A DNA stretch of 64,000 nucleotides from an uncultured bacterium (GTDB lineage: Bacteria > Pseudomonadota > Gammaproteobacteria > Burkholderiales > SG8-39). The notes beneath the pieces were generated by a model. That model was not told the origin of the DNA, ran no database searches, and was given only the letters and a program-made list of their open reading frames with translations. The number at the start of each line of letters is the position of its first letter. Within the stretch, counting starts at the first letter, position 1. Both the position numbers and the translations under genes were made by a program. This document shows positions 1 through 64,000 of the stretch, in pieces. The stretch is from NCBI GenBank assembly GCA_965233165.1, contig CBDDRX010000041.1, positions 232-64,231 of the forward strand. Direction: 5' to 3'.

Positions 1-534
1 GGCCGCCTGCGCGAGGCGGGCTTCGCGGCGCCGGTCGTGAGCGTGGGCTCCACGCCGACGGCGCATTTCGCCGCGCGGCTCGACGGTGTCACCGAGGTGC
101 GCGCCGGCGTCTTCGTCTTCTTCGACCTGGTCATGGCCGGGATCGGCGTCTGCCGGCCGGAAGACATCGCGCTTTCGGTCCTCGCCACCGTGAACGGCCA
201 TCGTCCCGACAAGGGCTGGATCCTCATCGATGCCGGGTGGATGGCGCTTTCGCGCGATCGCGGCACGGCGAAGCAGCCGGTGGACCAGGGCTACGGCGTC
301 GTCTGCGACCTCGACGGCCGTATCCTTCCGGACCTCATCGTGCACAGCGCCCACCAGGAGCACGGCATCATCGTGCATCGCCGCGGCAAAGAGCTGCCCG
401 ATCTCCCTGTGGGAACGCGCGTCCGCATCCTCCCCAACCACGCCTGCGCCACCGGCGCCCAGCACTCCGGTTATCACGTGGTCGAAGGCGGCACCGAGGT
501 GCACGCCTTCTGGGACCGATTCTCCGGCTGGTAG
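1..534 (+). CDS. D-serine / D-threo-3-hydroxyaspartate dehydratase-like PLP enzyme, C-terminal part (5' end outside window)
   Basis: The frame is open from base 1 to TAG at 532-534. The C-terminal motif RVRILPNHACATGA (PNHAC) is typical of metal-activated fold-type III PLP dehydratases. Third codon positions are G/C-rich. Confidence 0.6.
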   Translation, partial: GRLREAGFAAPVVSVGSTPTAHFAARLDGVTEVRAGVFVFFDLVMAGIGVCRPEDIALSVLATVNGHRPDKGWILIDAGWMALSRDRGTAKQPVDQGYGVVCDLDGRILPDLIVHSAHQEHGIIVHRRGKELPDLPVGTRVRILPNHACATGAQHSGYHVVEGGTEVHAFWDRFSGW

Positions 535-916
535 CTTGGCGATCGGACGGAAAGCAAAGCGCGTCAAGAATCGTAAGGGCAGTTTGCCGCGTCCTCGCCG
601 CGCGGGTAGCGTGTCGGGCAGGGGGATGCGGGTGTACGACGTGCATGTATTCCTCGCCACGGGCGAGGCGAAGGCGAAGAACGATTTCGGATGCCGGGAG
701 GGCGACCTGCATTCGCTGCTCGTCTTCAGCCGCCAGCCCGCAGGCGCTTCCCCGGACGAAGCCCTCGCGCGCAAGGGCGCGGCGTTCGCCGGCTGGAAGC
801 GCGTCAAGCTCGAGCGCGCGCGGATGCTGGCGGCAGCGCCGCAGGAGGCGACGCTGCGCGCCGCCTACGACGATGCGCTGGCGCTGGGCTGCTCGGTGGT
901 CGCGGACCGGCGCGCG

Positions 917-3019
<2,103 letters not shown>

Positions 3020-3020
3020 C

Positions 3021-3728
3021 CTGAACGCCATTGCCCCGGGCGAGCGCCTGATCGTCGCCCTCGACGTGCCCACGGCGCAGGAGGCCCGCGCGCTGGTCGA
3101 GCGCCTGGGCGACGCGGTGCGCTTCTACAAGGTCGGGCTGGAGCTGTTCTCCGCGGGCGGCTATTTCGAGCTCATCGAATGGCTTGCCGGCCGCGGCTGC
3201 AAGGTCTTCGCGGATCTCAAGCTCTACGATATCCCGGAAACGGTGCGTCGCGCCGTGGCAAACCTGCGCTCGAGCGGCGCGACGTTTTTGACCGTGCACG
3301 GCCACCGCTCCGTGATGGAGGCGGCTGCGGCGGAGAAGGGCGGCCTGAAGATCCTCGCCGTCACCGTGCTCACGAGCTTCGACCAGCGCGACCTGGAGGA
3401 GATGGGCGCGACGCGCTCCGTCGAGGAGCTCGTCCTCGCGCGCGCGAAGGGCGCGGCGGAAAGCGGTTGCGACGGGGTCATCGCCTCGGGCATGGAAGCG
3501 CCGGCGCTCAAGAAGGCGTTCGGCGACCGGCTCCTCGTCGTCACGCCCGGGATCCGGCCGGTGGAGGGCCGCGCTTCGGACGACCAGAAGCGCGCCGTGG
3601 ATGCCGCCCAGGCCTTCGCGAACGGCGCCGACTACATCGTGGTCGGGCGTCCGGTCCGCCAGGCCGCGGATCCGCGCGCCGCCGCGCTCGCCCTGCAGGC
3701 CACCATCAGCTCCGCTTTTCCGAAGTAA
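3021..3728 (+). CDS. pyrF: orotidine 5'-phosphate decarboxylase
   Basis: Motifs: LIVALDV, FYKVGLELF, FADLKLYDIPETV, IVVGRPV. There is no in-frame ATG/GTG near the N-terminus, so the start is called at CTG 3021 (ATA 3012 alternative), just after the yihY stop. The start is uncertain. Confidence 0.88.
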   Translation: MNAIAPGERLIVALDVPTAQEARALVERLGDAVRFYKVGLELFSAGGYFELIEWLAGRGCKVFADLKLYDIPETVRRAVANLRSSGATFLTVHGHRSVMEAAAAEKGGLKILAVTVLTSFDQRDLEEMGATRSVEELVLARAKGAAESGCDGVIASGMEAPALKKAFGDRLLVVTPGIRPVEGRASDDQKRAVDAAQAFANGADYIVVGRPVRQAADPRAAALALQATISSAFPK

Positions 3729-3999
3729 CGGAGAATTCCCGCAGCAGCCGCGCGAGGAGCTCCACGTGCGGCTGCATGACCCCGTGGAAGAGAACCTGCC
3801 CGTCGCGCTCGATGCGCAGCGTGGGAAAGTTCTCGACCTCGAGGTCGCCGACCCGCTCGGCGTCGTACTCCACGTCGAGCCAGGCGAATTCGGCCTCCGG
3901 GAAGCGCCCGGCGAGGCTGAAGAAGGGCGTGCGGTAGTCGCGGCAGGTGGCGCACCATTCGGCGCAAAGGCACGTCACGATCATGCCCGCATTGTCCAC
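3706..3999 (-). CDS. thioredoxin-like protein
   Basis: 97 aa with a CxxC redox motif in thioredoxin context (CAEWCATCRDY) and NFPTL. The 3' end overlaps pyrF by 23 nt (convergent). Confidence 0.75.
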   Translation of the reverse strand: MDNAGMIVTCLCAEWCATCRDYRTPFFSLAGRFPEAEFAWLDVEYDAERVGDLEVENFPTLRIERDGQVLFHGVMQPHVELLARLLREFSVTSEKRS

Positions 4000-4081
4000 T
4001 CAACCCCTGTAGCGGGGTCACTACATGAAGTTAAGGCGATCAGCGATAGCCGCGTCGTGCGCCGGTGCCTAGGCTTTTCCC

Positions 4082-5515
4082 GTGGACCTTTCCCGACCGC
4101 TCGGCGCCCTGTTCATCGCCCCGGAGTGCGCGCCGCTCACCAAGACCGGCGGGCTGGGCGATGTCTGTGCCGCGCTGCCGCCGGCGCTGCGCGCTCTCGG
4201 CATCGACGTCCGTGTCCTCCTTCCCGGCTACGGCGAAGTGCTGGAGAGCCTACGCGCCCGGGAGCTGTTCCGCGGGGTGCTCCTGGGCAGCGAAGTCCGC
4301 CTGCTGGAAGGCGAGCTTCCGGGCGGCCTGCCCGCGTTCGTGGTGGACAGCCCGGCGCTGTACGTGCGCCCCGGGGGCCCCTACGTCTGCGCCCAGGGCG
4401 AGGACTGGCCCGACAACGCGCTGCGGTTCGGCGTGCTCTCGAGGATGGCGGCGCTGCTCGCCGGGAAGCAGTCACCGCTCCCCTGGCGTCCCGACCTCGT
4501 GCATTGCAACGACTGGCCAGGCGCGCCGGCAGCGGCTTTCCTGCGCTTCGATGCGTCCCCCGCCGCGAGCCTGGTGACGATCCACAACCTCGCCTTCCAG
4601 GGGCTGTTCGAGCGCACGTGGGTGGAGCGCCTCGGCCTTCCCGCGCACAGCTATGCGTTCGACGGCGTGGAGTTCCACGGGCGGATGTCGTTCCTGAAAG
4701 CCGGGCTGTCGTACGCGGGCCGCATCAACACAGTGAGCCCGACGTACGCGCGGGAGATCCAGGCCCCGGAGCACGGTTGCGGCCTCGACGGGCTGCTCCG
4801 CCATCGGGCAGGGGTGCTATCGGGAATCCTGAACGGCATCGATACCGGGGCATGGAACCCCGCGACCGATCCGCATCTCGCGCAGCCTTACGACGCGGAT
4901 CACCTGGAGGGAAAGGCGGCGAACAAGGCGGCGTTGCAGCGGCGGCTCGGCCTCGCCGCCGACCCGGCCGTTCCGCTGTTCGGCCAAGTGGGGCGCATGA
5001 CGGAGCAGAAAGGCGTCGAGCTGCTGCTGCAGGCGGCCGGGTCGCTCGCTTCGCTCGGCCAGCTCGCGATCCTCGGCTCCGGCGACCGGCAGCTCGAGCA
5101 GGCGCTGGCGGAGCTCGCGCGCCGCCATCCGGGGCGCGTCGCCGTGCAGGTGGGGTTCGACGAGCGGCTCGCCCACCTCATCGAGGCCGGCGCCGACCTC
5201 TTCCTCATGCCTTCGCGCTACGAGCCCTGCGGGCTGAACCAGATGTACAGCCAGCGCTACGGCACGCCGCCGATCGTCCATGCCACCGGCGGCTTGGCCG
5301 ATACGGTGCAGGACGGATCGACCGGCTTCGCCTTCCGGGGCTTCACCGCCGCGGATCTCCTGGAAGCGGCGGGCCGTGCGCTGCGCTGCTATGCGCAGCC
5401 CGCAGCCTGGCGCGCCGTGCTGCGCGCCGGGATGCAGCGCGATTTCAGCTGGAATGCAGCCGCTCGTCGCTACGCAGATCTGTACCGGACGCTCGCCATG
5501 CGGGCGAAGGCCTGA
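4082..5515 (+). CDS. glgA: glycogen synthase (ADP-glucose type)
   Basis: 477 aa, GTG start. Motifs: N-terminal APECAPLTKTGGLGDV (KTGGL) and C-terminal PSRYEPCGLNQMY. Confidence 0.92.
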   Translation: MDLSRPLGALFIAPECAPLTKTGGLGDVCAALPPALRALGIDVRVLLPGYGEVLESLRARELFRGVLLGSEVRLLEGELPGGLPAFVVDSPALYVRPGGPYVCAQGEDWPDNALRFGVLSRMAALLAGKQSPLPWRPDLVHCNDWPGAPAAAFLRFDASPAASLVTIHNLAFQGLFERTWVERLGLPAHSYAFDGVEFHGRMSFLKAGLSYAGRINTVSPTYAREIQAPEHGCGLDGLLRHRAGVLSGILNGIDTGAWNPATDPHLAQPYDADHLEGKAANKAALQRRLGLAADPAVPLFGQVGRMTEQKGVELLLQAAGSLASLGQLAILGSGDRQLEQALAELARRHPGRVAVQVGFDERLAHLIEAGADLFLMPSRYEPCGLNQMYSQRYGTPPIVHATGGLADTVQDGSTGFAFRGFTAADLLEAAGRALRCYAQPAAWRAVLRAGMQRDFSWNAAARRYADLYRTLAMRAKA

Positions 5516-6455
5516 GCGCCGGCGCCAGGGGGGCGCTGCGCTCCTGCCAGTGGCGCAGCTTCGCGAGCAGCGCCGCATCGTGCTCGCCCCGGATCGGCCA
5601 GCGGCGGTTCCACAGGTTGAAGCGCGGGCGCTGTCCGGCGGCGTCCTGCTGCGCCGCGGCGAGCGCGGCGAGCGTGCCGACGTCGCGCCAGTACGACCGC
5701 TCCTCGTGCTCCTGCACGCCCGGAACCTGGTTGCGCGCCAGGTCGTACGCGTAGACGCGCGAGGTCGCGGCGATGCGCGGCAGCACGTCGCGGCCGAAAT
5801 CGGTCTCGCCCAGCCGGCGTCCCTCGCGCAGCACCCGCTCGAGCGTCGCCGGCTCGAACAGGTAGTTGCCCATGGACGCGTACGCGCGGCCGGGGCTGCC
5901 CGGAATGTGCGGCGCAAACCGGGGCTTCTCGCGGAACTCGCGCACCCGGCCATCCGGCGCCGTCGAGACGATGCCGAAGGACGAGGCCTGCTCGACCGGG
6001 ACCGACACGGCGGCGACGGTCGCCTGGGCATCCTGCTCGAGATGGAAGGCGACCATCTGGCGGACATCCATCCGGTACACATGGTCGGCCGCGAAGACGG
6101 CGACCAGGTCGGGCTGGTGCGCCTGCACGAGGTCGAGGTACTGGTACACCGCGTCGGCGGTGCCCTTGAAGTGCCCGCCCAGCGTGTTGGCGCGCGGCAG
6201 CAGCGTCTTGATCACGCCCTGGCCGTCGGCGAGCCAGGGTGCCCAAGCCGACTCGACGTGCGCGATCAGCGAGGCGGGCTTGTACTGCGCCAGGACGTAG
6301 ATCGTGGAGATGCGCGAGTTGACCAGATTGCTCAGCACGAAATCGATGATGCGGTAGCCGTTGGCGAACGGCAGGGCCGGCTTCGCATGCTCGGCCGTGA
6401 GCGGATGCAGGCGCGTGCCTTCACCTCCGGCCAGAACGAGAGCGACGATTTTCAT
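5445..6455 (-). CDS. glgC: glucose-1-phosphate adenylyltransferase-like, catalytic domain only (C-terminal LbH domain absent)
   Basis: 336 aa. N-terminal LAGGEGTRLHPLT, FKGTADAV and YWRDVGT align with GlgC. The ORF ends about 60 aa after WPIRG, and its tail lies antisense to the 3' end of glgA. Confidence 0.85.
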   Translation of the reverse strand: MKIVALVLAGGEGTRLHPLTAEHAKPALPFANGYRIIDFVLSNLVNSRISTIYVLAQYKPASLIAHVESAWAPWLADGQGVIKTLLPRANTLGGHFKGTADAVYQYLDLVQAHQPDLVAVFAADHVYRMDVRQMVAFHLEQDAQATVAAVSVPVEQASSFGIVSTAPDGRVREFREKPRFAPHIPGSPGRAYASMGNYLFEPATLERVLREGRRLGETDFGRDVLPRIAATSRVYAYDLARNQVPGVQEHEERSYWRDVGTLAALAAAQQDAAGQRPRFNLWNRRWPIRGEHDAALLAKLRHWQERSAPLAPALRPSPAWRASGTDLRSDERLHSS

Positions 6456-6685
6456 GAGGGCGGTGCCTTTCCTGGACGAACTTGTTTAGTCGGGGAGCTA
6501 CGTCGCGGATGTTAGGGACGGGTAGCAATCCCGACTATCGGCGGGACTTGATTCCTTGCGTAGCGACCAGCCCACCGCGCGTAGCGCGATTGCGACAGCA
6601 GAATCAAGTCGCGGCGATATCGCTGCTGCGGCGCGGCACCTAACATTTTTTCCCCCGCCTGCAGCACTCCCCCGGAGGCTCTTCC

Positions 6686-7312
6686 ATGGGCAAGAAGCAG
6701 AAATCCCTGGCCGCATCCGCGCTCCTCGCCGCCGCCGCGGCGCTGTTCGTTCTCGGAACCGGGACCGCGAGGGCGCCCGGAACGCCCCTCGCGTGCGTGC
6801 TTCCGGCGGAAGAGGCGCTGCAGGAGCCCGAAGCGCAGCCGCTGGACGCCGGCCAGCGCGCGCTGGCCGACTTCCTTGCGCGGCGCTTCCAGGTCGCCGG
6901 CGAGGCCACCGCGACGATCGTGTCTGCGGCCTACGAGGCGGCCGGCGAAGCGGGCCTCGATCCGCTGCTCGTGCTGGCGGTGATCTCGATCGAGTCGCGC
7001 TTCAACCCGCTCGCGCAAAGCGGCATGGGCGCGAAGGGCCTGATGCAGATCATTCCCCGGTTCCATCGCGACAAGCTCGCCGAGCATGGCGGCGACCATG
7101 CGGTCCTCGACCCGCAGAGCAATATCCGGGTCGGCACGCAGATCCTCCAGGAGTACATCCACCGCAAGGGCACCCTGGAGGCCGGCCTGCAGTTCTACAA
7201 CGGGGCGAGCCGCGACGCGTCCGCCCAGTACGCGCAGAAGGTCATGGCCGAGCGCCTGCGCCTGGAGGCCACGTTGCGCGCGGCGCTGCGGCGGGGCACG
7301 CATCCGGCTTAA
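6686..7312 (+). CDS. lytic transglycosylase (SLT domain), exported
   Basis: 208 aa with a signal peptide (AAAALFVLGTGTARA) and the SLT catalytic region ISIESRFNPLAQSGMGAKGLMQI. Confidence 0.8.
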   Translation: MGKKQKSLAASALLAAAAALFVLGTGTARAPGTPLACVLPAEEALQEPEAQPLDAGQRALADFLARRFQVAGEATATIVSAAYEAAGEAGLDPLLVLAVISIESRFNPLAQSGMGAKGLMQIIPRFHRDKLAEHGGDHAVLDPQSNIRVGTQILQEYIHRKGTLEAGLQFYNGASRDASAQYAQKVMAERLRLEATLRAALRRGTHPA

Positions 7313-7321
7313 GCTCGGGGG

Positions 7322-9283
7322 GTGGAAGCGCCGGCCCGTGCCATCGTTGCGCCTCATGCCGTCCGCCGCGGGCGGCCATATCCCCTTGGCGCGACCTGGG
7401 ACGGATCCGGCGTCAACTTCGCGCTGCATTCGCGGCACGCCGAGCGCGTCGAGCTGTGCCTGTTCGACGCGAAGGGCCGCCGCGAGATCGAGCGGGTGGC
7501 GCTCGCCGAGCGCACCGACTTCACCTGGCACGGCTACCTGCCGGAGGCGCGCCCCGGGCTTCTCTATGCCTATCGCGTCCATGGGCCCGCCGGCCCGCAG
7601 CACCGCTTCAATCCGCATCGCACGCTGCTCGACCCGTACGCGCGCATGGTGGCCGGCGCGGTCTCTTCCGGCGCCGGGCGCTGCGTCGTGGTGGACTCCG
7701 CCTTCAGCTGGGACGACGATCGCCCGCCGCGCGTGCCTTGGGAAGACACGCTCATCTACGAGGCGCACGCGAAGGGGCTGACCTTCCGCCATCCCGACGT
7801 GCCGGCGCAGCTGCGCGGGACCTATGCGGGCCTGGCGAGCGCGCCCGTGGTCGAGCACCTGCGGTCCCTCGGCGTCACCGCCTTGCAGCTCCTTCCCATC
7901 CAGACGTTCGTGGACGACCGGCGCCTGCTCCAGGCCGGCCTGCGCAACTACTGGGGCTACAACAGCATCGGCTTCTTCGCGCCGGACCTGCGCTACAGCG
8001 CGACCGGCACGCTCGGCGAGTTCAAGACGATGGTGAAGACGCTGCATGCCGCCGGCATCGAGCTGCTCCTCGACGTCGTGTACAACCACACCGGCGAAGG
8101 CGACCACCGCGGCCCGACGCTTTCCTTCCGCGGCATCGACAACGCCCTGTACTACCGCCTGCGCGCCGACAACCCGCAGCACTACCTCGACTGGACCGGT
8201 ACCGGGAATACGCTGGATGTCTCCCAGCCCGCGGTGCTGCAGCTCGTCCTCGACAGCCTGCGCTACTGGGTGACCGAGATGCACGTGGACGGCTTCCGCT
8301 TCGACCTTGCGACCACGCTCGCGCGCGACGCGGCCGGCCATTTCGATCCGCGCGGCGCGTTCCTGAGCGCGGTGCGGCAGGACCCGGTGCTCTCGCAGGT
8401 GAAGCTCATCGCCGAGCCCTGGGACCTCGGCCCGGGCGGCTATCGGACCGGCGGCTTCCCCGGCGGCTGGTCGGAGTGGAACGACCGGTATCGCGATACG
8501 GTGCGTGCGTACTGGAAGGGCGACGAAGGCCGGATCGGCGAGCTCGCGGCGCGCCTGTCCGGATCGCCCGACCTGTTCGAAGGCGGCGGGCGCGCGCCGT
8601 GCGCGAGCGTCAACTTCGTCACCGCGCACGACGGCTTCACGCTCGAGGACCTGGTGAGCTACGGCGCGAAGCGCAACGAGGCGAACCTCGAGGGCAACCG
8701 CGACGGATCGGACCACAACATCAGCTGGAACTGCGGCGCCGAGGGGCCGAGCGCGGATCCGGCGGTCCGGCTCCTGCGGGAGAGGATGAAGAGGAATCTG
8801 CTGGCGACGCTTTTCTTCTCGCGCGGCGTGCCGATGCTGCTTGCGGGCGACGAGCTGGGCCGCACGCAGGGCGGCAACAACAACGCGTACTGCCAGGACA
8901 ATGAGATCTCATGGCTCGACTGGGAGCTCGACGGCCCGGGCCGGGCGCTGCTGGGCTTCGCGCGCCGGCTTTCGGCGCTGCGCAGGGGCCATGCGGCATT
9001 CCGGCCCCGCAAGTACGAGCCGGACATCGTCTGGCTCACGCCGCATGGAGGGGAGATGGCCGAGGCCGACTGGAACCTGCCGTTCGCGCGCTGCCTCGGC
9101 GCGCAGCTCGGGCAGGAGCTGCTGCTCCTGCTGAACGCGCACGACGGCGATATCCCGTTCGCCTTGCCCGAAGGGGCGTGGTCGCCGGCGCTGGACACCG
9201 CGGGCGAGGCGGAGCAGATCTTCGCCGGCACCTACCTGCTGCAGTCCCGCTCGCTGGCGCTGCACGTCAGACCCAGGTCGTGA
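7322..9283 (+). CDS. glgX: glycogen debranching enzyme
   Basis: 653 aa, GTG start. GH13 motifs: YWGYN, LDVVYNHT, GFRFDLA, AEPWD, NFVTAHDGFTL. Confidence 0.9.
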   Translation: MEAPARAIVAPHAVRRGRPYPLGATWDGSGVNFALHSRHAERVELCLFDAKGRREIERVALAERTDFTWHGYLPEARPGLLYAYRVHGPAGPQHRFNPHRTLLDPYARMVAGAVSSGAGRCVVVDSAFSWDDDRPPRVPWEDTLIYEAHAKGLTFRHPDVPAQLRGTYAGLASAPVVEHLRSLGVTALQLLPIQTFVDDRRLLQAGLRNYWGYNSIGFFAPDLRYSATGTLGEFKTMVKTLHAAGIELLLDVVYNHTGEGDHRGPTLSFRGIDNALYYRLRADNPQHYLDWTGTGNTLDVSQPAVLQLVLDSLRYWVTEMHVDGFRFDLATTLARDAAGHFDPRGAFLSAVRQDPVLSQVKLIAEPWDLGPGGYRTGGFPGGWSEWNDRYRDTVRAYWKGDEGRIGELAARLSGSPDLFEGGGRAPCASVNFVTAHDGFTLEDLVSYGAKRNEANLEGNRDGSDHNISWNCGAEGPSADPAVRLLRERMKRNLLATLFFSRGVPMLLAGDELGRTQGGNNNAYCQDNEISWLDWELDGPGRALLGFARRLSALRRGHAAFRPRKYEPDIVWLTPHGGEMAEADWNLPFARCLGAQLGQELLLLLNAHDGDIPFALPEGAWSPALDTAGEAEQIFAGTYLLQSRSLALHVRPRS

Positions 9284-11810
9284 GCCCGAGCTCGAAGGGA
9301 TGCGTCAGCAGCTCGTGGCGCGGGTAGATGCGGATCCGGTAGTCGAGCTTGCCCGACAGGCCGGGCTTCAGGTCGAGGGCGAAGCGGTGCTCGTCGGCAT
9401 CGAGCGTCCCCGCCGGCGCGAGGTCGTGGCTGTGCACCTGGTCGCGCGGCTCGCGCGACAGGAGGAGCTCCACGTGCACGTCGGAAGGGGCGAGGCCGTT
9501 CAGCTTCACGGCCACCTCGACCGGAACGCTCTCGCCGTACCGGATCCGCTGGCGCGGCGCATCGAGGCGGCGCGCCAGCACGCCGGGCCAGGCGCTGCGC
9601 ACGCGCGCCTTCCATGCGGCGATGATCCGCGCCGGCTCGTAGCCTTGCTCGGCGTAGCGGTGGCACTGCCGTGAGGCGGGCAGGTAGAACCTGGAAACGT
9701 ACTCGCCGAGCATGCGCGAGGCGTCGTACTTGGGCAGCAGCGAGGCCATCGAGCGCTTCGCCATGTGCACCCACCCGGGCGAATAGCCGCCTTCCGGGCC
9801 GCGCGCGTAGTAGAGCGGGACGACCTCGTGCTGCAGGATCTCGTAGAGCGTGCGCGCTTCCTCGTGGTCGCGCCGGTGCGGGTCGAGCTCCGGCGAGGCG
9901 GGCTGGATCGCCCAGCCGTTCTCGCCGTCGTAGCCCTCGTCCCACCAGCCATCGAGGATCGACAGGTTGAGCACGCCGTTCATCCCCGCCTTCATGCCGG
10001 AAGTGCCCGAGGCCTCGAGCGGGTAGACCGGGTTGTTGAGCCAGACATCGACGCCGGAGACGAGGCGCCGCGCGATGTGCAGGTCGTAGCCCTCGATGAA
10101 CAGGATCTTGCCCTCGAACTCCTCCTGCCGCGCGATGTGCGCGAGCGTGCGGATCAGCTCCTGGCCCGGCTCATCGGCGGGATGCGCCTTGCCGGCGAAG
10201 AGGAAGAGGACCCGCCGCTCCGGGTCGCCGAGCAGGCGCCGCAGGTGGTCGAGGTTGTTGAGGAGCAGGGTCGCCCGCTTGTACGTGGCAAAGCGGCGCC
10301 CGAAGCCGATCGTGAGCACGTCCGGCTTGGCCGGATCGGCGAAGCGCAGCAGCCGCTCGAGGTGCGAGGTGCTGCCGTGGTTGCGCGCCTGCTGGTGCGC
10401 GAGCCGGTGGCGCACCATGTGGAACATGCGCGACTTCACGTCCTGGCGCACGGCCCAGAAGATGTGGTCGGGGATGGCGCGGACCTTCTCCCAGATGCCC
10501 GGGTAGCTCAGCCGGTGCATCCAGCCCACGCCGAGGTAGCGCTCCAGGACCTCGGCCCATTCGGGCGCGAGGAACGTGGTCACGTGCACGCCGTTGGTCA
10601 CGTAGCTCACCGGGTTTTCCTCCGGCGCGACCTGCGGCCAGAACTCCTTCAGCATGCGCGCCGAGACGCCGCCATGGATGCGCGAGACGCCGTTGTGGTA
10701 GCGCGAGCCGCGGATCGCGAGCGCCGTCATGTTGAAGTCGCCGCCCTGCGGCGGCCGGGCAAGGGCGGCGACGCGCTCCGCCGCGCCGAGCTCGGCGAAG
10801 CAGCTCTTCAAATACGGCAGGACGGTGTTGTCGGTGAACTGGTCATGGCCCGCCGGAACCGGGGTGTGGGTGGTGAAGACGGTGTTCGCCGCCACCGCCT
10901 CGAGGGCGCTCTCCAGGTCGAACCCGCCGGCGACGCGGGTGCGCACCCGCTCGAGGATGAGGAATGCCGCGTGGCCCTCGTTGATGTGCCACACCGTGGG
11001 CCGGATGCCCATCGCCTCGAAGGCGCGCACCCCGCCGACGCCGAGGACGATCTCCTGCTCGACGCGCGTGGTGCGATCGCCGCCATAGAGGCGATGGGTG
11101 ATGCCGCGGTCGCGCTCGTTGTTCTCGGGCAGGTCGGCGTCGAGCAGGTAGAGCCGCACGTGGCCGACCATCGCGAGCCACACCTTGACCTGCACCTTGC
11201 GGCCCGGAAAGTCGACGACGACCCGCATCTCCGAGCCGTCCTCGCGGCGCACCGGCCGGATCGGCAGGTCATCGAAGTCGGAATCGTAGTACTCGGCGCG
11301 CTGGCGGCCCTCGCCATCCACCGTCTGCACGAAATACCCCTGGCGGTACAGCAGGCCCATCGCGACGAAGGGCAGCTGGAAGTCGCTCGCCGCCTTGCAA
11401 TGGTCGCCGGCGAGGATGCCGAGGCCGCCGGAATAGGTCGGCAGGCTCTCGTGCACGCCGAACTCGGCGCAGAAGTACGCCACCACGTCCGCTTCGCGGA
11501 AGCCGCCGCCGTTCTGCTTGAAGGGCGGCTCGGCGTGGTAGGCGTCGAATGCCGAGAGCACGCGGTTCAGGCTGTCGAGGAACGCCGGATCGGCCGCCGC
11601 CTCGATCAGGCGCTGCTCGTCGACGCGCTTGAGCATGCCCTTGGGGCTGTGGCCCGTGGCGTCCCACAGGACGGGGTTGAGGCGCGCGAAGAGCGCGCGC
11701 GTCGGCCGGTCCCAGCTGTACCACAGGTTGGTCGCCAGCTCTTCAAGCCGGGCGAGGCGCTGTGGGATCCTTGGGTTGACTTCGAGGGTGTAGCGCGTAC
11801 CGGGGCGCAT
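9267..11810 (-). CDS. glgP: alpha-glucan (glycogen/maltodextrin) phosphorylase, GT35
   Basis: 847 aa. Motifs: SGGLGILAGDH and the PLP-lysine region EASGTSGMKAGMNG. Convergent 17-nt overlap with glgX. Confidence 0.92.
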   Translation of the reverse strand: MRPGTRYTLEVNPRIPQRLARLEELATNLWYSWDRPTRALFARLNPVLWDATGHSPKGMLKRVDEQRLIEAAADPAFLDSLNRVLSAFDAYHAEPPFKQNGGGFREADVVAYFCAEFGVHESLPTYSGGLGILAGDHCKAASDFQLPFVAMGLLYRQGYFVQTVDGEGRQRAEYYDSDFDDLPIRPVRREDGSEMRVVVDFPGRKVQVKVWLAMVGHVRLYLLDADLPENNERDRGITHRLYGGDRTTRVEQEIVLGVGGVRAFEAMGIRPTVWHINEGHAAFLILERVRTRVAGGFDLESALEAVAANTVFTTHTPVPAGHDQFTDNTVLPYLKSCFAELGAAERVAALARPPQGGDFNMTALAIRGSRYHNGVSRIHGGVSARMLKEFWPQVAPEENPVSYVTNGVHVTTFLAPEWAEVLERYLGVGWMHRLSYPGIWEKVRAIPDHIFWAVRQDVKSRMFHMVRHRLAHQQARNHGSTSHLERLLRFADPAKPDVLTIGFGRRFATYKRATLLLNNLDHLRRLLGDPERRVLFLFAGKAHPADEPGQELIRTLAHIARQEEFEGKILFIEGYDLHIARRLVSGVDVWLNNPVYPLEASGTSGMKAGMNGVLNLSILDGWWDEGYDGENGWAIQPASPELDPHRRDHEEARTLYEILQHEVVPLYYARGPEGGYSPGWVHMAKRSMASLLPKYDASRMLGEYVSRFYLPASRQCHRYAEQGYEPARIIAAWKARVRSAWPGVLARRLDAPRQRIRYGESVPVEVAVKLNGLAPSDVHVELLLSREPRDQVHSHDLAPAGTLDADEHRFALDLKPGLSGKLDYRIRIYPRHELLTHPFELGLTTWV

Positions 11811-11919
11811 CCAGCTCGATTTTTACCAGACGCCGGGGGAAGGCGCGACCCCCGGCGCGAAGTTGCCCTCGTGTAGTGGATTGACTACGGGCTACGGGCC
11901 GGCGTAGCGTGCATGGCGA

Positions 11920-12798
11920 GTGAAACAGATCCTCTCCGGGCTGCTGCTGACTGCAAGCGCCGCGCTGGCGCAGCCGCTCCCCGTGCTGCATTTCGAACCT
12001 CCGCAGGGCTTTACCGGCAGCCTCGGCCGCGATCCTTCGGCGCATGTCTCGATGAGCGGCGACGCGACGCTGAACGTCTACCCGTTCCGCCGCCTGGAGG
12101 GTCCTTTCGCCGACCAGTTCCGGCGCACGCTCCTGCGCGAGCGCCTCGTTCCGGGAACCCAGGAAGCGCGCCTCGCCGGAGCGCCCGAGATCCAGGCGCT
12201 CGCGGTGCCCGGCGCCGAGGCAGCGATGTTCGCGCGCTTCGTCGAGGACCGCTTCGGCACCGCGCGCTACCGGCTGCGGCTCGCGATTTTCTCCGGCGGC
12301 GCGGTCTCGCTCGTCGACTACAACGCCGCGAGCCCCGAGGCGTACCAGCGCAACTGGCCGTCCGTGGCTGCGGTCATGGATTCGCTGAAGGTGGGCGGCT
12401 CGCCGGCCGCGGCAGCGCGCCCGGCGGCGCCGAAAGGGAAGGCGGCGGCCGGTGGCGCGGACGGCCTCTATCTCGCAAGCACGCGGCGTTTCGTGATGAG
12501 CCTCGGCGGCGCGCCGGGCAGCGGATCGTGGCAGGTCGCCACGCGCTTCTACCTGCTCTCTCCCGACGGCCGCTTTCATCGCGGCTACGACCTGCCTTCG
12601 GTCCCCGGCGGCGACCTGCGGCGCTTCGACTACGATGCGGCGGCGCGCGCCGACCGGCACAACACCGGCACGTATGCGCGCCGGGGAAATCGCCTGTCCT
12701 TCTCGAGCGGCACGGGGGAAAGCCTGGAGGGAACCCTGAGCGGCGAGGAACTGGCGCTCGACAGCCTCACGTTCAGGAAGGCGGCGCTGAAAAAGTAG
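11920..12798 (+). CDS. hypothetical exported protein
   Basis: 292 aa, GTG start, N-terminal signal peptide (LLLTASAALAQP). No recognisable domain. GC3-rich. The 3' end overlaps the kinase gene by 26 nt. Confidence 0.55.
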   Translation: MKQILSGLLLTASAALAQPLPVLHFEPPQGFTGSLGRDPSAHVSMSGDATLNVYPFRRLEGPFADQFRRTLLRERLVPGTQEARLAGAPEIQALAVPGAEAAMFARFVEDRFGTARYRLRLAIFSGGAVSLVDYNAASPEAYQRNWPSVAAVMDSLKVGGSPAAAARPAAPKGKAAAGGADGLYLASTRRFVMSLGGAPGSGSWQVATRFYLLSPDGRFHRGYDLPSVPGGDLRRFDYDAAARADRHNTGTYARRGNRLSFSSGTGESLEGTLSGEELALDSLTFRKAALKK

Positions 12799-14734
12799 CC
12801 CACCACTCCTGGGCTTCGCGCTGCGTCCAGCGGTGCTCGGCGGCGAGCGCGTCGAGCGCCTCCACCAGGCCGGCGACGCTCTGCGGGCGCAGGTCGCGGG
12901 ATTTCTCCAGGCAGGCGGTGACCAGCAGGTCGAGCTCCACCGGGATCGGCTGCGGCGCGGCGGCGCCGACGCGCGGCGGCTCCTCGTTCAGGATCTTGCT
13001 CGTGAGCGCGAAGTCCTCGGCGGCGTCGAACATGCGCTTTCCGGTCAGCATCAGGTAGGCGACCGCGCCGAGGGCGTAGATGTCGGCGCGCGCGTCCACG
13101 TCGGTCGGATCGCGCAGGCGCTCCGGCGCCATGTAGAGCGGCGTGCCGAGGATGCGCTGGCTGCGTGTCAGGTCGCGGCTGTGCGGCTGCGACAGGCTCT
13201 TCACCAGGCCGAAATCGAGGATCTTCACGAAGTCGTGCGCGCCGCCGTAGCGGCACACCATGATGTTCTCCGGCTTGACGTCGCGGTGCACCAGGCCCTT
13301 GCCATGTGCCTCGGACAGGCCGGCGCACACCTGGCGCAGCAGGTGGATGGCGCGCGCGACCGGGACCACCGGCGGAACGGACTTCTCGAGGACCTGCGAG
13401 ACGGTCAGGCCGTCGAGGTACTCCATGGCGTAGTAGAACAGGCCGTCGCGCGTGCGCCCATAGTCGAAGATCTCGACGGTGTTCGGGTGCGAGAAGCTGC
13501 TCGCGATCTGCACCTCGCGCTCGAAGCGGGCGATCATCTCGTCGGTCGCGCGCGCCGGCTTGAGCAGCTTGATGGCGGTCGGCCGCTTCAGCAGGTCGTG
13601 CCGCGCGAGGTAGACGGTCGCGACGCCGCCTTCGCCGATCTGCTTCTCCAGGACGTACGGGCCGAGCTTGCGGTGCGTGCCGAGCTGGCTGCGCAGGCGC
13701 ATCATGGAGAATACGCTCGCCAGCGCGGCGATCACCGCGGCCACCAGCGCGCCGAACACGACGCTGAAGGCGATGTTCAGGTAACGCAGCGGCGCATACG
13801 CCTCGGCCGCCTCGATCTGGATGGCGACGCCCATGGCGTACTCCGGCAGCCAGCGCCAGGCGCCGATGACCGGCGCGCCGCGGCGGTTCTCGTAGGGCTC
13901 GAGGATGACGCCGCCGCCCTCCATGATCCCGATGCGCGCGCGCATCGGGGCGAGCGTGCCGAAGCTCTCGGCGCTGAGCATGGTGCCGTTCTCGTCGAAC
14001 GCGAAGGTCTCGCCGGTTTCGCCCGGGCGCGCCGCATTGAGGATGGAGGCGAACACCGCGTCGACCGGCTCGGCGATCGCCAGCACGGCGATGACGCGGT
14101 CCGCGCCGTCGCGAACCGGCACCGCCATCCAGGCGAAAGGCGCGCCGGCGCGCACGCTCGGCGGCGAGGCGACGCGCTCGGCGTCCAGCACCGGGCGCAG
14201 GAAGCGCGCGCCCCCGTCGAAGACCGGGCCGAGCTGCGGGAGGAAGCGCTCCGGATGGACGGAAAGCCCGCAGTACTCGGGAAAGCGCGTCGCGACCAGC
14301 CGGCCGTCGGGGGCGATGACATTGAAGGTGGCGTCGCCGACCTCGCGCAGCAGCGGGCGCAGCGTCTCCTCCAGGCGGGCGCGCGCCGGCCCGGCGCACA
14401 GCGCCTCGCGCCGGGCGCCGCGTCCGGCGAGGGCCACGAGCTCGCCCACCGCGTCGCGCACCCGCGGAGCGCGCGCGATGCGCTCGGTGTCGGCGATTTC
14501 CTCCGCCACCCAGATGCGCAGCGCATTGACCTCCGAGTCGAGGAGGTTGCGCATCGTCCCGGCGCGCAGCTCGCGCAACGAGCCGGCCACGGCGCCGTAG
14601 GTCCAGTACCCGAGGGCGAAAAGCAGGACGGCGCTCGCAAGCACGACCAGCGCCCACGTGGAGGTGGCGGGAGGACGCGGCCGGACGTCGCCGTCCGCCG
14701 GGTGAAGCGTGTCGGCCTGTGTTTCCTGGACTAT
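12773..14734 (-). CDS. receptor Ser/Thr protein kinase with periplasmic Cache-like sensor domain
   Basis: C-terminal Hanks kinase motifs: GEGGVATVY, AIKLL, HRDVKPENIM, DFGL, APE. Two TM segments bracket a Cache-like region of about 330 aa. The upstream part of track ORF 12773..15559 is only moxR read out of frame. The start is unresolved: ATA 14734, CTG 14650 or GTG 14644. Confidence 0.82.
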   Translation of the reverse strand: MVQETQADTLHPADGDVRPRPPATSTWALVVLASAVLLFALGYWTYGAVAGSLRELRAGTMRNLLDSEVNALRIWVAEEIADTERIARAPRVRDAVGELVALAGRGARREALCAGPARARLEETLRPLLREVGDATFNVIAPDGRLVATRFPEYCGLSVHPERFLPQLGPVFDGGARFLRPVLDAERVASPPSVRAGAPFAWMAVPVRDGADRVIAVLAIAEPVDAVFASILNAARPGETGETFAFDENGTMLSAESFGTLAPMRARIGIMEGGGVILEPYENRRGAPVIGAWRWLPEYAMGVAIQIEAAEAYAPLRYLNIAFSVVFGALVAAVIAALASVFSMMRLRSQLGTHRKLGPYVLEKQIGEGGVATVYLARHDLLKRPTAIKLLKPARATDEMIARFEREVQIASSFSHPNTVEIFDYGRTRDGLFYYAMEYLDGLTVSQVLEKSVPPVVPVARAIHLLRQVCAGLSEAHGKGLVHRDVKPENIMVCRYGGAHDFVKILDFGLVKSLSQPHSRDLTRSQRILGTPLYMAPERLRDPTDVDARADIYALGAVAYLMLTGKRMFDAAEDFALTSKILNEEPPRVGAAAPQPIPVELDLLVTACLEKSRDLRPQSVAGLVEALDALAAEHRWTQREAQEWWATFSAPPS

Positions 14735-15678
14735 GGGATCGGCACGGCAGCGAGCAGCTGCGCGCCGATGTCGATGCGGCGCACCGAATCGTGCGCGGGC
14801 CGCAGGCGGTGCCCGGCAACGCCCGGGAGGATGGCCTGCACGTCCTCCGGGATCACCTTGTCGCGGCCCTCGAGCATCGCCCAGGCGCGCGCCGAATGCA
14901 CGAGCGCCAGGGCGGCGCGCGGCGAGAGGCCCGCCACGTAGTTCGGCGAGCGGCGCGTGTACTCGACGATCGCCTGCACGTAGTCGAGCAGCGCGGGCGC
15001 GACGTGGATCTTCTGCACCCCGGCCTGCAGCTCCATCAGCTCGGCCGGCGACATCGACGCATCCAGGGTCGCCAGCAGGTCGCGCCGGTCGGTGCCGGAG
15101 AGCAGCGCGCGCTCCGCGTCGCGGTCCGGGTAGCCGAGCTCGATGCGCATCATGAAGCGGTCGAGCTGCGACTCGGGGAGCGGGAAGGTGCCCACCTGCT
15201 CGGACGGGTTCTGCGTGGCGATGACGAAGAACGGCTCGGGCAGCTTGCGCGTCTCGCCTTCGGCGGTGACCTGGTGCTCCTCCATCGCCTCGAGGAGCGC
15301 GGACTGCGTCTTCGGCGTGGCGCGGTTCACCTCGTCGGCGAGGATGACCTGGGCGAAGATCGGCCCGGCGTGGAACTGGAAGCCGCCGGTCTCGCGCTCG
15401 TAGACCGCGACGCCGAGGATGTCGGCCGGCAGCATGTCGCTGGTGAACTGGATGCGCTGGAAGTGCAGCCCGAGCGAGCGGGCGAGCACGTGGGCGAGGG
15501 TGGTCTTGCCCACCCCGGGGAGGTCCTCGATCAGCAGGTGGCCGCGCGCGAGCATGCACGCGAGCGCCTGGCGGACCTGCGTCTCCTTGCCGAGGATGAT
15601 GCTGCTCGCGGCCGCGATGACGCGGTCGATCGGCCCGCGCCCGGCGGCGCGCGGCTGGAACTCGGCTTTCAGGAGCAT
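14731..15678 (-). CDS. MoxR-family AAA+ ATPase
   Basis: 315 aa. Walker A GVGKTTLA, Walker B ILADEVNRA, and sensor regions typical of the MoxR/AAA_3 family. Confidence 0.92.
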   Translation of the reverse strand: MLLKAEFQPRAAGRGPIDRVIAAASSIILGKETQVRQALACMLARGHLLIEDLPGVGKTTLAHVLARSLGLHFQRIQFTSDMLPADILGVAVYERETGGFQFHAGPIFAQVILADEVNRATPKTQSALLEAMEEHQVTAEGETRKLPEPFFVIATQNPSEQVGTFPLPESQLDRFMMRIELGYPDRDAERALLSGTDRRDLLATLDASMSPAELMELQAGVQKIHVAPALLDYVQAIVEYTRRSPNYVAGLSPRAALALVHSARAWAMLEGRDKVIPEDVQAILPGVAGHRLRPAHDSVRRIDIGAQLLAAVPIP

Positions 15679-15731
15679 GCGTCCCCGGAAATCATGCCGG
15701 CGATTGTACTCGATGGGATAAGATTTACCTC

Positions 15732-16661
15732 GTGAGCGCAGCGTTCGTCACGCACTCCGATTGTCTGAAGCATGAGATGGGTGCGCACCATCCCGAGCAG
15801 CCGGCGCGGCTCGCCGCGATCGAGGACCAGCTCATCGCCTCGGGCATCGGCCCGCACCTGGCGAGGTTCGACGCGCCCTTCGCCACCGACGAGCAGCTCG
15901 CCCGGGTCCATCCGCTCGAATACGTGCGCGCCATCCGGGAGGCCGCGCCCGAGCAGGGCACGATCCACCTCGACCCGGACACCGCGATGAACCCGCACAC
16001 TCTGAGCGCCGCGCTGCGGGCCGCCGGCGCCGCCGTGCTCGCCACCGACCTGGTCATGCAGGACAAGGTGAAGACCGCGTTCTGCAGCGTGCGGCCTCCG
16101 GGCCACCACGCCTGCCGCGCCCGGCCGATGGGCTTCTGCATCTTCAACAACGTCGCCGTCGCCGCGCGACACGCCATTCATGAACACGGCGTCGAGCGCG
16201 TGGCGATCATCGACTTCGACGTGCACCACGGCAACGGCACCGAGGACATCTTCGAGGGAGACGAGCACGTCCTGATGGCCTCGACCTTCCAGCACCCGTT
16301 CTATCCCTACAGCGGCACCGAGGCGCCGGCGCGGAACATGGTGAACGTGCCCCTCGCCGCCGGCGCCGGCTCGCGCGAATTCCGCCAGGCGGTCACCGAG
16401 GCCTGGCTGCCCGCGCTCGACGACTTCCGGCCCGAGCTGGTGATCTTCTCCGCCGGGTTCGACGCGCATGCCGAGGACGACATGGCGATGCTGCGCCTGG
16501 CCGACGCGGACTACGGCTGGGTGACGCGGCAGGTGAAGACCATCGCCGACCGGCATGCCGGCGGCCGGATCGTCTCGATGCTCGAGGGCGGCTATGCCCT
16601 GTCCGCGCTCGGCCGCAGCGCCGTGCAGCACATCAGGGTCCTCGCCGGCCTGGATGCCTGA
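15732..16661 (+). CDS. histone deacetylase-family (AcuC/AphA-like) amidohydrolase
   Basis: 309 aa, GTG start. Zinc/catalytic motifs: RPPGHHA, DFDVHHGNGT, GFDAH. Confidence 0.88.
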   Translation: MSAAFVTHSDCLKHEMGAHHPEQPARLAAIEDQLIASGIGPHLARFDAPFATDEQLARVHPLEYVRAIREAAPEQGTIHLDPDTAMNPHTLSAALRAAGAAVLATDLVMQDKVKTAFCSVRPPGHHACRARPMGFCIFNNVAVAARHAIHEHGVERVAIIDFDVHHGNGTEDIFEGDEHVLMASTFQHPFYPYSGTEAPARNMVNVPLAAGAGSREFRQAVTEAWLPALDDFRPELVIFSAGFDAHAEDDMAMLRLADADYGWVTRQVKTIADRHAGGRIVSMLEGGYALSALGRSAVQHIRVLAGLDA

Positions 16662-16670
16662 GAGGCGCGC

Positions 16671-17042
16671 CTAGTCGAGGCGCCAGGGCTCGCAGGTCCC
16701 GGAAGCCGCTCCGGAAGGCTGGCGCCGCAGCGAAGCGGCGGGTTCGTGTGCCGCCCGGTTGTCGAAATGCCAGGCGTGCTGCGCGGAAAAGCGCGTGCAG
16801 CGGAGGAGGTCGCCGCGCGTGCAGGCGGTGAGCGTGGTGACGCGCACGCTCGGCCCTTCGCCTTCGATGAAGTGGAGCTGTCCCTGCTCTTCCCTCAGCG
16901 CGACGGGCCGGCGCCCGGGCCGGCGCGAGTCGATGACTGCGCCTTCTTCCGCGCTGTGGATCTCGTAGAGCAGGACCGCCTCGGCGTTGAAATCGCAGAT
17001 CAGCTCGCCCGCGGCCAGCAGGGCGGCGGCCAGCGTGCTCAT
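16671..17042 (-). CDS. hypothetical protein, translationally coupled to selU
   Basis: 123 aa. Its ATG overlaps the selU stop (ATGA at 17039-17042). GC3-rich. No recognisable motif. Confidence 0.45.
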   Translation of the reverse strand: MSTLAAALLAAGELICDFNAEAVLLYEIHSAEEGAVIDSRRPGRRPVALREEQGQLHFIEGEGPSVRVTTLTACTRGDLLRCTRFSAQHAWHFDNRAAHEPAASLRRQPSGAASGTCEPWRLD

Positions 17043-18106
17043 GCGGCGGCGCGCTCGCGCGCGGCCAGGCGCGCGGCGATGGCAGCGAAGGCGTCCGGCG
17101 TGTCCACCGGGAGGCGCTCGGCCTCGGCGAGGGCGGGGAAGTTCCGCGTCGAGCTCTTGCGGTAGGCGGGGTCATAGTGCTCGAGGAGCAGGCGCGAGAC
17201 GAACTCGCGCCAGGCGCCGGCTTCGCCGAGCGCCTTCCATTGGGCGATCTTCTCGCGCCCGTGCAGCGCCACCAGGCAGTCGAGCTGCGCGTCGAGCGCC
17301 GCGCGGTCCTGCGTGAAATGCCGGTATTCGTCGAGGAGCAGCGTGACCCGGGTCTCCACGCCCGCCTCGAGAGCGACGCAGCGCGATGCGCGCATGCGCG
17401 AGATCAGGCCATCGGGGACCTGCAGCTGGCCGATCTTCTTCGACTCGCCTTCGACAAAGACCGTGCGCCGCGGGTCGAGCCGGGTGAGCGCGTGCAGCAG
17501 CCGGGATTCGAACATCTTCTGCGAAGGCTGCGGCCGGTCCGGAAGGTTGCCGAGGACCGAGCCGCGGTGCGCAGCGAGCCCCTCCAGGTCGAGCACCTGG
17601 GCGCCGGCCCTCGCGTGGGCGGCGAGAAGGCGGCTCTTGCCGCTGCCGGTCGGCCCGTGCACCACGGCGTAGGAGAACCGGCCGGGAATCCGGTCGAGCT
17701 CGGCGACCACCCAGCGGCGGTAGGCGCGGTAGCCGCCTTCGAGCGTCGCGGCCCCCCAGCCGATCTCCTGCAGGATGTGCGCCATCGCCCCGGAGCGCTT
17801 GCCCCCGCGCCAGCAGTAGACGAGCGGGCGCCAGTCCTTCGGCTTGTCGCGGAAGTGGCGCTCCACGTGCGCGGCGACGTTGCGCGCGACCAGCGCGCCG
17901 CCGACCTTCTTCGCCTCGAAAGCCGAGACCTGCTTGTAAAGCGTGCCGACCTCGGCGCGCTCGCTGTCGCTCAGGACCGGCGTCGACAGTGCATCCGGAA
18001 CGTGGTCTTCCGCGTATTCGGAAGGCGTGCGCGCGTCGAGGATCGCGTCGAATCCCGTAAGGATCGCGGCATCCATCGCGACCGAGTGCCTGGACGGCTT
18101 GTCCAT
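17039..18106 (-). CDS. selU: tRNA 2-selenouridine synthase
   Basis: 355 aa. The N-terminal rhodanese domain has the active-site VYCWRGGKRSG, followed by the P-loop GPTGSGKS. Confidence 0.9.
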   Translation of the reverse strand: MDKPSRHSVAMDAAILTGFDAILDARTPSEYAEDHVPDALSTPVLSDSERAEVGTLYKQVSAFEAKKVGGALVARNVAAHVERHFRDKPKDWRPLVYCWRGGKRSGAMAHILQEIGWGAATLEGGYRAYRRWVVAELDRIPGRFSYAVVHGPTGSGKSRLLAAHARAGAQVLDLEGLAAHRGSVLGNLPDRPQPSQKMFESRLLHALTRLDPRRTVFVEGESKKIGQLQVPDGLISRMRASRCVALEAGVETRVTLLLDEYRHFTQDRAALDAQLDCLVALHGREKIAQWKALGEAGAWREFVSRLLLEHYDPAYRKSSTRNFPALAEAERLPVDTPDAFAAIAARLAARERAAA

Positions 18107-18417
18107 CTGCCCGGATTTTACGCTGCTCAGTTTCCGGCTCGCGCCAGCGTCGAAGTAGCCGCCTTGACAACAGGGAGTTCCTTCGGAGAGTCTTGAACGA
18201 TGCTGATTCTTGCCCGCCTCATCTCCGCGAGCTGCCGTTCGCTCGTGTCGATGCTCGGCACGGGCTGCGCGCGCAGAGGACGAGCAGGCCGCTCCGGAAG
18301 CCCGGACGACTTCACTGCGGCCGCCCGCACGATGGTCCTGCTTTCCTCTCCCGCCTTCCGTTTCACCCCGAACCCGTCCGTTTCCTCACCCATCCCATCT
18401 GGCAGGGAGGTACGTTC

Positions 18418-19497
18418 ATGCATCGCAGATCGTTCCTGAAGGTTTCTTCGATGGCCGCCGCGGCGGCCGCGCTGCCGTGGCGCGGGGCGCTCGCCGCCCC
18501 GATCGCCGGCTGGCGCAGCTACGAAGTGGTTTCCCGCGTCGAGATCCTCAAGCCGCGCGGCGTTTCCCGCGCCTGGATCCCGCTCCCGTCGGTGGACAAC
18601 GCCGAATGGCACAAGACGCTGGGCAGCAGCTGGACCGGCAACGCGGGCCGCACGCTGGTCGCGACCGACGGCAAGTACGGCGCGCAGATGCTCTACGCGG
18701 AATGGGCGGAAGGAACGGCCAGCCCGGTCCTGGAGGTGACGAGCCGCGTCTCCACGCAGGACCGCGACATCGACGTGACCCGCGCGCGCTCCGGCGCGGA
18801 GCTCTCGGCGCCCGAGCGCGTCTTCTATACCTCGGCGACCGACTACATCCCGACCGACGGGATCGTGCGCGACACGGCGCAGAAGGCGATCAAGGGCGCG
18901 CGCAGCGAGGTCGACAAGGCGCGCGCGATCTACGAATGGGTGGTGGACAACACGTTCCGCGATCCCAAGACGCGCGGCTGCGGCTGGGGCGACATCAAGG
19001 CAATGCTCGAGACCGGGAACCTCGGCGGCAAGTGCGGCGACCTGAACGCGCTGTTCGTCGGGCTCGCGCGCTCGGTCGGCGTTCCGGCGCGCGATGTGTA
19101 CGGGCTGCGCGTCGCCCCCTCCGAGTACGGCTACAAGAGCCTCGGCGTAGGCTCGAGCAACGTGACGCGCGCGCAGCACTGCCGCGCGGAATTCTTCGCG
19201 CAGGGGATCGGCTGGGTTCCCGTCGATCCGGCGGACGTGCGCAAGGTGGTGCTCGAGGAGCCGCCGGCCAACCTGCCGCTGGGCGACCCCAAGGTGCAGG
19301 CGGCGCGCCAGCGCCTGTTCGGCAACTGGGAGATGAACTGGCTCGCCTACAACATGGGCCACGACATCAAGCTGCCCAACTCCAGCGGGCCGAAGATCCC
19401 CTATCTCATGTACATCAACGCGGAATCCGGCGGCGAGGCGCGCGACCCGCTCGACCCGGACTCGCTCAAGTACACGATCACGGCGAAGCCTGCCTGA
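18418..19497 (+). CDS. Tat-exported transglutaminase-like cysteine peptidase family protein
   Basis: ATG 18418 is preceded by GGAGG at 7-nt spacing. Twin-arginine signal MHRRSFLKVSSMAAAAAA. Cys-His-Asp core: GKCGDLNALF, HCRAEFF, VPVDPAD. Confidence 0.8.
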   Translation: MHRRSFLKVSSMAAAAAALPWRGALAAPIAGWRSYEVVSRVEILKPRGVSRAWIPLPSVDNAEWHKTLGSSWTGNAGRTLVATDGKYGAQMLYAEWAEGTASPVLEVTSRVSTQDRDIDVTRARSGAELSAPERVFYTSATDYIPTDGIVRDTAQKAIKGARSEVDKARAIYEWVVDNTFRDPKTRGCGWGDIKAMLETGNLGGKCGDLNALFVGLARSVGVPARDVYGLRVAPSEYGYKSLGVGSSNVTRAQHCRAEFFAQGIGWVPVDPADVRKVVLEEPPANLPLGDPKVQAARQRLFGNWEMNWLAYNMGHDIKLPNSSGPKIPYLMYINAESGGEARDPLDPDSLKYTITAKPA

Positions 19498-20422
19498 GCG
19501 CCGCACGGACCGCGCCGAGGAGCGCGCGGCGCTCCTCGGCCGGGGCGAACAGACGCCTGCGCCCGCGCATCGCCGCCTTCAGCGTCCGGTAGAAGGCGTG
19601 GTCGCGGCTTCGCGCCATCAGCGCGGCAAGCGCTTCGTGATCGCCGGTGCGGAAGTAGGCCGGCCAGGATGCGCCGAGCATGCCGAGGTTGCCCGACATG
19701 CGCGAGGCGAGCACCGGCACGCCGATGCGCGCGGCCTCCGCGATGACGTTCGCCCCGCCCTCCATTCTCGAGCTCACCACCAGCACATGGCTTGCGGCGA
19801 TCCACCGCAGGGCCCGCCCGTGCGGCAGGCTGCCGAGCCAGCGATAGCGCGGCTCGCGGCGCATCCACGCGCGGGCCGTCCTTTCGTGCGCCGCGTCCAG
19901 GGCGGCGCCGATGTGCACGAGCTCGATCGCGTCGTCGTTCACGAGCTCCAGGGCAAGCGCGGCGCGGAACGGATCCTTCACCTCGCGCAGATGGCCCACC
20001 ACGACGATGCGGAACCGCCCGCGCGGCGGCACGTGGCGCAGCTTCGTGTCGCTCGACTGGTAGACGACGTGCGCCTTTGCGCGCATCCCGGCCGGGAGCC
20101 GCCGGAGCGCGTCTTCCTGGAGCACGATCAGGCGGTCGGCGAGCCGCAGCGAGCGGCGCGCCTCGGCGCTGCCGGGCAGGTCGGCGTACAGGTCGGTTCC
20201 CGTCAGCGCCACGATGCGCGGGCCGGCGAACCGGACGATCGAATCGTGGCTGCGGCGCGCATGCAGCGCGAGCAATGCATCGCATTTCCCGCCCTGCCAG
20301 GAAAGGGCGACGCGGCAATCGAAGCCGGCGCCGCGCAGCATGCCCGCCCAGCGCGCCGCGGTATGGAGGTTGCCGTTGCGCGTTCCCGGGCGCGCCGGCG
20401 TGACGATCGAGATGCGCGGCAT
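19478..20422 (-). CDS. senB: SenB-like glycosyltransferase (selenosugar synthase candidate)
   Basis: 314 aa, compact GT-B-like (SSRMEGGANVIAEAARIGVPVLAS). It is divergent from and 20 nt away from the EgtB-like/SelD pair. The assignment rests mainly on context and remembered family features. Confidence 0.75.
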   Translation of the reverse strand: MPRISIVTPARPGTRNGNLHTAARWAGMLRGAGFDCRVALSWQGGKCDALLALHARRSHDSIVRFAGPRIVALTGTDLYADLPGSAEARRSLRLADRLIVLQEDALRRLPAGMRAKAHVVYQSSDTKLRHVPPRGRFRIVVVGHLREVKDPFRAALALELVNDDAIELVHIGAALDAAHERTARAWMRREPRYRWLGSLPHGRALRWIAASHVLVVSSRMEGGANVIAEAARIGVPVLASRMSGNLGMLGASWPAYFRTGDHEALAALMARSRDHAFYRTLKAAMRGRRRLFAPAEERRALLGAVRAALRQASP

Positions 20423-20442
20423 GGCTTGGATAGACTCGCGAA

Positions 20443-21495
20443 ATGTTAGCCGAAGACCTCGTCGCGAGCCGGGAATCGCTGGCCCGCGTCAGCTCGGTGA
20501 TGCGGGACGCGCGCCTGCTCGGGCCGAAGCTCGCGATCGTCAACCCGCCCCTTTGGGAGATCGGCCACGTGGCCTGGTTCCAGGAGCACTGGTGCCTTCG
20601 CGACGGGGGAAAGAAGGACTCCATCCTTCCGGGGGCGGACAAGCTCTACGATTCCGCGAAGGTTGCGCACGACGCGCGATGGGACCTGCCGCTGCCGGCG
20701 CTCGCCGACACGCAGCGCTACCTCGCGAACGTGCTCGAAGCGACGCTCGAGCGCCTGGCGCGCGAGCCGGAGAGCGAGGCGCTGCGCTACTTCGTGCGCC
20801 TCGCGACGTTCCACGAGGACATGCACGCCGAGGCGTTGCGCTACACCTGCCAGACGCTCGGCTACGAGGATGCGGCGGGAGGGGATGCGCCGGCCTTCGC
20901 GCCGGCGCAGGACCTGGCGTTCGCCGGCGGGCCGTTTATCCTCGGCGCGGTCCCGGGAAGCGCCGGGTTCGTGTTCGACAACGAGAAGTGGGCGCATCCG
21001 GTGGATCTCGCGCCCTTCCACATCGCGAGCGCGCCGGTCACGAACGCGGAATACCTTCGCTTCGTCGCGGCGGGCGGCAAGGCGCCTCGCTACTGGAGGG
21101 CGGCGGAGGGCGGCTGGCGCGAGCGCCGCTTCGACGCCTGGATCCCCCTTCGCGGCGAAGACCCCGTGCGGCACGTCGACTGGAACGAGGCGCAGGCCTA
21201 CTGCCGGTGGGCGGGGCGCCGGCTGCCCGGCGAGGCCGAATTCGAGCTCGCGTGCAGCGACGCACGGTTCCAGTGGGGCGCCTTGTGGGAATGGACCTCG
21301 AGCACCTTCGCGCCGTATCCCGGGTTCATGGCCGACCCGTACAAGGAATACTCGCAGCCCTGGTTCGGCACGCACAAGGTGCTGCGCGGCGCGAGTTTCG
21401 CCACGCCGCGGCGCCTTGCGCGGCCGACCTTCCGCAATTTCTACACCGCGGAGCGCGGCGACGTGTTCTGCGGCTTCCGCACCTGTCCGTTATAG
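20443..21495 (+). CDS. senA: EgtB/OvoA-family non-heme iron enzyme, SenA-like (selenoneine synthase candidate)
   Basis: 350 aa. DinB-type metal triad EIGHVAWFQEHW and FHEDMHAE (HX3HXE). FGE-sulfatase-like C-terminal half (DWNEAQAYCRWAGRRLPGEAEFE). Directly upstream of selD/senC. Confidence 0.78.
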   Translation: MLAEDLVASRESLARVSSVMRDARLLGPKLAIVNPPLWEIGHVAWFQEHWCLRDGGKKDSILPGADKLYDSAKVAHDARWDLPLPALADTQRYLANVLEATLERLAREPESEALRYFVRLATFHEDMHAEALRYTCQTLGYEDAAGGDAPAFAPAQDLAFAGGPFILGAVPGSAGFVFDNEKWAHPVDLAPFHIASAPVTNAEYLRFVAAGGKAPRYWRAAEGGWRERRFDAWIPLRGEDPVRHVDWNEAQAYCRWAGRRLPGEAEFELACSDARFQWGALWEWTSSTFAPYPGFMADPYKEYSQPWFGTHKVLRGASFATPRRLARPTFRNFYTAERGDVFCGFRTCPL

Positions 21496-21505
21496 GATTC
21501 GAGCC

Positions 21506-22549
21506 ATGAACGCACCCGAAAGAATCCGTCTCACCGAGTTCAGCCACGGCGGCGGCTGCGGCTGCAAGATCGCGCCCGCCGTGCTCTCCGAGATCCTCGC
21601 CGCCACGCCGATCCGCGGCCTGCCGAAAGACCTCATGGTCGGCACCGAGACCGCGGACGACGCGGCGGTTTACCGCCTGAACGACGAGCAGGCGCTCGTC
21701 GCCACCACGGACTTCTTCACGCCGATCGTCGACGACCCGTTCGATTTCGGGCGCATCGCCGCGACCAACGCCATCTCCGACATCTACGCGATGGGCGGCA
21801 CGCCGATCATGGCCCTCGCCATCGTGGGCATGCCGCTCGAGAAGCTGCCCGTGTCGGTGATCGGGAAGATCCTCCAGGGAGGCGAGTCGGTGTGCGCCGC
21901 GGCAGGGATCCCGATCGCCGGCGGCCATTCGATCGACACGCTCGAGCCGATCTACGGCCTGGTCGCGCTCGGCCTCGTTCATCCGTCGAAGGTGAAGCGA
22001 AACAGCTCCGCGAGGGCGGGCGACGTGCTCATCCTTGGCAAGCCGCTGGGCGTCGGCATCCTTTCGGCCGCGCTGAAGAAGGGCAAGCTTTCCGAGGACG
22101 GCTACCGGCGCATGGTCGAGTGGACGACGAAGCTGAACACGCCCGGCCAGGCGCTCTCGGCGATGGAAGGCGTCCATGCCCTTACCGACGTCACGGGCTT
22201 CGGGCTTGCCGGCCACCTGCTCGAGATCTGCCGCGGCTCGAAGCTCGGCGCCGAAGTGCGCTTCGACGACGTGCCGGTCATTCCCGAGGCGCTCGAATGG
22301 GTGAAGCAGGGTGTCGCGACCGGCGCTTCCGGGCGCAACTGGAACGGCTACGGCCAGGACGTCGAGCTCTCCGGCAAGGAAGAGTGGGTGCAGAAGCTCG
22401 TCACCGACCCGCAGACGAGCGGCGGCCTGCTGGTCGCCTGTTCCGCGGATGCGGAGAAAGACGTGCTGGCCACCTTCGCGAAGCAGGGCTTCCCGGCCCG
22501 CGTCATCGGCACGATGCAGGCCGGCCCGGCGAAAGTAAGGGTGACCTGA
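21506..22549 (+). CDS. selD: selenide, water dikinase (selenophosphate synthetase), Cys type
   Basis: 347 aa. N-terminal SHGGGCGCKI and AIR-synthase-like domains. It starts 10 nt after the senA stop, so it corresponds to senC of the sen pathway. Confidence 0.92.
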   Translation: MNAPERIRLTEFSHGGGCGCKIAPAVLSEILAATPIRGLPKDLMVGTETADDAAVYRLNDEQALVATTDFFTPIVDDPFDFGRIAATNAISDIYAMGGTPIMALAIVGMPLEKLPVSVIGKILQGGESVCAAAGIPIAGGHSIDTLEPIYGLVALGLVHPSKVKRNSSARAGDVLILGKPLGVGILSAALKKGKLSEDGYRRMVEWTTKLNTPGQALSAMEGVHALTDVTGFGLAGHLLEICRGSKLGAEVRFDDVPVIPEALEWVKQGVATGASGRNWNGYGQDVELSGKEEWVQKLVTDPQTSGGLLVACSADAEKDVLATFAKQGFPARVIGTMQAGPAKVRVT

Positions 22550-22553
22550 GGCC

Positions 22554-23171
22554 TTACCTGAGCAGCGGCTTCAGGGCGGCCCAGACGCGCTGCTCGATGA
22601 GCGGCTGCGCTTCCTGCGTCGGATGGATGCGGTCGGGCTGGAACAGCTCCTGCTTTTCCGCGAAGCCCTCCAGGAGGAACGGCAGGAGCGCGATCTTGTG
22701 GCGCTTCGCCAGCTCGGCGTAGGCGCCTTCGAAAGCCTGCGCGTACTCGATGCCGTAGTTCGGCGGGATCTGCATCCCCACCAGGAGGACGCGCGCGCCG
22801 GCCTTCTGCGCGCGCTCGATCATCGCGGCGAGGTTCTGCTTCATCTGTAACACCGGCAGCCCGCGCAGGCCATCATTGCCGCCGAGCTCGAGGACGACGA
22901 CCTGCGGGCGGTGCTTTTCCAGCGCCGACGCGATGCGCGCGGCGCCGCCGCCGGTGGTCTCGCCCGAGATGCTCGCGTTGACGACGATATAATCGGGCCG
23001 CTCGCGCTTCAGGCGCTGCGCGAGCAGCGCCACCCACCCCCGCGCCTGCGCGATCCCATAGGCCGCCGACAAGCTGTCGCCGAATACCAGGATGGATTTC
23101 TCCGCCGCACCCGCGAAGGCAGGCATGAGCAAGGCAACGACGAACAGCAGCGTTCTGGCGGCACGGGGCAT
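22554..23171 (-). CDS. tesA: GDSL-family arylesterase / acyl-CoA thioesterase I
   Basis: Start at ATG 23171 (MPRAARTLLF signal peptide). Motif blocks: FGDSLSA, ELGGNDG, DRIHP. The longer track ORF to 23447 was rejected. Confidence 0.88.
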   Translation of the reverse strand: MPRAARTLLFVVALLMPAFAGAAEKSILVFGDSLSAAYGIAQARGWVALLAQRLKRERPDYIVVNASISGETTGGGAARIASALEKHRPQVVVLELGGNDGLRGLPVLQMKQNLAAMIERAQKAGARVLLVGMQIPPNYGIEYAQAFEGAYAELAKRHKIALLPFLLEGFAEKQELFQPDRIHPTQEAQPLIEQRVWAALKPLLR

Positions 23172-23811
23172 CGGCAAGACCGTGAAGAGCGGGGATTCGG
23201 ACCTCGTCATTCTGCGCGACATCGACCTGGAAATCACCTCCGGCGAGACCGTGGCCATCGTCGGCGCGTCGGGCTCGGGCAAGTCCACCCTGCTCGCCAT
23301 CCTTGCCGGCCTCGATACGCCCAGCGCCGGCAGCGTGCAGCTGCAGGGAAAGGACCTCTTCGCCTTGGACGAGGATGCGCGCGCGGAGTTGCGCGGCCGC
23401 ACCATCGGGTTCGTCTTCCAGTCCTTCCAGCTCCTGCCGGCGCTCACCGCGTTGGAGAACGTGATGCTGCCCCTCGAGCTGTCCGGCCGGAAGGATTCCG
23501 AGCAGGAGGCGAAGGAGGTCCTGTCCCGGGTCGGGCTGGCCGAGCGGCTGCACCACTACCCGAAGCATCTTTCCGGCGGCGAGCAGCAGCGCGTGGCGCT
23601 CGCGCGCGCATTCGTCGTGCGGCCGGCGCTGCTCCTGGCCGACGAGCCCACCGGCAGCCTGGACGCCGAGTCCGGGGCCGGCGTCATCGGCCTGCTGCAG
23701 GAGATGAACCGCGAGTACGGGACGACGCTTGTGCTCGTCACGCACGACGAGAACCTCGCGCGGCGCAGCCGGCGGGTCGTGCGCCTCGCCGGCGGCCGGG
23801 TGGCCGCTTGA
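23125..23811 (+). CDS. ybbA: ABC transporter ATP-binding protein (YbbA/LolD-like)
   Basis: Walker A GASGSGKST, signature LSGGEQQR, Walker B LLLADEPT. It is divergent from tesA, as in E. coli tesA-ybbA-ybbP. The 5' ends overlap. Confidence 0.86.
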   Translation: MSKATTNSSVLAARGIGKTVKSGDSDLVILRDIDLEITSGETVAIVGASGSGKSTLLAILAGLDTPSAGSVQLQGKDLFALDEDARAELRGRTIGFVFQSFQLLPALTALENVMLPLELSGRKDSEQEAKEVLSRVGLAERLHHYPKHLSGGEQQRVALARAFVVRPALLLADEPTGSLDAESGAGVIGLLQEMNREYGTTLVLVTHDENLARRSRRVVRLAGGRVAA

Positions 23812-26288
23812 AGCAATCCTGGCGCATGCTGCTGCGCGACTGGCGCGCGGGCGAGCTGCGCGTGCTTGCCGGGGCGCTCGTCATCGCAGTCGCGAGCATC
23901 ACCAGCGTCGCCTTCTTCGGCGACCGCGTCAGCCAGGCGCTGGTGCGCGACGCGCACCAGCTCTTGGGCGCCGACCTGGTGCTGGTATCCGATCGCCCCT
24001 TCAAGGACGATTTTTCAAAGGTTATTTCCGAGAACGGGCTGCAGCGCGGCTCCGCGGTGACGTTCATCAGCATGGCGATCGCCGGGGAGGCGAGCCAGCT
24101 CGCCGGCGTCAAGGCGGTCTCGGAGAACTATCCGCTGCGCGGCCGCCTGCGCATCGCGCCCGCGCCCGGCGCGCCCGACGCGCAGGCCGCTTCCGGACCG
24201 CCGCGCGGCAAGGTATGGATCGAGGAACGCCTGGTCACCGCGCTGAACACGCCGGTCGGCGCACGGCTCAAGCTCGGCCGCAGCGAGCTGGAAGTGGCCG
24301 CCGTGCTCACCCTAGAGCCCGAGCGCAGCGCCAGTTTCTTCAACGTCGCCCCGCGCCTCATGATGAACGAGGCCGACGTGGCCGCCACCGGGCTCGTGCA
24401 GACCGGCAGCCGCGTCTGGTACTACCTTTATGCCGCGGGGGCGCGCGAGAAGATCGCGGCGCTCGAGGAGCGGGTCAAGCCGATGCTCGGGCGCGGCCAG
24501 CGCGTGGAGAACCTGGAGACCGGCCGGCCGGAGGTGCGCGCGACCATCGAGCGCGCGCAGCGCTTCCTCGGCCTGACCGCGCTGCTCGCGGCGATCCTTG
24601 CCGGCGCGGCGATCGCGCTGGGCGCGCGGCGCTTCGTCGAACGGCATCTGGACGGCTGCGCCGTCATGCGCTGCCTCGGGGCGACGCAATCGCGCCTCGT
24701 GCGGCTCTATGGCGGCGAGTTCCTGATCCTCGGCGTGCTGGCGTGCGCGGCAGGCGTCGTCTTCGGCTTCCTCGCGCAGTCCGCGATCGCCGCGGCGCTC
24801 ACCGACCTCCTGCGCGCCGACCTGCCGCCGCCGACGCCCTTGCCGGCGCTGCAGGGCTTCCTCGTCGGCGTGGTGCTGCTCCTCGGGTTCGCTCTGCCGC
24901 CCCTGATCCAGCTGAAGAACGTTCCCGCGGTGCGCGTCATCCGGCGCGAGTCCGGCAATCCGCAGGGCGGCGCGCTCGCCGCCTATGCCGCCGGGCTGGT
25001 CGCGCTCGCCGGCCTGCTCGTCTGGCAGGCGGGCGACGTGCGGATGGGGAGCTACGTCGTCGGCGGCTTCGCCGTGGCCGTGCTCGCCTTCGCCGCGGTG
25101 TCGTGGGTGGTCCTCCGGCTCCTCACGCACCGCTGGCTGATGCGCCGCGTGCGCTCTTCCACGCTGCGCTACGGGCTCTCGCAGCTGCGCCGCCACGCCG
25201 GCAGCAACGCCGTGCAGACCGCGAGCCTCGCGCTCGGGCTCACGGCGATGCTGCTGCTCACCTTCACGCGCAACGACCTCATCGACGCGTGGCGGCGGAG
25301 CGCCCCGCCCGACGCGCCGAACCGGTTCATCCTCGGCATCCAGGGCGATCAGCTTCCGGAAGTGCGCAGGTTCATGGACGAGCGCGGCCTGAAGCCGGAG
25401 CTCTCGCCCATGGTGCGCGGGCGCGTGGTCGCGCACAACGACCGGCCGGTGAGCGAAGCCGACTACACCGAGGAGCGCGCGCGCCGCCTGATCGAGCGCG
25501 AGTTCAACCTGTCCTTCATGGAGCGTCCGCCCGCGCACAACCGCATCACGGCCGGCGAATGGTTCCAGCCCGGCGCGCAGGAGATCTCCGTGGAGGAAGG
25601 CATCGCGAAGACGCTCGGGTGGAAGCTCGGCGACGCGCTGCGCTTCAACGTCGGCGGGGACAGCTTCACGGCGCGCATCACGTCGTTGCGCGCCCTGCGC
25701 TGGGACTCGATGAAGGTGAACTTCTTCGTCATCACGCCGCCGCAGCTTCTCGCGGGCTTCCCGGCGAGCTACATCTCCGCCTTCCGCGTCGAGGCGGGCC
25801 AGGAGGAGGCCCTGAACGAGGTGGTGAAGCGCTTTCCCAACGTGACGATCGTCGACGTGGGCGCGGCCGTGCGCCAGGCGCAGGGCGTGGTCGACCAGCT
25901 CATCAACGCGGTGCAGCTCGTGTTCCTGTTCGCGCTCGTCGCGGGCCTGCTCGTCCTCTATTCGGCGCTCGTCGCCACCGAGGACCAGCGCCGGCGCGAG
26001 GCGGCGGTCATGCGCGTCTACGGAGCCTCCCGCGCGCAGGTCGCCGGCAGCCAGCGCGCCGAGTTCCTCGCCATGGGGGTGCTCGCCGGGGTGCTCGCGA
26101 CCCTCGGCGCCGCGGCCATCGGCCAGCTCATCGCCCGGCGCGTCTTCGAGCTCGACCTGCCGCCGAGCGCCGAGATCTGGATCGCCGGCCCGCTCGCCGG
26201 CATCGCGCTCCTCTCGCTCAACGCGTGGCTCTCCTCGCGCAAGGTCCTGCGCGCCTCGCCGGCGCTCATTCTTCGAGATTCCGTTTAG
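23808..26288 (+). CDS. ybbP: ABC transporter permease, duplicated FtsX domain (YbbP-like)
   Basis: About 826 aa with two FtsX-type TM modules. TTG 23808 overlaps the ybbA stop (TTGA); ATG 23826 is an alternative. The upstream part of track ORF 22911.. is spurious. Confidence 0.84.
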   Translation: MKQSWRMLLRDWRAGELRVLAGALVIAVASITSVAFFGDRVSQALVRDAHQLLGADLVLVSDRPFKDDFSKVISENGLQRGSAVTFISMAIAGEASQLAGVKAVSENYPLRGRLRIAPAPGAPDAQAASGPPRGKVWIEERLVTALNTPVGARLKLGRSELEVAAVLTLEPERSASFFNVAPRLMMNEADVAATGLVQTGSRVWYYLYAAGAREKIAALEERVKPMLGRGQRVENLETGRPEVRATIERAQRFLGLTALLAAILAGAAIALGARRFVERHLDGCAVMRCLGATQSRLVRLYGGEFLILGVLACAAGVVFGFLAQSAIAAALTDLLRADLPPPTPLPALQGFLVGVVLLLGFALPPLIQLKNVPAVRVIRRESGNPQGGALAAYAAGLVALAGLLVWQAGDVRMGSYVVGGFAVAVLAFAAVSWVVLRLLTHRWLMRRVRSSTLRYGLSQLRRHAGSNAVQTASLALGLTAMLLLTFTRNDLIDAWRRSAPPDAPNRFILGIQGDQLPEVRRFMDERGLKPELSPMVRGRVVAHNDRPVSEADYTEERARRLIEREFNLSFMERPPAHNRITAGEWFQPGAQEISVEEGIAKTLGWKLGDALRFNVGGDSFTARITSLRALRWDSMKVNFFVITPPQLLAGFPASYISAFRVEAGQEEALNEVVKRFPNVTIVDVGAAVRQAQGVVDQLINAVQLVFLFALVAGLLVLYSALVATEDQRRREAAVMRVYGASRAQVAGSQRAEFLAMGVLAGVLATLGAAAIGQLIARRVFELDLPPSAEIWIAGPLAGIALLSLNAWLSSRKVLRASPALILRDSV

Positions 26289-26328
26289 AAACAGCGTTGA
26301 AGCACTGTCCTAGCGTGCATCCCGAATG

Positions 26329-26344
26329 CTGTACTAATATACAG
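26329..26344 (+). promoter_or_regulatory. LexA (SOS) box CTGT-N8-ACAG
   Basis: The sequence CTGTACTAATATACAG is a perfect CTGT-N8-ACAG palindrome with an AT-rich spacer, ending 1 nt before the rmuC ATG. Confidence 0.6.
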
Positions 26345-26345
26345 C

Positions 26346-27761
26346 ATGGTCGAAACAGCACTTTTGATGGCGCTTGCCTTTCTGGTGGGCGCAGCACTCG
26401 GCGCTTCTGGACATTGGCTGTGGCGGCGAGCCGAATCTGTGAGGCTCGCGGAGGTCATTGGCGAACGAGATCGTCTTTCCAAAGCCGGCGAGTCTCTTGG
26501 CAGGCAACTTGCGCAAGAGCAGGCGCATCGAGCCACACTGGAGGAGAGGGCATCCCGAGTTCCAGCGCTTGAAGCCGAGCTTAGGAGTTTCCAAGCCTTG
26601 CGCGAGGAGCATGCGAAAGTCCTAAGCGTTGCAGAAGTAGAACGAACGCAAGGGGCGGAGAAGCTGAAGCTCCTCCTCGAAGCGAAGGACGCCCTCTCGC
26701 AGCAGTTCCAGAATCTTGCGAATCAGATCCTGGAGGAAAAGGGGCAGAAGTTTGCGCAACAGAACGTCGAGAGCCTCGGGGCCTTGCTGAAGCCGCTGAA
26801 CGATCGACTGAAGGACTTCCAGGGTAGGGTCGAGGAGACGTATGACAAGGAGTCCAAGCAGCGTTTCTCGCTGCAGTCCGAGATCGAGAAGCTGATTCAA
26901 GCGAACGCGCGAATCAGCGAGGACGCGAACAATCTGGCGGATGCCCTCAAGGGCAACGCGAAGACTCGCGGCACCTGGGGAGAAGTGGTTCTTGAGCGCG
27001 TACTGGAGTCGTCGGGTCTTACGAGGGGTCGAGAGTACGAGGTCCAGCTCAGCCTCAGAAGCGAAGGCGGAAAGACATATCAGCCCGATGTGGTGATCCA
27101 CCTGCCGGAGGACCGCCACGTCGTGGTGGACTCGAAGGTTTCCCTCGTGGCCTATGAGGCGTACTGCTCCGCCGACGACGAGGCTGCAAGGAAGGCGGAG
27201 CTCAAGAAGCACCTTCAGTCGCTCGAAACGCATGTAGAAAATCTTGCTTCCAAGAACTATCACAACCTGTCAGGAATTCGCTCGCCGGATTTCGTCCTGA
27301 TGTTTGTACCGATCGAGCCGGCGTTCATGCTTGCGGTCGGGGAAGATCACGACTTGCTCATGGAGGCCATGTCGCGCAACGTAATGCTCGTCAGCCCGAC
27401 CACGCTGCTTATTTCGCTGCGCATGATTGCCAATATCTGGCGCTATGAGTACCAGAACCGGAACGCTGAGGAGTTGGTGCGCCAGTGCGCGGCCATGTAT
27501 GACAAGTTCGTCGGTTTCGTGGCTGATCTGGAAGCCGTCGGCAAGAGTCTGGACATGGCGCAACGTACCCATGCAGACGCCCTCGCCAAGCTCACGAGCG
27601 GCAAGGGCAACCTGGTGCGTCGGGCGGAGCAAATCAGGCAACTGGGCGTAAAGCCCTCCAAGAATCTTCCCCAGTCTGTCCTCCAATCTGCAGACGACGG
27701 AGATGAGGCGACCGCCGAGCTTCGGCTGGACGAACCGCGCCTCACGAAGCCGGCCGCCTAA
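26346..27761 (+). CDS. rmuC: DNA recombination protein RmuC
   Basis: 471 aa. N-terminal TM anchor, long coiled coil, and a C-terminal nuclease-like core PDVVIHLPEDRHVVVDSKVSL. It is visibly more A/T-rich than its flanks. Confidence 0.9.
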   Translation: MVETALLMALAFLVGAALGASGHWLWRRAESVRLAEVIGERDRLSKAGESLGRQLAQEQAHRATLEERASRVPALEAELRSFQALREEHAKVLSVAEVERTQGAEKLKLLLEAKDALSQQFQNLANQILEEKGQKFAQQNVESLGALLKPLNDRLKDFQGRVEETYDKESKQRFSLQSEIEKLIQANARISEDANNLADALKGNAKTRGTWGEVVLERVLESSGLTRGREYEVQLSLRSEGGKTYQPDVVIHLPEDRHVVVDSKVSLVAYEAYCSADDEAARKAELKKHLQSLETHVENLASKNYHNLSGIRSPDFVLMFVPIEPAFMLAVGEDHDLLMEAMSRNVMLVSPTTLLISLRMIANIWRYEYQNRNAEELVRQCAAMYDKFVGFVADLEAVGKSLDMAQRTHADALAKLTSGKGNLVRRAEQIRQLGVKPSKNLPQSVLQSADDGDEATAELRLDEPRLTKPAA

Positions 27762-27763
27762 GC

Positions 27764-27784
27764 CGTTCGGCATGTAGCCGAACA
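27764..27784 (+). terminator. possible rmuC terminator hairpin
   Basis: A 7-bp stem, GTTCGGC-ATGTA-GCCGAAC, sits 3 nt after the rmuC stop. A T-rich stretch (TTAGTTTATT) follows only after a gap, so the call is weak. Confidence 0.3.
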
Positions 27785-27898
27785 GCGACATTAGTTTATT
27801 GATTCAAAACGACTTTTCACAAAGTCGTGCTTTCGCTAGGATGGCTTGCGGGAACCCGTAGCGGCCCCTTTATTGCTGCTAGCTCCCCCGCAGCGCAC

Positions 27899-30160
27899 AT
27901 GCCCATCTCGCTTCGGTTCGTCGTTCCCCTGGCTCTCGCCCTCGCGGCCATCGCGTACGCGGTGCAGCCGCTCGTCGACCGGCTCACCTTCCAGTGGTTC
28001 GTCCGCGACCTCGACGTGCGCGGCGAGCTGATCGCGAAGACGGCGCAGGAGCCGCTCATCGAGCTCATGCGCGAGCGGCGCGTGGCGCGCGAGCGCGTGG
28101 TGCGCTACTTCGAGCGGATCCTGCAGGGCGAGCGCGTGTTCGCGCTGGGCTTCTGCGATCCGTCGGGGAAGCTCGCGTACGCGACCTCGTCCTTCCCCCG
28201 CGCGGTGAGCTGCGCGCCCTCCGCGGCCGCGGAGTCGCGCAGCATCGTCCTGGAGCTCACCGACGGCCCCCTGCACGTCTCGTTCAACCCGATCGGCGCC
28301 GACGGCGCCCACTCCGGCCAGCTGGCCGTGGTGCACGACATGAGCTTCGTGCAGCGGCGCAGCGCCGACACCAAGAAGTACATCTTCTATCTCTTCGCGG
28401 CGATCGCCACGGTCGTGGCGCTGATCACGGTGGTGATCGCGGAGATCAGCTGGCGCGGCTGGGTGGCCGGGATGCAGGTGCTGCTCAAGGGCCAGACCCT
28501 GCTGCGCTCGCCGGAGGACATCCGGAAGGGCCTGCGCAGCACCGCGCCGGAGCTGCGGCCGATCGCGCGGGACCTGCAGGCGCTGGTGCGCGACCTCGAG
28601 GCGGAGCGCCAGTCGCGCGACGAGAGCCAGACGCTCTGGGGGCCGGAGGCGCTGCGCCGCATCCTGCGCCAGGACCTCAAGGAGGACGAGGTCCTCATCG
28701 TCTCGAACCGGGAGCCCTACATCCACACGCGGCGCAAGGACAACGTGATCGAGATCCAGCGCCCGGCGAGCGGCCTGGTGACGGCGCTCGAGCCGATCGT
28801 GCGCGCCTGCTCGGGAACCTGGATCGCGCACGGCGCCGGGTCCGCGGACCGCGACACGGTCGACAAGCACGACCACGTGATGGTGCCGCCCGAGCATCCC
28901 TCCTACCGCATCCGGCGCGTCTGGCTGTCGGAGGAAGAGGAGAAGGGCTATTACTTCGGCTTCGCGAACGAGGGGCTCTGGCCGCTCTGCCACATCGCGC
29001 ACACGCGGCCCATGTTCCGCGCCGAGGACTGGGAGCACTACAAGAACGTGAACCAGCGCTTCGCCGACACGGTCGTCGACGAGGCGAGGACCGAGGACCC
29101 GATCGTGCTCGTGCAGGACTATCATTTCGCGCTCCTGCCGCGCATGGTGCGCGAGCGGCTGCCGCGCGCGACGATCATCACCTTCTGGCACATCCCCTGG
29201 CCGAACCCCGAGGCCTTCGGCATCCTGCCCTGGCGCGAGGAGGTGCTGGAGGGCATGCTCGGGTCGTCGATCCTCGGCTTCCATACGCAGTACCACTGCA
29301 ACAACTTCTTCGACACCGTCGACCGCTTCCTCGAGGCGCGGGTCGACCGCGAGACGTTCTCGATCTCGTACGGCGGCGAGGCGACCGAGGTGCGGCGCTA
29401 CCCGATCTCGATCGAATGGCCGCCGGCGCCGCTCGCGGTGCAGGCGCCGGTCGAGGAGTGCCGGCGCCGGGTGCGCGAGCGCCTCGCCCTGCGTCCGGAC
29501 GTGAAGCTCGGGATCGGCGTCGACCGGCTGGACTACACGAAGGGGATCCTGGAGCGCTTCATGGCGATCGAGCGCCTGCTCGAGCTGGAGCCGCGCTGGG
29601 TCGGGCAGTTCGCGTTCCTGCAGGTCGCGGCCCCCTCGCGCTCCTCGATCGACGAGTACCAGAACCTGGATGCGCGCGTGCGCGAGCTCGCGGCGCGCAT
29701 CAACGCGCGCTTCGGGCGGCCGGGCTACCAGCCGATCCTCCTGAGGATCGAGCACCACGACGCAGCGCAGGTGTACGAGTTCTACCGCGCCGCGGAGCTG
29801 TGCTACGTCTCGAGCCTGCACGACGGCATGAACCTGGTCGCCAAGGAGTACGTCGCCGCGCGCGACGACGAGCAGGGCGTGCTGGTGCTTTCGCAGTTCA
29901 CCGGCGCGGCGCGCGAGCTCGCCGAGGCGCTGATCGTCAACCCGTACGACATCGAGCAGTCGGCCGCCGCGATGCACCTCGCGCTGACCATGTCGCCCGA
30001 CGAGCAGCGCACGCGCATGCGCAGCATGCGCAACCTCGTCCAGGAGTTCAACGTGTTCCGCTGGGCGGGGCGCATGCTCATCGACGCCGCCCGCATGCGC
30101 CATCGCCGGCGGGTGATGTCGCGGGCGCGCGCGGCCCGGCGCAAGGCGAACGCCGCATGA
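27899..30160 (+). CDS. otsA: trehalose-6-phosphate synthase (GT20) with N-terminal two-TM sensor-like extension
   Basis: The C-terminal ~470 aa is GT20 ([39 protein letters not shown]). The N-terminal ~280 aa has TM1, a ~160-aa loop, TM2 and a helical linker. Start at ATG 27899; GTG 27827 is an alternative. Confidence 0.88.
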
Positions 30161-30930
30161 ACAGCACGCCGCCTTTCGACCCGCACTGGGCCTGGTTCCT
30201 GGACATCGACGGCACCCTGCTCGACATCGCCGCGATTCCCGCCGCGGTAAAGACCGGGCCCTCCGACACGCGCCTCGTCACGGGGCTGTACTCGGCGGCC
30301 CGCGGCGCGGTCGCGCTCATCAGCGGGCGCGCCATCCACGGCATCGACAAGCTCTTCTACCCGCTGCGCCTGCCGGCCGCCGGCCAGCACGGCATCGAGC
30401 GTCGCGATGCAAAGGGCCGCATCCACCACCATCCCTTCCCGGAGGCCGCGATGCGCCGCGCCGCCGCCGACATCCGCGCGTTCGCCGAGCGGCACCAGGG
30501 CCTCATCTTCGAGGACAAGGGCGCGAGCCTCGCGCTGCACTACCGCCTCGCACCGAACCTCGCGAGCGCGGTGCATGCGGTCATGCACAAGGCCGCGCAG
30601 CACCTGGGCGAGGGCGTCGAAGTGCAGGGCGGCAAGATGGTCGCCGAGCTCAAGCCCTCCGGCCGCGACAAGGGGATCGCCATCGAGGAGTTCATGCACG
30701 AAGCCCCCTTCAAGGGCCGCACGCCGGTCTTCCTGGGCGACGATCTCACCGACGAGGACGGCTTCCACGTCGTGAACCGCCTGGGCGGCCATTCGATCAA
30801 GATCGGCCCCGGCGTGACCTCGGCGCGCTGGCGCCTGCGCGATGCCGCCGCGGTGCGCGCGTGGCTGGCCCACGCGCTCGAGCAGAAGCCGCCGGAGGAT
30901 CGCCGCACGCTGCGCGCCCAGGCGCCCTGA
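30157..30930 (+). CDS. otsB: trehalose-6-phosphate phosphatase
   Basis: 257 aa. HAD motifs [10 protein letters not shown] and [10 protein letters not shown]. The ATG overlaps the otsA stop (ATGA). Confidence 0.88.
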
Positions 30931-30952
30931 GCCTCCCGTGAGCGAGGCACGG

Positions 30953-31786
30953 ATGGGCGTCGATCTGGGCGGGACGAAGATCGTGCTCGCGGTGCTCGAT
31001 CCCGCCGGCCGCGAGATCGCGCGGCGCCGGGTGCCGACGCCCCATTCCGGCTACGACGTGGCGCTCGATATCCTCGCCCGGCAGGTGCTCGAGGTCGAGC
31101 GGGAAGCAGGCGTGCCCTGCAGCGTCGGCATCGGCATGCCGGGCGCCGTCTCGCCGCGCAGCGGGCGCGTCTTCAACGCCTACAACACGCCGTACAACGG
31201 GCGGCGGCTGAAGCACGACCTCGAGGCGCGCCTGAAGCGCGAGGTGCGCTTCGCCAACGACGCCAATTGCTTCGTGCTCTCCGAGGCCGTCGACGGTGCC
31301 GCGCAAGGCGCGGCGGTCGTCTTCGGCGCGATCTTCGGCACCGGGGTTGGCGGCGGCATCGCGGTCGGCGCAAAGGTGCTGTCCGGGCGCAACGGCATCG
31401 CCGGCGAATGGGGACATACCCCGCTCCCCTGGATGAAGCCGGACGAGTATCCGGGCCCGCCTTGCTTCTGCGGCCGCAGCGGCTGCATCGAGCAGCTCTG
31501 CGCCGGGCCGGCGCTCGCCCTGCTGAAGGAGGCGACGGGCAACGAAGAGGTTGCCCTGCTGCGCTACGAGGACCGCCTGGCGCGCGCGCTCTCGCTGGTG
31601 GTGAACTTCCTCGACCCGGACGTCATCGTGGTCGGCGGCGGGGTCTCGAACGTCGACCGCCTGTTCATGAACGTGCCGAAGCTGCTGCCCGACTACGTCT
31701 ATTCGGATAATCCCGACGTGCGCCTGGTACGCGCGAAGCACGGCGACGCGAGCGGCGTTCGCGGGGCTGCGATGCTATGGCCCTAG
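30953..31786 (+). CDS. ROK-family sugar kinase (glucokinase/fructokinase/NagK-like)
   Basis: Motifs: [15 protein letters not shown], and the ROK zinc motif [14 protein letters not shown] 30938 is an alternative start. Confidence 0.8.
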
Positions 31787-32392
31787 GGCGCTCGTGATTA
31801 GACGGAGGTCTTCCACGAGCTGGCGGAAGGCCGCCTCCTTCTCCCCGGCGTCGCGCAGGCGCAGCAGCGCCGAGGGATGGAACGTCGCGAATACGCGCGG
31901 CGCGAGGGTGCTGTCGACGAACCGGCCGCGCTGGGTGGACACCTTGAAATGCGGGCCGATGACCGCCTTCGCCGCCGTCGCGCCGAGGCAGGCGATCACC
32001 TGCGGCCGCACGGCGGCGATCTCCCCTTCGAGCCACTGGCGGCAGGCGTCGATCTCGCGCTGCGCCGGGGTCTTGTGCAGGCGGCGCTTGCCCCGCAGCT
32101 GCCACTTGAAATGCTTCACCGCGTTCGTGACGTAGAGCTGGCCGCGCTCGACGCCCGCGGCTTCAAGCGCCCTGTCGAGGAGTTGCCCGGCCGGGCCGAC
32201 GAAAGGGTGGCCCTGGCGGTCTTCCGCATCGCCGGGCTGCTCGCCGACCAGCATCGCGCGCGCGTGCGCAGCGCCTTCGCCGAACACGGTCTGCGTCGCG
32301 TTCGCCCAGAGCGGGCAGTCCCGGCAGCGCCTGGCCTGGTCGCGCAACGCCTGCAGGGATTTCGCCATCGCAAGCTTAGAATCGCCGTTCAC
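31775..32392 (-). CDS. udgX: family-4-like uracil-DNA glycosylase of the UdgX type
   Basis: 205 aa. Fe-S cysteines CRDCPL, motif A GEQPG, then VTNAVKHFKW followed by a GKRRLHKTP loop (compare KRRIH of UdgX), motif B HPSALLR. GTG start; ATG 32368 is an alternative. Confidence 0.78.
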   Translation of the reverse strand: MNGDSKLAMAKSLQALRDQARRCRDCPLWANATQTVFGEGAAHARAMLVGEQPGDAEDRQGHPFVGPAGQLLDRALEAAGVERGQLYVTNAVKHFKWQLRGKRRLHKTPAQREIDACRQWLEGEIAAVRPQVIACLGATAAKAVIGPHFKVSTQRGRFVDSTLAPRVFATFHPSALLRLRDAGEKEAAFRQLVEDLRLITSALGP

Positions 32393-32406
32393 CAGGAGGT
32401 TCTGCC

Positions 32407-33375
32407 TTGAAGATCGCGGTGCTCACGAGCGGTGGCGACGCCCCCGGCATGAATGCGGCGATACGCGCGGTCACGCGCGGGGCGCTGGCGAAGGGCTGGC
32501 AGGTATCCGGGGTGCGCAATGGGTACGCCGGGCTCCTCGCCGGGGCGCTCGATCCCCTGCAGGCGCGCGATGTCGGCGGCATCGTCCAGCACGGCGGCAC
32601 GGTTCTGGGCAGCGCGCGCTCCCCCGAGTTCGCGCAGCCCGCCGGCCGCGCCGCCGCGCTGCGCAACCTCGCCGAGCGCGGCATCGAGGCCCTGGTCGTC
32701 ATCGGCGGCAACGGCTCGCAGACCGGCAACCATTCCCTGCACAAGGAGGGCTTGCGCGTGGTCGGCGTGCCCTCGACCATCGACAACGACCTCTACGGCA
32801 CCGACGTCAGCATCGGCTCCGACACCGCGGTGAACATCACGCTGGAAGCCATCGACCGGCTGCGCACCACCGCGTCGTCGCACCAGCGCGCATTCGCGGT
32901 CGAGACGATGGGCCGCGACTGCGGCTACATCGCGCTGATCGCCGGCCTCGCCGGCGGTGCGGAAGTCATCGCGCTGCCGGAGGGCGAGATCACCCCGGCC
33001 GAGGTCGCCGAGCGCATGCGCGCGGCGCACCGCCGCGGCAAGAAGCACGCCCTGATCGTCATAGCGGAAGGGGCGCGCTGCGGCGTCAAGGAGCTGATGC
33101 AGCACTACGAGAAGGAGCGCGCCTCCATCGGCTTCGACCTGCGCGTGACCCGCCTGGGGCACGTCGTGCGCGGCGGGTCGCCCACGGCCGCGGACCGCGT
33201 GCTCGCGACGCGGCTGGGGGCGGCGGCGATCGATGCGCTGGAGCGCGGGGAAAGCGGCGTGCTGGTCGGCATGAGCTGCAACGCGATCGCCACGACCCCG
33301 CTGGAGGACATCGCCGGCCGCACGCGCCCCGCCGACGAGGCGCTGCTCGAGCTGGCGCGCACGATGGCGATCTAG
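32407..33375 (+). CDS. pfkA: 6-phosphofructokinase
   Basis: 322 aa. TTG start 7 nt after AGGAGG. Motifs: LTSGGDAPGMNAAIR, TIDNDL, MGRDCGYIAL, GHVVRGG. Confidence 0.88.
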   Translation: MKIAVLTSGGDAPGMNAAIRAVTRGALAKGWQVSGVRNGYAGLLAGALDPLQARDVGGIVQHGGTVLGSARSPEFAQPAGRAAALRNLAERGIEALVVIGGNGSQTGNHSLHKEGLRVVGVPSTIDNDLYGTDVSIGSDTAVNITLEAIDRLRTTASSHQRAFAVETMGRDCGYIALIAGLAGGAEVIALPEGEITPAEVAERMRAAHRRGKKHALIVIAEGARCGVKELMQHYEKERASIGFDLRVTRLGHVVRGGSPTAADRVLATRLGAAAIDALERGESGVLVGMSCNAIATTPLEDIAGRTRPADEALLELARTMAI

Positions 33376-34629
33376 CTAGGCGAGGCCCTCGAAGAGCTGC
33401 ACGCTGACGGCCTCGCCGGCGGCCACCTTGCCGCGGTCGTGCTCGAGGACGATGAAGCAGTTCGCCTCGGACATCGAGCGCAGCACGCCGGAGCCCTGCT
33501 GCCCGGTCGTGCGCACCTTCCACGCGCCGCCCTCCTCGAACAGCACGCCCCGCTGGTATTCGGTTCTTCCCGGGACTTTCCGCATCGGCTCGGCCGCGCT
33601 TGCCTGCAACAAGGGAATCCCGAAATCGCTCCTGCCGGAGAGAAAAAGCAGGGCGGGACGGACGAACTGGTAGAAGGTCACCATCACGGCCACGGGATTG
33701 CCCGGCAGGCCGAACAGATATGCGTTGCCCACTTTGCCGAACGCCATCGGGCGGCCCGGGCGCATGGCGATCTTCCAGAACAGCACCTCGCCCAGCTTGC
33801 CCATCAGCTGCTTCACGAAATCCGCCTCGCCCACCGCGACGCCGCCGGTGGTCACCACCACGTCGGCGCGCCGCGAGCCCTCGAGGAACGCCTTCTCCAG
33901 GGCGGCGGGCTCGTCGCGCACGACGCCCAGATCGTGGATCTCGACGCCGAGGCGCGACAGCATGCCGTGCAGCGTGTAGCGGTTGGAGTCGTAGACCTCG
34001 CCCTCCCGGAGGGGCGTGCCGATCGATGCCAGCTCGTCCCCGGTCGAGAAGAACGCGACGCGCAGCCGGCGCCGCACCTTCACCTCTGCGATCCCGAGCG
34101 AGGCGATGAGGCCGAGGTCCGCGGGGCGCAGGAGGCGGCCCGGCGAGAGCACGGGCACGCCGATCCTGAGATCCTCGCCCGCGCCGCGGACGTGCTGGCC
34201 CGCCTTCTGCCCGGGCGGCACGGCGATCCGGGCGCCGTCCTTCTTCACGACTTCCTGGATGACCACCGTGTCGGATCCGGCGGGCATCACCGCGCCGGTC
34301 ATGATGCGCACGCACTGCCCGGGTCCCACGCTGCCGGCGAAGGGCCTGCCGGCGAGCGCGGTGCCGATCTCCTCCAGCGCGACCGCGGAGGCGGCCAGGT
34401 CGGCGAAACGCACTGCGTACCCGTCCATCGCCGAGTTGTCGTGCGCGGGGACGTTGATCGGCGGCACGATGTCCTGCGCCAGCACGCGCCCGAGGGCGTC
34501 GCGGGTCTTCACCGCCTCGGTCTGCGCCACCGGGACGAGGCAGCGGCGGATTGCCTCGCCGGCCTTGTCGACGCGCAGGGCGTCCGGGTCGTAGCCGTCT
34601 AGGCAGCTCACGGTCTCGGCGATCTTCAC
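33376..34629 (-). CDS. moeA: molybdopterin molybdenumtransferase (paralogue 1)
   Basis: 417 aa. GTG 34629 overlaps the mobA stop (GTGA). Motifs: DNSAMDGYAV, TTGGVAVGEADF, KIAMRPGRPMAFG, GLPGNPVA. Confidence 0.88.
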   Translation of the reverse strand: MKIAETVSCLDGYDPDALRVDKAGEAIRRCLVPVAQTEAVKTRDALGRVLAQDIVPPINVPAHDNSAMDGYAVRFADLAASAVALEEIGTALAGRPFAGSVGPGQCVRIMTGAVMPAGSDTVVIQEVVKKDGARIAVPPGQKAGQHVRGAGEDLRIGVPVLSPGRLLRPADLGLIASLGIAEVKVRRRLRVAFFSTGDELASIGTPLREGEVYDSNRYTLHGMLSRLGVEIHDLGVVRDEPAALEKAFLEGSRRADVVVTTGGVAVGEADFVKQLMGKLGEVLFWKIAMRPGRPMAFGKVGNAYLFGLPGNPVAVMVTFYQFVRPALLFLSGRSDFGIPLLQASAAEPMRKVPGRTEYQRGVLFEEGGAWKVRTTGQQGSGVLRSMSEANCFIVLEHDRGKVAAGEAVSVQLFEGLA

Positions 34630-35186
34630 TCGCGGTTCAGCTCTTCGAGCGTGTTGATGTTCCGGAAGGCGTCCGCCTCGTCGTCGAAGCGAACCTCCAC
34701 GTGCCGCAGCGCGCCGTACCAGGCGTCGATCTTGCGGCCGCCGCCGCCCAGGAACGCTTCGAGATTGTCCACGACGCGCCTGCGCACGAGCGCGAACACC
34801 GGGTGCGCCTGGTCGCCGGTCCTCGCGACCGCGACGTCGTTCTCCCCGAGGCCCTGCGCCAGGCGCGCGGCGAGGTCGGCCGGGAGGAAGGGCGAATCGC
34901 AAGGCACCGTCAGCACCAGCGGATTGCGTGCGACCTTCAGCCCGGCATGCAGACCGGCGAGGGGCCCTGCAAAGCCGGAAACTTCGTCGCCCACGACGCG
35001 ATGGCCGAGCTGCGCGTAGCGCTCGGCGTTCTGGTTCGCGTTGATGACCACCTCGTCGACCTGCGGGACGAGGCGCGCGAGAACGTGCTCGACCATCGGC
35101 CGCCCGCGCAATAGCTGCAGGCCCTTGTCCACGCCCCCCATGCGGCGGCCCTGGCCGCCGGCTAGGACGATGCCGGTGACCGTCAT
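34626..35186 (-). CDS. mobA: molybdenum cofactor guanylyltransferase
   Basis: 186 aa. Motifs: IVLAGGQGRRMGGVDKGL and VPCDSPFLP. The ATG overlaps the stop of the upstream AraC gene (ATGA). Confidence 0.88.
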   Translation of the reverse strand: MTVTGIVLAGGQGRRMGGVDKGLQLLRGRPMVEHVLARLVPQVDEVVINANQNAERYAQLGHRVVGDEVSGFAGPLAGLHAGLKVARNPLVLTVPCDSPFLPADLAARLAQGLGENDVAVARTGDQAHPVFALVRRRVVDNLEAFLGGGGRKIDAWYGALRHVEVRFDDEADAFRNINTLEELNRE

Positions 35187-35986
35187 GCGGAGGCGACGCG
35201 GAAGCGCGACGGCGGGGCGCCCAGCTCGCGCCGGAACATGGCGCTGAACGCGGAGGGGCTGTCGTAGCCGAGCTCGATCGCCACTTCGAGGATCGGCCGC
35301 CCTTCGGCGATCCAGCCGAGGGCGCGCAGCAGGCGCGCGCGCCGTCGCCACGCGGCGAAGCTCATCCCGGTTTCGCGCCTGAAGTAGCGCGCGAGCGTGC
35401 GCGCGCTCAGGCCGTCGGCGAGCTCGGCGAGCGTGGCGGTATCGCTCGGCGCATCGAGCAGGCGCCGGCAGATCGGCGCGAGCGGGGCGGCCTTCGGCAT
35501 GGGCAGGTGGTAGGGCAGGCGCTCGAGCGATGCAAGCTCGTCGAGCAGCAGGTGCATCACGCGCCCGGCCGGTCCGCGCTCGTCGTATTCGCGCGGCAGC
35601 TCCGTGGCGCGCAGGATGAGCTCGCGCAGGAGCGGCGTGACCTCGAGGACCTCGCAGGTGGCGGGCATCCGGCCGGCGGCGTCGGGCCGCACGTAGAGGC
35701 TGCGCAACTCCACTGCACCGGAGGCCTTGAGCCGGTGCAGCACCGTGGGCGGCATCCAGACGGCGCGTTGCGGCGGCACGACCCACGTGGCATCGCGCGT
35801 ATCCACGGTCATGACGCCGCGCGCCGCATAGACGAGCTGGTAGCGGGGATGGCTGTGCCAGTCGATCTCGTGCGCGGGCGCAAGGTCCGTCGCGAGCGCG
35901 ACGACCGGGCGCGGCACGGACATGTAGGCATTCGCCCGCCCGGCCGGGCGGGCCGCCGGGGCGGCTTGTCCGAGGCGTTGTCTCAT
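35183..35986 (-). CDS. AraC-family transcriptional regulator (cupin N-terminus)
   Basis: 267 aa. N-terminal cupin-like region (WHSHPRYQLVY) and a C-terminal double HTH (ELGYDSPSAFSAMFRRELG). The internal ATG (MSVPRP...) is an alternative start. Confidence 0.8.
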   Translation of the reverse strand: MRQRLGQAAPAARPAGRANAYMSVPRPVVALATDLAPAHEIDWHSHPRYQLVYAARGVMTVDTRDATWVVPPQRAVWMPPTVLHRLKASGAVELRSLYVRPDAAGRMPATCEVLEVTPLLRELILRATELPREYDERGPAGRVMHLLLDELASLERLPYHLPMPKAAPLAPICRRLLDAPSDTATLAELADGLSARTLARYFRRETGMSFAAWRRRARLLRALGWIAEGRPILEVAIELGYDSPSAFSAMFRRELGAPPSRFRVASA

Positions 35987-36048
35987 TCTCGACAGGGATT
36001 GTCCGATGGTCGCGAGACGGACGCAAGGGTGGCGGCTAGGATGCGCGC

Positions 36049-37239
36049 ATGAGACGCGACTACCTCGTGCCGTTCATCAATCTCGGGCACCTGCTCGACC
36101 ACCTGGTCATGCTGGTGTTCCCCACCGTCGTGATCGCCCTGGCGCGCGAATGGGACCGGCCCTACTCGGAGCTCCTGCCGCTCTCGCTCGGCGGGTTCAT
36201 CGCCTTCGGCGCGTTCGCGCTGCCCGCCGGCTGGCTCGCCGACCACTGGAGCCGCTACAAGATGATGGCCGTGTTCTTCTTCGGCATCGGCCTGTCGCTC
36301 TTCCTCACCGGCTTCGCGCAGACCTCTTGGCAGATCGCCGCCGGGCTGACGCTCACCGGCATGTTCGCCGCGATCTACCACCCGGTCGGCATTGCGATGC
36401 TGGTCGCCGCGCCGAAGAACCTCGGTCGCGCGCTCGGCTGGAACGGCCTGTGGGGCAACCTGGGCCTCGCCACCGCGGCGATCGTCTCCGGCGCGCTGAT
36501 GGACCTCTGGGGCTGGCGCGCGGCGTTCTTCATCCCCGGCCTGCTCTCGGTAGCGGTCGGCGTGGGCTTCCTCGCCCTCGTCCCGGACCCCGGGCCGGTG
36601 GTGAAGAAGTCGAAGACCATCGGCCTGCACGTCGACGCGCGCACCATGACGCAGATCTTCGCCATCCTGCTCATCGCCACGGCCTGCGGCGGGATCATCT
36701 TCAACTCGACGACGGTGGCGATGCCGAAGGTGTTCGACGAGCGCCTGCGCGCGCTCACTCAGACGAGCCTCGGCATCGGCGCTCTCGTCGCGGTCGTCTA
36801 TACGGTCGCCGCCTTCGCCCAGGTGGTGATGGGCAACCTCATCGACCGCTTCGAGATGAAGCGGCTGATGATCGCGGTGGGCCTGACGCAGATCCCGCTG
36901 CTCGCCCTCGCGGCGATGCTCGACGGCTGGGCGCTGCTCGTCGTCGCGCTGTGCATGATGATGGCGATCTTCGGCCAGATCCCGCTCAACGACGCCATCG
37001 TCGGCCGCTACGTCGCGGACGAGTACCGGGCGCGCGCGCTGTCGGTACGCTACGTCGTCTCGCTGGGGGTCGCGGCGGTCGCGGTGCCGCTGATCGCCGT
37101 CCTGCATCGGACGGAGGGAGGCTTCCGGAACGTGTTCCTGGTGCTCGCCGCCCTCGCGGCGGCGGTCCTGCTATCCGCGGCGTTCTTTCCCTCGCGGGAC
37201 AAGCTCAGGCGAGCGCCGTCGGCTGCGGCAGCGACCTGA
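36049..37239 (+). CDS. MFS transporter
   Basis: 396 aa with 12 predicted TM segments and an MFS loop motif (GWLADHWSRYK). Confidence 0.8.
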   Translation: MRRDYLVPFINLGHLLDHLVMLVFPTVVIALAREWDRPYSELLPLSLGGFIAFGAFALPAGWLADHWSRYKMMAVFFFGIGLSLFLTGFAQTSWQIAAGLTLTGMFAAIYHPVGIAMLVAAPKNLGRALGWNGLWGNLGLATAAIVSGALMDLWGWRAAFFIPGLLSVAVGVGFLALVPDPGPVVKKSKTIGLHVDARTMTQIFAILLIATACGGIIFNSTTVAMPKVFDERLRALTQTSLGIGALVAVVYTVAAFAQVVMGNLIDRFEMKRLMIAVGLTQIPLLALAAMLDGWALLVVALCMMMAIFGQIPLNDAIVGRYVADEYRARALSVRYVVSLGVAAVAVPLIAVLHRTEGGFRNVFLVLAALAAAVLLSAAFFPSRDKLRRAPSAAAAT

Positions 37240-38035
37240 CGAGGCGTTCCTTTCCCGTGAACGCCAGGTAGTGCCGGTCGCTGGCGCGGCCGAGCATCGT
37301 AAGGTTCACCTTCTTCGCGATCTGGTGTCCCATGTGGGTGAGGCCCGAGCGCGAGACGAGGATCGGGATGCGCATCTGCGCGCACTTGATCACCATCTCG
37401 GAGGTGAGGCGCCCCGTGGTGTAGAAGACCTTGTCCGCGCCGTCGATGCCGTCGAGCCACATGAAGCCGGCGATCGCGTCCACCGCGTTGTGGCGGCCGA
37501 CGTCCTCGACGAACATCAGGATCTCGCCCTCGGTGGTCGCCAGCGCGCAGCCGTGCACCGCGCCCGACTGCTTGTAGATCGTCTCGTGCTTGCGGACCTT
37601 GTCGAGGAGCGCGAACAGCTTCTCGTCGGTCATCCGCACGTCCTTCGCGAGCTGGATCCCGTCGAGGTCTTCCATCAGGTCGCCGAAGACCGTGCCCTGG
37701 CCGCATCCGGTGGTGACGGTCCGCCGGCCCATGACGGCGTCGATATCCTTCGCGCGGCGCGTGGTGACGGCGGCCGCATCGGCTTCCCAGTCCACCTGGA
37801 CCGCGTCGAGGTCCTCGACGGCATCCACGAGGCGCTGGTTGCGCAGGTAGCCGACGACCAGGGCTTCGGGTGCATGGCCGAGCGTCATCAGCGTGACGAT
37901 CTCGCGCTTGTCGAGGTAGACGGTAAGGGGATGCTCGCCGGCGATCGCGGTCGGCACCATCTCGCCGCGCTCGTTGTAGGCCTCGACCTCGAAGGTCGCA
38001 GGTCGCGCCGCATCGGTCAGCTGCGGCCTAGCCAC
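37205..38035 (-). CDS. fdhD: formate dehydrogenase accessory sulfurtransferase
   Basis: 276 aa. Motifs: [11 protein letters not shown] and [11 protein letters not shown]. It overlaps the moaA stop by 8 nt. Confidence 0.88.
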
Positions 38036-39101
38036 CGATGTAGGACATCTCGACTTTGCGCGCCTTCGCCGTCTCGGCGGTGCGGACTTCCGAGTACCGG
38101 TCGTCCCGCCGTTGCCAGACGGCCGCGATCTCGTCGCGCAGCCGCTCGTCGGAAGCGCCGCTGCGCACGAGCGACTTCAGGTCGTAGCCGTGCTGGCCGA
38201 ACAGGCAGGTGAAGAGCGAGCCTTCGGTCGAGAGCCGCATCCGCGTGCAGGTCGCGCAGAATGCCTGGGTCACGGACGAGATCACGCCGATCTCCCCGGC
38301 GCCGTCCTTGTAGCGCCAGCGTTGCGCGACTTCCCCCGTGTAGCCGGGATCGACCGGCTCGAGCGGCCAGCGCTCGGCGATCCGCCGCACGACCTCGGCA
38401 GAGGGCACCACGTCGTCCATGCGCCAGCCGTTGGTGCTGCCGACGTCCATGTACTCGATGAACCGGACGATGTGTCCGGTGCCTTTCCACCGCTCCGCCA
38501 TCCGCACGACTTCCGCGTCGTTCACGCCGCGCTTGACCACCATGTTGATCTTCACGGGACCGAGGCCTTCGGCGGCGGCGGTCCGGATGGCTTCGACGAC
38601 CTTGGCGACCGGATAGTCGGCGTCGTTCATTGCGCGGAAGGTGCGGTCGTCGAGCGAATCGAGGCTCACGGTCAGGCGGTCGAGCCCCGCGCTCTTGAGC
38701 GCCTTCGCCTGCTTTGCCAGCAGCGAGCCGTTGGTCGTGAGTGTAAGTTCTACATCGAGCGCGGCGAGCATCCCGACCAGGCGCGGCAAGTCGCGCCGCA
38801 CGAGCGGCTCGCCGCCGGTGAGGCGGATCTTCCGCACGCCGAGCCCGACGAAGACGCGCGCGAGGCGCGCGATCTCCTCGAACGTCAGGATCGCGTCGTG
38901 CGGCAGGTACTGGTGATCGGCGTCGAAGACCTCGCGCGGCATGCAATACACGCAGCGGAAGTTGCACCGGTCGGTGACGGAGATGCGCAGGTCCCGCATC
39001 GGCCGCCCGCGCACGTCCGCAAGCGCGTCGCCCGCGAACCGCGGCGCCGGAGCGCGCGGCGTCTGCGGCGCCACGCCGATGGGAATGACCTTGTTCGCCA
39101 T
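38028..39101 (-). CDS. moaA: GTP 3',8-cyclase (radical SAM)
   Basis: 357 aa. Motifs: [10 protein letters not shown], the C-terminal [10 protein letters not shown] cluster, and a GG terminus. Confidence 0.92.
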
Positions 39102-39151
39102 GATGTTTTCTCTGAAAAATCATAGCGCAAAGCCCGCCGGACGGCGCGCGT

Positions 39152-39451
39152 TTACTTGCTTGGCGTGGTGTCCGAGGCCTTCGGCCCGGCGCCGTCGCCT
39201 TTCTGCTGGAAGTCCTGGCGCTGCTCGTTCTCCTTCGAGTCGACCTGTCCTTCGATGGGACTGGTGCCTTGACGCCGCTCCTGCGTAGAGGGCGCGGGAA
39301 GATTCGCCGGCGTGGAAGGCGTCTGCGAAGCGCCGGCGGAGGAGGCATCGGGCGCCTTCGCGCCGGCGCGCGAATCGGCAGCCTTGTCGCAGGCGGACAG
39401 CGCCGCGAGCGCTGCGGCGACGAAGAGAGTTCTCGATAGCATTTTTTGCAC
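39152..39451 (-). CDS. small low-complexity lipoprotein
   Basis: 99 aa. Lipobox AALSAC after a signal peptide. The remainder is Ala/Pro/Ser/Gln-rich. Confidence 0.6.
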   Translation of the reverse strand: MQKMLSRTLFVAAALAALSACDKAADSRAGAKAPDASSAGASQTPSTPANLPAPSTQERRQGTSPIEGQVDSKENEQRQDFQQKGDGAGPKASDTTPSK

Positions 39452-39537
39452 TCCGTGGATGAGGTTCCCGACAGCGCTGCAAAGGGCGCGCCTACCGGCC
39501 GGTGCATGGTCCGAACGGGGGTATAGTCACGCCCGAC

Positions 39538-40023
39538 ATGGAAGCCGCGCACAGACCGGAGAAGCCCGTGTTTCCCGTCGCCGTCGTCATGCAGCGGCGG
39601 ACGGCGCGCAGCCGCTGGGTCGATTTCGTATGGGAGCCGCTGCGCATCGCCACCGGCCCGGACGCCGAGGGAAGCGTGCCACGGCCGCTCGAGAGCGACG
39701 CCGACACCGTGCTCTGGATGTACCCGGGAATGCGCATCGTCCTGCACAGGGACGAGGCGGAAGGCTACTACCTGAACTGCTCCGCGCCCGAGCCGAAGGT
39801 CTTCGTCCTCTGGCGGATGGACGAAGAGCGCGCGCTGCCGCTCGACGTGACCGCAAGCTCCGAGGAAGCGGGCCGGTGGCTGGACGGCGGCCATTCCGTG
39901 GACGGCGTGCCCATGACGCAGGAGGTGTTCGCCTGGGTCGGCGAGTACGTGGAGAAGAACTACAAGCCGCAGCCGAAGAAGCGGATCAAGCCGCGCTCCT
40001 TCCTCCCGCGGGAGCGGAGGTGA
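39538..40023 (+). CDS. DUF3305-like protein
   Basis: About 161 aa (ATG 39538; GTG 39502 alternative). Sequence recalled as DUF3305 (VVMQRR...RWVDFVWEP...HRDEAEGYYLN). It sits upstream of the DUF3306/ferredoxin/FDH genes. Confidence 0.68.
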   Translation: MEAAHRPEKPVFPVAVVMQRRTARSRWVDFVWEPLRIATGPDAEGSVPRPLESDADTVLWMYPGMRIVLHRDEAEGYYLNCSAPEPKVFVLWRMDEERALPLDVTASSEEAGRWLDGGHSVDGVPMTQEVFAWVGEYVEKNYKPQPKKRIKPRSFLPRERR

Positions 40024-40499
40024 CGGTGGCGAGCGACAACGAGACCTTCCTCGGGCGCTGGTCGCGGCTGAAGCGCGAGGAGGAGAAGAAGCTTCCCGAA
40101 AACAAAGGGCAGGAAACCGCGGCGGCGGACCAGAAGGAAGCGGAAGCGCCGCCGCCGCTGCCGCCGATGGAGAGCCTGACGCCGCAATCGGATTTCAGCG
40201 CGTTCATGCACCCCAAGGTCGGCGATGCGCTGCGCCGGGTCGCCCTGAAGAAGCTCTTCGCCGACCCGCACTTCAACGTCGAGGACCTGAACGAGGCGTA
40301 CTCGGGCGACTGGACCGGCGGGGAGCCGATCACCGAAGCGATGCTCAAGCAGCTGAACCAGGCCCGGACGCACCTCTTCTCGGACGAGGAGAGGAAGAAG
40401 CTCGAGGACGCGGAGGCGCAAGCCGCCGCGGCGAGCGAGCCGGCGCCGCAAGCAAAACCAGAATTGGAACCGGATGAGCCTGGAAGGAAAGACACTTAA
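40020..40499 (+). CDS. DUF3306-like protein
   Basis: 159 aa. GTG 40020 overlaps the DUF3305 stop (GTGA). N-terminal FLGRWSRLKRE, an acidic/Ala-rich middle, and a conserved FADPHFNVEDLNEYSGDW-like block. Confidence 0.65.
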   Translation: MTVASDNETFLGRWSRLKREEEKKLPENKGQETAAADQKEAEAPPPLPPMESLTPQSDFSAFMHPKVGDALRRVALKKLFADPHFNVEDLNEAYSGDWTGGEPITEAMLKQLNQARTHLFSDEERKKLEDAEAQAAAASEPAPQAKPELEPDEPGRKDT

Positions 40500-42531
40500 A
40501 GTCTGCAGCTGCAACCATACGGTTGCACTGGATGCAAAGGCCCTCGCGGCGGCGCTCAAGAGCGGCGCCCCGCTGACCGTGCACCACGAGCTGTGCCGCA
40601 AGGACGCCGGCGCGTTCCAGGCCGCGCTCGGAGACGCCGACGTGATCGTCGCCTGCACCCAGGAGGCTGCGCTCTTCGGCGAGCTCGCCGATGCCGCAGG
40701 CTCGAAAGCGACCCTGAAGTTCGTCAACGTGCGCGAGGCCGGCGGCTGGTCCGCCGATCCGGCCGCGTCCACGCCCAAGCTCGCCGCGCTGGTCGCGATG
40801 GCCGCGCTGCCCGAGGCGCCGCCCGCGCCGGCGGTCGCGTTCAAGTCCTCGGGCCAGGTGCTGGTGATCGGCCCCGGCGCGGCGGCGCTCGACTGGGCCG
40901 AGCGGCTGTCCGGCCAGCTCTCGGTGTCGGTGCTGCTGACCTCCGGGGGCGGAGAGCTGCCCTACGAGCGCGGCTACCCGGTGTGGTCGGGCGAAGTGAC
41001 CGGTCTTTCGGGCTGGCTGGGCGCCTTCGAGGTCGAGTGGCGGCAAAAGAACCCGATCGACCTGGAGCTGTGCACGCGCTGCAATGCGTGCGTGCGCGCC
41101 TGCCCGGAGGATGCGATCGACTTCAGCTACCAGATCGATCTCGCGAAGTGCAAGGCGCACCGTTCCTGCGTAAAGGCCTGCGGGGCGATCGGCGCGATCG
41201 ATTTCTCGCGCGCCGACACGCTGCGCAAGGAGCCGTTCGATCTCGTCCTCGACCTGTCGCGCGAGCCGCTGATCCGCGGCCGGCAGGCGCCGCAAGGTTA
41301 CTTTGCGCCGGGCGACGACCCGCTCGAGCAGGCGCTCGCGGCGCAGGCCGTGGCCGCGCTCGTCGGCGAATTCGAGAAGCCGCGCTTCTTCCACTACAAC
41401 GCGAAGATCTGCGCGCACAGCCGCTCGGGACGCTCGGGCTGCAACGCCTGCATCGACGTCTGCTCGACCGGCGCGATCCAGCCGGATGGCGACCACGTGC
41501 GCGTCGAGCCGCATCTGTGCGCCGGCTGCGGCGGCTGCGCGACGGTCTGCCCGTCGGGCGCGATGACTTACGCGTATCCCAAGTCGCCGGACCTGGGACT
41601 GCGCCTGAAGACGCTGCTGGCCACGTACCGCGAGGCGGGCGGCCGGGATGCCTGCCTGCTCTTTCACGATGCAGGGGAGGGGCGCAAGGCGCTGCTCTCG
41701 CTCGCGCGGAAGGGCAAAGGCCTGCCTGCGCGCGTCATCCCCGTCGAGGTTTTCCATGTGGCGTCGGTGGGGATGGACACGCTGCTCGGCGCCCTCTCCT
41801 ATGGTGCAAGCCAGGTCGCCATTCTCTCCACCGAGAAGGTGGCCTCCGGATACATGGAAGCGACCGATCGGCAGATGAAGCACGCGCAGACGATCGTCTC
41901 GGCGCTCGGCTACCCGGGAACGCACTTCTGCGTGCTGGACGCCGCCGAGAACGTCTGGAAGATCCAGCCCGCGGGATCGGTCGAGAAGCCGGCCGGCTTC
42001 AATTTCTCCGCCGAGAAGCGCACGACGCTCGACTTCGCGCTCGACCACCTGGCGCGCCACGCGCCGCAGAAAATGGAGCTGATCCCGCTTTCGGCCGGCG
42101 CTCCGTTCGGGGCGCTCGCGATCGACAAGGCCGCCTGCACGCTGTGCAAGGCGTGCATCGGCGCCTGTCCGGAATCCGCGCTGATCGACGCGACCGAGAC
42201 GCCGGCGCTGCGCTTCATTGAGCGCAACTGCGTGCAGTGCGGGCTGTGCGAGGACACCTGCCCCGAGGACGCGATCACCCTCGTGCCGCGCCTTCTGCTC
42301 GGGCCGCGGGCGAAGGAGGCGGTGACCCTCAACGAAGCCGAGCCTTTCAATTGCGTCCGCTGCGCCAAGCCGTTCGGAACGCGGCAGATGGTGGAGAACA
42401 TGATGGGCAAGCTCGGCGCGCACTCGATGTTCGCCGGCGGCATCCGCCGGCTCCAGATGTGCGGCGACTGCCGGGTCGTCGACATGATGGAGAACAAGGG
42501 CGAGGCGACGATCTTCGACTACAAGAAATGA
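40474..42531 (+). CDS. multi-cluster 4Fe-4S ferredoxin-domain protein (685 aa)
   Basis: At least six CxxCxxCxxxCP-type motifs: CTRCNACVRACP, CNACIDVCS, CAGCGGCATVCP, CTLCKACIGACP, CVQCGLCEDTCP. A C-terminal Cys pair (CVRC...CGDC). 26-nt overlap with the DUF3306 gene. Confidence 0.8.
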   Translation: MSLEGKTLKVCSCNHTVALDAKALAAALKSGAPLTVHHELCRKDAGAFQAALGDADVIVACTQEAALFGELADAAGSKATLKFVNVREAGGWSADPAASTPKLAALVAMAALPEAPPAPAVAFKSSGQVLVIGPGAAALDWAERLSGQLSVSVLLTSGGGELPYERGYPVWSGEVTGLSGWLGAFEVEWRQKNPIDLELCTRCNACVRACPEDAIDFSYQIDLAKCKAHRSCVKACGAIGAIDFSRADTLRKEPFDLVLDLSREPLIRGRQAPQGYFAPGDDPLEQALAAQAVAALVGEFEKPRFFHYNAKICAHSRSGRSGCNACIDVCSTGAIQPDGDHVRVEPHLCAGCGGCATVCPSGAMTYAYPKSPDLGLRLKTLLATYREAGGRDACLLFHDAGEGRKALLSLARKGKGLPARVIPVEVFHVASVGMDTLLGALSYGASQVAILSTEKVASGYMEATDRQMKHAQTIVSALGYPGTHFCVLDAAENVWKIQPAGSVEKPAGFNFSAEKRTTLDFALDHLARHAPQKMELIPLSAGAPFGALAIDKAACTLCKACIGACPESALIDATETPALRFIERNCVQCGLCEDTCPEDAITLVPRLLLGPRAKEAVTLNEAEPFNCVRCAKPFGTRQMVENMMGKLGAHSMFAGGIRRLQMCGDCRVVDMMENKGEATIFDYKK

Positions 42532-43145
42532 CGGAAGCCGTGCCTCTGCAGTTCAGTCCGACGCTTGCACCCGAGGAAGCCGCGCGGGCGAACTTGTACG
42601 GACTGCTGGCCCGGCTTTTCTATGCGCCGCCGGACGCCGCGCTCCTCGACGCCATCGCCTCCGCGGAGGTTCCGGAGAGCGAGGACGTCGACGGCGGCAT
42701 CGATGACGCGTGGAAGGCGCTCGCGCTGGCCGCGACGGAGGCGGATCCGGAGGCGGTCCGCGAGGAGTACGAGACGGCTTTCATCAGCACTGGAAAGGCG
42801 CCCGTGTCCCTGTATACGTGCGCCTACACCATCCGGTTTTCCAACGAAGTGCCGCTCGTTGCCCTGCGCAGTGAGCTTTCCGCCCTGGGCCTCGGGCGGC
42901 GCGAAGAGGTCGCCGAACCGGAGGATCACATCGCCGCGCTGTGCGATGTGATGCGCCATCTTGTTGCGGAGCAGAAGCGCGATCTCACGGAACAGAAACG
43001 ATTCTTCGAGACGTGGCTCTTCCCCGCCGTGGAGCCGTTGTGCAGCGCAATAGAGCGATCGGAGACGACGCACTTCTACCAACGCGTTGGACGGTTCGCT
43101 AAGCAGTTCTTTTCTATTGAGCATTCCGCGTTTGAAATGCTCTAG
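42528..43145 (+). CDS. TorD/DmsD-family redox-enzyme maturation chaperone-like protein
   Basis: 205 aa. The ATG overlaps the upstream stop (ATGA). Motifs typical of TorD-like chaperones: NLYGLLARLFYAPPD and EPEDHIAALCDVM. Confidence 0.72.
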   Translation: MTEAVPLQFSPTLAPEEAARANLYGLLARLFYAPPDAALLDAIASAEVPESEDVDGGIDDAWKALALAATEADPEAVREEYETAFISTGKAPVSLYTCAYTIRFSNEVPLVALRSELSALGLGRREEVAEPEDHIAALCDVMRHLVAEQKRDLTEQKRFFETWLFPAVEPLCSAIERSETTHFYQRVGRFAKQFFSIEHSAFEML

Positions 43146-43195
43146 AATCGTGCACGAACAGTGGTTCTCACGACAGTCTCACCGATGTTTACGGA

Positions 43196-43216
43196 CACCC
43201 CGGGCTAGCCGGGGTG
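43196..43216 (+). other. GC-rich hairpin in the TorD-like / Tat-target intergenic region
   Basis: CACCCCGG-GCTAG-CCGGGGTG forms an 8-bp stem with no trailing T-tract. It lies 20 nt upstream of the ATG of the small Tat-target gene. Confidence 0.35.
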
Positions 43217-43236
43217 ATTAGAACGAGGAGGCAGCG

Positions 43237-43434
43237 ATGAGCGAGCGTACGAAGCGTCTTTCCAGGCGCAATTTCCTTTTGGCGGTCGGAGCCGGAGGCG
43301 CTGCCACCGCGGCGGCCGTCGTCGCCGTGAACGCCGGCCCCAAGACTTCGGCTCAGGATGGCGGCAAGCGCGGCACGCGCGGCTACCACACGTCCGAGCA
43401 CATCAACAACTACTACCGCACCACCAAGGTTTGA
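43237..43434 (+). CDS. small twin-arginine signal protein of the 'formate dehydrogenase region TAT target' type
   Basis: 65 aa. GAGGAGG SD. RRNFLLAVGAGGAATAAAV Tat signal and C-terminal YHTSEHINNYYRTTKV. Immediately upstream of fdhA. Confidence 0.75.
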   Translation: MSERTKRLSRRNFLLAVGAGGAATAAAVVAVNAGPKTSAQDGGKRGTRGYHTSEHINNYYRTTKV

Positions 43435-43444
43435 GGAGCTCGCC

Positions 43445-46423
43445 ATGCTTCTGACCCGCAAAGCATCCAGCCCTGCGGCCGACGCGTCGCGCCTGCAGTC
43501 GCGACTCGCGCGCGGCCTCTCCGGCGTGCTCGCCAAGACGATGGACCGCCGCAGCTTCCTGAAGCGCTCGGGCGTCACGCTCGGCGCCGGCGCCGTGGCT
43601 TCGCAGCTGCCCTTCAGCATGATCGGCACCGCCGAGGCGAAGGACGAGGCCGCCGGCAAGATCGAAGTCAAGCGCACCGTCTGCACGCACTGCTCCGTCG
43701 GCTGCGCGATCGACGCGGTGGTGCAGAACGGCGTCTGGGTGCGCCAGGAGCCGGTGTTCGACTCGCCGCTCAACCTCGGCGCGCACTGCGCGAAGGGCGC
43801 GTCGATCCGCGAGCACGGCATCCTCCACGACTCGCACCGCCTGAAGTACCCGATGAAGCTCGAGAACGGGAAATGGAAGCGCGTTTCCTGGGACCAGGCG
43901 TACGACGAGATCTCCAAGAAGATGCTCGACATCCGCAAGCAGAGCGGGCCGGATTCGCTGTTCGTCGTCGGTTCTTCGAAGCACAACAACGAGCAGGCAG
44001 AGCTGCTGTGCAAGTGGGTCCGCCTCTGGGGTACGAACAACACCGACCACCAGGCGCGCATCTGCCACTCCACCACGGTCGCGGGCGTCGCCCAGACCTG
44101 GGGCTACGGGGCGATGACCAACTCGTACAACGACGAGCAGAACGCCAAGTCGATGCTGTTCCTCGGCTCGAATGCCGCCGAGGCGCACCCGGTCTCGATG
44201 CTGCACACGCTGCACGCGAAGGAGAACGGCGCCAAGGTCATCGTCGCTGATCCGCGCTTCACGCGGACCGCGGCGAAGGCCGACAAGTACGTCCGGTTCC
44301 GCTCCGGCACGGACGTCCCGCTGCTCTTCGGCGTCCTCCACGTGATCTTCAAGGACGGCTGGGAGGACAAGGAGTACCTCCGCACGCGCGTCCATGGCAT
44401 GGACGCCGTGAAGAAGGAAGTGCTCGAGAAGTGGGCGCCGGAGGAGGCCTCGCGCGTGACGGGCACGCCGGTCGAGGACATCCAGTACATCGCCAAGACG
44501 CTGGCCGAGAACCGCCCGGGCTTCATCATCTGGGCGATGGGCCAGACGCAGCACAACAACGCCAACGGCATCGTCCGCGCCTCCAACATCCTGATGCTGG
44601 CCCTCGGTAACGTCGGGCGCTCGGGCGGCGGCTGCAACATCTATCGCGGCCACGACAACGTGCAAGGCGCGACGGACATCGGTCCCAACCCCGATACGCT
44701 CCCCGGCTACTACCCGGTCGCCGTGCCCGGCTCGTGGGCGCACTGGGCCAACGTCTGGAACGTCGATCTCGGCTGGCTGAAGAAGCAGTACGCCTCCGAA
44801 GCGATGATGGCGAAGCCCGGGATGACGGTCTCCCGCTGGATCGACGGCGTCACGGAGAAGAACGAGGCGGTCGACCAGGACCCGAACCTGAAGGCGATCA
44901 TCTTCTGGGGCCACGCGCCGAACAGCCAGTCGCGCGGCTCGGAGATGATCGAGGCGATGAAGAAGCTCGAGCTGATGGTGGTCATCGATCCGTATCCTTC
45001 GGCGAGTGCGGCGATGTTCGCCAAGGTCCGCAAGGACGGTGCATACCTCCTGCCGGCGGCCACGCAGCTCGAGTGCGAAGGCTCGGTCACCGCGTCGAAC
45101 CGCTCTATCCAGTGGCGCGAGAAGGTGATCGACCCGGTCTTCGAGTCCCGCACCGATCACATGATCATGTACCAGATGGCGGTCAAGCTCGGCTTCGGCG
45201 ACCAGTTCCTCGGCAAGAAGGACGGCAAGCAGAACCTGCGCCTGGTAAAGGGCAAGGGCGGCGAGGAGCCGATGATCGAAGACGTGACGCGCAACGAGAC
45301 CAACAAGGGCGCGTGGACGATCGGCTATACGGGCCAGTCGCCCGAGCGCATCCAGGCCCATATGCGCAACATGCACGTCTTTGACGTGAAGACGCTGCGC
45401 GCGAAGGGCGGCAAGGACGCGAAGACGGGCTATGACCTGACCGGCGACTACTTCGGCATGCCGTGGCCCTGCTACGGCAAGGCGGAGATCAAGCATCCCG
45501 GCACGCCGAACCTCTACGACACCTCCAAGCACATCATGGATGGCGGTCACACCTTCCGCGCGCTGTTCGGCGTCGAGAAGGACGGCGTCAACCTGCTCGC
45601 CGAGGACGGCGTCCACTCCAAGGGCAGCGAGATCACGACCGGTTACCCGCAATTCGACCACGTGCTGATGAAGAAGCTGGGCTGGTGGGACGAGCCCACC
45701 GATGCCGAGAAGGCAGCTGCCGAGGGCAAGACGTGGGCGAACGACCTGTCGGGCGGCATCCAGCGCGTGGTCATGAAGCACGGCTGCAGCCCGTTCGGCA
45801 ACGCCAAGGCCCGCGCGGTGGTGTGGAACTTCCCCGATGGCATTCCGCAGCACCGCGAGCCGCTGTTCAGCCCGCGTCCGGATCTCGTCGAGAAGTACCC
45901 GACCCACGACGACGTCAAGGTCCTGTGGCGCCTGCCGACCCTGTTCAAGTCGGTGCAGCAGCAGGCGGTGAAGGACGGCGTGGCGAAGAGCTTCCCGATC
46001 GTCCTCACGAGCGGCCGCCTGGTCGAGTACGAGGGCGGGGGCGAAGAGACCCGTTCCAACCCGTGGCTCGCCGAGCTGATGCAGGACAACTTCGTCGAGA
46101 TCAATCCGAAGACCGCGGCGGATCGCGGCATCCGGAATGGCGAATACGTGTGGGTCAGCACGCCCGGGAAGAATGGCGACGGCAGCAACGTGCGCCTGAA
46201 GGTCAAGGCGCTCGTCACCGAGCGCGTCGGCCCGGATCATGCCTTCATGCCGTTCCACTTCTCCGGCTGGTGGCAGGGCGAGGACATGCTGCCTTACTAC
46301 CCCGACGGAGCGGCGCCGATCGTGCGTGGCGAGGCGGTCAACACCGCCACGACCTACGGCTACGACCGAGTGACGATGATGCAGGAAACCAAGACCACGC
46401 TGTGCCAAGTGGCAAAGGCTTAA
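43445..46423 (+). CDS. fdhA: formate dehydrogenase (FDH-N/O type) catalytic subunit, Cys variant, Tat-exported
   Basis: 992 aa. ATG 43445 lies 5 nt after GAGGAG. Tat motif MDRRSFLKRSG at residue 33 (alternative start 43541). Fe-S CTHCSVGC. The active-site region ARICHSTTVAGV has Cys where Sec enzymes have U. No in-frame TGA. Confidence 0.92.
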   Translation: MLLTRKASSPAADASRLQSRLARGLSGVLAKTMDRRSFLKRSGVTLGAGAVASQLPFSMIGTAEAKDEAAGKIEVKRTVCTHCSVGCAIDAVVQNGVWVRQEPVFDSPLNLGAHCAKGASIREHGILHDSHRLKYPMKLENGKWKRVSWDQAYDEISKKMLDIRKQSGPDSLFVVGSSKHNNEQAELLCKWVRLWGTNNTDHQARICHSTTVAGVAQTWGYGAMTNSYNDEQNAKSMLFLGSNAAEAHPVSMLHTLHAKENGAKVIVADPRFTRTAAKADKYVRFRSGTDVPLLFGVLHVIFKDGWEDKEYLRTRVHGMDAVKKEVLEKWAPEEASRVTGTPVEDIQYIAKTLAENRPGFIIWAMGQTQHNNANGIVRASNILMLALGNVGRSGGGCNIYRGHDNVQGATDIGPNPDTLPGYYPVAVPGSWAHWANVWNVDLGWLKKQYASEAMMAKPGMTVSRWIDGVTEKNEAVDQDPNLKAIIFWGHAPNSQSRGSEMIEAMKKLELMVVIDPYPSASAAMFAKVRKDGAYLLPAATQLECEGSVTASNRSIQWREKVIDPVFESRTDHMIMYQMAVKLGFGDQFLGKKDGKQNLRLVKGKGGEEPMIEDVTRNETNKGAWTIGYTGQSPERIQAHMRNMHVFDVKTLRAKGGKDAKTGYDLTGDYFGMPWPCYGKAEIKHPGTPNLYDTSKHIMDGGHTFRALFGVEKDGVNLLAEDGVHSKGSEITTGYPQFDHVLMKKLGWWDEPTDAEKAAAEGKTWANDLSGGIQRVVMKHGCSPFGNAKARAVVWNFPDGIPQHREPLFSPRPDLVEKYPTHDDVKVLWRLPTLFKSVQQQAVKDGVAKSFPIVLTSGRLVEYEGGGEETRSNPWLAELMQDNFVEINPKTAADRGIRNGEYVWVSTPGKNGDGSNVRLKVKALVTERVGPDHAFMPFHFSGWWQGEDMLPYYPDGAAPIVRGEAVNTATTYGYDRVTMMQETKTTLCQVAKA

Positions 46424-46433
46424 GGAGAATCCC

Positions 46434-47063
46434 ATGGCGAGAATGAAATTCCTGTGCGACGCCGAGCGCTGCATCGAGTGCAATGGCTGCGTTACCGCCT
46501 GCAAGAACGAGAACGAGGTGCCCTGGGGGGTGAACCGGCGCCGCGTCGTCACGATCAACGACGGCGTGGTTGGAGCGGAGAAATCCGTTTCGGTCGCCTG
46601 CATGCACTGCTCGGACGCGCCCTGCATGGCGGTGTGCCCGGTCGACTGCTTCTACAAGACCGACGACGGCGTCGTGCTGCACGACAAGGACCTGTGCATC
46701 GGCTGCGGCTACTGCTTCTATGCGTGCCCATTCGGCGCGCCGCAGTTTCCGCAGGCGGGCGCCTTCGGCCTGCGCGGGAAGATGGACAAATGCACCTTCT
46801 GCGCCGGCGGCCCGGAAGCGGACCGCAGCGAGGCGGAGTTCAGCAAGTACGGGCGCAACCGCTTGGCCGAAGGCAAGCTCCCGGCCTGTGCAGAGATGTG
46901 CTCGACCAAGGCCTTGCTCGGCGGTGACGGCGACGTGATTGCCGACGTGTACCGCGAGCGCGTGCTTCGCCGCGGCAAGGGCTCCGAGGTCTGGGGCTGG
47001 GGCACGGCATACGGGCCCGGACGTCCGGGCGCGCAGCCTCCTGCACCGGCGCGCAAGTCATGA
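46434..47063 (+). CDS. fdhB: formate dehydrogenase iron-sulfur subunit
   Basis: 209 aa. AAGGAG SD. Four ferredoxin-type Cys clusters: CIECNGCVTACK, CMHCSDAPCMAVCP, CIGCGYCFYACP, CTFCAGG. Confidence 0.9.
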   Translation: MARMKFLCDAERCIECNGCVTACKNENEVPWGVNRRRVVTINDGVVGAEKSVSVACMHCSDAPCMAVCPVDCFYKTDDGVVLHDKDLCIGCGYCFYACPFGAPQFPQAGAFGLRGKMDKCTFCAGGPEADRSEAEFSKYGRNRLAEGKLPACAEMCSTKALLGGDGDVIADVYRERVLRRGKGSEVWGWGTAYGPGRPGAQPPAPARKS

Positions 47064-47317
47064 GAGCCCTTCTTTGCGCGGTGATCGCCCTAGGCCTTGC
47101 CGGGGGCTTGGCGGCGTGCGGGGAGCGCGACCAGGAGCCGCTCACGCAGTCCGGCGAGAAGCGTTACCAAGGCAAGCGCGACACCAAGCCGTGGGAAAAC
47201 GAGCCTCTCGCCGTCGCCGGCAGTGGCAAGTGGACCAAGGGCGACCGGGCGAGCTGGGAGACGCAGATCAAGGCGCGCCAGCTCGGGCAGCACGAAGACA
47301 AACGCATCTACCAGTAA
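47060..47317 (+). CDS. small lipoprotein inside the fdh operon
   Basis: 85 aa. The ATG overlaps the fdhB stop (ATGA). Lipobox GGLAAC. The mature part is charged. Confidence 0.6.
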   Translation: MRALLCAVIALGLAGGLAACGERDQEPLTQSGEKRYQGKRDTKPWENEPLAVAGSGKWTKGDRASWETQIKARQLGQHEDKRIYQ

Positions 47318-47373
47318 CGCACGGTAGGGCGGCCGGGGTTTGGTAAGCCTCGCGACCGGCTATAGGAGGACAG

Positions 47374-48462
47374 ATGAAGCGCATATCTAGGCTGTGCCTG
47401 GCATTGCTGTTCGGGATATCGGGGGCCGCGTTCGGGCAGCAGCCCGGCGCCCCGAAGGATGACGGACCCGCGACCCGGGAAGAAGCACAGCAGCAGCGCC
47501 AGGTCACACAGCCGGGCAACAACGCCCCGGTCTGGCGGGAAGTGCAGTCCGGCACGCCGAACTACACCAGCCTTCCGGGTCGCGAAATGGGGGTGCTGAT
47601 TCAGCCGCCGGCGCGCTTCCTTGGCCAGGAATACCGCACTACAGCGGGCGAGGCGTGGCGCCAGTTCCGCAACGGTCCGATGACGTTCTACGGCGGCTGG
47701 CTCGTGCTGCTCGCCCTGATTGCGATTGCCGCCCTCTACTTTACCAAGGGCGCGGTGAAGCTCCACGACGCGCCGACCGGCCGCAAGCTGCTCCGTTTCA
47801 CGCCATCCGAGCGCATCGTGCACTGGTCGGTCGCCATCAGCTTCTGCATCCTCGGCATCTCCGGCCTGATCATGCTGTTCGGCAAGTACATCCTGCTCCC
47901 GGTCATCGGCTACACGCTGTTCGGCTGGCTCGGGAACCTGTCGAAGAACCTGCACAACTTCGTCGCGCCGTTCTTCATGGTGTCGGTCCTGGTCATGGTG
48001 GCCATCTGGATCCGCGACAACATGCCCAAGTCCTATGACCTCAAGTGGTTCAGCGGCGCCTGGGCGTTCTTCACGCGGGGCAAGCACATCCCGTCCGGCC
48101 GGTTCAACGCAGGCGAGAAGGCGTGGTTCTGGATCGGCGTGGTTGCGCTGAGCGTGGTCGTCAGCTGGAGCGGGCTCATCCTGCTCTTCCCGAACTTCGA
48201 CCAGACGCGCGCCACCATGCAGGACGCGTGGATCTGGCACGCCTCCGCAGCGCTGCTCTACATCGCAATGTCGCTCGGCCATATCTACATGGGAACGATC
48301 GGCGTGGAAGGTGCCTACGGGAACATGCGCGAGGGCTATACCGACGAGACCTGGGCGAGGGAGCACCACGAATACTGGTACAACGAGGTCAAGTCCGGCC
48401 AATCGCGCGCCCCGGGCGGCGCGGTCCCGGCGGGCGCACCGCACATGAGGGAGAAATCATGA
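47374..48462 (+). CDS. fdhC: formate dehydrogenase cytochrome b (gamma) subunit with N-terminal exported extension
   Basis: 362 aa. A signal peptide and a ~90-aa extension are followed by a 4-TM di-haem b-type core with conserved His (ERIVHWS, NLHNF, WIWHA, LGHIYMG). Confidence 0.85.
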   Translation: MKRISRLCLALLFGISGAAFGQQPGAPKDDGPATREEAQQQRQVTQPGNNAPVWREVQSGTPNYTSLPGREMGVLIQPPARFLGQEYRTTAGEAWRQFRNGPMTFYGGWLVLLALIAIAALYFTKGAVKLHDAPTGRKLLRFTPSERIVHWSVAISFCILGISGLIMLFGKYILLPVIGYTLFGWLGNLSKNLHNFVAPFFMVSVLVMVAIWIRDNMPKSYDLKWFSGAWAFFTRGKHIPSGRFNAGEKAWFWIGVVALSVVVSWSGLILLFPNFDQTRATMQDAWIWHASAALLYIAMSLGHIYMGTIGVEGAYGNMREGYTDETWAREHHEYWYNEVKSGQSRAPGGAVPAGAPHMREKS

Positions 48463-48695
48463 AAAGAATCCTGACGGTCATCGCTGCCGGCCTGCTGGCC
48501 GGAATCCTCGCCACGGCCAACGCCAAACTGCCGCCGGCGCCGGCGAAATCCGACGCAGAGAAGTCGGCCGAGGCGGAGAAGGCCGCTGCCGCGAAGGCCA
48601 AGGACGCGGCGGACCTGGGCAAAGCGCAGGAAAAGGCTGTCGCGAACTACAAGAAGAACAAGGGCATTTCCATGGATGGCAAGGCCAAGAAGTAG
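48459..48695 (+). CDS. small exported Ala/Lys-rich protein
   Basis: 78 aa. The ATG overlaps the fdhC stop (ATGA) and follows GAGGGAG. Signal peptide ends ILATANA. It is the last gene before the terminator. Confidence 0.5.
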   Translation: MKRILTVIAAGLLAGILATANAKLPPAPAKSDAEKSAEAEKAAAAKAKDAADLGKAQEKAVANYKKNKGISMDGKAKK

Positions 48696-48720
48696 GCGTG
48701 ACCGCCGTCGAAGCATTGAA

Positions 48721-48747
48721 GGGCGCCGCGAGGCGCCCTTTCTGTTT
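48721..48747 (+). terminator. rho-independent terminator (potentially bidirectional)
   Basis: GGGCGCC-GCGA-GGCGCCC forms a perfect 7-bp GC stem followed by TTTCTGTTT. It sits between the convergent fdh operon end and the DUF1330 gene. Confidence 0.72.
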
Positions 48748-49035
48748 CTAGACGCCTTCGACGAGGATTAGCCGCCCGCTCGACGCTCCCTGGCGCATCC
48801 GGATCAGCGGCGCGTACTCGCTCGAGCGGTACCACTTCTCCGCCTGCTCGAAGGACGGGAATTCGAGGATGACGATACGCCCGGCCGGCGGCGCACCTTC
48901 GACGCCCTCGGATTTTCCTCCGCGCACCAGGAAGCGGCCGCCGAATTTCTCGATCGTCCCCAGCACCTGCTTGCGGTACTCCTCGTAGGCTGCGGGTTCC
49001 TTCACTGCTACTTCCCCGATCACGTAGCCTTTCAT
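48748..49035 (-). CDS. DUF1330-domain protein
   Basis: 95 aa. MKGYVIGEVAVKEPAAYEEYRK...ILEFPSFEQAEKWYRSSEY matches the remembered DUF1330 pattern. Confidence 0.72.
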   Translation of the reverse strand: MKGYVIGEVAVKEPAAYEEYRKQVLGTIEKFGGRFLVRGGKSEGVEGAPPAGRIVILEFPSFEQAEKWYRSSEYAPLIRMRQGASSGRLILVEGV

Positions 49036-49086
49036 CGGCTGCTCCTCGAATATCCGGAACGGCGAATAGTCCCCCGTACGCGCAGG

Positions 49087-50361
49087 CTACGCTAGAAGCT
49101 GCAGCGATATGCCGAGCGCGGCCATGATGGCCACGAGCTCCACCAGGCCGCGGTGGAAGCGGAACGCCAGCAACGCCGCGATCGCCGCCAAGGCCAAGGT
49201 CTTCAAGTCGATCGAGAGCGGGTCGAACGCATACCAGCGCAGCGGTCCGGCGCGCGCTTCCGTGACCCCGGCGAAGAGCACGTGCAGGACAAACCAGACC
49301 GTCAGGTTGAGGATCACCCCCACGACCGCGGCCGTGATGGCGGCGAGCGCGCCCGACAGGCGCTTGTTCGCGCGCAGCTGCTCGACGAACGGAGCGCCAG
49401 CGAAGATGAGCAGCATCGGCGGGACGAACGTTACCCAGGTGGTGAGCGCAGAACCGATGATGGCGGCCGCCATCGGCGTGAAAGGCGCCGGGTCGCGCCA
49501 GGCGCCGAGGAAGCCCACGAACTGGGTGACCTTGATGAGCGGGCCGGGCAGGGTCTCGGCGAGGCCGAGGCCGTCGACCATTTCAGGCGCGCTCATCCAG
49601 CGGTAGGTCTCGACGGCCTCCTGCGCCATGTAGGAGAGCAGGGCGTACGCGCCGCCGAAGCTGACCACCGCCAGCTTCGAGAAGAACAGGCCGATGTCGG
49701 CAAGGACGTGGGTCGGGCCGAGCAGGGCGAAGACGACAATGATCGGCGACCACCACAGCACGAGCCCCACCGCCGCTGCCTGCCCCGCCTGGCGCCAGCG
49801 GCCTGCGAGGGGCACTGCCGCCGGCCCGTCCTCATGGCGGGTCGTGAGATAGCCGATCGCACCGGCGGCGGCGACGATGAGCGGGAAGGGCAGATCGAGG
49901 AAGAAGATGCCGATGAAGGCGGCGGCCGCGAGCCCGACCAGCAACTGCGACTTGAGCGCGCGCCGGCCGATCCTCAGAAGCGCCTCCACGACGATGACCA
50001 GCACCGCGGCCTTGATGCCAAAGAGCACGCCGTCGACCACCGGAATGCCCTGCCCGAGGACATAGAGCAGGCTCATGGCGAGCATCACGAGCGCGCCCGG
50101 CAGCACGAAGAGGATGCCCGCGGCCAGCCCGCCGCGCACGCCGTGCAGCAGCCAGCCGACATAGGTGGCGAGCTTCTGCGCCTCCGGGCCGGGAAGCAGC
50201 ATGCAGAAGTTGAGCGCATGCAGGTACCGCGACTCCTCCACCCACTTCTTCTCGTCGACGATCACCCGGTGCATGAGCGCGATCTGCCCGGCCGGCCCGC
50301 CGAAGCCGAGGCAGCCGATCTTCAGCCATACGCCGAGCGCCTCGCGGAAGGGGACGCTCAT
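49087..50361 (-). CDS. chrA: chromate ion transporter (CHR family, long form)
   Basis: 424 aa from ATG 50361. Two CHR halves with GFGGPAGQIALMH and SFGGAYALLSYM motifs. The upstream part of the track ORF is spurious. Confidence 0.88.
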   Translation of the reverse strand: MSVPFREALGVWLKIGCLGFGGPAGQIALMHRVIVDEKKWVEESRYLHALNFCMLLPGPEAQKLATYVGWLLHGVRGGLAAGILFVLPGALVMLAMSLLYVLGQGIPVVDGVLFGIKAAVLVIVVEALLRIGRRALKSQLLVGLAAAAFIGIFFLDLPFPLIVAAAGAIGYLTTRHEDGPAAVPLAGRWRQAGQAAAVGLVLWWSPIIVVFALLGPTHVLADIGLFFSKLAVVSFGGAYALLSYMAQEAVETYRWMSAPEMVDGLGLAETLPGPLIKVTQFVGFLGAWRDPAPFTPMAAAIIGSALTTWVTFVPPMLLIFAGAPFVEQLRANKRLSGALAAITAAVVGVILNLTVWFVLHVLFAGVTEARAGPLRWYAFDPLSIDLKTLALAAIAALLAFRFHRGLVELVAIMAALGISLQLLA

Positions 50362-51143
50362 GCCGTCCGGTACGCCTCTGGTTTCCACGTGTGCACCTCG
50401 TCTCGCCCATCGCGGCACCAGGCGTACAGCGCGTCGTAGACCACCATCCCGTGCTCCAGCATCTCCAGGTCGTCCCGGAAGGTCCGCGAGAGGCCGAGCG
50501 ACAGGGCGGCGAGCCCCGCCGCCTGCGGCGCGAGGTCGAGGCGGCCCGTGTCCGCGCCGCGCACGATCGTCGCGAGCGCGTCGAGCGCTGGGTCGCGCAG
50601 CCGGAACGCCTTGAGGAAGGCATCGAAGCTGCATTCCTCTCCGTCGTGCGAGAACCGGACGTCCGGCACGTCGTAGGGGACCGCGCTTCGTTCCTGCGCG
50701 ACCTTCAGGACGTCCGCGTTCGGGACGTAGAGGAACTCCGCGTCGGCATCGATGAAGCGGCGCACCAGCCAGGGACAGGCGATGCGGTCAATCTTCGGGC
50801 GCTCCCGCGTCACCCACCGGGTCGCCGCGCGCGCCGGCTTGCCGAGGAGCTCGCCGCCGGCTGCGCGCCATGCCTCGATGCCCCCTTCGAGGTAGCGGGC
50901 GCCGAGCGCCTTCGCCGCGTCCTGGCTCACCTCGTGGCCGTGCACGCAGTAGACGACGATGGCCGCGGAAGCCGGGAGCCGCTTCTTCAGCGTGTCGATG
51001 CGCAAGGGGTCGCAGCGCAAGGCGCCGGCGATCAGGTCCGAGGCTTCGTAGAACCGCTCCTGCCGCCGCACGTCGATGACCAGCGGGGGCTGCGGACCTT
51101 CAAGGGATTTCCGCAAAGCGGCGGGGGTGATGGGATCGTCCAT
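50358..51143 (-). CDS. rhodanese domain fused to ChrB C-terminal-like (chromate resistance) domain
   Basis: 261 aa from ATG 51143 (AGAGGAGA SD). Rhodanese region with VVYCVHGHEVS. C-terminal RIACPWLVRRFID...FLYVP is typical of the Chrome_Resist domain. The stop overlaps the chrA ATG (ATGA). Confidence 0.72.
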   Translation of the reverse strand: MDDPITPAALRKSLEGPQPPLVIDVRRQERFYEASDLIAGALRCDPLRIDTLKKRLPASAAIVVYCVHGHEVSQDAAKALGARYLEGGIEAWRAAGGELLGKPARAATRWVTRERPKIDRIACPWLVRRFIDADAEFLYVPNADVLKVAQERSAVPYDVPDVRFSHDGEECSFDAFLKAFRLRDPALDALATIVRGADTGRLDLAPQAAGLAALSLGLSRTFRDDLEMLEHGMVVYDALYAWCRDGRDEVHTWKPEAYRTA

Positions 51144-51244
51144 GGCGCTCTCCTCTTTGAACAAGAGTTGCGCAGAGCTTGGACGGACCGCCGTCTTGGA
51201 TCGCCGGGGGCCTGCACCCCGACCTGGAGCGCGCAAAGTGTAGT

Positions 51245-52024
51245 TCAGCGCCGCAGCGTCGGCAAGCATGCGTGCCTTTCTCCCGCTACCGCGACCACCT
51301 GTACGGGCACACCGTAGAGACGCTGCAGGGTTTCGGCGCGCACGACCTCGCGCGGTGGGCCGGCCTCCAGCACCCGGCCTTCCCCGAGCAGGAGCGCGCG
51401 CTGCGCGCCGATGAAGGCGTGGTCGGGATCATGCGAGGAGAAGAGGATCGCGATGCCGGAGGCGGCGAGGGCGAGGATGCGCTCGAGCACGCGCACCTGG
51501 TTGCCGAAGTCGAGGCTCGCCGTCGGCTCGTCCATGACGAGGAGCTTCGGCTGCTGGGCGAGCGCGCGCGCGACGAGGGCGAGCTGGCGCTCGCCGCCGG
51601 AGACTTCGTTGATCGGCCGCTCCGCCAGGCCGGCGATCCCGAGCGATTCCAGCGCCTCGTCCGCCAGGCGCCGGTCCGCCGCTCCCGGGACGGCAAACGC
51701 GCCGATGCGCGCCGTGCGCCCCATCAGGACGAACTGGCGCAGCGTGTAGGCGAAATAGGCGGTGTGGCCCTGCGGAACATAGCCCGCGAGGCGCGCGACT
51801 TCGCCTCGCGACAGGGACGCGAGCGCCGAGCCGTCGAGCAGCACCTTTCCGCCCTGGGCCGGCAGCAGCCCGAGCAGCGTGCGGAAGAGGGTCGTCTTTC
51901 CGCCCCCGTTGGGCCCGAGCACGCACATCACCTCGCCGGCGCCCAGGGCGAGCGAGACGTCCCGCCCGACCGTACGGCCGGCAAAGCCGAAGGAGACGCC
52001 GCGGGCTTCCAACACCGGCGTCAC
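51245..52024 (-). CDS. ABC transporter ATP-binding protein (type II importer, FecE/BtuD/MolC-like)
   Basis: 259 aa. Walker A GPNGGGKTT, signature VSGGERQ, Walker B LLVMDEPT. 4-nt overlap with the permease gene. Confidence 0.88.
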   Translation of the reverse strand: MTPVLEARGVSFGFAGRTVGRDVSLALGAGEVMCVLGPNGGGKTTLFRTLLGLLPAQGGKVLLDGSALASLSRGEVARLAGYVPQGHTAYFAYTLRQFVLMGRTARIGAFAVPGAADRRLADEALESLGIAGLAERPINEVSGGERQLALVARALAQQPKLLVMDEPTASLDFGNQVRVLERILALAASGIAILFSSHDPDHAFIGAQRALLLGEGRVLEAGPPREVVRAETLQRLYGVPVQVVAVAGERHACLPTLRR

Positions 52025-53025
52025 CAGCGTCTCCGCGACAGGGCGAACAGCCAGAGGAAGAACGGCGTGCCGATGAACGCAGTCAGGACGCCGGGCGGGA
52101 TCTCGATCGTCGCCGCCGTGCGGCCGAGCGTATCGACGCCGAGGAGAAAAGCGGCGCCGAGCAGCATCGAAAGCGGGAGCAGGCGGCCGAAGTCCGGGCC
52201 GACCAGCAGGCGAGCCGCATGCGGAATGAGCAGGCCGACCCAGCCGATGATGCCGCTGATCGCGACCGCGGTGGCGGTCATCAGCGTCGCGGCTGCGATC
52301 ACGAGCGCACGCAGCCGTGCCGTGTTCACGCCGAGGGCCCGCGCCTCGTCGTCGGGCAGCGCGAGCAGGTTCATGCGCCAGCGCAAGAGCACCATCGGCG
52401 CCAGGCCGAGGAACGCGAGCGGCGCGGCGGAAGCAAGGTCACTGGGCGTCACGGAGGCCAGGCTGCCGAGCAGCCAGTACGTGATGGCCGGAAGCTGGTT
52501 GTACGGGTCGGCAAGGTACTTGAGCAGGGCGATGACCGACCCCAGCAGCGTGCCGATCACCACGCCGGTGAGGACGAGGGCGAGCAGCGGGTCGTGCCCG
52601 CGCATCCGCCCGCCGACCGCGTATACAAGGCTCACCGCCGCGAGGCCGCCAGCGAACGCGAAGAGCTGGATGAAGTACACGTTCAGGGAAAGGAAGATCG
52701 CGAGCACCGCGCCGAGCGCGGCCCCGCTCGAGACGCCCAGGATATCGGGCGAGACGAGCGGATTGCGGAACATCCCCTGGTAGGCGGTGCCGGCGGCGGC
52801 GAGCGCGGCGCCGACGAGCAGCGCCGCGATCACCCGCGGGCCGCGCACCTGCAGGATCACCGTCTCCACGTTCGCCGGCAAGGCGCTCGGGCTGCCGGTC
52901 AGCTTCGCCCCAAGGAGGGTCGCAATCTCGCCCAGCGAGACCGGATACCGGCCCACCGCGAACGCGATCGCCGTCAGCGCGACGAGCGCCCCGATCGCGA
53001 TGACATACGCCGGCGCGAGCCTCAT
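52021..53025 (-). CDS. FecCD-family ABC permease (type II importer)
   Basis: 334 aa from ATG 53025. Motifs typical of BtuC/FecCD: NPLVSPDILGVSSGAALG and IGWVGLLIPHAAR. Confidence 0.88.
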   Translation of the reverse strand: MRLAPAYVIAIGALVALTAIAFAVGRYPVSLGEIATLLGAKLTGSPSALPANVETVILQVRGPRVIAALLVGAALAAAGTAYQGMFRNPLVSPDILGVSSGAALGAVLAIFLSLNVYFIQLFAFAGGLAAVSLVYAVGGRMRGHDPLLALVLTGVVIGTLLGSVIALLKYLADPYNQLPAITYWLLGSLASVTPSDLASAAPLAFLGLAPMVLLRWRMNLLALPDDEARALGVNTARLRALVIAAATLMTATAVAISGIIGWVGLLIPHAARLLVGPDFGRLLPLSMLLGAAFLLGVDTLGRTAATIEIPPGVLTAFIGTPFFLWLFALSRRRW

Positions 53026-54011
53026 CACGGCAGCACGCCTGCCTCGCCAAGCAGCGCGTCGAGCTGCGCCGCCGTGGGCTCGCGGTGATAGAAGCGGCGG
53101 TGGAATTCTGCCACCTTCGTCCGCAGGTCGACGGCGAACGCCTGCGGGTAGAGGACCTTTCCCGCCCACCATGCGCCGAGCAGGCGATTCGCGCCCGGCG
53201 GGAAATCGAACCAGCCGAACGGCAGGTGGGGCGAGAGGAAGACGCGCTTCTTCTCGACCGCGGAAGTCGCGCGCCAGAGCGGATGCTCCCAGGCGAGCTT
53301 CCAGAAGTTCGGATCCGTGGTGAGGATCACCTCCGGGTTCCACAGCAGCACCTGCTCCGCCGACACGACGGCCAGCCCGGCCCGCACCCCGGCGGCGACG
53401 TTGTGCGCGCCCAGCAGCTCGAGCACCTCGACGTTGATCGACCCCCGGCCGCCGGTCTGCAGCCCCGCCGGGCCGCGCCCGTAGTACACCCGCGGCCTCG
53501 CCGCCTCGAGCACGCGCGCCGCGCGCGCCTTGATGTCCGCCAGCTCGCCCTCGAACCATTGCGCGAGGGCTTCGGCGCTCTTCTCCTCGCCCATCAGGCG
53601 CCCCAGGCCGCGCAGAGTTGCGGGCGTTGCATCGAGCCTGCCGTCGAAGAGCGCGTAGGGGATCTTCGTCTGCTTCTGCACCTGCGTCGCAAGAGACGCG
53701 AGGCTCGGCGAGGTGGAGCCGACGTCGACGATGAGGTCAGCCTTCGCGCGCAGCACGACTTCCACGTTGGCGGTGCTGCCGCGACCGGTCAGGCGGCCGA
53801 GCTCCGGAAGTACCGCGTACTTTTCCGGGACGAAGGCGGCCTCGTTCGGTCGAAACGCACGCGTCCATCCGAGCAGCTTGTCGGGGGCGATCGCGAAGAC
53901 CAGAACGCTCGCGGGCGGGCCGGCGGCGTAGACGCGCTCGGTCTTGCGCGGCGCCTGGCCCAGAACGCCGGACGTTGCGAGCAGCAGGGCGAGGGCGCAA
54001 GCCGCTTTCAT
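53025..54011 (-). CDS. periplasmic substrate-binding protein (class III, BtuF/FhuD/MolA-like)
   Basis: 328 aa with a signal peptide. The stop overlaps the permease ATG and the start overlaps the regulator stop (both ATGA). Substrate not assignable from sequence alone. Confidence 0.78.
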   Translation of the reverse strand: MKAACALALLLATSGVLGQAPRKTERVYAAGPPASVLVFAIAPDKLLGWTRAFRPNEAAFVPEKYAVLPELGRLTGRGSTANVEVVLRAKADLIVDVGSTSPSLASLATQVQKQTKIPYALFDGRLDATPATLRGLGRLMGEEKSAEALAQWFEGELADIKARAARVLEAARPRVYYGRGPAGLQTGGRGSINVEVLELLGAHNVAAGVRAGLAVVSAEQVLLWNPEVILTTDPNFWKLAWEHPLWRATSAVEKKRVFLSPHLPFGWFDFPPGANRLLGAWWAGKVLYPQAFAVDLRTKVAEFHRRFYHREPTAAQLDALLGEAGVLP

Positions 54012-55042
54012 GGGCGAATGCCTTCACGGCTCTGCTCCACCCAGGTCAGCGCCGCGTCCAGAGGATGGCGCCGTCCGGCCTGCGCTGCCGAGTAGCCCGG
54101 CAGCTTCTCGATCACGGCCGCCAGTTCGGGGGTGCGCAAAGTCTCCAGCAGTGCGGCCACGGCCGGCAGCTGCAGCGAAGCCTTGGGGCAGGCGATGAAA
54201 TAGCGTTCCGTCGCGAGCTGGACGAAGGAGAGCTTATTCTTTGCGGCTTCCGCACGCAGGCCGAAGCCCGCGTCGGCACGGCCGCGCGCGACTTCCACGG
54301 CGACCGAGGCATCCCGCCCGCCTCGACCCTCCGTGGCGGGATTCTGCCGGTGGATGAAGCGCACGCCGGGCCGGGCGAGGTCGTGCACATTGCGGATCCG
54401 CGAACCGGGCCGCACGATCAGGCCCTGCTCGCGGCGCACGAAGTGGACAAGCACGTGCTTGCGTGAATCGAGCCACTTGCCGAGGGAGGCAGCGGCGGCC
54501 GCGGCGCGCGGGAGGGCGTCGGCCACGTGGAAGCCGGCGAGGTCGCACTCACCGCGCGCGAGCGCGGCGAGGCAGTCGTCCGAGCCCTTGAAGACGACGT
54601 CGAGCTCCAGGCGCGTCGCGCAAAGCTCAGGCAGGGCGGCGATCGCCAGGTCGTGGCTTGCATGCAGGGAGAGCCGCGGGCGCTTGCCGGGCAGCGCGTC
54701 TGCGAGCAGCAGCGGGATCTCGCCCCGCAGTTGCTCGAAGGGCTCGGCGAGCGCGCTGCGCACCCGTGCATCGGCCTGCACCACGCGGCGGCCGAGGTCG
54801 CTGAGGCGGGCGCCTCGACCCTGCTGCATCTCGACCAGGGCGGTGCCGAAGATCTTCGCTGCGTCGCCCAGGACCCCCCAGGCGAAGCGATAGGACACCC
54901 CGGCGGCGCGCGCGGCCTCCCGGAGGGAGCTCGACTGCTCGAGCTCGCGCAGCAGGTGCAGGAGCGCCCGCGCGCGCTCCCGGGGGAGTCCCGGTGCCGC
55001 GAGCCAGCCTGCATCGAACGCGATCTCGACCTTGTTATGCAC
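54008..55042 (-). CDS. ModE-N-type HTH regulator fused to a periplasmic-binding-protein-like (PBP_like) sensor domain
   Basis: 344 aa, GTG start. The N-terminal SLREAARAAGVSYRFAWGVLGD is the ModE-type winged helix. The C-terminal ~230 aa resembles an oxyanion-binding PBP fold. It is the first gene of the type II ABC operon. Confidence 0.72.
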   Translation of the reverse strand: MHNKVEIAFDAGWLAAPGLPRERARALLHLLRELEQSSSLREAARAAGVSYRFAWGVLGDAAKIFGTALVEMQQGRGARLSDLGRRVVQADARVRSALAEPFEQLRGEIPLLLADALPGKRPRLSLHASHDLAIAALPELCATRLELDVVFKGSDDCLAALARGECDLAGFHVADALPRAAAAAASLGKWLDSRKHVLVHFVRREQGLIVRPGSRIRNVHDLARPGVRFIHRQNPATEGRGGRDASVAVEVARGRADAGFGLRAEAAKNKLSFVQLATERYFIACPKASLQLPAVAALLETLRTPELAAVIEKLPGYSAAQAGRRHPLDAALTWVEQSREGIRP

Positions 55043-55098
55043 GGATGAGCCTATTTAAATACCAGCAGGGGGCCGTGTAAAGTCGGCATCGTGTCCAT

Positions 55099-55122
55099 AG
55101 TTATGAACATAGGTGCATAACT
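55099..55122. promoter_or_regulatory. candidate operator: AGTTATG-N10-CATAACT perfect inverted repeat
   Basis: It lies in the 70-nt divergent region between the ModE-N/PBP regulator and tupB. Its spacer contains the tupB GTG. The half-sites resemble the GTTAT/ATAAC cores of ModE operators. A third GTTATG lies at 55034-55039. Confidence 0.45.
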
Positions 55123-55790
55123 TTCCCGGCATCCTGGCCGAGCCCGAGCTCTGGCACATCGTCGCCCTCAGCCTGCAAGTGAGCCTGTCCGCCGTCGGCA
55201 TCGCCATGGCCCTGGGGCTGCCGCTCGGCGCCGCCCTCGCCGTCGGGCGTTTCCCCGGGCGCGACGCGCTCGTGGTCATCCTCAACGCCCTGATGGGGCT
55301 GCCGCCGGTCGTGGTCGGGCTGGTGGTCTACCTCCTGCTCTCGCGCGCGGGCCCGCTCGGTGATCTCGGCCTGCTCTTCACGCCCGGAGCGATGGTGATC
55401 GCGCAGACGATCCTGATCCTGCCGATCGCCGCCGCGCTGTGCCGGCAGGCGGTCGAGGACGCGTGGCGCGAGTACGAAGAGCAGCTGCGCTCCCTGGGCG
55501 TCGACGGGCTTCGCGCCGCGCTGACGGTGCTGTGGGATATCCGGTTTTCGCTCCTGACCGCGGTTCTGGCCGGACTCGGGCGTGCAAGCGCAGAAGTCGG
55601 GGCGGTGATGATCGTGGGCGGGAACATCGACGGCGTGACGCGCGTCATGACGACGACTATCGCGCTGGAGACCTCCAAGGGGGACCTGCCGCTTGCGCTG
55701 GGGCTGGGAATCGTCCTGATCGGCGTGGTGCTGGCGCTCAATGCCGCAGCGCACCTGGTCAAGGAAGCCGCGCAGCGGAGGTACGGATGA
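55113..55790 (+). CDS. tupB: tungstate ABC transporter permease
   Basis: 225 aa, GTG start. 5-6 TM segments and a MetI-type EAA-like loop (EEQLRSLGVDGLRAALTVLWD). Gene order is tupB-tupC-tupA. Confidence 0.8.
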   Translation: MHNFPGILAEPELWHIVALSLQVSLSAVGIAMALGLPLGAALAVGRFPGRDALVVILNALMGLPPVVVGLVVYLLLSRAGPLGDLGLLFTPGAMVIAQTILILPIAAALCRQAVEDAWREYEEQLRSLGVDGLRAALTVLWDIRFSLLTAVLAGLGRASAEVGAVMIVGGNIDGVTRVMTTTIALETSKGDLPLALGLGIVLIGVVLALNAAAHLVKEAAQRRYG

Positions 55791-56491
55791 TCCTGCCGCT
55801 GCGGCTCGAGGAAGTGTCTTTCGCCGCAGGCGGGCGCCTGGTGATCCATCCGCTGTCGCTGGAAGTCGCGGCGGGCCCGGCGACGATCATCCTCGGCGCG
55901 AACGGGGCGGGCAAAAGCGTGCTCATGCGCCTGATGCACGGGCTGCTGCCGCCGACGGCGGGCCGGGTCACGTGGCGCGAGGCGGGATCGCGGCACACCC
56001 AGGCCATGGTCTTCCAGCGCCCGGTGATGCTGCGCCGCTCGGCGCTGGCGAACGTCCAGTACGCGCTCAAGGCGGCCGGCGTCGCCGGGCCGGAACGTGC
56101 GCGCGCCGCGCTCGTTGCCCTCGAAGAGGTCGGGCTGCGTCCCCGCGCCCTGCAGCCGGCCCGCGCGCTCTCGGGCGGCGAGCAGCAGCGCCTCGCCCTC
56201 GCGCGCGCGTGGGCACTGCATCCGGAGATCCTGTTCCTCGACGAGCCCACCGCGAGCCTGGACCCGACCGCGACGCGCGAGATCGAGTCCGTCATCCGCG
56301 CGTTCGATGCCGCCGGCACGAAAATCGTCATGGCGACCCACAACCTCGCCCAGGCGCGGCGCCTGGGCGACGAGGTCGTCTTCCTGCACCAGGGACGACT
56401 GGTCGAGCGCGCCCCCGTCGATCGGTTTTTCGCCAGCCCGCAGTCCGCCGAGGCGGCTGCTTTCATCAAAGGAGAACTGCCATGGGTCTGA
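55787..56491 (+). CDS. tupC: tungstate ABC transporter ATP-binding protein
   Basis: 234 aa. The ATG overlaps the tupB stop (ATGA). Walker A GANGAGKS, signature LSGGEQQR, Walker B LFLDEPT. Confidence 0.85.
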   Translation: MILPLRLEEVSFAAGGRLVIHPLSLEVAAGPATIILGANGAGKSVLMRLMHGLLPPTAGRVTWREAGSRHTQAMVFQRPVMLRRSALANVQYALKAAGVAGPERARAALVALEEVGLRPRALQPARALSGGEQQRLALARAWALHPEILFLDEPTASLDPTATREIESVIRAFDAAGTKIVMATHNLAQARRLGDEVVFLHQGRLVERAPVDRFFASPQSAEAAAFIKGELPWV

Positions 56492-57294
56492 TCATCCGTG
56501 TCCTCGTCCTGCTCGCGCTTGCTGCGCCCGCGCACGCGCACGCGCAGCGATTCATTACGGTGGCGTCCACCACGTCGACCGAGCAGTCCGGGCTGTTCAA
56601 GCACCTGTTGCCGGCGTTCGAGAAGAAGGCCGGGATCCAGGTGCGGGTGGTCGCGCTTGGCACCGGCCAGTCTCTGGACATGGGCAAGCGGGGCGACGCC
56701 GACGTCGTCTTCGTGCACGCGAAGGCGCTGGAGGAAAAGTTCGTCGCCGACGGCTTCGGCGTGAAGCGCTTCGAGGTGATGTACAACGACTTCGTCCTCG
56801 TCGGCCCGAAGTCGGACCCGGCGAAAGTGGGGGGGACGAAGAACATCGTCGCCGCGCTGCAGAAAATCAAGGCAGCGCAGGCGCCCTTCGCCTCTCGCGG
56901 CGACAAGAGCGGAACCCACTTCGCCGAGCTGCAGCTCTGGCAGGCCGCCGGCATCGACATCGCCAAGGGCAAGGGCCCGTGGTATCGCGACACAGGCTCC
57001 GGCATGGGGCCGACGCTGAACACCGCTTCGGGGATGAACGCCTACGCGCTCACAGACCGCGGCACCTGGCTCTCGTTCAGGAACCGCGGCGAGCTCGTCA
57101 TCGCCGTAGAGGGCGACCAGCGCCTGTTCAACCAGTACGGCGTCATCCTCGTGAATCCGGCGAAGCATCCGCACGTGAAGCAGGCGGACGGGCAGGCGTT
57201 CATCGACTGGCTCGTTTCCGCTGAAGGACAAGCGGCGATCGCCGCGTATAAGATCGGCGGCGAGCAGCTTTTCTTCCCCAACGCGAAGAGATGA
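56482..57294 (+). CDS. tupA: tungstate-binding periplasmic protein
   Basis: 270 aa. AAAGGAGA SD and a signal peptide. Motifs characteristic of TupA: TVASTTSTEQSGL, and SRGDKSGTH. Confidence 0.85.
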   Translation: MGLIIRVLVLLALAAPAHAHAQRFITVASTTSTEQSGLFKHLLPAFEKKAGIQVRVVALGTGQSLDMGKRGDADVVFVHAKALEEKFVADGFGVKRFEVMYNDFVLVGPKSDPAKVGGTKNIVAALQKIKAAQAPFASRGDKSGTHFAELQLWQAAGIDIAKGKGPWYRDTGSGMGPTLNTASGMNAYALTDRGTWLSFRNRGELVIAVEGDQRLFNQYGVILVNPAKHPHVKQADGQAFIDWLVSAEGQAAIAAYKIGGEQLFFPNAKR

Positions 57295-57298
57295 ACGA

Positions 57299-57640
57299 AT
57301 GCGCTACCGAGGCCTGACGCTGCGCGTGCTCGGTGCGGCTGGCCCGGCGATGGGGCCCGGCAAGGCGGACTTGATCGAGAGAATCGGCCAGACCGGGTCG
57401 ATTTCGGCTGCGGCGCGGGGTATGGGCATGTCCTACCGGCGCGCCTGGCAGCTCGTCGAGGCGCTGAACCGAACCTTCCGGGAGCCGGTCGTCACCACGG
57501 CGATCGGCGGTGCCCGCGGCGGCGGGGCGCAGGTCACCGACTTTGGCAGGAAGCTCGTCGCCGAGTATCGCCGGATGGAGGCGAAAGCGTCGGCGGCGAT
57601 CGCCGGCGACCTCAAGCGGTACGCTCGCTATATTCCGTGA
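57299..57640 (+). CDS. ModE N-terminal-domain-only (winged-helix) protein
   Basis: 113 aa. GSISAAARGMGMSYRRAWQLVEALN is the ModE-type HTH. There are no Mop/TOBE domains. It starts 5 nt after tupA. Confidence 0.75.
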   Translation: MRYRGLTLRVLGAAGPAMGPGKADLIERIGQTGSISAAARGMGMSYRRAWQLVEALNRTFREPVVTTAIGGARGGGAQVTDFGRKLVAEYRRMEAKASAAIAGDLKRYARYIP

Positions 57641-57652
57641 TATATAGCGCTG

Positions 57653-58399
57653 GTGGATCAGGTCGTCGTGGCGCTGCTGGCGGCGGGGATGCTCGTCGCC
57701 GCGTTTGGATATGCGTCCGTCGGACATGGCGGCGCATCGGCCTATATCGCCGCGATGGCGCTGGCGGGGATCGCACCGCAGGAAATGCGGCCCATCGCAC
57801 TGCTGCTGAACATCTTAGTCTCCTCGATCGCCGCGTGGAAGTTCCGTAGCGCCGGGCACTTCCGCTGGGAGCTGTTCTGGCCCTTCGCCGCGGTGTCGAT
57901 TCCCATGGCCTATCTCGGCGGCGCCCTGACGCTCCCGGGGCAGGCGTACAAGGCGCTGATCGGCGTCGTGCTCCTCTATGCCGCCTTGCAGCTTTGGCGA
58001 AGCGGAAGCCGGGGAGAGGAAATGCGGGCCGTGCGGTCACCGCGACTTGGGGTCGCGATGGGGATCGGCGCCGGGCTGGGGTTGCTGTCCGGCCTCACGG
58101 GGGTGGGCGGAGGCATCTTTCTCAGTCCGCTGCTCCTCATGCTGGGCTGGGCGGGGACGAAGCAGACCTCCGCGATCTCGGCACCCTTCATCCTCGTGAA
58201 CTCGATCGCCGGGCTCGCCGCCCATTTCATCAGCAAGGGCACGGCGTTGCCCGCATACGTGCCGGTCCTGGCCGGTGCAGTCGTCGTGGGCGGCTGGCTC
58301 GGCGCCGAGTATGGAGCGCGGCGCCTCGCCAATCCGCTGGTTCGCAGAGTGCTCGCCGTGGTGCTGGCGCTGGCCGGCGGGAAGATGATCCTGGTCTAG
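57653..58399 (+). CDS. TSUP (TauE/SafE, DUF81) family anion permease
   Basis: 248 aa, GTG start, about 8 TM segments. Duplicated G-rich motifs: GHGGAS and GVGGGIFLSPLL. Confidence 0.8.
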   Translation: MDQVVVALLAAGMLVAAFGYASVGHGGASAYIAAMALAGIAPQEMRPIALLLNILVSSIAAWKFRSAGHFRWELFWPFAAVSIPMAYLGGALTLPGQAYKALIGVVLLYAALQLWRSGSRGEEMRAVRSPRLGVAMGIGAGLGLLSGLTGVGGGIFLSPLLLMLGWAGTKQTSAISAPFILVNSIAGLAAHFISKGTALPAYVPVLAGAVVVGGWLGAEYGARRLANPLVRRVLAVVLALAGGKMILV

Positions 58400-58461
58400 G
58401 GAATATCCGGACTGCTGTAATGTTGGCGCCTCGGACACGACTACATACCGGACGGAACGCG

Positions 58462-58797
58462 ATGAGCAATTATTTCGAATCGGAGGACCTGAAGAAGTTC
58501 GGCGAGATCGGGCAGCACGCCAAGGGGCTCGCCGATGACTTCTTCAAGTACTACGGCCACGTCACCGGGACCGACGGGGCACTGACGAAGCGCGAGAAGG
58601 CCTTGATTGCGCTCGCGGTTTCGCATGCGCAGAAATGCCCTTACTGCATCGACGCCTATACGACGCAGTGCCTCGAGACCGGGGCGAATCCGGAGCAGAT
58701 GATGGAGGCGGTGCACGTCGCCGCCGTGATGCAGGCAGGCATCACGCTGGTGCATTCCGTGCAGATGCAGAACCACCTGAAGAAGCTGGTGCTTTGA
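58462..58797 (+). CDS. AhpD/carboxymuconolactone-decarboxylase-like protein of the ArsS-associated 'peroxidase-like' type
   Basis: 111 aa. LTKREKALIALAVSHAQKCPYCIDAY carries the CxxC of the AhpD fold. The stop overlaps the arsS TTG start. Confidence 0.78.
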   Translation: MSNYFESEDLKKFGEIGQHAKGLADDFFKYYGHVTGTDGALTKREKALIALAVSHAQKCPYCIDAYTTQCLETGANPEQMMEAVHVAAVMQAGITLVHSVQMQNHLKKLVL

Positions 58798-59816
58798 GCG
58801 CCGCTGCACCGGTACGCGTCTTCCGCGAGCGCGCGAAGCACGACTTCGAGGGCGAGCTGCGCAGGCGCGGCATCGCGCTGCCGCCGCTCGCCGTCGAGAC
58901 GCTGCAGGTCAACATCACGAAGCTGTGCAACCAGGTCTGCCGCCACTGCCACGTCGACGCCTCGCCCTCCCGCACGGAGATGCTCTCGCCTGAAGGAATC
59001 CAGAAGTGCCTCGAGATCCTCGCCCGCCAGCCGCGGCTGAAGAAGCTCGACATCACCGGCGGCGCGCCCGAGCTGCATCCAGGCTTCGACGGCTTCGTGG
59101 AGCGGGCGGTCGCGCTCGGCAAGCACGTCATGGTCCGACACAACCTGACGGTGCAGCTCGACGGGCATCCCGTGACCAGGGAAGGGAAGGAGTATCTTCC
59201 GGAGTTCTTCGCCCGCAACCGCATCGAGGTGATCTCGTCGCTGCCGTACTACCAGGAGTTCTTCACCGACGCGCAGCGCGGCTCCGGCGTATTCAGGAAG
59301 AGCATCGAGGCGCTGAAGCGCCTGAACGCCGTGGGCTACGGCGTTGACGGAAGCGGCCTGGTCCTCAACCTCATCTACAACCCGGTCGGCCCCTACCTGC
59401 CTGCGGCGCAGGCGGGCCTCGAGGCGGACTACAAGCGCAGCCTGCGCGAGGGCTTCGGGGTGGTCTTCAACGCCCTGCACACGATCACCAACATGCCGAT
59501 CAACCGCTTCCGGCTGCACCTGGAAAAGAGCGGGCAGTACGACGCGTACCTGGAAAAGCTCCACGCCGCGTTCAACCCGGCGGCGGCGGAAGGCGTGATG
59601 TGCCGCAGCCTGATCAGCGTCGGCCATGACGGCCGCATCTACGACTGCGACTTCAACCAGATGCTGGAGATGGATGCCGTCGACGCGCGCGGCCGGCCGC
59701 TCTCGATCTTCGACTTCGACCTCGAGAAGGTGATGCGGCGCTCCATCCGCTTCGAGGCGCACTGCTTCGGCTGCACGGCCGGCGCCGGAAGCTCCTGCGG
59801 AGGGGCCACCGCCTAG
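58794..59816 (+). CDS. arsS: ArsS-type radical SAM / Cys-rich domain protein (arsenosugar-biosynthesis family), Cys form
   Basis: 340 aa. TTG 58794 overlaps the upstream stop (TTGA). Radical SAM CNQVCRHCH. C-terminal Cys-rich tail CRSLISVGHDGRIYDCDFN...HCFGCTAGAGSSCGG. No in-frame TGA. Confidence 0.82.
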   Translation: MSAAAPVRVFRERAKHDFEGELRRRGIALPPLAVETLQVNITKLCNQVCRHCHVDASPSRTEMLSPEGIQKCLEILARQPRLKKLDITGGAPELHPGFDGFVERAVALGKHVMVRHNLTVQLDGHPVTREGKEYLPEFFARNRIEVISSLPYYQEFFTDAQRGSGVFRKSIEALKRLNAVGYGVDGSGLVLNLIYNPVGPYLPAAQAGLEADYKRSLREGFGVVFNALHTITNMPINRFRLHLEKSGQYDAYLEKLHAAFNPAAAEGVMCRSLISVGHDGRIYDCDFNQMLEMDAVDARGRPLSIFDFDLEKVMRRSIRFEAHCFGCTAGAGSSCGGATA

Positions 59817-59830
59817 CTACAATCGGCGGC

Positions 59831-60328
59831 ATGAAGATCTTCGGCTTCGCCGGCTGGTCCGGAAGCGGCAAGACCACGCTGGTCGAGAAGCTCATCCCGC
59901 GCTTCGTCCAGGGCGGGCTGCGCGTGTCGCTGGTCAAGCACGCGCATCACAACTTCGACGTCGATACGCCCGGGAAGGACTCGTACCGGCATCGCCAGGC
60001 GGGCGCGAGCGAGATCCTGGTGACCTCGTCGCGGCGCTGGGTGCTGATGCACGAGCTGCGCGGCGCGCAGGAGCCGTCGTTCGACGAGCAGGTGAAGCGC
60101 CTGTCTCCCTGCGACCTGCTTCTCGTCGAGGGCTTCAAGTTCGCGCCGATCCCGAAGCTCGAAGTGTGGCGCAAGGAAACCGGCGAGGCGCTGCTCCACC
60201 CGAACGATCCGCACATCGTCGCGGTCGCCACCGATGCGAAGATCGAGGCGAAGCTGCCGGTCCTCGACCTCAACGACGATGCCGCCATCGCGCGCTTCAT
60301 CCTGAAGCACCTGAAGCTCGATGAATAA
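59831..60328 (+). CDS. mobB: molybdopterin-guanine dinucleotide biosynthesis adaptor protein
   Basis: 165 aa. Motifs: P-loop GWSGSGKTT, VKHAHH, and EGFK. Confidence 0.88.
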   Translation: MKIFGFAGWSGSGKTTLVEKLIPRFVQGGLRVSLVKHAHHNFDVDTPGKDSYRHRQAGASEILVTSSRRWVLMHELRGAQEPSFDEQVKRLSPCDLLLVEGFKFAPIPKLEVWRKETGEALLHPNDPHIVAVATDAKIEAKLPVLDLNDDAAIARFILKHLKLDE

Positions 60329-61523
60329 GGGCCTGCTCTCGGTCGACGAGGCGCTCGAGCTCCTGCTTGCGGGCGCGCGGCCGGTAAAGGAGGTCGAGGA
60401 GGTGCCGGCGCTCGAGGCGACGAACCGCGTGCTCGCCCGCGCGCAGCGCTCGACGATGGACGTCCCGCCGATGGACAACAGCGCCATGGACGGGTACGCC
60501 GTCCGCGTTTCGGACCTGCAGAAAAGCCCTTCCCTGAAGGTCTCCCAGCGCATCATGGCCGGCTCGGTGGGAAAACCGCTCGCGCCGGACACGGCAGCGC
60601 GCATCTTTACGGGCGCACCGATTCCCCCGGGGGCCGACGCAGTGGTCATGCAGGAGCACTGTGAAGCCGATTTTGATTCTGTCTCGGTAAAGAGATTCCC
60701 CAGGGCAGGAGAATGGGTCCGCCTGGCCGCCAGCGACGTGAAGAAGGGCGGCGAGATCCTTCCGGCGGGAAAGCGCCTGCTTCCGCAGGACACCGGGCTC
60801 GCGGCCTCGGTGGGGATTGCTTCCCTGCCGGTGTTTAGGCGGGTTCGCCTTGGCCTGTTCTTTACGGGCGACGAGCTGGTGATGCCCGGCGAGCCGCTCG
60901 CGCCGGGGCGGATCTACAACTCGAACCGCTTCACCCTGCGCGGGCTCGCCGGCATGTTCGGCTGCGAGGTGCGGGACTACGGCATCGTTCCCGACACGCT
61001 GGAGGCCACGCGTGCAGTGCTGCGCAGGGCGGCTGCCGAGTGCGACGTGATCGTGACCTCGGGCGGCGTGTCCGTCGGCGACGCGGATTTCGTGAAGCCG
61101 GCGGTGGAGGCCGAAGGCGATCTCCTCATGTGGAAGATCGCGATGAAGCCCGGCCGTCCGCTCGCCTTCGGCAAGGTGGGGCAGGCGGCGTTCATCGGCC
61201 TGCCCGGAAATCCGGTCTCCAGCTTCGTGACCTTCCTGATCTTCGTGCGCCCGTTCCTGCTCAGGACGCAGGGGGTCGCCGATCCGCAGCCCAGGGCGAT
61301 CGCCGCGCGGGCGGATTTCGACTGGCCCGAGCCTGACGCGAGGCGCGAGTTCCTGCGCGTAAAATGGAACGCGCAGGGCGGGCTCGACCTGTACCCGACG
61401 CAGGATTCCGCGGTGCTGACCTCCACGGCCTGGGCCGACGGCCTGGTCGACAATCCGGCGCAGCAGGCGATCCGCAAGGGCGACAGCGTGCGCTTCCTGC
61501 CGTACTCGGAGCTGTACCGGTGA
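60321..61523 (+). CDS. moeA: molybdopterin molybdenumtransferase (paralogue 2)
   Basis: 400 aa. 8-nt overlap with mobB. Motifs: DNSAMDGYAV, TSGGVSVGDADF, KIAMKPGRPLAFG, GLPGNPVS. Confidence 0.9.
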   Translation: MNKGLLSVDEALELLLAGARPVKEVEEVPALEATNRVLARAQRSTMDVPPMDNSAMDGYAVRVSDLQKSPSLKVSQRIMAGSVGKPLAPDTAARIFTGAPIPPGADAVVMQEHCEADFDSVSVKRFPRAGEWVRLAASDVKKGGEILPAGKRLLPQDTGLAASVGIASLPVFRRVRLGLFFTGDELVMPGEPLAPGRIYNSNRFTLRGLAGMFGCEVRDYGIVPDTLEATRAVLRRAAAECDVIVTSGGVSVGDADFVKPAVEAEGDLLMWKIAMKPGRPLAFGKVGQAAFIGLPGNPVSSFVTFLIFVRPFLLRTQGVADPQPRAIAARADFDWPEPDARREFLRVKWNAQGGLDLYPTQDSAVLTSTAWADGLVDNPAQQAIRKGDSVRFLPYSELYR

Positions 61524-61780
61524 TGAAAGTCAAAGTGCTGTTCTTCGCCTCGCTGAAGGAGCGCCTGGGCAAGGATGCCGAGGAGATCGAGCTTCCGCCC
61601 GGGGTCTCGACGGTCGCTGCGCTGCGTGCGCACCTCGGCGCACGCGGCGGCGCCTACGCGGAAGCGTTCGCGGAGAAGAAGCTCGTGAAGGCCGCGGTGA
61701 ACCAGGACATGGCGCCCGCGACGGCGTCCATCAAGGCGGGGGACGAGGTGGCGTTCTTTCCGCCGGTGACCGGCGGATGA
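61523..61780 (+). CDS. moaD: molybdopterin synthase sulfur-carrier subunit
   Basis: 85 aa. The ATG overlaps the moeA stop (TGATG). Ubiquitin-like, ending FFPPVTGG. Confidence 0.85.
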   Translation: MKVKVLFFASLKERLGKDAEEIELPPGVSTVAALRAHLGARGGAYAEAFAEKKLVKAAVNQDMAPATASIKAGDEVAFFPPVTGG

Positions 61781-62214
61781 AAGTCTCGGTCCAGCGGGAA
61801 GACTTCGACCTGTCTTGCGTCGTGAACGAGCTGCGCAAGGACCCGAAAGTCGGCGCGGTCGCGAGCTTCGTGGGCGTGGTGCGCGAAGTGGCGATGACGC
61901 TCGAGCACTATCCTGGGATGACGGAGAAGGCCCTGCAGAAGATCGTCGCGGAGGCGAAGGGACGCTGGCAAATCCTCGACTGCACCGTGATCCACCGCTA
62001 CGGCCCGCTGCAGCCGACCGACCAGATCGTGCTGGTGGCGGTGGCTTCCGCGCACCGCGGCGATGCCTTCGCCGCCTGCGAGTTCATCATGGACTACCTG
62101 AAGACCCGCGCGCCCTTCTGGAAGAAGGAGGCGGGCAAGGGCTGGGTGGAAGCGCGCGCTTCCGACGACACGGCGGCCGAGCGCTGGCAGGACCCGGAGC
62201 GCAGGACCGGCTGA
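61777..62214 (+). CDS. moaE: molybdopterin synthase catalytic subunit
   Basis: 145 aa. ATGA overlap with moaD. Motifs: GAVASFVGVVR, HRGDAF, FWKKE. Confidence 0.9.
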   Translation: MKVSVQREDFDLSCVVNELRKDPKVGAVASFVGVVREVAMTLEHYPGMTEKALQKIVAEAKGRWQILDCTVIHRYGPLQPTDQIVLVAVASAHRGDAFAACEFIMDYLKTRAPFWKKEAGKGWVEARASDDTAAERWQDPERRTG

Positions 62215-62597
62215 TGCCGCCGTTCTCCGCGCTGGCCGCAGTGGCCGTCGGCGCGGTGCTCGGCGCCTGGCTGCGATGGCTGCTGGTGGCGAAGCTCAAT
62301 CCCGTGCTGCCCTTTCTCCCCATGGGCACGCTCGTCGCGAACATCGGCGGCGGGCTCATGGTCGGCCTCGCGGTCGCCTGGCTGGCCGCGCAGCCGCAGC
62401 TGCACCCGACCGTGCGCCTTTTCGTCATCACCGGGTTCCTGGGCGCATTGACGACGTTCTCGAGCTTCTCCGCCGAGTCCCTGGAGCTGCTCTACGCCGG
62501 GCGCTATGGATGGGCGCTTGGCCATTCAGCGCTTCATGTCTTCGGGTCCCTCGCCGCGGCGACGGCGGGGTTTGCCGGCTACCGCGCGCTCGCCTAA
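62214..62597 (+). CDS. crcB: fluoride channel CrcB/Fluc
   Basis: 127 aa. The ATG overlaps the moaE stop (TGATG). 4 TM segments. Motifs: [10 protein letters not shown] and [11 protein letters not shown]. Confidence 0.85.
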
Positions 62598-62605
62598 AAG
62601 CGCGG

Positions 62606-62633
62606 CTTGAATGTGGGGTGGCGGCCCCCATGT
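62606..62633 (+). promoter_or_regulatory. sigma-32 (RpoH) heat-shock promoter of clpB
   Basis: CTTGAA (62606-62611), a 14-nt spacer, then CCCCATGT (62626-62633). This matches the CTTGAA-N13-15-CCCCATnT consensus and ends 43 nt upstream of the clpB ATG. Confidence 0.6.
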
Positions 62634-62676
62634 GTACGGTGAGGGCGTGGCCCTATACACCATACGGATCAAGACG

Positions 62677-64000
<1,324 letters not shown>

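Follow-up and report, generated by a model that had tools for sequence, protein, structure and literature searches.

We find that the 64,000-nucleotide stretch of DNA analyzed here (the window), from an uncultured bacterium, carries a moxR gene followed in the same orientation and with zero gap by a receptor kinase gene, an arrangement set within one group of soil Burkholderiales. The reading that we favor, with a probability of roughly one half, is that this locus is one part of a split MoxR-DUF58-TgpA module in which an accessory receptor kinase has become attached to the ATPase gene. The features of the locus are as follows, in window coordinates.

9267-11810, minus strand (the same strand as moxR): gene for a GlgP-like phosphorylase
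11920-12798, plus strand: convergent ORF for an exported protein of 292 aa, sharing 26 nt with the 3' end of the kinase gene
12773-14734, minus strand: gene for a receptor Ser/Thr kinase, with a length of about 653 codons when counted from ATA 14734-14732 as the start
12881-13657, minus strand: Hanks-type Ser/Thr kinase catalytic domain (Pfam Pkinase)
13712-13780, minus strand: TM2 of the kinase
13781-14587, minus strand: periplasmic dCache sensor domain of about 270 aa, between TM1 and TM2
14588-14656, minus strand: TM1 of the kinase
14657-14730, minus strand: N-terminal cytoplasmic peptide of the kinase, VQETQADTLHPADGDVRPRPPATST, upstream of all canonical start codons
14731-14734, minus strand: ATAG overlap of the moxR stop and the kinase frame, the in-frame ATA sharing two bases with TAG
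14731-15678, minus strand: moxR, encoding an MRP-type MoxR AAA+ ATPase of 315 aa
15679-15731, no strand: moxR/HDAC intergenic region of 53 nt, with a conserved element
15732-16661, plus strand: gene for an HDAC-like amidohydrolase, divergent from moxR

The moxR product matches Pfam AAA_3 (E 3.4e-63, 211.8 bits against a cut-off of 27) and AAA_lid_2 (E 2.9e-18, 65.8 bits), the Walker A (GVGKT) and Walker B (ADEVNR) motifs can be read in its translation, and its nearest solved structure is 2R44 (E 3.8e-61). MoxR orthologs are present in about 31 of the 36 other genomes of the genus, where they are 86-94% identical; outside it, 15 of 24 families of the order have one, at 56-73% identity. At the other-family loci examined, the MoxR ortholog is directly followed by a DUF58-like gene of 316-340 aa and then by a TgpA gene of 650-720 aa, and in 13 of the 15 families no more than about 3 kb of a single contig separates the MoxR ortholog from TgpA. 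The two co-occur perfectly across these 24 families, 15 having both and 9 having neither. To judge from these sequence relationships, the window MoxR is an ortholog of the ATPase that heads MoxR-DUF58-TgpA operons in Burkholderiales. MoxR-vWA-beta-propeller ternary conflict systems, which Kaur et al. (2020) reportedly described, are said to pair an ATPase of the bpMoxR type with vWA and beta-propeller proteins encoded beside it. The window MoxR scores only 31.7 bits against bpMoxR, compared with 211.8 bits against AAA_3, and neither a vWA neighbor nor any beta-propeller family is found among the neighbors scanned; we rejected this assignment.

The preliminary description of this DNA had noted that VWA and DUF58 genes are absent nearby, and a profile search for DUF58, VWA and VWA_2 indeed returned no match anywhere on C41, the contig of the window. 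It had also proposed that the kinase stands instead of such a partner, and this proposal does not hold, given the orthology described above and the presence of a DUF58-like gene and tgpA on another contig, C44, of the same genome. The DUF58-like gene (C44:5857-6831) aligns to DUF58 with an hhalign probability of 90.5%, while its Pfam score of 21.2 bits falls under the cut-off of 23.4. The adjoining TgpA gene (C44:3887-5860) encodes TgpA_N (E 4.9e-78), Transglut_core and DUF4129 domains, with readable Cys/His/Asp motifs. This pair follows an SLT gene and proS, and no MoxR gene lies alongside it; in this genome, moxR is thus on a different contig from the DUF58-like/tgpA pair. TgpA is found in 29 of the 36 other genomes of the genus, and in every one of these with an identified MoxR ortholog the two sit on different contigs. 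A further contig, C102, carries a second MoxR gene followed by a DUF58 gene with VWA_2 and then by BatA with VWA. This second MoxR is a paralog, 42% identical to the window MoxR, and since it is complete with its own partners, the C102 set does not represent the missing partners of the window MoxR. Because the usual partner genes have moved and are not missing, the kinase is best described as an optional add-on and not as a replacement partner.

The kinase is organized as a cytoplasmic N-terminal peptide, TM1 (residues ~26-48), a dCache sensor, TM2 (~318-340) and a Hanks kinase domain (359-617). Its catalytic domain matches Pfam Pkinase at E 1.3e-44 (153 bits, cut-off 31.7), and the TM-sensor-TM-kinase order that had been proposed is confirmed. 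The G-loop (GEGGVATV), AIK, HRDVKPEN, DFG and APE motifs are intact and align with the best PDB matches, PknB and Stk1-type kinases (E 8e-42). Against Pfam dCache_1 (PF02743) the sensor scores 27.7 bits, under the cut-off of 45, with its distal part alone matched; many homologs of the kinase carry a precomputed PF02743 match. An AlphaFold2 model of the sensor (pLDDT 86.6, pTM 0.78) has a double PAS-like fold with a long N-terminal helix, placed between two TM helices. In a Foldseek search of the PDB, nearly all of its top 50 matches are dCache ligand-binding domains with probability 1.0, the top ones being those of PctA, Mlp37, CtaA, DctB and TlpA, with target-normalized TM-scores of 0.5-0.7. 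The Cache-like nature of the periplasmic domain is thereby upheld, and its size is revised from ~330 to about 270 aa.

At the junction, the moxR stop codon is TAG at 14731-14733, and the kinase frame is open from this stop down to 12773, so the reported overlap of moxR with the 5' end of the kinase gene takes the form of an ATAG. No canonical start codon precedes the N-terminal peptide, the ATA of ATAG being the sole start-like codon there; gene callers place the start at GTG 14644, within TM1, giving a product of 623 aa (P0005). An ATA overlapping TAG recurs in 9 of 10 TAG-stop junctions scanned and in 3 of 5 additional contigs, and its equivalents elsewhere are a CTGA overlap (L139), a CTG 15 nt past the stop (L140) and an ATT (L022). 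The peptide contains a conserved [DN]T[LV]HP motif that is shared by homologs with an ATG start, and 19 of 23 nucleotide differences in the peptide region between two close locus pairs fall at third codon positions. This pattern indicates that the peptide upstream of the canonical starts is translated and under coding constraint. The placement of a near-cognate ATA or CTG over the moxR stop (ATAG, CTGA) would imply that translation of the kinase is coupled and weak.

The sensor-kinase is present in 9 of the 36 other genomes of the genus, in 7 of them linked to moxR and in 2 elsewhere in the genome. Thus, the conservation survey called for by the preliminary description finds that the pair recurs, within one clade, and that a linked kinase is carried by only 7 of 36 genomes. 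The linked kinases form a single clade (SH-aLRT 100), and linkage to moxR has been lost at least twice with the kinase kept. The adjacency is also seen in genome-collection records beyond the relatives set (L035, L037, L040), and the HDAC/moxR/kinase trio is found in 7 of 8 public contigs sampled, with at least 5 different downstream contexts. The wider kinase family comprises at least 353 database proteins, with 541 matching genome loci; in 65 of 90 loci scored there is no MoxR within 6 kb, and no neighbor recurs. Conservation of MoxR is the same in the ~24 genomes of the genus that lack a linked kinase, and no column of the MoxR alignment sets kinase-linked genomes apart from unlinked ones. 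The kinase is accessory to MoxR, which in most relatives would function without it.

The flanks of the pair differ in how widely they are conserved. As described previously, an HDAC-like gene lies upstream and divergent (Hist_deacetyl, E 5.5e-89), 53 nt from moxR. Such a gene adjoins the MoxR ortholog in 9 of 9 kinase-less loci of the genus that were examined, and the same holds for 7 of the 11 loci taken from other families; the HDAC-moxR pairing is conserved well past the kinase-bearing clade. An alignment of 21 loci reveals a conserved spacer element, ATTGTAC..CGATG.G.TAAGAT, which reads as back-to-back -10-like boxes for moxR (TACAAT, 15703-15708) and the HDAC gene (TAAGAT, 15719-15724). 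In relatives the spacer is 32-41 nt long, with TACAAT ending 6 nt before the moxR ATG; that of the window carries a 17-nt insertion. On the other side, the convergent 292-aa ORF, whose 26-nt overlap with the kinase agrees with the earlier coordinates, has no Pfam or NCBIfam match and is lineage-specific, its only homolog (69% identity) occupying the same position in the closest relative (L035). The slot between moxR and glgP is variable, holding the kinase, an exported alpha/beta hydrolase of 453-461 aa, both or nothing. Among kinase-less genomes of the genus, the GlgP-like gene directly follows moxR in L118 and L123 and follows moxR and one hydrolase gene in L117, L119 and L120; the order in L141 is moxR-kinase-hydrolase-glgP. 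Since the hydrolase gene and glgP are packed as tightly on moxR as the kinase gene is, tight packing alone says little about function.

Other explanations must be weighed against the split-module reading. One is recoding, in which the 3' end of moxR would be the site of a -1 frameshift or comparable event that yields a MoxR-kinase fusion protein. The predicted topology would permit such a fusion, which would run from a cytoplasmic ATPase through TM1, a periplasmic dCache domain and TM2 to a cytoplasmic kinase. In most loci the kinase lies in frame -1 with respect to moxR, this frame is open far upstream, and the kinase gene lacks a canonical start codon. However, no slippery sequence is conserved, the final codons of moxR varying among ATC CCA, ATA CCA, ATT CCG and GTC CCA; the relative frame itself varies, L022 and L034 having +1, and L032 and L040 having 0 together with a normal GTG start; and homologs have an ordinary ATG start at the equivalent position of the peptide. 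We consider recoding extremely improbable. That the receptor kinase has displaced the VWA/DUF58 adaptor as the dedicated client or regulator of MoxR, forming a new two-component module, is also quite improbable. This account draws on the lack of a VWA or DUF58 gene on C41, on the conserved overlap of the moxR and kinase genes and on the absence of a TgpA ortholog from 3 of the 8 kinase-linked genomes, the genome of the window being among the 8. If real, the TgpA losses in these three (G011, G016 and G023; completeness 91, 75 and 91%) would mean that a kinase-bearing genome can keep MoxR after losing TgpA, and some room for replacement would remain. Nevertheless, such absences are not significantly enriched (3 of 8 linked genomes versus 4 of 28 of the rest; one-sided hypergeometric p ~0.17, with the genome of the window counted as linked and left out of the rest, and with MAGs that are incomplete). 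Replacement is further opposed by the retention of DUF58-like and TgpA orthologs in the same genome and in most others of the genus, by the equal conservation of MoxR in genomes without a linked kinase, by the perfect co-occurrence of MoxR and TgpA in other families and by the absence of the kinase from most genomes of the genus.

A competitor that has to be taken seriously, although we think it probably does not apply, holds that the kinase is functionally unrelated to MoxR, landed in the variable moxR-glgP slot and borrows the transcription and translation of moxR. The adjacency would then persist only because expression of the kinase is impossible without moxR. Each of the alternative occupants of the slot sits tight against moxR, most genomes of the genus have a near-identical MoxR and no kinase, the kinase family consists mostly of solitary genes with no recurrent neighbor, linkage has been lost repeatedly with the kinase kept, and MoxR does not covary with kinase presence, all of which would be expected of a hitch-hiker. 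Against it, the HDAC/moxR/kinase trio has been kept across many differing flanks, and kinases recur independently beside actinobacterial MoxR-DUF58-transglutaminase genes, where MoxR is a reported kinase substrate. On balance, the observations in the preliminary description hold, and its interpretation of the locus as a non-canonical MoxR module is partly supported.

According to the split-module reading, an MRP-type MoxR that elsewhere in Burkholderiales heads a moxR/DUF58-like/tgpA operon, often divergent from an HDAC-like gene, would have lost these neighbors when the DUF58-like gene and tgpA moved, probably in the ancestor of a genus-level clade, to another locus. Orthology and phyletic co-occurrence make it most likely that the relocated DUF58-like protein and TgpA continue to act with MoxR in trans. 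The slot vacated 3' of moxR would have received a member of the stand-alone dCache receptor Ser/Thr kinases, a betaproteobacterial family. Having neither promoter room nor a canonical start codon, the kinase gene most likely relies on the moxR promoter for its transcription, and its translation is most likely low, with ribosomes that finish moxR restarting at the near-cognate ATA or CTG over the stop. The dCache domain is predicted to sense a small periplasmic ligand and the kinase to phosphorylate cytoplasmic targets, of which the MoxR/DUF58-like/TgpA envelope machinery may be the most plausible specific one, the parallel being Pkb2 and MoxR in the PFNA operon of Bifidobacterium. We think it unlikely, but worth stating, that the dCache kinase is the signal-input subunit of an "orphaned" MoxR, acting by phosphorylation, made by AUA/CUG restart and reinventing a PFNA/Esr-like logic. 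If this were true, phosphorylation of MoxR, or of the DUF58-like protein and TgpA in trans, would place an AAA+ chaperone for the maturation of an envelope transglutaminase under the control of a periplasmic ligand. Termination-reinitiation at a non-canonical AUA or CUG over the stop (AUAG, CUGA) would link the dose of the kinase to the synthesis of MoxR, and the actinobacterial kinase-MoxR-DUF58-transglutaminase logic would have been reinvented independently in proteobacteria.

Among known systems, PA2875 of Pseudomonas aeruginosa is what we take to be a MoxR-type ATPase. The genes PA2875-PA2874-tgpA (PA2873) of that species are co-transcribed (PMC3507681). The window locus resembles the MoxR-DUF58-TgpA operon in that its MoxR is orthologous to the ATPase heading the operons of sister families and in that the genome retains a DUF58-like gene as well as a TgpA built of TgpA_N, Transglut_core and DUF4129. 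It differs in being split, with moxR on C41 and the other two genes on C44, and in that a dCache Ser/Thr kinase occupies the usual place of the DUF58-like gene. The MRP subfamily context of this operon has reportedly been covered by Snider and Houry (2006) and Wong and Houry (2012). The canonical MoxR-DUF58-VWA/BatA (Bat-like) operon shares the ATPase family of the window MoxR, but its example in this genome, on C102, has a paralogous MoxR with its own partners. The stand-alone dCache receptor Ser/Thr kinases of Betaproteobacteria share with the window kinase an N-terminal peptide with a T-x-H-P motif and the TM-dCache-TM-Pkinase order; they differ in mostly having no MoxR nearby and in commonly starting with ATG or GTG.

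The preliminary description recognized no described system in this arrangement, a statement that needs qualifying, given that Ser/Thr kinases encoded with MoxR-DUF58-transglutaminase genes have been published for Actinobacteria (PFNA, Esr). The PFNA operon of Bifidobacterium has the order pkb2-fn3-aaa_atp-duf58-tgm, and its MoxR ATPase is a reported substrate of the kinase Pkb2 (PMC6803598, PMC12067865). For the Esr pathway of oral Actinomycetales, a preprint (bioRxiv 10.64898/2026.09.08.750141) puts forward a model in which the MoxR and vWA proteins relay the signal to a pair formed by a kinase and a phosphatase. These systems belong to another phylum, and the comparison of their kinases with the window kinase is one of gene context. 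No gene for a phosphatase, an FHA protein, an FN3 or surface protein or a giant surface sensor is found in the annotated stretch around the moxR-kinase pair (5445-21495), and the DUF58-like and transglutaminase genes lie outside the window operon, on C44. As in PFNA and Esr, a membrane Hanks-type kinase is encoded with an MRP-type MoxR here, but the window kinase lies downstream of moxR and has a periplasmic dCache sensor of its own.

The window, with a G+C content of 70%, belongs to contig C41 of an assembly of 161 contigs (3.35 Mb), and the locus around moxR is made up of the following features:

11920-12798, plus strand: convergent 292-aa open reading frame, overlapping the kinase gene by 26 nt
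12773, minus strand: end of the receptor kinase frame
14731-14733, minus strand: moxR stop codon TAG, which directly enters the receptor kinase frame
14731-15678, minus strand: moxR, a 315-aa ATPase (Pfam AAA_3, E 3.4e-63; AAA_lid_2, E 2.9e-18)
15732-16661, plus strand: HDAC-like gene divergent from moxR (Hist_deacetyl, E 5.5e-89)
Kinase residues ~26-48: TM1
Between TM1 and TM2 (residues ~49-317): periplasmic region of about 270 aa
Kinase residues ~318-340: TM2
Kinase domain (in the cytoplasmic part, residues ~345-652): Pkinase, E 1.3e-44, with G-loop, AIK, HRD, DFG and APE motifs present

These features bear out a preliminary description of the locus in which the moxR stop abuts the kinase gene, an HDAC-like gene diverges upstream and the 292-aa frame converges downstream; the Cache-like periplasmic part, put there at ~330 aa, is shorter. 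As that description also held, no VWA or DUF58 gene lies beside moxR, and the DUF58, VWA and VWA_2 profiles gave no match anywhere on contig C41. The nearest solved structure to MoxR is 2R44 (E 3.8e-61), and the best PDB matches of the Pkinase domain are PknB/Stk1-type kinases. Against Pfam dCache_1 the kinase sensor scores 27.7 bits, which is below the threshold of 45 bits. The sensor was also modelled with AlphaFold2 on ten homologs (pLDDT 86.6), and the top 50 PDB matches of that model are nearly all dCache ligand-binding domains, such as those of PctA, Mlp37, CtaA and DctB, with a probability of 1.0. Searches against NCBIfam assigned no specific family to the 292-aa frame, MoxR or the HDAC-like protein, nor to the DUF58-like protein and TgpA described below.

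A promoter and terminator scan of 11700-16000 returned nothing useful. The spacer between moxR and the HDAC-like gene (15679-15731 in the window; 32-41 nt in nearly all relatives) contains a conserved element, ATTGTAC..CGATG.G.TAAGAT, that reads as two putative -10-like boxes placed back to back. In relatives, TACAAT ends 6 nt ahead of the moxR ATG and TAAGAT ends 7-13 nt ahead of the HDAC start. Given these short distances, the moxR and HDAC mRNAs may be leaderless or nearly so, and each -35 region may lie within the other gene. The window genome is alone in having 17 inserted nucleotides (15679-15695) between the TACAAT box and the moxR ATG. They leave the ancestral-position ATG (15695-15693, minus strand) out of frame, where it begins a mini-ORF of 8 codons overlapping the start of moxR. 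On the other side, selU (rhodanese plus AAA_SelU) and a coupled open reading frame of ~100-160 aa adjoin the HDAC-like gene in the window (16633-18106) and at loci L032, L137 and L141, which places the HDAC/moxR pair at the edge of a selenium gene neighbourhood.

Orthologs of this MoxR are much commoner than the kinase. Within the genus, about 31 of the 36 other genomes have one (86-94% identity), and beyond it so do 15 of 24 other families of the order (56-73% identity); the HDAC-like gene is usually divergent from it. In the other families, the gene directly 3' of the MoxR ortholog is a DUF58-like gene of 316-340 aa, and it is followed by a gene of 650-720 aa whose product has TgpA_N, Transglut_core and DUF4129 domains. 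The order corresponds to the MoxR-DUF58-TgpA arrangement, described as characteristic of the MRP subfamily (PMC6803598). Its counterpart in Pseudomonas aeruginosa is PA2875-PA2874-tgpA, the genes of which are co-transcribed, and TgpA is critical for viability in that species (PMC3507681). The window's own genome retains both partner genes as a pair with no MoxR beside it:

C44:5857-6831: DUF58-like gene (Pfam 21.2 bits, just under the cut-off; hhalign 90.5% probability to canonical DUF58)
C44:3887-5860: tgpA gene (Cys, His and Asp motifs readable)

TgpA is present in 29 of the 36 other genus genomes, and in each of these where the MoxR ortholog was also found the two genes are on separate contigs. 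Among the other families, 13 of 15 have TgpA at a distance of up to ~3 kb from the MoxR ortholog, and the two co-occur without exception (both in 15 families, neither in 9). Since the pair on C44 is retained and MoxR and TgpA co-occur across relatives, the DUF58-type partner has been relocated, not lost, which runs against the earlier placing of the kinase instead of such a partner. The DUF58 and VWA genes on contig C102 were ruled out as the missing partners; they adjoin their own MoxR paralog, 42% identical to the window MoxR, in a canonical MoxR-DUF58-BatA/VWA operon.

The DUF58-like and tgpA genes stand directly behind proS and a gene for a 202-aa exported SLT-domain lytic transglycosylase (C44:3887-7461), an operon setting that is new for this pair in the genus. 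The same genome has a third MoxR (AAA_3) gene behind two exported proteins, broken by the end of a 4-kb contig (C25:3676-4038). A further MoxR paralog (47-48% identical) lies ~2.5 kb from a transglutaminase-core gene in two other genus genomes (G011, C262:4135-7861; G008, C30:8725-12463), in what looks like a second MoxR-transglutaminase module.

The kinase gene has an unusual start. In the window, no ATG, GTG or TTG occurs from the moxR stop to TM1, and 7 of the loci scanned for a canonical start in the moxR 3' end have none over 250 nt upstream. Public gene calls begin at GTG 14644, inside TM1, which leaves the protein short by about 30 residues. This GTG is disfavoured as the true start: the 17-28 codons upstream are coding-like and their peptide follows an ATG in other homologs. 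The predicted N-terminal peptide before TM1 is (M/I)VQETQADTLHPADGDVR. Its motif [DN]T[LV]HP is conserved and comes after an ordinary ATG elsewhere, and in two close locus pairs third codon positions hold 19 of the 23 nucleotide differences before TM1 (16 of 21 changed codons are synonymous). The conserved motif and the third-position bias indicate that the 17-28 codons ahead of TM1 are very probably translated. The sole conserved start-like codon is ATA, which overlaps the moxR TAG as ATAG (14731-14734 in the window). Of 10 scanned junctions with a TAG stop, 9 have this overlap, as do 3 of 5 additional contigs; besides the window, the loci with it include L021, L024-L026, L030, L035, L037, L137, L138 and L141. 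CCA (Pro) and TAG are rare choices at such genomic G+C. Locus L139 has a CTGA overlap at the junction, L140 has CTG 15 nt past the moxR stop where the database protein P0063 has ATG, and in L022 the kinase, read in the +1 frame, is preceded by ATT. At L032 and L040, which are more distant, the kinase starts with an ordinary GTG. L022 (genome G032) also carries a 30-nt insertion with a GC-rich hairpin (GCGGGG-CAGGGGT-CCCCGC) between the moxR TGA and the kinase (1237-1273). Kinase initiation would be weak and moxR-dependent, at a near-cognate codon, with termination-reinitiation as the likeliest mechanism. These genes offer a clean natural set of conserved near-cognate starts (ATA, CTG) overlapping a stop, of a kind that gene callers mis-annotate, truncating the protein within its first TM helix.

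The sensor-kinase is present in 9 of the 36 other genus genomes and in 1 of the 24 other families. In 7 of those 9 it directly follows the MoxR ortholog, with the HDAC-like gene divergent, and in G025 and G026 kinase and moxR are at separate loci. Close protein homologs (sensor identity 58-78%) led to a sample of 8 public contigs, 7 of which have the order HDAC, moxR, kinase, with five or more kinds of downstream context and several kinds of upstream context. The kinase family as a whole is far larger than the linked clade and mostly unlinked: it comprises 541 loci in a scan of one genome per species. Linkage was scored at 90 loci, made up of the scan's best 80, the window and previously fetched loci; 65 of them have no MoxR nearby and 10 are truncated by a contig end. 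For this wider family there is no recurrent neighbour gene; the top clusters are antisense shadow ORFs, TctC-type binding proteins and similar. A maximum-likelihood tree groups all linked kinases into a single clade (SH-aLRT 100) of 19 rows, where 11 are linked, 5 are unlinked and 3 are cut by a contig end, and the simplest history would be a single gain of linkage followed by at least two losses. The pairing proposed for survey in the preliminary description is thus conserved in 7 of 36 other genus genomes and confined to one clade.

The slot downstream of moxR is variable. In kinase-free genus genomes, moxR is followed either directly by glgP (L118, L123) or by an exported alpha/beta hydrolase of 453-461 aa and then glgP (L117, L119, L120), and glgP and the hydrolase are packed against moxR as tightly as the kinase. 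One metagenomic contig has the order moxR-kinase-hydrolase-glgP. The hydrolase (Abhydrolase_1, E 1e-35; L117:5966-7327, L119:5997-7358, L120:3637-5022, L141:5327-6697) occupies the position after moxR or after the kinase, starts 1-10 nt past the preceding stop and has a C-terminal extension of ~150 aa without a family match. In the MoxR tree, kinase-linked and unlinked genomes are interleaved, and no MoxR alignment column separates kinase-linked from kinase-free genomes. Given the slot contents, the interleaved tree and the lack of a separating column, the kinase is an accessory occupant of a variable slot, with one gain and frequent losses.

We read the locus, with a probability of about one half, as a MoxR-DUF58-TgpA module that has been split and whose ATPase gene has acquired a dCache kinase as an optional, translationally coupled addition, plausibly a regulatory input. 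It is possible, if doubtful, that the kinase in this slot is a hitch-hiker unrelated to MoxR. That it is the replacement partner of MoxR, as first proposed, seems unlikely: the main surviving support is that 3 of 8 kinase-linked genomes (the window's own counted) show no TgpA ortholog, compared with 4 of the 28 in which the kinase is missing or unlinked, but this enrichment is not significant and the assemblies concerned (G011, G016 and G023) are incomplete, with completeness of 91, 75 and 91%. A recoded MoxR-kinase fusion made by frameshifting was rejected as highly improbable, since the loci share no slippery site and the relative frame of moxR and kinase varies from locus to locus.

The mechanism of MoxR-DUF58-TgpA modules is still poorly understood. 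Under the split-module reading, an ATPase gene that is detached from its partners yet co-occurs with them points to a partnership able to do without co-translation in cis. Actinobacteria are already known to encode kinases together with MoxR-DUF58-transglutaminase genes. The present locus is not new in kind; Hanks kinases attached to the module in two phyla suggest that phosphorylation is a common control. The Bifidobacterium PFNA operon has the order pkb2-fn3-aaa_atp-duf58-tgm, and Pkb2 reportedly has the MoxR of this operon as a substrate (PMC6803598, PMC12067865). In the model proposed for the Esr pathway, the signal of a surface sensor passes by way of MoxR and vWA proteins to an FHA protein and to a paired kinase and phosphatase (bioRxiv 10.64898/2026.09.08.750141). 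As in these actinobacterial systems, the proteobacterial locus encodes a kinase with MoxR. Unlike them, it lacks genes for a surface sensor, a phosphatase or an FHA protein in the annotated stretch (5445-21495), its DUF58-like and TgpA genes are in trans, and its kinase sits downstream of moxR with a dCache sensor of its own.

Follow-up and report, generated by a model that had tools for sequence, protein, structure and literature searches.

Selenoneine is a selenium antioxidant. A three-gene cluster for its synthesis, senABC, has been described in Variovorax paradoxus DSM 30034 and Amycolatopsis palatopharyngis (bioRxiv 10.1101/2022.04.13.486033, Kayrouz and Seyedsayamdost 2022), and more than 1,500 carriers of SenA are known. 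In the published sen producers egtD lies in a separate egt cluster, and its absence from sen clusters is the rule. Mutagenesis has shown the importance of N63, E68, R120 and Y363 in the V. paradoxus SenA (VpSenA). In the V. paradoxus SenB (VpSenB) it has done so for N20, T23, E231 and K158; Lys158 is catalytic, N20, T23 and E231 form the sugar triad, and H58, R61, T83, T85 and R155 form the selenophosphate pocket (PMC10891094). The ovs (ovoselenol) cluster consists of OvsA, OvsM, SenB and SenC (PDB 8u41; bioRxiv 10.1101/2024.04.10.588772, Kayrouz et al. 2024).

We analyzed a 64-kb stretch of DNA (the window, with 67 called genes) from an uncultured member of the Burkholderiales. One of its loci very probably carries an orthologous version of the sen pathway already described (SenB, SenA and SelD/SenC), judged from the encoded proteins. 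The initial annotation had read it as a selenosugar/selenoneine cluster, and family membership, the conservation of functional residues and synteny bear this out; the three-gene bacterial selenoneine pathway is already known, and the cluster is an ordinary copy of it. The features are as follows.

senB, positions 19478-20422, minus strand: 314 aa, selenosugar synthase, a GT-B Se-glycosyltransferase.
senB/senA divergent intergenic region, positions 20423-20442, no strand: 20 nt, with a putative -10 box TAGACT.
senA, positions 20443-21495, plus strand: 350 aa, selenoneine synthase, a non-haem-iron selenoxide synthase of short form.
selD (senC), positions 21506-22549, plus strand: 347 aa, selenide, water dikinase of the Cys type.
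mnmH (selU/ybbB), positions 17039-18106, minus strand: tRNA 2-selenouridine synthase, a neighbor not counted among the three sen genes.

The open reading frames lie exactly where they had been placed, with senB divergent from senA and the SelD-type gene starting 10 nt after the senA stop codon. The start codons of senB and senA are 20 nt apart (GGCTTGGATAGACTCGCGAA), and no upstream extension of the senA frame is possible. The mnmH gene, which the initial annotation did not mention, is 1.4 kb from the sen genes. The regional GC content (~0.70) is similar to that of the flanks, and the sen genes have a GC3 of 0.88 to 0.90 and a codon-position GC resembling that of other genes in the window.

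Profile comparisons, proposed beforehand as a check, and structure comparisons assigned SenA, SenB and SelD each to its own family, with profile E-values of 1e-108 to 1e-163, far past chance. The 350-aa protein, annotated as SenA, passes the cutoff of the SenA equivalog model (NCBIfam NF041186; 453.1 bits, cutoff 420) and stays below those of EgtB (TIGR03440; 242 bits, cutoff 360) and of the OvoA N-terminal model (61 bits, cutoff 400). Its best matches among solved structures are V. paradoxus SenA (8ryz/8k5i; 257 bits), followed by OvsA (203 bits) and EgtB (157 bits). The closest genome match comes from a Burkholderiales metagenome-assembled genome (MAG; 71% identity), and NCBI names homologues that are 68 to 71% identical "selenoneine synthase SenA." The identification of the 314-aa protein as SenB holds equally: it scores 362.9 bits against the equivalog model TIGR04348 (cutoff 300; next family, 88 bits), and its only four PDB matches at an E-value of <1e-3 are all SenB (8jjq, 8jjn, 8fbx and 8k5u; ~208 bits, 47% identity). 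In the domain scan, SenA gave the predicted DinB_2 and FGE-sulfatase domains, SenB gave GT1/GT4, and SelD gave AIRS and AIRS_C. All motifs quoted in advance were found, namely, EIGHVAWFQEHW at SenA 39-50, FHEDMHAE at SenA 123-130 and SHGGGCGCKI at SelD 13-22.

The active sites agree with these assignments. A composite motif of the SenA class, xNEH--HRHxHYYN(F/Y)(F/Y)R, takes in the three iron ligands, the catalytic Tyr and the residues contacting the selenosugar and hercynine, and is represented here by N34, E39, H42, H76, R79, H124, M127, H128, Y300, Y303, N332, F333, Y334 and R338. All 14 positions of the published motif fit the SenA class and not OvsA or EgtB. The resulting 14-position NHISS motif, NEH-HR-HMH-YY-NFY-R, is the commonest SenA motif and occurs in 65 of 81 aligned sequences (77 homologues from the loci, 3 PDB references and the window protein). 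The four mutagenesis-sensitive residues of VpSenA are all kept; the compact 350-aa SenA retains every functional residue. In SenB, N18, T21, H54, R57, T74, T76, R146, K149 and E221 correspond to N20, T23, H58, R61, T83, T85, R155, K158 and E231 of VpSenB; E221 lies within the EGGA motif (EGGANV), and the expected EGGAxV is present.

Where does the hercynine come from? As the initial annotation had stated, the window holds no egtD: Pfam scans found no Methyltransf_33 gene among the 67 called genes, three large genes outside these scans being named with NCBIfam, and a crude regular-expression search for EgtD motifs gave no match in the window. Pfam scans of the called genes also found no second DinB/FGE protein in the window. 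The acceptor had been described as either encoded elsewhere or different. The first option is now much the likelier: the acceptor would be hercynine made elsewhere, because the hercynine-binding residues Y303, N332 and F333 are present and because egtD of the published sen producers also lies apart from the sen genes, in an egt cluster.

A lack of egtD within 64 kb could also mean that the organism is without hercynine, that SenA is inactive or idle, and that the selenosugar is the end product, with SelD and SenB making 1-seleno-GlcNAc to be used in some other way. The discoverers of the pathway suggest that selenosugars may have functions in their own right. We nevertheless consider this very unlikely, as the metal triad, the catalytic Tyr and the substrate residues of SenA are intact, the codon-position GC of senA is like that of other genes, and many genomes show senA in close linkage with senB and selD.

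The missing egtD would likewise be accounted for by a variant pathway, ovoselenol-type (ovs) or other, in which the selenosugar is joined to histidine or another acceptor. OvsA is the second-best PDB match (203 bits) and nests among the SenA sequences in our neighbor-joining (NJ) tree, and senB and senC are present in ovs clusters as well. However, the three positions that distinguish histidine from hercynine binding read Y303, N332 and F333 and not M, Q and A as in OvsA (motif YYNFYR here versus YMQAYR in OvsA); converting M/Q/A of OvsA to Y/N/F has been found to recreate the hercynine contacts. In addition, the SenA equivalog cutoff is passed, no OvsM-like methyltransferase was found among the 67 genes, and sen clusters without egtD are the rule. 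Moreover, OvsA is almost exclusive to aquatic gammaproteobacteria, whereas the window protein groups with other short-form Burkholderiales sequences in a clade of 16 (NJ bootstrap, 196/200). We therefore give this variant hardly any credence. We chose between SenA and OvsA from the motif and the HMM cutoffs and not from the tree, because the latter, with one EgtB and one OvsA as its only such references, cannot decide the subfamily and does not separate SenA cleanly from OvsA: the SenA sequences are paraphyletic to OvsA, a clade of the window protein and VpSenA without OvsA appears in only 59/200 bootstraps, and {EgtB, OvsA} is split from the rest in 20/200.

An ordinary sulfur pathway, in which the 350-aa protein is an EgtB making ergothioneine, the glycosyltransferase is unrelated and SelD serves MnmH only, can practically be dismissed: JGI and some NCBI records do call close homologues "gamma-glutamyl hercynylcysteine S-oxide synthase" or EgtB, and selD with mnmH is a classical pair, but the EgtB model scores 242 bits against a cutoff of 360, the thiol-binding Ser, Asp, Arg87 and Asp416 of EgtB are replaced by N34, E39, H76 and Y334 (N/E/H76/M/F/Y at the discriminating positions, versus xSDH--RRHQHYYNWDR in EgtB type I), the glycosyltransferase passes the SenB equivalog cutoff and matches SenB structures only, senB is paired divergently with senA in 64/80 loci, and none of egtA, egtC, egtD and egtE is nearby.

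The third protein of the sen locus is a clear SelD (NF002098, 542 bits, cutoff 299; TIGR00476, 438 bits), with E. coli SelD as the best solved structure (3u0o; 337 bits). In its N-terminal catalytic loop GGGCGCK, Cys18 and Lys21 align with Cys17 and Lys20 of E. coli; the protein is thus of the Cys and not the Sec type, as the initial annotation had it. A formate dehydrogenase in the window was considered as a selenoprotein, which would point to Sec use, and was rejected, since it carries Cys at that site. MnmH is equally well assigned (NF008752, 486 bits, cutoff 266; TIGR03167, 367 bits) and has a rhodanese domain, with the motifs CWRGGKRS and GPTGSGKS visible.

The block MoxR-HDAC-mnmH-(TGase)-senB<>senA-selD-ybbA-ybbP (<> marks divergent genes) is syntenic in Burkholderiales MAGs; mnmH is syntenic with senB, senA and selD in 12 related loci, and the senA-selD gap measures 6 to 39 nt in related loci. 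In three loci (L015, L017 and L018) mnmH is the immediate, divergent neighbor of selD, and senB<>senA lies alongside, and in 19 more distant, fully flanked loci senB<>senA is present and selD is absent nearby. Given that mnmH is part of the syntenic block and that many senB<>senA loci have no selD nearby, "SenC" is probably the general, housekeeping SelD of the cell, common to the sen pathway and MnmH, rather than a dedicated SenC.

The box TAGACT (20431-20436), which occurs once in the 64-kb window, lies 6 nt before the senA ATG and is a putative -10 element, which would make the senA mRNA leaderless. TAGACT or TATAGT is found 6 to 10 nt upstream of an in-frame senA start in 20/81 loci, and the sequence around it diverges. 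A second box, TAGGAT (21493-21498), is situated 7 nt upstream of selD and overlaps the senA stop codon. TAGAAT or TAAAAT precedes selD in loci L002-L005, L008, L015, L017 and L018, with senA or mnmH upstream alike, and this conserved -10-like box suggests that selD keeps its own promoter. The idea that leaderless-type -10 boxes are specific to selenium genes was rejected, as 13/67 window genes show such boxes. At the locus, a generic sigma-70 scan gave 0 full two-hexamer promoters, a terminator scan found terminators at chance level, and Rfam returned no regulatory RNA and one unrelated chrB-b match; a tRNA scan found none.

A further, tentative scenario is one that we consider quite possible but would not insist on. 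In an ancestral mnmH<>selD selenouridine locus, a senB<>senA module may have been inserted, giving a "selenium island" in which one SelD supplies tRNA modification and selenoneine synthesis, selD is read from its own conserved promoter within the 3' end of senA, and the mnmH, senA and selD mRNAs are each leaderless. The sen genes of this Burkholderiales lineage would then not be a self-contained three-gene cassette.

With the chemistry taken from the V. paradoxus enzymes, and family membership, residues and synteny observed here, the pathway would run as follows. SelD (SenC) would phosphorylate selenide to selenophosphate, onto which SenB would move the sugar of a UDP-sugar, GlcNAc being preferred; cleavage of the Se-P bond, involving Lys149, would then yield the 1-seleno-sugar. 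SenA, with Fe(II) on His42, His124 and His128, O2 and the catalytic Tyr300, would couple the selenosugar to C2 of hercynine, presumably supplied by an EgtD encoded beyond this 64-kb contig, and the selenoxide would undergo spontaneous elimination to selenoneine. The genes senA and selD lie in tandem on one strand, with senB divergent, and in this scheme the general SelD would also feed the adjoining MnmH, a second consumer of selenophosphate.

With this locus, the known SenA carriers gain a further uncultured Burkholderiales lineage; the knowledge of selenium metabolism is left unchanged. Its compact SenA could serve biochemistry as a convenient minimal enzyme. Genome mining that demands the three-gene cassette will miss producers, because many senB<>senA pairs have no linked selD and selD is here probably shared with mnmH.

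The locus matches senABC of V. paradoxus in its three enzyme families, all of which pass their curated cutoffs, and in the active-site residues of SenA and SenB; both belong to Betaproteobacteria, with egtD outside the cluster. However, the identity is only 47 to 49% (SenA, 49%; SenB, 47%), and SenA has 350 aa instead of 416, lacking the N-terminal extension of VpSenA (~29 residues; N-terminal helix), its 12-residue loop after WFQEWW and ~15 inter-domain residues. In the discovery arrangement senB overlaps selD, whereas here senB is divergent from senA-selD, mnmH is adjacent and SelD looks general. The ovs cluster shares the selenosugar cassette (SenB and SelD), and its non-haem-iron selenoxide synthase is a close relative of the window SenA with identical selenosugar- and iron-binding residues. 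It differs in its acceptor residues (Y/N/F here versus M/Q/A), in the N-pi-methyltransferase that the window lacks and in taxon. EgtB type I of Mycolicibacterium thermoresistibile (4x8b/4x8d) has the same DinB and FGE-sulfatase fold, 3-His iron site, catalytic Tyr and Asn/aromatic hercynine contacts; it is 36% identical, its thiol-binding S, D, R87 and D416 are N, E, H and Y here, and the window SenA misses the EgtB HMM cutoff. Finally, as in the proteobacterial selD-mnmH (selU/ybbB) pair, selD and mnmH share one conserved block, but here senB<>senA sits between them.

The sen locus lies close to a second selenium gene, mnmH, which was absent from the initial annotation, and we infer that its selenophosphate synthetase gene would serve both. 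The four genes are the following.

17039-18106, minus strand: mnmH, tRNA 2-selenouridine synthase (486 bits; cut-off 266)
19478-20422, minus strand: senB, selenosugar synthase, 314 aa; Pfam GT1/GT4
20443-21495, plus strand: senA, selenoneine synthase, 350 aa; Pfam DinB_2 and FGE-sulfatase
21506-22549, plus strand: selD (senC), selenide, water dikinase, 347 aa; Pfam AIRS and AIRS_C

The positions of the three sen reading frames are those first proposed, and the motifs named with them (EIGHVAWFQEHW, FHEDMHAE, and SHGGGCGCKI) were all found. The divergent start codons of senB and senA are 20 nt apart, 10 nt separate the senA stop from the selD start, and the 350-aa senA frame is maximal, no longer ORF being possible. 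GC around the locus (about 0.70) matches the remaining window, and the codon-position GC of the sen genes (GC3 0.88 to 0.90) is comparable with that of other genes. We saw no sign of a pseudogene or of recent insertion at the locus.

The family comparison proposed in the initial annotation came out in favor of the sen enzymes. The 314-aa protein passes the NCBIfam equivalog cut-off for SenB (TIGR04348; 362.9 bits against 300) and the 350-aa protein that for SenA (NF041186; 453.1 against 420), while the latter falls below the cut-offs for EgtB (242 bits; 360) and the OvoA N-terminal model (61 bits; 400). SelD scored 542 bits with NF002098. Structure matches agree with this assignment: the best PDB matches of the 350-aa protein are Variovorax paradoxus SenA (8ryz/8k5i; 257 bits), followed by the ovoselenol selenoxide synthase OvsA (203 bits) and then Mycolicibacterium thermoresistibile EgtB (157 bits), and the 314-aa protein matched four SenB sequences and none other. 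SelD matched E. coli SelD with 337 bits, with Cys18/Lys21 aligned on Cys17/Lys20.

Every residue known from mutation to be important in V. paradoxus SenB (VpSenB) is conserved in the window SenB: the catalytic K158, the sugar triad N20/T23/E231 within the EGGAxV motif, and the selenophosphate pocket H58/R61/T83/T85/R155 (VpSenB numbering; PMC10891094). For SenA, the initial annotation had left two alternatives, an acceptor encoded elsewhere or a different substrate. Kayrouz et al. (bioRxiv 10.1101/2024.04.10.588772) use a composite motif to class these iron enzymes; it is xNEH--HRHxHYYN(F/Y)(F/Y)R in SenA, xNEH--HRHxHYMQAYR in OvsA, and xSDH--RRHQHYYNWDR in EgtB-I. Read from the alignment with PDB sequences, the window protein has the SenA motif (N34, E39, H42, H76, R79, H124, M127, H128, Y300, Y303, N332, F333, Y334, and R338). 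Of the 81 sequences aligned, which comprised 77 homologues from the loci, three PDB references, and the window protein itself, 65 carry this motif. Because the positions that distinguish a hercynine from a histidine acceptor are Y303, N332, and F333 here and M, Q, and A in OvsA, hercynine synthesized elsewhere is the most likely acceptor, in preference to a different substrate.

The mnmH gene lies two genes to the left of the sen genes, 1.4 kb from senB. A scan covering one genome of each species gave the SenA relatives, whose neighbor genes we mapped by tblastn. The order MoxR, HDAC, mnmH, (transglutaminase-like), senB-senA (divergent), selD, ybbA, ybbP is repeated in the closest Burkholderiales MAGs (loci L001 to L008 and L011). 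In L015 to L018, mnmH and selD are immediately preceded upstream by the divergent senB-senA pair, and in L015, L017, and L018 mnmH and selD are directly divergent, with start codons 22 to 34 nt apart. Overall, senB and senA point away from each other in 64 of 80 loci, and the co-directional selD-senB arrangement behind the discovery of the pathway occurs in only 7. The pair stands without any selD nearby in 19 loci flanked by 5 kb or more in both directions (L013, L014, L020, L023, L026, L027, L029 to L031, L037, L042, and L046 among them), so a three-gene criterion would overlook many likely selenoneine producers. From the mnmH linkage and these gene orders, including the selD-less loci, we infer that "SenC" here would be the general SelD of the cell, supplying both MnmH and SenB. 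The window genes include no Sec machinery, and the window formate dehydrogenase carries Cys where Sec would stand.

Two further genes adjoin mnmH and senB. A 123-aa ORF (16671-17042, minus strand) overlaps the mnmH stop codon by 4 nt; it has no family match and a counterpart (51% identical) in L001 only. A transglutaminase-like protein with a Tat signal (18418-19497, plus strand) is convergent with senB, overlapping its 3' end by 20 nt, and occupies the same position in some relatives only (L003, L008, L011, and L016).

Putative transcription signals lie a few nucleotides ahead of the start codons. A TAGACT hexamer (20431-20436) is 6 nt ahead of the senA ATG, and 20 of 81 loci have TAGACT or TATAGT 6 to 10 nt before the senA start in divergent flanking sequence. 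TAAAAT (18115-18120) precedes mnmH by 8 nt. TAGGAT (21493-21498) lies 7 nt upstream of selD, overlapping the senA stop codon; relatives carry TAGAAT or TAAAAT at the equivalent spot regardless of whether senA or mnmH is upstream, and the pattern suggests that selD keeps its own promoter. TAnnnT hexamers stand 5 to 10 nt upstream of the start codon in 13 of the 67 called genes of the window, among them mnmH, senA, selD, the divergent pair at about 1838/1859, and the genes starting at 4082, 7322, 15732, 36049, and 59831. At this frequency, the organism probably makes many leaderless mRNAs, and the boxes look like a genome-wide habit of that kind and not a selenium-specific signal. Transcription of senA, selD, and mnmH would then begin at the A of their start codons. 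A generic promoter scan, Rfam, and a tRNA scan gave no match at the sen locus, where all promoter readings are putative. The first senA codons, ATGTTAGCC (20443-20451), are conserved among relatives, and their reverse complement, GGCTAACAT, gives senB a TAACAT box, 20 nt ahead of its start, that may be part of an overlapping divergent promoter.

Elsewhere, the window contains the following.

4082-11810: glycogen metabolism cluster (glgA, glgC, glgX, alpha-glucan phosphorylase)
26001-28000: fall in GC to 0.61, against about 0.70 elsewhere, covering rmuC (26346-27761)
27899-30930: OtsA/OtsB trehalose pair, OtsA unusually extended at its N terminus, by about 260 aa
36049-48462 and 55113-62214: large molybdenum/tungsten block with FdhD, MoaA, DUF3305/DUF3306, a polyferredoxin, and a TorD-like chaperone; Cys-type FdhA (ARICHSTTV; best PDB match 9vap) with beta and gamma subunits; and an ABC transporter with a PBP-like binding protein, MobA/MobB, two MoeA, MoaD, and MoaE
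51172-51222, minus strand: chrB-b RNA motif, the sole Rfam match in the window (52.4 bits; gathering score 36.5), upstream of the genes for a rhodanese/ChrB_C protein and the chromate transporter ChrA
58462-59816, plus strand: arsenosugar-biosynthesis pair, an AhpD-like peroxidase-like protein (TIGR04169; 166 bits) and the radical-SAM (seleno)protein ArsS (TIGR04167; 408 bits against a cut-off of 300)

The window SenA and SenB are 49% and 47% identical to VpSenA and VpSenB, respectively. VpSenA has an N-terminal extension of about 29 residues and a 12-residue loop after WFQEWW, both of which the window SenA lacks, and about 15 more residues between the two domains. Since the loop is also absent from OvsA and EgtB, and the N-terminal extension of SenA is extra relative to EgtB (Heliyon structure paper), the short protein looks like a minimal form and not a defective one. 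In a simple neighbor-joining tree, it falls in a 16-member Burkholderiales clade whose sequences are 350 to 376 aa long (196 of 200 bootstraps); the tree did not separate SenA cleanly from OvsA, which agrees with the literature, where OvsA is seen as a recent branch off the SenA family, and we therefore base the subfamily call on HMM and motif.

In summary, our analysis adds a shared SelD, the mnmH linkage, a short SenA, and leaderless-type promoters; these are small additions, and those on function are putative. The sen locus is one more example of a known system, as the initial annotation correctly found: the pathway was published in 2022 (bioRxiv 10.1101/2022.04.13.486033), structures and curated HMMs exist, NCBI already contains the window proteins themselves, and homologues at 68 to 71% identity are already named "selenoneine synthase SenA" by NCBI.

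Follow-up and report, generated by a model that had tools for sequence, protein, structure and literature searches.

Haemophilus influenzae carries MolBC-A (HI1470/HI1471/HI1472), a low-affinity type II ABC importer of molybdate and tungstate. Among regulators of such uptake, ModE of E. coli joins a winged helix to a di-Mop/TOBE molybdate sensor, and the ModE box is of the TATAT type. A different sensor domain, PBP_like (PF12727), is reportedly used by TunR, a regulator of tungstate/molybdate transport said to have been described by Kazakov and colleagues in 2013. A family of PBP_like sensor regulators of Mo/W transport is attributed to Rajeev et al. 2019 where that work is cited in PMC10102598. 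In Haemophilus, MolBC-A co-exists with ModABC, and the regulation of molABC has been described as unknown (PMC4031551). The solved structure nearest to the binding protein studied here is PDB 4PAG, a structural-genomics entry for an ABC solute-binding protein of Sulfurospirillum deleyianum, for which we found no paper.

We analysed a 64,000-nucleotide stretch of DNA from an uncultured bacterium (the window), in which an operon for a regulator (REG), a binding protein (SBP), a permease (PERM) and an ATPase (ATP) faces tupBCA. We propose that this operon encodes a MolBC-A-like type II importer that functions within Mo/W acquisition and most likely takes up molybdate/tungstate species (probability about 0.6). 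It has the identical three-part plan of Peripla_BP_2 binding protein, FecCD permease and ATPase, and its relatives co-exist with ModABC, as MolBC-A does in Haemophilus. Unlike molABC, the window operon has a dedicated regulator at its head, and unlike MolBC-A the importer is transcribed divergently from tupBCA and belongs to a genome that has no modABC.

Genes and junctions of the divergent operons

ORF and domain searches recovered all eight genes of the initial annotation in their places and with their domains (Table 1), and bore out the arrangement in which a minus-strand set led by a ModE-N/PBP_like regulator faces tupBCA and a gene for ModE-N only. The four minus-strand genes are translationally coupled. 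All three junctions are 4-nt start/stop overlaps, as had been annotated; the sequence ATGA, which had been assigned to each of them, occurs at REG/SBP only, while SBP/PERM reads GTGATG (GTGA or TGATG) and PERM/ATP reads GTGA. Downstream of the ATPase, rhodanese-ChrB_C and chrA form a separate unit headed by a chrB-b RNA motif, which therefore likely marks the 3' limit of the importer operon. Pfam/NCBIfam matches of the importer proteins to FecCD, BtuC, FhuB and corrinoid ATPase models were all under cut-offs in the NCBIfam search. Databases label homologues of the importer as iron importers ('iron complex transport system substrate-binding protein').

Table 1. Features of the locus, in window coordinates.
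Feature	Position	Strand	Remarks
chrB-b RNA motif (RF03086)	51172-51222	-	52.4 bits vs gathering score 36.5, E 1e-8
ATP, ATPase of type II ABC importer	51245-52024	-	ABC_tran 2.3e-28; GTG start overlaps permease stop (GTGA)
PERM, FecCD-family type II ABC permease	52021-53028	-	FecCD 2.4e-84; nearest solved, MolB (HI1471)
SBP, class III (Peripla_BP_2) periplasmic binding protein with signal peptide	53025-54011	-	PF01497; 4PAG/4OVK/MolA subgroup
REG, regulator	54008-55042	-	GTG start, 344 aa; ModE_repress 4.6e-10, PF12727 PBP_like 7.7e-37
Operator 1 (predicted), TTATGCACGGATGAGCCTAT	55035-55054		overlaps REG start codon; abuts conserved CCTATTTAAA
Operator 2 (predicted), TTATGAACATAGGTGCATAA	55101-55120		overlaps tupB start codon
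tupB, tungstate ABC permease	55113-55790	+	NCBIfam ABC_perm1 7.5e-74; TupB model 7.8e-47
tupC, ABC ATPase	55787-56491	+	ATGA overlap with tupB
tupA, tungstate-binding protein	56482-57294	+	TTSTEQSGL; NF041772 3.7e-70, under its cut-off; 3LR1 2e-75
Stand-alone ModE N-terminal winged-helix protein, 113 aa	57299-57640	+	TIGR00637 4e-24; 2IJL 5e-26
TSUP permease, AhpD-like, radical-SAM (ArsS-like), mobB, moeA, moaD, moaE, crcB	57653-62597	+	co-directional; every gap <=62 nt

On the plus strand we found the three parts of a TupABC system, with a TTST-bearing TupA-type binding protein, TupB and TupC, and the annotated TTSTEQSGL motif was confirmed in tupA. The NCBIfam TupA and TupB models were the best matches, yet under their equivalog cut-offs (236/400 bits and 160/320 bits); the best solved relative of TupA is that of Geobacter (3LR1). 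The tupC/tupA overlap is 10 nt, and the gene for the 113-aa protein follows tupA after 4 nt rather than the 5 nt first given. Its product is the ModE winged helix alone, as annotated, with no TOBE match, and is 29% identical to the REG N-terminus. Over 98 residues it aligns with PDB 2IJL, a stand-alone ModE-N protein of A. tumefaciens (135 aa). Both are winged helices without a sensor; unlike 2IJL, the gene in the window is joined to the tup operon. The co-directional genes beyond it may be co-transcribed with tup, and this gene set is syntenic with tup in three relatives (loci L002, L005 and L010).

Shared control region and an altered regulator

The control region of 70 bp between REG and tupB contains two predicted palindromic 20-bp operators with the consensus rTATGCA-N6-TGCATAy. 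Operator 2 includes a perfect GTTATG-N10-CATAAC (within 55100-55121) and is the sole exact TATG-N10-CATA in the genome. When the 3.35 million positions of the genome were scored with a matrix derived solely from other genomes, the window sites being left out, Operator 1 ranked first and Operator 2 second, and these two divergent-promoter sites were the only strong matches. The predicted operators are kept in seven loci; Operator 1 is conserved in L002, L005 and L010, and the conserved CCTATTTAAA element beside it is possibly the -10 region of a putative tup promoter. E. coli ModE operators are likewise AT-rich palindromes of similar span; the half-site in the window, TATGCA, is unlike the ModE box. 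No Fur box was found at the locus, nor a cobalamin or Moco riboswitch, and this lack of rival controls favours a Mo/W role.

The initial annotation had further suggested that the two ModE-N proteins partition W and Mo control of the neighbouring FDH/Moco genes. The matrix scan of the whole genome found no operator-like site near FDH genes, and control of the Moco genes would be possible only via read-through from tup. Loci without the 113-aa protein still keep both operators, and a W/Mo division of labour is thus so far unsupported.

In REG, residues ~25-105 form a ModE-type winged helix and residues 82-114 a long linker helix; the third part is a PBP_like sensor domain (126.8 bits, against a gathering cut-off of 27), in agreement with the description of REG as a ModE-type HTH fused to a binding-protein-like domain. 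Matches to PDB ModE and 2IJL support the ModE-type winged helix; TIGR00637 scored 39.4 bits for REG and 84.5 bits for the 113-aa protein, in both cases a specific best match although below the 98.5-bit cut-off. REG also matched the NCBIfam MoeA-fusion model PRK14498 (5.5e-33). The winged helix is common to both window proteins and E. coli ModE. Unlike the latter, both lack Mop/TOBE: a Pfam search found no TOBE domain in either, and the sole TOBE match in the genome is a 408-aa ORF on another contig. As REG has a PBP_like sensor in this place, its architecture is LTTR-like, and Foldseek returned the same overall architecture for its AF2 model (pLDDT 82.8; residues 234-244 disordered). REG shares the sensor family, and the position beside tup/mod genes, with TunR/Rajeev-type regulators and MoeA-PBP_like fusions. 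It differs from the former in its DNA-binding domain, which is of the ModE-N/LysR type, and our literature search found no characterised member combining ModE-N with PBP_like.

The sensor itself is altered. The PF12727 match of REG is broken in two, covering profile positions 10-101 and 134-193 with 102-133 missing, whereas the L004 paralogue covers positions 14-192 unbroken. Alignments with paralogues showed that REG is without the RQxGSGTR loop and the helix after it, both kept by the other PBP_like members examined. RQxGSGTR, the most conserved motif of the sensor, occurs in 12/12 paralogues that belong to other loci, but the window, L002, L005 and L010 do not have it; the loop and helix are lost in exactly the four genomes that lack modA. 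Since REG has lost this motif, metal sensing by REG is uncertain, and its description as 'oxyanion-sensing' is not assured.

Relatives and cargo of the importer

The importer adjoined tupBCA in 10/10 close loci. Of 13 loci from other Burkholderiales families, 11 had tupBCA, modABC and/or a regulator of the REG type as its neighbours, and the gene orders numbered at least six. These include REG-modABC-SBP-PERM-ATP, in a congener where modABC is inserted between REG and SBP, as well as REG-tupBCA-SBP-PERM-ATP and tupBCA..SBP-PERM-ATP-modABC-mobB. This recurrence, in every close locus and most of the further ones, is beyond chance. From family to family the importer is regularly accompanied by tup, mod, REG, moeA/mobB and FDH. 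Relatives in Desulfuromonas and Syntrophus adjoin a PBP_like regulator, a TOBE molbindin, XdhC and FmdE, the Desulfuromonas one lying beside an HTH_3+PBP_like regulator. The 4PAG gene also has a Mo/W setting, where it immediately follows the gene for a full-length ModE and adjoins an FDH operon; the regulator there is a classical ModE (HTH_1 + TOBE), unlike REG.

Of all solved type II permeases, MolB (2NQ2) was the best match to the permease (6.3e-66), 13 orders of magnitude ahead of the next, a haem permease (1.6e-52), with BtuC at 5e-33. The SBP family profile placed MolA among the three closest solved binding proteins (4PAG 3.7e-59, 4OVK 2e-31, MolA 9.7e-29), all above siderophore, haem and B12 binders, and the single-sequence search gave 4PAG at 1.1e-41 and MolA (3PSA) at 1.6e-16. 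SBP is therefore much closer to 4PAG, itself uncharacterised, than to MolA, and its identity to 4PAG is only about 31-40%. By fold (Foldseek on an AF2 model with pLDDT 88.8), 4PAG had a TM of 0.84 and MolA, only eighth, 0.70, no nearer than YiuA, 4HN9 or siderophore binders. MolA contacts its ligand through Y114, K221, R264 and Y301 (bioRxiv 10.64898/2026.10.15.759412). In our alignment, with MolA numbering mapped by an offset of 21 from the chain index, none of these residues is kept in SBP: the K221 column is S191, the Y301 column is F270, R264 sits in a 2-residue insertion absent from SBP, and the Y114 loop is DVGST. A conserved basic residue (R189/K) lies two positions ahead of the K221 column. 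Given the missing residues and the fold, MolA-like oxyanion binding by SBP is an analogy.

A set of relatives in other phyla, at 31-43% identity, hints at a bulkier organic cargo. These relatives have as neighbours TonB-ExbBD, a TonB-dependent receptor, DUF364, an esterase and methyltransferases, together with a ~600-aa radical-SAM protein with a Peripla_BP_2-like domain and ModE, PBP_like or TOBE proteins. Such receptor/TonB-ExbBD clusters are present in L070, L071, L072 and L047, and in the last, from Burkholderiales, the receptor lies between REG and SBP. The importer might on this evidence carry complexed Mo/W (a catecholate-type 'molybdophore/tungstophore', thiomolybdate or a pterin-like compound), the Burkholderiales version being the inner-membrane half of a TonB pathway, and the absent MolA residues and a fold as near to siderophore binders as to MolA would suit it. 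Unlike the 4PAG locus, however, the window locus has no receptor, TonB-ExbBD or radical-SAM/SBP fusion, nor chelator-synthesis genes, and the genome gave weak tblastn matches only to the relatives' receptors. The putative pocket loops of the window clade differ from those of the 4PAG clade, so the cargo need not match, and the conserved Gly/Ser/Thr/Arg-rich loops of SBP (DVGST, TGGRGS, GRLTGRG) suit a small anion. We consider this cargo unlikely. Its wider form, in which the 4PAG/window clade is a dedicated Mo/W pathway for complexed species, and not for the free oxyanion, is a long shot: in anaerobes a TonB-dependent receptor would pass the cargo across the outer membrane and a radical-SAM enzyme bearing a binding-protein-fold copy would process it, and the modABC-less Burkholderiales lineage would use the inner-membrane half as its main Mo supply, the loss of the GSGTR loop having remodelled the regulator's sensor.

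It appears very unlikely that the cargo is some other tetrahedral oxyanion (vanadate, chromate, selenate, arsenate, phosphate or sulfate) whose uptake is simply regulated together with that of tungstate. Close relatives do have rhodanese-ChrB_C and chrA immediately 3' of the importer on the same strand, the tup-side operon includes ArsS-like radical-SAM and TSUP permease genes, and solved PF12727 members have phosphate bound (PMC10443332). But the chr genes are under their own leader RNA and are unlinked to the importer outside close relatives, and the constant partners across families are those of Mo/W. Most improbable of all is a conventional importer of iron-siderophores, haem or cobalamin that lies beside tup by accident. 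The database name of the homologues and the sub-threshold model matches point that way; against them stand a Mo/W gene linkage that survives many rearrangements in several phyla, the ModE-type regulator at the operon's head, operators common with tup, MolB as nearest solved permease, and the lack of a Fur box or cobalamin riboswitch at the locus.

Molybdenum supply without ModABC

We thus favour a MolBC-A-like importer of molybdate/tungstate species. Its link to Mo/W is well supported at the sequence level by synteny, MolB relatedness, the operators and the regulatory elements not found. Gene content, homologies, synteny, the operators and the lack of modA are read directly from the sequence, while what the importer carries, which way the operons are regulated and which protein occupies the operators are inferred. 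The earlier proposal of a second W/Mo importer holds up as to Mo/W homeostasis, through the kept tup/mod/REG linkage, and is weakened as to cargo by the features of SBP. Molybdate and/or tungstate species would most likely pass from periplasm to cytoplasm through this importer. The common control region would serve both the importer operon and tupBCA, with Operator 1 covering the start of REG together with the putative -10 region of tup, and Operator 2 the start of tupB. REG would most likely bind both operators, repressing the importer operon, tup and its own gene at metal sufficiency.

No modA or other ModA/WtpA-like binder was found in the genome (a MAG, 93% complete), which encodes at least seven MoCoBD_1 enzymes, one sulfite-oxidase-family enzyme and six of the DMSO-reductase family. 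In the window genome and the three relatives of the same locus type, modA is lacking, while xanthine-oxidase-family Mo enzymes number 7-14 per genome. The need for Mo might be met by TupABC alone. Because the lineage lost modABC yet keeps many Mo-only enzymes, the importer and TupABC together must be a main Mo route, and 'second importer' may understate the importer's role: with TupABC, it would be a main route for molybdenum in this modABC-less lineage.

Organization of the locus and its control region

We found that the locus is a unit for molybdenum/tungsten (Mo/W) acquisition, with a MolBC-like type II importer and TupABC under one shared control region. The host is a Burkholderiales-type MAG of 3.35 Mb (93% complete), and the G+C content of the window is ~70%. 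In the MAG sequence file, the final 231 bases of the window (63770-64000) are masked as N. The gene set proposed in the initial annotation, with a regulator (REG), binding protein (SBP), permease (PERM) and ATPase (ATP) on the minus strand facing tupBCA and a ModE-N-only gene, was borne out with small corrections. Each minus-strand junction is a 4-nt start/stop overlap as described, but only one of the three reads ATGA, the other two being of the GTGA type.

Coordinates of the genes, RNA motif and putative operators in the window
Feature	Position	Strand	Remarks
chrB-b RNA motif RF03086	51172-51222	-	52.4 bits vs gathering score 36.5 (Rfam)
ABC ATPase (ATP)	51245-52024	-	
FecCD permease (PERM)	52021-53028	-	
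Peripla_BP_2 binding protein (SBP)	53025-54011	-	
REG	54008-55042	-	ModE-type winged helix + PF12727 PBP_like domain
Palindrome 1 (putative operator)	55035-55054		overlaps REG start and conserved CCTATTTAAA element
Palindrome 2 (putative operator)	55101-55120		overlaps tupB start
tupB	55113-55790	+	
tupC	55787-56491	+	
tupA	56482-57294	+	TTSTEQSGL present
ModE winged-helix-only protein	57299-57640	+	113 aa
TSUP permease, AhpD-like and ArsS-like radical-SAM genes	57653-59816	+	wedged between ModE-N gene and mobB

The 70-bp REG–tupB intergenic region carries two 20-bp palindromes, and equivalent pairs are present at homologous loci in other genomes (L002, L003, L004, L005, L010, L056 and L057). 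The exact sequence TATG-N10-CATA occurs once in the genome, against ~6 occurrences expected from base composition. When the genome was scanned with a matrix built from 12 sites at six other loci, with the window sites left out, the two palindromes ranked first and second of 3.35 million positions, and the next matches fell in unrelated places. The third-best score (contig C71, position 2121), which falls where an unrelated gene begins, was taken as chance. REG is more likely to be the protein that binds the palindromes, because both sites are kept in L003 and L004, where the 113-aa gene is missing. A split of W and Mo control over the FDH/Moco genes between the two ModE-N proteins had also been proposed; this idea gained no support. 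The genome-wide matrix scan detected no operator-like site close to the FDH operon. Read-through from tup could control the Moco genes, which follow it on that strand at gaps of ≤62 nt.

With the same spacing (gaps ≤62 nt), the TSUP, AhpD-like and ArsS-like genes probably share a transcript with tupBCA; in L002, L005 and L010, the TSUP gene holds the same place. On the other flank, the chrB-b motif occupies the 101-nt gap between the importer ATPase and a rhodanese-ChrB_C/chrA pair. Because this motif separates the ATPase from the rhodanese-ChrB_C gene, the chr genes form a separate regulatory unit. They are paired with the importer again in L001, L004, L005 and L010. Searches for riboswitches of the cobalamin and Moco classes were negative, as were those for a Fur box (up to 3 mismatches) and a sigma-70 promoter, and the four terminator-like matches were all intragenic and at chance level.

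Linkage of the importer to molybdenum and tungsten genes

The importer adjoins tupBCA in all 10 close loci, usually together with REG, mobB/moeA and FDH genes. In an order-wide sample of 301 genomes from 141 genera, the SBP family was present in 24 genomes (17 genera), and we examined the flanks in 20 of these 24, placing genes in several high-GC loci by tblastn and Pfam. A REG-type regulator, tupBCA and/or modABC lay within 10 kb in 11 of the 13 loci with an SBP at ≥54% identity, and these 11 linked loci show at least six different gene orders. In a congener, the modABC genes occupy precisely the place between REG and the SBP gene (REG-modA-modB-modC-SBP-PERM-ATP, divergent from tupBCA); other orders are the single-strand array REG-tupBCA-SBP-PERM-ATP, tupBCA..SBP-PERM-ATP-modABC-mobB and ModEN-modABC-tupBCA..REG..SBP-PERM-ATP. 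That the linkage persists through so much rearrangement argues for a function shared with the Mo/W genes. The two unlinked loci belong to the same family, and the SBP of one has an internal stop. Among distant SBPs of the order (30–46% identity), linkage is mostly lost. Overall, a role of the importer in Mo/W uptake, as proposed earlier, has good support.

At L053:9970-11010 (genome G040), an internal TAA stop divides the SBP orthologue into two ORFs. This locus has no Mo/W neighbours and G040 has no modA; the importer may be decaying there.

The binding protein and its probable cargo

The best PDB match of the SBP is 4PAG, an uncharacterised Sulfurospirillum protein (1.1e-41), followed by Haemophilus MolA (1.6e-16). 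A family profile gave the same leading match (4PAG 3.7e-59, 4OVK 2e-31, MolA 9.7e-29), with siderophore, B12 and haem binders ranking below. By fold, the AF2 model of the SBP (pLDDT 88.8) matches 4PAG with a TM of 0.84, and MolA comes 8th (TM 0.70), not better than YiuA or 4HN9. The permease is clearly nearest MolB (2NQ2 6.3e-66, vs 1.6e-52 for the haem permease and 5e-33 for BtuC). For TupA, the best solved relative is Geobacter TupA (2e-75); the 113-aa protein aligns with 2IJL, a stand-alone ModE-N structure (5e-26).

The substrate contacts of MolA are K221, R264, Y301 and Y114 (2026 preprint, bioRxiv 10.64898/2026.10.15.759412). We transferred MolA numbering onto the alignments with an offset of 21, checked at 3 residues, and what follows on the pocket is alignment-based. 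K221 corresponds to S191 in the SBP, Y301 to F270 and the Y114 loop to DVGST, whereas R264 falls in a two-residue insertion that both the SBP and 4PAG lack. Homology backs a MolBC-like machine, but not a MolA-like binding site. The SBP family has its own invariant Gly/Ser/Thr/Arg-rich loops (GRLTGRG 72–78, DVGST 96–100 and TGGxGS 186–191), which would suit a small anion.

The cargo of the importer clade may, alternatively, be complexed Mo/W species, as TonB-linked parts accompany relatives of the importer in other phyla and at one Burkholderiales locus. The 4PAG gene comes immediately after one for full-length ModE (HTH_1 + TOBE). Behind the 4PAG gene, a 593-aa radical-SAM protein that includes a Peripla_BP_2-like domain is encoded; facing the 4PAG gene are ExbB-ExbD-TonB-FecCD-ATPase, a TonB-dependent receptor and FdhD, with an FDH operon on the other side. 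A Desulfuromonas relative encodes, in order, a receptor, SBP, ExbBD-TonB, FecCD, ATPase, second SBP, radical-SAM protein and HTH_3+PBP_like regulator, and a Syntrophus relative is accompanied by DUF364 proteins, FmdE, an esterase, a methyltransferase, a receptor, XdhC and a TOBE molbindin. One complete Burkholderiales genome has REG and the SBP separated by a TonB-dependent receptor and a CHASE8 hybrid histidine kinase (L047:5208-7124 and 7670-9490). The window, however, has no receptor, TonB-ExbBD, radical-SAM/SBP fusion or other extra part of these relatives, and its genome gave only weak matches to their TonB-dependent receptors. Transport of the free oxyanion would be the most economical reading for the importer.

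The ~600-aa radical-SAM proteins with a Peripla_BP_2-like domain at two loci of distant relatives (L070:11041-12822 and L071:15915-17735) are 50% identical and adjoin 4PAG-type SBP genes, and in L071 the Peripla_BP_2-like portion is 28% identical to the window SBP over 187 aa. Such a protein looks like a cytoplasmic enzyme with a reused binding-protein fold, and possibly processes imported cargo.

Molybdenum demand without ModABC and a shortened sensor

We found no modA match (TIGR01256) in the window's genome. The only PF13531 matches were TupA, REG and one protein on contig C106, which was rejected as ModA and reads, from its sequence alone, as a ferric-iron binder. At least seven enzymes of the MoCoBD_1 type (xanthine-oxidase/CODH-family) are nevertheless encoded in the genome, as well as one sulfite-oxidase-family and six DMSO-reductase-family enzymes; the MoCoBD_1 and sulfite-oxidase families use Mo and are not known to use W. 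A modA match above cut-off was likewise absent from the L002, L005 and L010 genomes, which have the same locus type and 7–14 MoCoBD_1 genes each, and modA was found in 14 of 15 other importer-bearing genomes tested. Since modABC is absent and Mo enzymes are many, Mo must reach the cells of the window's lineage via TupABC and/or the type II importer.

The AF2 model of REG (pLDDT 82.8) consists of a winged helix, a long helix (82–114) and a two-lobed domain, and resembles full-length LysR-type regulators in Foldseek. A 2024 review names a single metal sensor in the LysR family, ModE. JGI names REG homologues 'molybdate transport repressor ModE-like protein', so that database annotation already hints at the nature of the regulator; our literature search found no paper describing the REG architecture or this importer clade.

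Aligned with modABC-linked paralogues, the window REG and its close relatives lack ~25 residues, comprising RQxGSGTR and the following helix; correspondingly, positions 102–133 of the PF12727 match are missing in the window REG and continuous in the paralogue. All 12 other REGs compared, drawn from several families, carry RQxGSGTR; it is missing only from those of the window, L002, L005 and L010, the four modA-less genomes. More than 100 intact REG homologues at 65–94% identity share the same PF12727 domain call, and all 13 of those aligned have the shortened sensor, indicating that selection maintains the short form. This form may still bind an oxyanion; alternatively, its selectivity may have changed or it may depend on a partner. 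The REG at L052:6308-7336 (genome G053) is intermediate: it keeps RQSGSGGR, but its spacing is as short as in the deleted type. This REG is the first gene of a single-strand REG-tupBCA-SBP-PERM-ATP array, and modA is elsewhere in G053.

The coincidence of modABC loss with loss of REG's most conserved sensor motif provides a compact, testable example of a transporter and a sensor evolving together. To our knowledge, no type II ABC importer of a small oxyanion other than Haemophilus MolBC-A has been characterised, and the physiological role and regulation of MolBC-A are described as poorly understood. The locus offers a natural test case: a MolBC-like importer in a Mo/W regulon, with its own regulator and two defined operators, in a Mo-enzyme-rich lineage without ModABC. 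If the importer is the Mo route, the rule that no modABC means no high-demand Mo metabolism would break down for a widespread group of Burkholderiales from soils and sediments, and the annotation 'iron complex transport' would be wrong in thousands of cases.

Follow-up and report, generated by a model that had tools for sequence, protein, structure and literature searches.

An AhpD-ArsS gene pair inserted into a molybdenum/tungsten operon of soil Burkholderiales points to a possible ArsM-independent role of ArsS

Results

Gene layout of the locus

We analyzed a DNA stretch of 64,000 nucleotides (the window) on contig C41 of the metagenome-assembled genome (MAG; 161 contigs, 93% complete) of a soil Burkholderiales bacterium. 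A same-strand gene string carries a TSUP/TauE-family permease gene, an AhpD-like gene and the radical SAM enzyme gene arsS (Table 1). Model matches bear out these three gene families, TSUP/TauE, TIGR04169 and TIGR04167, as an earlier note on this DNA had read them. The tungsten/molybdenum setting that it described was also found, with tupBCA upstream of the pair and mobB-moeA-moaD-moaE downstream.

Table 1. Genes and other features of the AhpD-ArsS locus, with positions in the window.
Feature	Position	Strand	Basis
ABC ATPase, divergent operon	51245-52024	-	NCBIfam and Pfam matches
FecCD permease, divergent operon	52021-53025	-	NCBIfam and Pfam matches
Peripla_BP_2 binding protein, divergent operon	53025-54011	-	NCBIfam and Pfam matches
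ModE-N/PBP-like regulator, divergent operon	54008-55042	-	NCBIfam and Pfam matches
Whole divergent operon (type II ABC importer and regulator)	51245-55042	-	
tupB	55113-55790	+	Start of the same-strand gene string; synteny with L041, L124-L131
tupC	55787-56491	+	Tungstate-type ABC uptake; synteny with L041, L124-L131
tupA	56482-57294	+	NF041772, 236 bits (under the 400-bit cut-off); synteny with L041, L124-L131
ModE-N-only HTH protein, 113 aa	57299-57640	+	TIGR00637, 84.5 bits (under the 98.5-bit cut-off)
TSUP/TauE-family permease, 248 aa, GTG start	57653-58399	+	PF01925 (TauE), 126 bits, full-length match
AhpD-ArsS insert with two spacers, 1.43 kb	58400-59830	+	Junctions compared with those of L124 and L126
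AhpD-like protein, 111 aa, KCPYC	58462-58797	+	TIGR04169, 166.5 bits (cut-off 120); PF02627 also
ArsS radical SAM enzyme, 340 aa, TTG start	58794-59816	+	TIGR04167, 408 bits (cut-off 300); PF04055; PF12345/DUF3641
mobB	59831-60328	+	TIGR00176, 166.6 bits (cut-off 76)
moeA	60321-61523	+	Pfam annotation of orthologous genes in relatives
moaD	61523-61780	+	Pfam annotation of orthologous genes in relatives
moaE	61777-62214	+	Pfam annotation of orthologous genes in relatives

The start codon TTG of arsS (58794-58796) overlaps the AhpD stop codon TGA (58795-58797), and so the TTGA coupling noted earlier is real. The junction is likewise a 4-nt overlap, TTGA or GTGA, in eight relatives. We read AhpD-ArsS as a stand-alone TIGR04169/TIGR04167-type module whose two genes are coupled in translation. 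ArsS and mobB are separated by a spacer of 14 nt. Scanning the plus strand from tupB to crcB, we found no terminator-like site. A consensus scan of the TSUP/AhpD and ArsS/mobB gaps showed neither promoter nor terminator, which is weak evidence in a genome of 70% G+C. The pair is likely co-transcribed with the Mo/W genes. Within the window, we could tie neither a dedicated importer nor a known gene for methylarsenic resistance to AhpD-ArsS.

The permease and the inserted pair

The permease had been proposed to import the substrate of ArsS or to export its product, and we compared its position among related loci. In L124 and L125, which lack ArsS, TSUP is flanked by the ModE-N gene and mobB, with an overlap of 4 nt between its stop and mobB; this arrangement marks TSUP as a backbone gene of the operon. 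It has the same neighbors in L126, L258 and L259, whose ArsS occupies a different place in the locus, and adjoins ArsS in just 3 of the 238 ArsS loci examined, which makes it a member of the Mo/W operon. The ModE-N gene next to TSUP is kept in L124-L126 and L128, and TSUP orthologues number in the thousands at ~80% identity. As read from gene order, TSUP belongs to the backbone of the tup/Moco operon and stands outside the ArsS module. The proposed transport of substrate or product was not borne out. We likewise rejected a functional TSUP/AhpD/ArsS trio, as the permease does not recur beside ArsS and persists where ArsS is absent.

Compared with the TSUP-stop/mobB-ATG overlap in L124 and L126, the insert has clean boundaries. 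The order AhpD-ArsS-mobB-moeA-moaDE was found on 10 or more contigs from a single family (L041, L127/L207, L128, L129, L130/L210, L131, L143, L245, L252). In the closest syntenic relative, L041, arsR, arsC and an aquaglyceroporin gene stand directly upstream of the pair in the same gene string. The slot from tupA to AhpD also holds unrelated cargo, namely an AidB-like lactonase and a metallophosphoesterase-like ORF, and the locus may therefore merely tolerate insertions.

A second AhpD-ArsS pair lies in the divergent operon of L126 and L257-L260, in the order regulator-(Transglut_core)-AhpD-ArsS-Peripla_BP_2-FecCD-ABC. In L257 and L259, the ArsS stop overlaps the start of the binding-protein gene. 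Performing an AU test, we found that a single clade of the window type and the L126 type was rejected (delta lnL 190, p 8e-89), the tested group having been chosen after the first tree was seen. The two lineages at this locus are, by this phylogeny, distinct. Both occur at the Mo/W locus within one Burkholderiales family, and none of ~220 other ArsS loci has such neighbors. In L199, a sister of the L126 type, chrA directly follows ArsS. In Burkholderiales family f285 (L249-L251), the genes around the AhpD-linked ArsS showed no functional theme.

ArsS and its AhpD-like partner

A genome-wide scan detected one copy of ArsS. It carries the radical SAM motif C45-x3-C49-x2-C52 (CNQVCRHC) and the Cys-rich HCFGCTAGAGSSCGG, both pointed out in the earlier note, and its PF12345 C-terminal domain scores 177 bits. 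The protein keeps 87 of the 90 near-invariant family positions and all of the conserved cysteines (8/8). ArsS is under purifying selection, with a dN/dS of 0.18-0.29 and a dN close to those of MoeA and MobB; dN/dS of the AhpD-like gene is 0.04-0.16. The sole clade-level change at a near-invariant site of ArsS, G46T, is common to the AhpD-only sister clade and to the ArsM-linked L044 and L132, and a functional shift in ArsS was rejected on this ground.

The window ArsS nests phylogenetically in the AhpD-linked group, and in its nearest outgroups, L044 and L132, ArsM adjoins ArsS. The ArsS family has no solved structure, and structure matches were limited to generic radical SAM cores for ArsS and to AhpD/CMD folds for the partner. 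Of the 238 ArsS loci, 133 have a TIGR04169 gene immediately upstream of ArsS. We checked 80 genomes of the class that carry ArsS (40 without ArsM and 40 with it), and TIGR04169 occurs in only one of them, the genome studied here, which led us to discard AhpD as a general substitute for ArsM.

Search for ArsM and other arsenic genes

We queried the genome with the ArsM models NF008823 and NF038099, a purpose-built HMM from 19 neighborhood ArsM sequences (AsSugarArsM) and alignment A1, which also covers a third type adjacent to ArsS. At E<=1e-3, NF008823 returned 20 weak class-I methyltransferase matches in the genome, none of them on C41. Thus, the absence of arsM from the neighborhood stands; the broader statement of the earlier note, that the window holds no methyltransferase, holds within the scope of this ArsM model. 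The top ArsM-model match in the genome reached 61.8 bits against a cut-off of 263 bits, and the purpose-built HMM gave 44 bits, compared with at least 368 for true members. NF038099 at 1e-12 and alignment A1 at 1e-20 had no match in the genome.

The 93%-complete genome therefore yielded no ArsM of the canonical, AsSugarArsM or third ArsS-adjacent type, and the same three types are absent from six related ArsS-bearing Burkholderiales MAGs (G401-G405, G407). As these relatives also lack arsM, incomplete assembly is an unlikely explanation. ArsM is absent from seven genomes with either pair type or the related AhpD-only clade. Across the class, all three types are missing in 55 of 189 ArsS-bearing genomes (~29%). 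ArsM-like genes occur in 93/189 ArsS-bearing and 23/211 ArsS-less genomes of the class (odds ratio 7.9).

These searches leave little of the suggestion that the pair relies on an arsM at another site in the genome, its products being ordinary arsenosugar precursors. The class-wide association of ArsS with ArsM-like genes agrees with it, and a gene could have been missed in a MAG of this completeness, but the far sub-threshold scores and the six MAGs bring it close to refutation, and we hold it very improbable.

A contig other than that of ArsS, C109, carries matches to TIGR04283 (863-1525; 262.8 bits, cut-off 182) and TIGR04282 (1503-2129; 194.4 bits, cut-off 134) alongside a DUF547 gene. TIGR04283 is present in 11/11 related ArsS-bearing genomes and in 0/3 that lack ArsS. 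For the neighborhood-type purine nucleoside phosphorylase, the best match was 73 bits, members scoring at least 478. Contig C102 carries arsR, arsC and an aquaglyceroporin gene, and hence As(III) is handled in the cell. The arsenite oxidase AioA is absent from this genome, G401-G404 and G572, and we rejected it as the cause of an arsenic-Moco link. Only G421 has AioA, and G479 has an AioA-like match.

Discussion

To our knowledge, ArsS has been understood solely as the enzyme that follows ArsM when cyanobacteria make arsenosugars. The window protein resembles cyanobacterial ArsS, such as that of Synechocystis sp. PCC 6803 (TIGR04167, 'arsenosugar biosynthesis radical SAM (seleno)protein ArsS'), in scoring above the family cut-off, in its two-domain build of Radical_SAM and DUF3641, and in keeping the CX3CX2C motif, five further cysteines and nearly all of the near-invariant positions. 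In Synechocystis, however, arsS is co-transcribed with arsM, whereas the window genome has no arsM. Its arsS instead runs in the same direction as the tungstate-uptake and Moco genes, at close spacing, and has an AhpD-like partner that is missing in 79/80 class genomes checked.

A second comparison is with the NCBI 'arsenosugar' neighborhood of Bacteroidota and Acidobacteriota, which comprises TIGR04167, TIGR04169, TIGR04282, TIGR04283, AsSugarArsM NF038099 and a purine nucleoside phosphorylase. The window genome shares with it the AhpD-like gene directly upstream of ArsS, the TIGR04283, TIGR04282 and DUF547 genes, and the place of its ArsS in the AhpD-linked group. In contrast, its set is split over two contigs, has neither ArsM nor the neighborhood-type phosphorylase, and the ArsS half sits in a Mo/W operon.

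We favor, with moderate confidence, an ArsS system that needs no ArsM. Its substrate would be a trivalent arsenical that is either inorganic or taken up from outside, and its genes form a separate module inserted in a TSUP-containing Mo/W operon. The resident operon consists of tupBCA, modE-N, TSUP, mobB, moeA, moaD and moaE. An AhpD-ArsS pair of the type otherwise typical of Bacteroidota and Acidobacteriota entered between TSUP and mobB in one soil Burkholderiales family and was then passed on vertically under purifying selection. Most likely, ArsS would cleave SAM reductively, and the resulting 5'-deoxyadenosyl radical would be added to a trivalent arsenical to form a 5'-deoxy-5'-arsinoyl-adenosine; the CxxC AhpD partner would probably serve as a thiol redox or carrier helper. 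Known ArsS enzymes, those of cyanobacteria included, convert DMAs(III) to DDMAA by redox-neutral adenosylation (PMC13598754), and in Synechocystis the enzyme works on ArsM products (bioRxiv 10.1101/2022.09.23.509062). Since the genome holds no ArsM, the arsenical would come from outside the cell, as environmental dimethyl- or monomethyl-arsenic whose uptake we assume, or would be inorganic arsenite. Later steps would probably fall to the DUF547, TIGR04283 and TIGR04282 products.

The lineage-wide maintenance of ArsS under selection without ArsM, its perfect tracking with TIGR04283 and the ArsM-less share of ArsS carriers in the class together point to such an ArsM-independent role. The conserved ArsS positions and the arsR-arsC-aquaglyceroporin string of L041 point to arsenic rather than a different metalloid as the substrate. 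We found no description of an ArsM-independent ArsS role in the searchable literature, and no paper on the gene arrangement seen here. If the substrate is environmental methylarsenic, soil bacteria with the pair would be sinks for toxic DMAs/MAs. This would bear on arsenic speciation in soils and rice paddies, and surveys that take arsS as a marker of arsM-coupled arsenosugar production would then mis-assign it.

The favored explanation leaves the presence of two ArsS lineages in the same Mo/W locus unaccounted for. Two independent lineages in one such locus may mean that location matters, and a link of AhpD-ArsS to Mo/W is possible from the gene arrangement. A wider proposal, which we consider rather unlikely, is that ArsS, AhpD and TIGR04283/TIGR04282 form an ArsM-independent system on an imported metalloid compound. 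Recruitment into this one oxyanion-import/Mo-W locus would have happened on two occasions, from different donor lineages, because the system processes or neutralizes the importer cargo, whether arsenic, methylated or inorganic, or a different soft oxyanion dangerous to the dithiolene cofactor. The double recruitment offers a concrete, testable lead on a link between arsenic and the handling of the molybdenum cofactor.

A related alternative, also unlikely in our judgment, ties the pair functionally to the oxyanion-uptake/Mo-W locus, with its position under selection. The pair would process cargo of the type II ABC or Tup importer, or would keep a thiol-reactive metalloid, admitted when the importers are induced, away from molybdopterin synthesis. 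The two separate lineages, upstream of mobB and in the L126 arrangement, fit this explanation, as do the rejection of a single clade, the short spacers and terminator-free plus strand, the arsenic genes in the L041 string and chrA after ArsS in L199. However, among the ArsS loci compared, Moco/tup neighbors are confined to this one family, the tupA-AhpD slot accepts unrelated cargo, L124 and L125 retain the whole locus without ArsS, the genome has no arsenite oxidase to explain an arsenic-Moco link, and the AU group was set only after a tree had been inspected.

Less probable still is that the direct substrate of ArsS is inorganic arsenite or some other trivalent metalloid without methyl groups, in which case the product would be a non-methylated adenosyl-arsenical and neither ArsM nor external methylarsenic would be needed. 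The ArsM-less genomes, both near relatives and class-wide carriers, the persisting co-occurrence with TIGR04283 and the arsenic genes on C102 agree with it, and a preprint reports that another radical SAM enzyme, ArsL, acts on trivalent inorganic arsenic (bioRxiv 10.1101/2024.02.01.577332). Against it, the sole ArsS activity found in the literature consulted is on DMAs(III) (PMC13598754). Moreover, ArsS shows no clade-specific change at near-invariant positions, G46T being common to ArsM-linked loci, and its nearest outgroups are ArsM-linked. Finally, a frozen accident, in which the pair hitch-hikes without current function, would suit the restriction to one family and the variable cargo of the insertion slot, but it is scarcely credible given purifying selection equal to that of the neighboring Moco genes and much stronger for AhpD, the intact catalytic cysteines, the conserved start/stop coupling and the perfect co-occurrence with the unlinked TIGR04283.

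A smaller observation concerns the permease. It matches the TSUP/TauE-SafE family model (PF01925) over its full length and differs from the family in its conserved place between the ModE-N gene and mobB, which it overlaps in relatives. This position suggests a candidate role in Mo/W supply or in sulfur supply for the cofactor, a role that, as far as we know, has not been described for the family. The annotation should be corrected so that this TSUP permease is not read as an arsenical transporter.

The AhpD-ArsS pair within the tungstate/Moco operon

Three consecutive genes, encoding a TSUP permease, an AhpD-like CxxC protein, and an ArsS-family radical SAM enzyme, lie exactly where the earlier note had placed them in the window (G+C ~70%), and its observation on this gene trio is confirmed. 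They follow tupB, tupC, tupA, and a gene for a ModE-N-only protein, and precede mobB, moeA, moaD, moaE, and crcB. The closest named relatives of the window are uncultured Burkholderiales MAGs. The AhpD stop and the ArsS TTG start overlap as TTGA; since this junction recurs as TTGA or GTGA in eight relatives, the ArsS start and a translational coupling are credible. The crcB gene comes directly after moaE, its start overlapping the moaE stop, an adjacency also seen in the relatives L207-L209 and L131, with a short gap in L252, and not in L124-L126.

Coordinates of the features in the window, in its own genome (contigs C102 and C109), and in relatives
Feature	Location	Size	Match or remark
TSUP/TauE permease	window 57653-58399	248 aa	PF01925, 126 bits
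AhpD-like CxxC protein	window 58462-58797	111 aa	TIGR04169, 166.5 bits (cut-off 120)
ArsS-family radical SAM enzyme	window 58794-59816	340 aa	TIGR04167, 408 bits (cut-off 300); Radical_SAM + DUF3641
ModE-N-only + TSUP pair	window 57299-58399; L124/L125 5644-6747		
Importer operon	window 51245-55042, minus strand		
crcB	window 62214-62597		
L126-type regions	L257 6516-11858; L258 6475-11885; L259 6476-11848; L126 871-2270		
arsR, LMW-PTP arsC, aquaglyceroporin	L041 6035-7596		between tupA and AhpD
arsR, arsC, aquaglyceroporin	C102 7145-8759		
DUF547	C109 (L121) 90-866		overlapping string with the next two, unlinked to ArsS
TIGR04283 glycosyltransferase	C109 863-1525		262.8 bits (cut-off 182)
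TIGR04282/DUF2064	C109 1503-2129		194.4 bits (cut-off 134)
Third ArsM-like type, example	L029 2588-3706		
Second ArsS and AioA-like gene	G479 C37 (L253) 4257-5123 and 17246-19705		AioA-like 450 bits, over TIGR02693 cut-off

Two relatives without ArsS at this site, L124 and L125, show on long contigs the gene order tupB-tupC-tupA-ModE-N-TSUP-mobB-moeA-moaD-moaE-clpB, with the stop of TSUP overlapping the ATG of mobB (...AAGATGATCTCCGTATGAAGAC...). In the window, the TSUP stop is followed by a 62-nt spacer, AhpD-ArsS, a 14-nt spacer, and the mobB ATG. By this comparison, AhpD-ArsS is a clean 1.43-kb insert. The sequence evidence shows a genuine ArsS/AhpD-like pair that was inserted into the tup/Moco operon. 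The pair is probably co-transcribed with that operon, and no plus-strand terminator-like site was found from tupB to crcB.

Among 238 ArsS loci from genomes and metagenomes, AhpD adjoins ArsS in 133, while TSUP lies within 2.5 kb of it in only three (the window, L128, and L252). By these counts and the gene order in L124 and L125, the permease belongs to the backbone of the Mo/W operon. The earlier note had suggested that it may import the substrate or export the product of ArsS; we reject this role, because the gene is so rarely near ArsS and keeps the same place in ArsS-less relatives. The apparent trio is accordingly two separate things, the TSUP backbone gene and the AhpD-ArsS insert. The fixed place of TSUP in the tungstate/Moco operon points to transport related to Mo/W or sulfur, a role of which we know no description. 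Metagenomes hold thousands of TSUP orthologues at ~80% identity; the genes for ModE-N-only and TSUP are conserved side by side between tupA and mobB, with thousands of orthologues (~80% identity) in Burkholderiales metagenomes.

ArsS proteins 74-80% identical to that of the window are always encoded directly 5′ of mobB-moeA-moaD-moaE and 3′ of tup genes. Such embedded loci are L041, L127 (also assemblies L207-L209), L128, L129, L130 (L210-L212), L131, L143, L245, and L252, the last two in genomes of the same family (G572 and G479). Between tupA and AhpD, the window and L128 carry ModE-N and TSUP, and L252 carries TSUP and a metallophosphoesterase-like ORF (assigned by sequence reading; no Pfam match). 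The slot holds the ars genes, oriented as the Moco genes, in L041, the closest syntenic MAG; an AidB-like lactonase gene in L207; and in L245 a gene for a 383-aa membrane protein resembling MOT1-type molybdate transporters by sequence reading, with no NCBIfam match. It is empty in L129. The arrangement as such seems to go back to a single ancestral insertion within one family.

ArsS without ArsM

The earlier note had suggested that the pair may use an arsM elsewhere in the genome. We reject this, having found none in the MAG (3.35 Mb, 161 contigs, 93% complete). The best match to the ArsM model NF008823 reached 61.8 bits (cut-off 263), and the best to an HMM built for this search from neighbourhood ArsM sequences 44 bits (members, at least 368). 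NF038099 gave no match at E ≤ 1e-12. Nor did alignment A1 at E ≤ 1e-20, which also covers a third ArsM type. Six related ArsS-bearing Burkholderiales MAGs (G401-G405 and G407), including carriers of the window-type pair, of the L126-type pair described below, and of an AhpD-only sister clade, also yielded no ArsM, which makes MAG incompleteness an unlikely cause. The only genomes with ArsM in this comparison were two Nevskiaceae. Of 400 evenly sampled genomes of the class, 189 had ArsS, which was strongly associated with ArsM-like genes (odds ratio 7.9); at the thresholds used, 55 of the 189 (29%) lacked all three ArsM types. From these absences we conclude that ArsS without ArsM is real in this lineage and common elsewhere.

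The third ArsM-like type, a protein of 350-410 aa with a Cys-Cys motif at its end, is encoded immediately 3′ of class-typical ArsS in numerous genomes of this class (L015, L022, L028-L033, L035, and L036). It falls far under the thresholds of the two NCBIfam models for ArsM (~91-110 bits against NF038099, over positions 130-300 only), so surveys relying on them would miss it.

Origin and conservation of the pair

Class-typical ArsS proteins score 440-476 bits, and none of 30 such loci has AhpD within 1.5 kb. In trees, the ArsS of the window branches within a set of AhpD-linked sequences from Acidobacteriota, Bacteroidota, and other groups; ArsM adjoins ArsS in both of the nearest outgroups, L044 (Panacagrimonas) and L132. 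These observations argue for a foreign-type module that has lost its ArsM link. AhpD is no general compensation for missing ArsM, as TIGR04169 occurs only in the window's genome among 80 ArsS-bearing class genomes (40 without ArsM, 40 with).

Of 90 positions with at least 93% conservation across 213 other members of the family, the ArsS of the window keeps 87, among them all three Cys of the radical SAM motif and five more Cys; its three departures are conservative. The sole clade-level shift, G46T, is common to relatives whose ArsS adjoins an ArsM. In comparisons with eight syntenic relatives, dN/dS was 0.18-0.29 for ArsS, 0.04-0.16 for AhpD, and 0.13-0.37 for the neighbours MobB, MoeA, and MoaE (NG86; rough figures, dS being near saturation). 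ArsS and MoeA have matching dN (0.14-0.19 and 0.14-0.17), the pattern expected if they were inherited together vertically and under purifying selection. Selection maintains the pair in genomes that lack ArsM and that likewise keep the TIGR04283/TIGR04282 genes.

A second pair type in the same locus

In other close relatives, L126 and L257-L260, whose backbone genes are 72-86% identical to those of the window, the TSUP-mobB junction is uninterrupted, and a different AhpD-ArsS pair (AhpD 55%, ArsS 52% identity) lies in the divergent operon of the locus. The order there is ModE-N/PBP-like regulator, (response regulator, transglutaminase-core), AhpD, ArsS, Peripla_BP_2, FecCD, ABC ATPase, (ChrB, ChrA). 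The ArsS stop overlaps the start of the binding-protein gene in L257 and L259, coupling the pair translationally to a type II importer. Ahead of the pair are genes for a transglutaminase-core protein (364 aa) and a stand-alone response regulator, and chrB-chrA follow; the window's own importer operon has the same genes without these inserts. L126-type ArsS is abundant in metagenomes and forms a distant family branch, with L199, where chrA is directly 3′ of ArsS, as its sister. Because an AU test rejects a tree uniting the two ArsS types (delta lnL 190, p 8e-89; the group was defined after the first tree was seen), the association of AhpD-ArsS with the oxyanion-uptake/Moco locus must have arisen at least twice.

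The position beside oxyanion importers and Moco genes may be functional, for example in detoxification of collateral uptake or protection of the dithiolene cofactor. However, both recruitments fall in one bacterial family, the slot in the Mo/W locus also accepts unrelated cargo, and ~220 other ArsS loci have no Mo/W neighbours. Arsenite oxidase does not explain the As-Moco link, since its gene is absent from the window's genome. Elsewhere in the family, genome G479 has an additional ArsS copy of the class-typical kind, with a gene for an AioA-like molybdoenzyme ~12 kb away.

Proposed activity and the remaining arsenosugar genes

By its model matches, the pair belongs to a known family, of which the PDB holds no ArsS structure. 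Published ArsS activity converts DMAs(III) to 5′-deoxy-5′-dimethylarsinoyl-adenosine by redox-neutral adenosylation (PMC13598754). In Synechocystis, arsM and arsS are co-transcribed, and ArsS uses ArsM products (bioRxiv 10.1101/2022.09.23.509062). We propose that the ArsS of the window would transfer the 5′-deoxyadenosyl group of SAM to a trivalent arsenical not made by the cell, most likely environmental methylated arsenic and less likely arsenite. The CxxC AhpD-like partner would serve as a thiol redox or carrier helper, and unlinked glycosyltransferase genes may further process the nucleoside product. The earlier interpretation survives in part, shorn of its distant arsM and its permease, with its alternative metalloid substrate as a possible reading. 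What is new is an ArsM-less, Mo/W-embedded, twice-recruited variant of the known arsenosugar-type system.

Recurrent ArsS neighbours at the 80 closest loci from genome collections were AhpD-like (61), TIGR04282 (30), AsSugarArsM (20), TIGR04283 (18), purine nucleoside phosphorylase (12), and rhodanese (6). Every one of the 11 ArsS-bearing genomes in the group encodes TIGR04283, and three relatives without ArsS all lack it. The ars cluster on C102 is 55-59% identical to the L041 copies and, as its GC3 is lower than that of its surroundings, may be an island. Another contig of the genome, C139, carries a second DUF547 homologue and a homologue of the metallophosphoesterase-like ORF adjoining AhpD in L252, as well as an ORF that by eye resembles a fusion of DedA/TVP38 with a pyridine-nucleotide-disulfide oxidoreductase.
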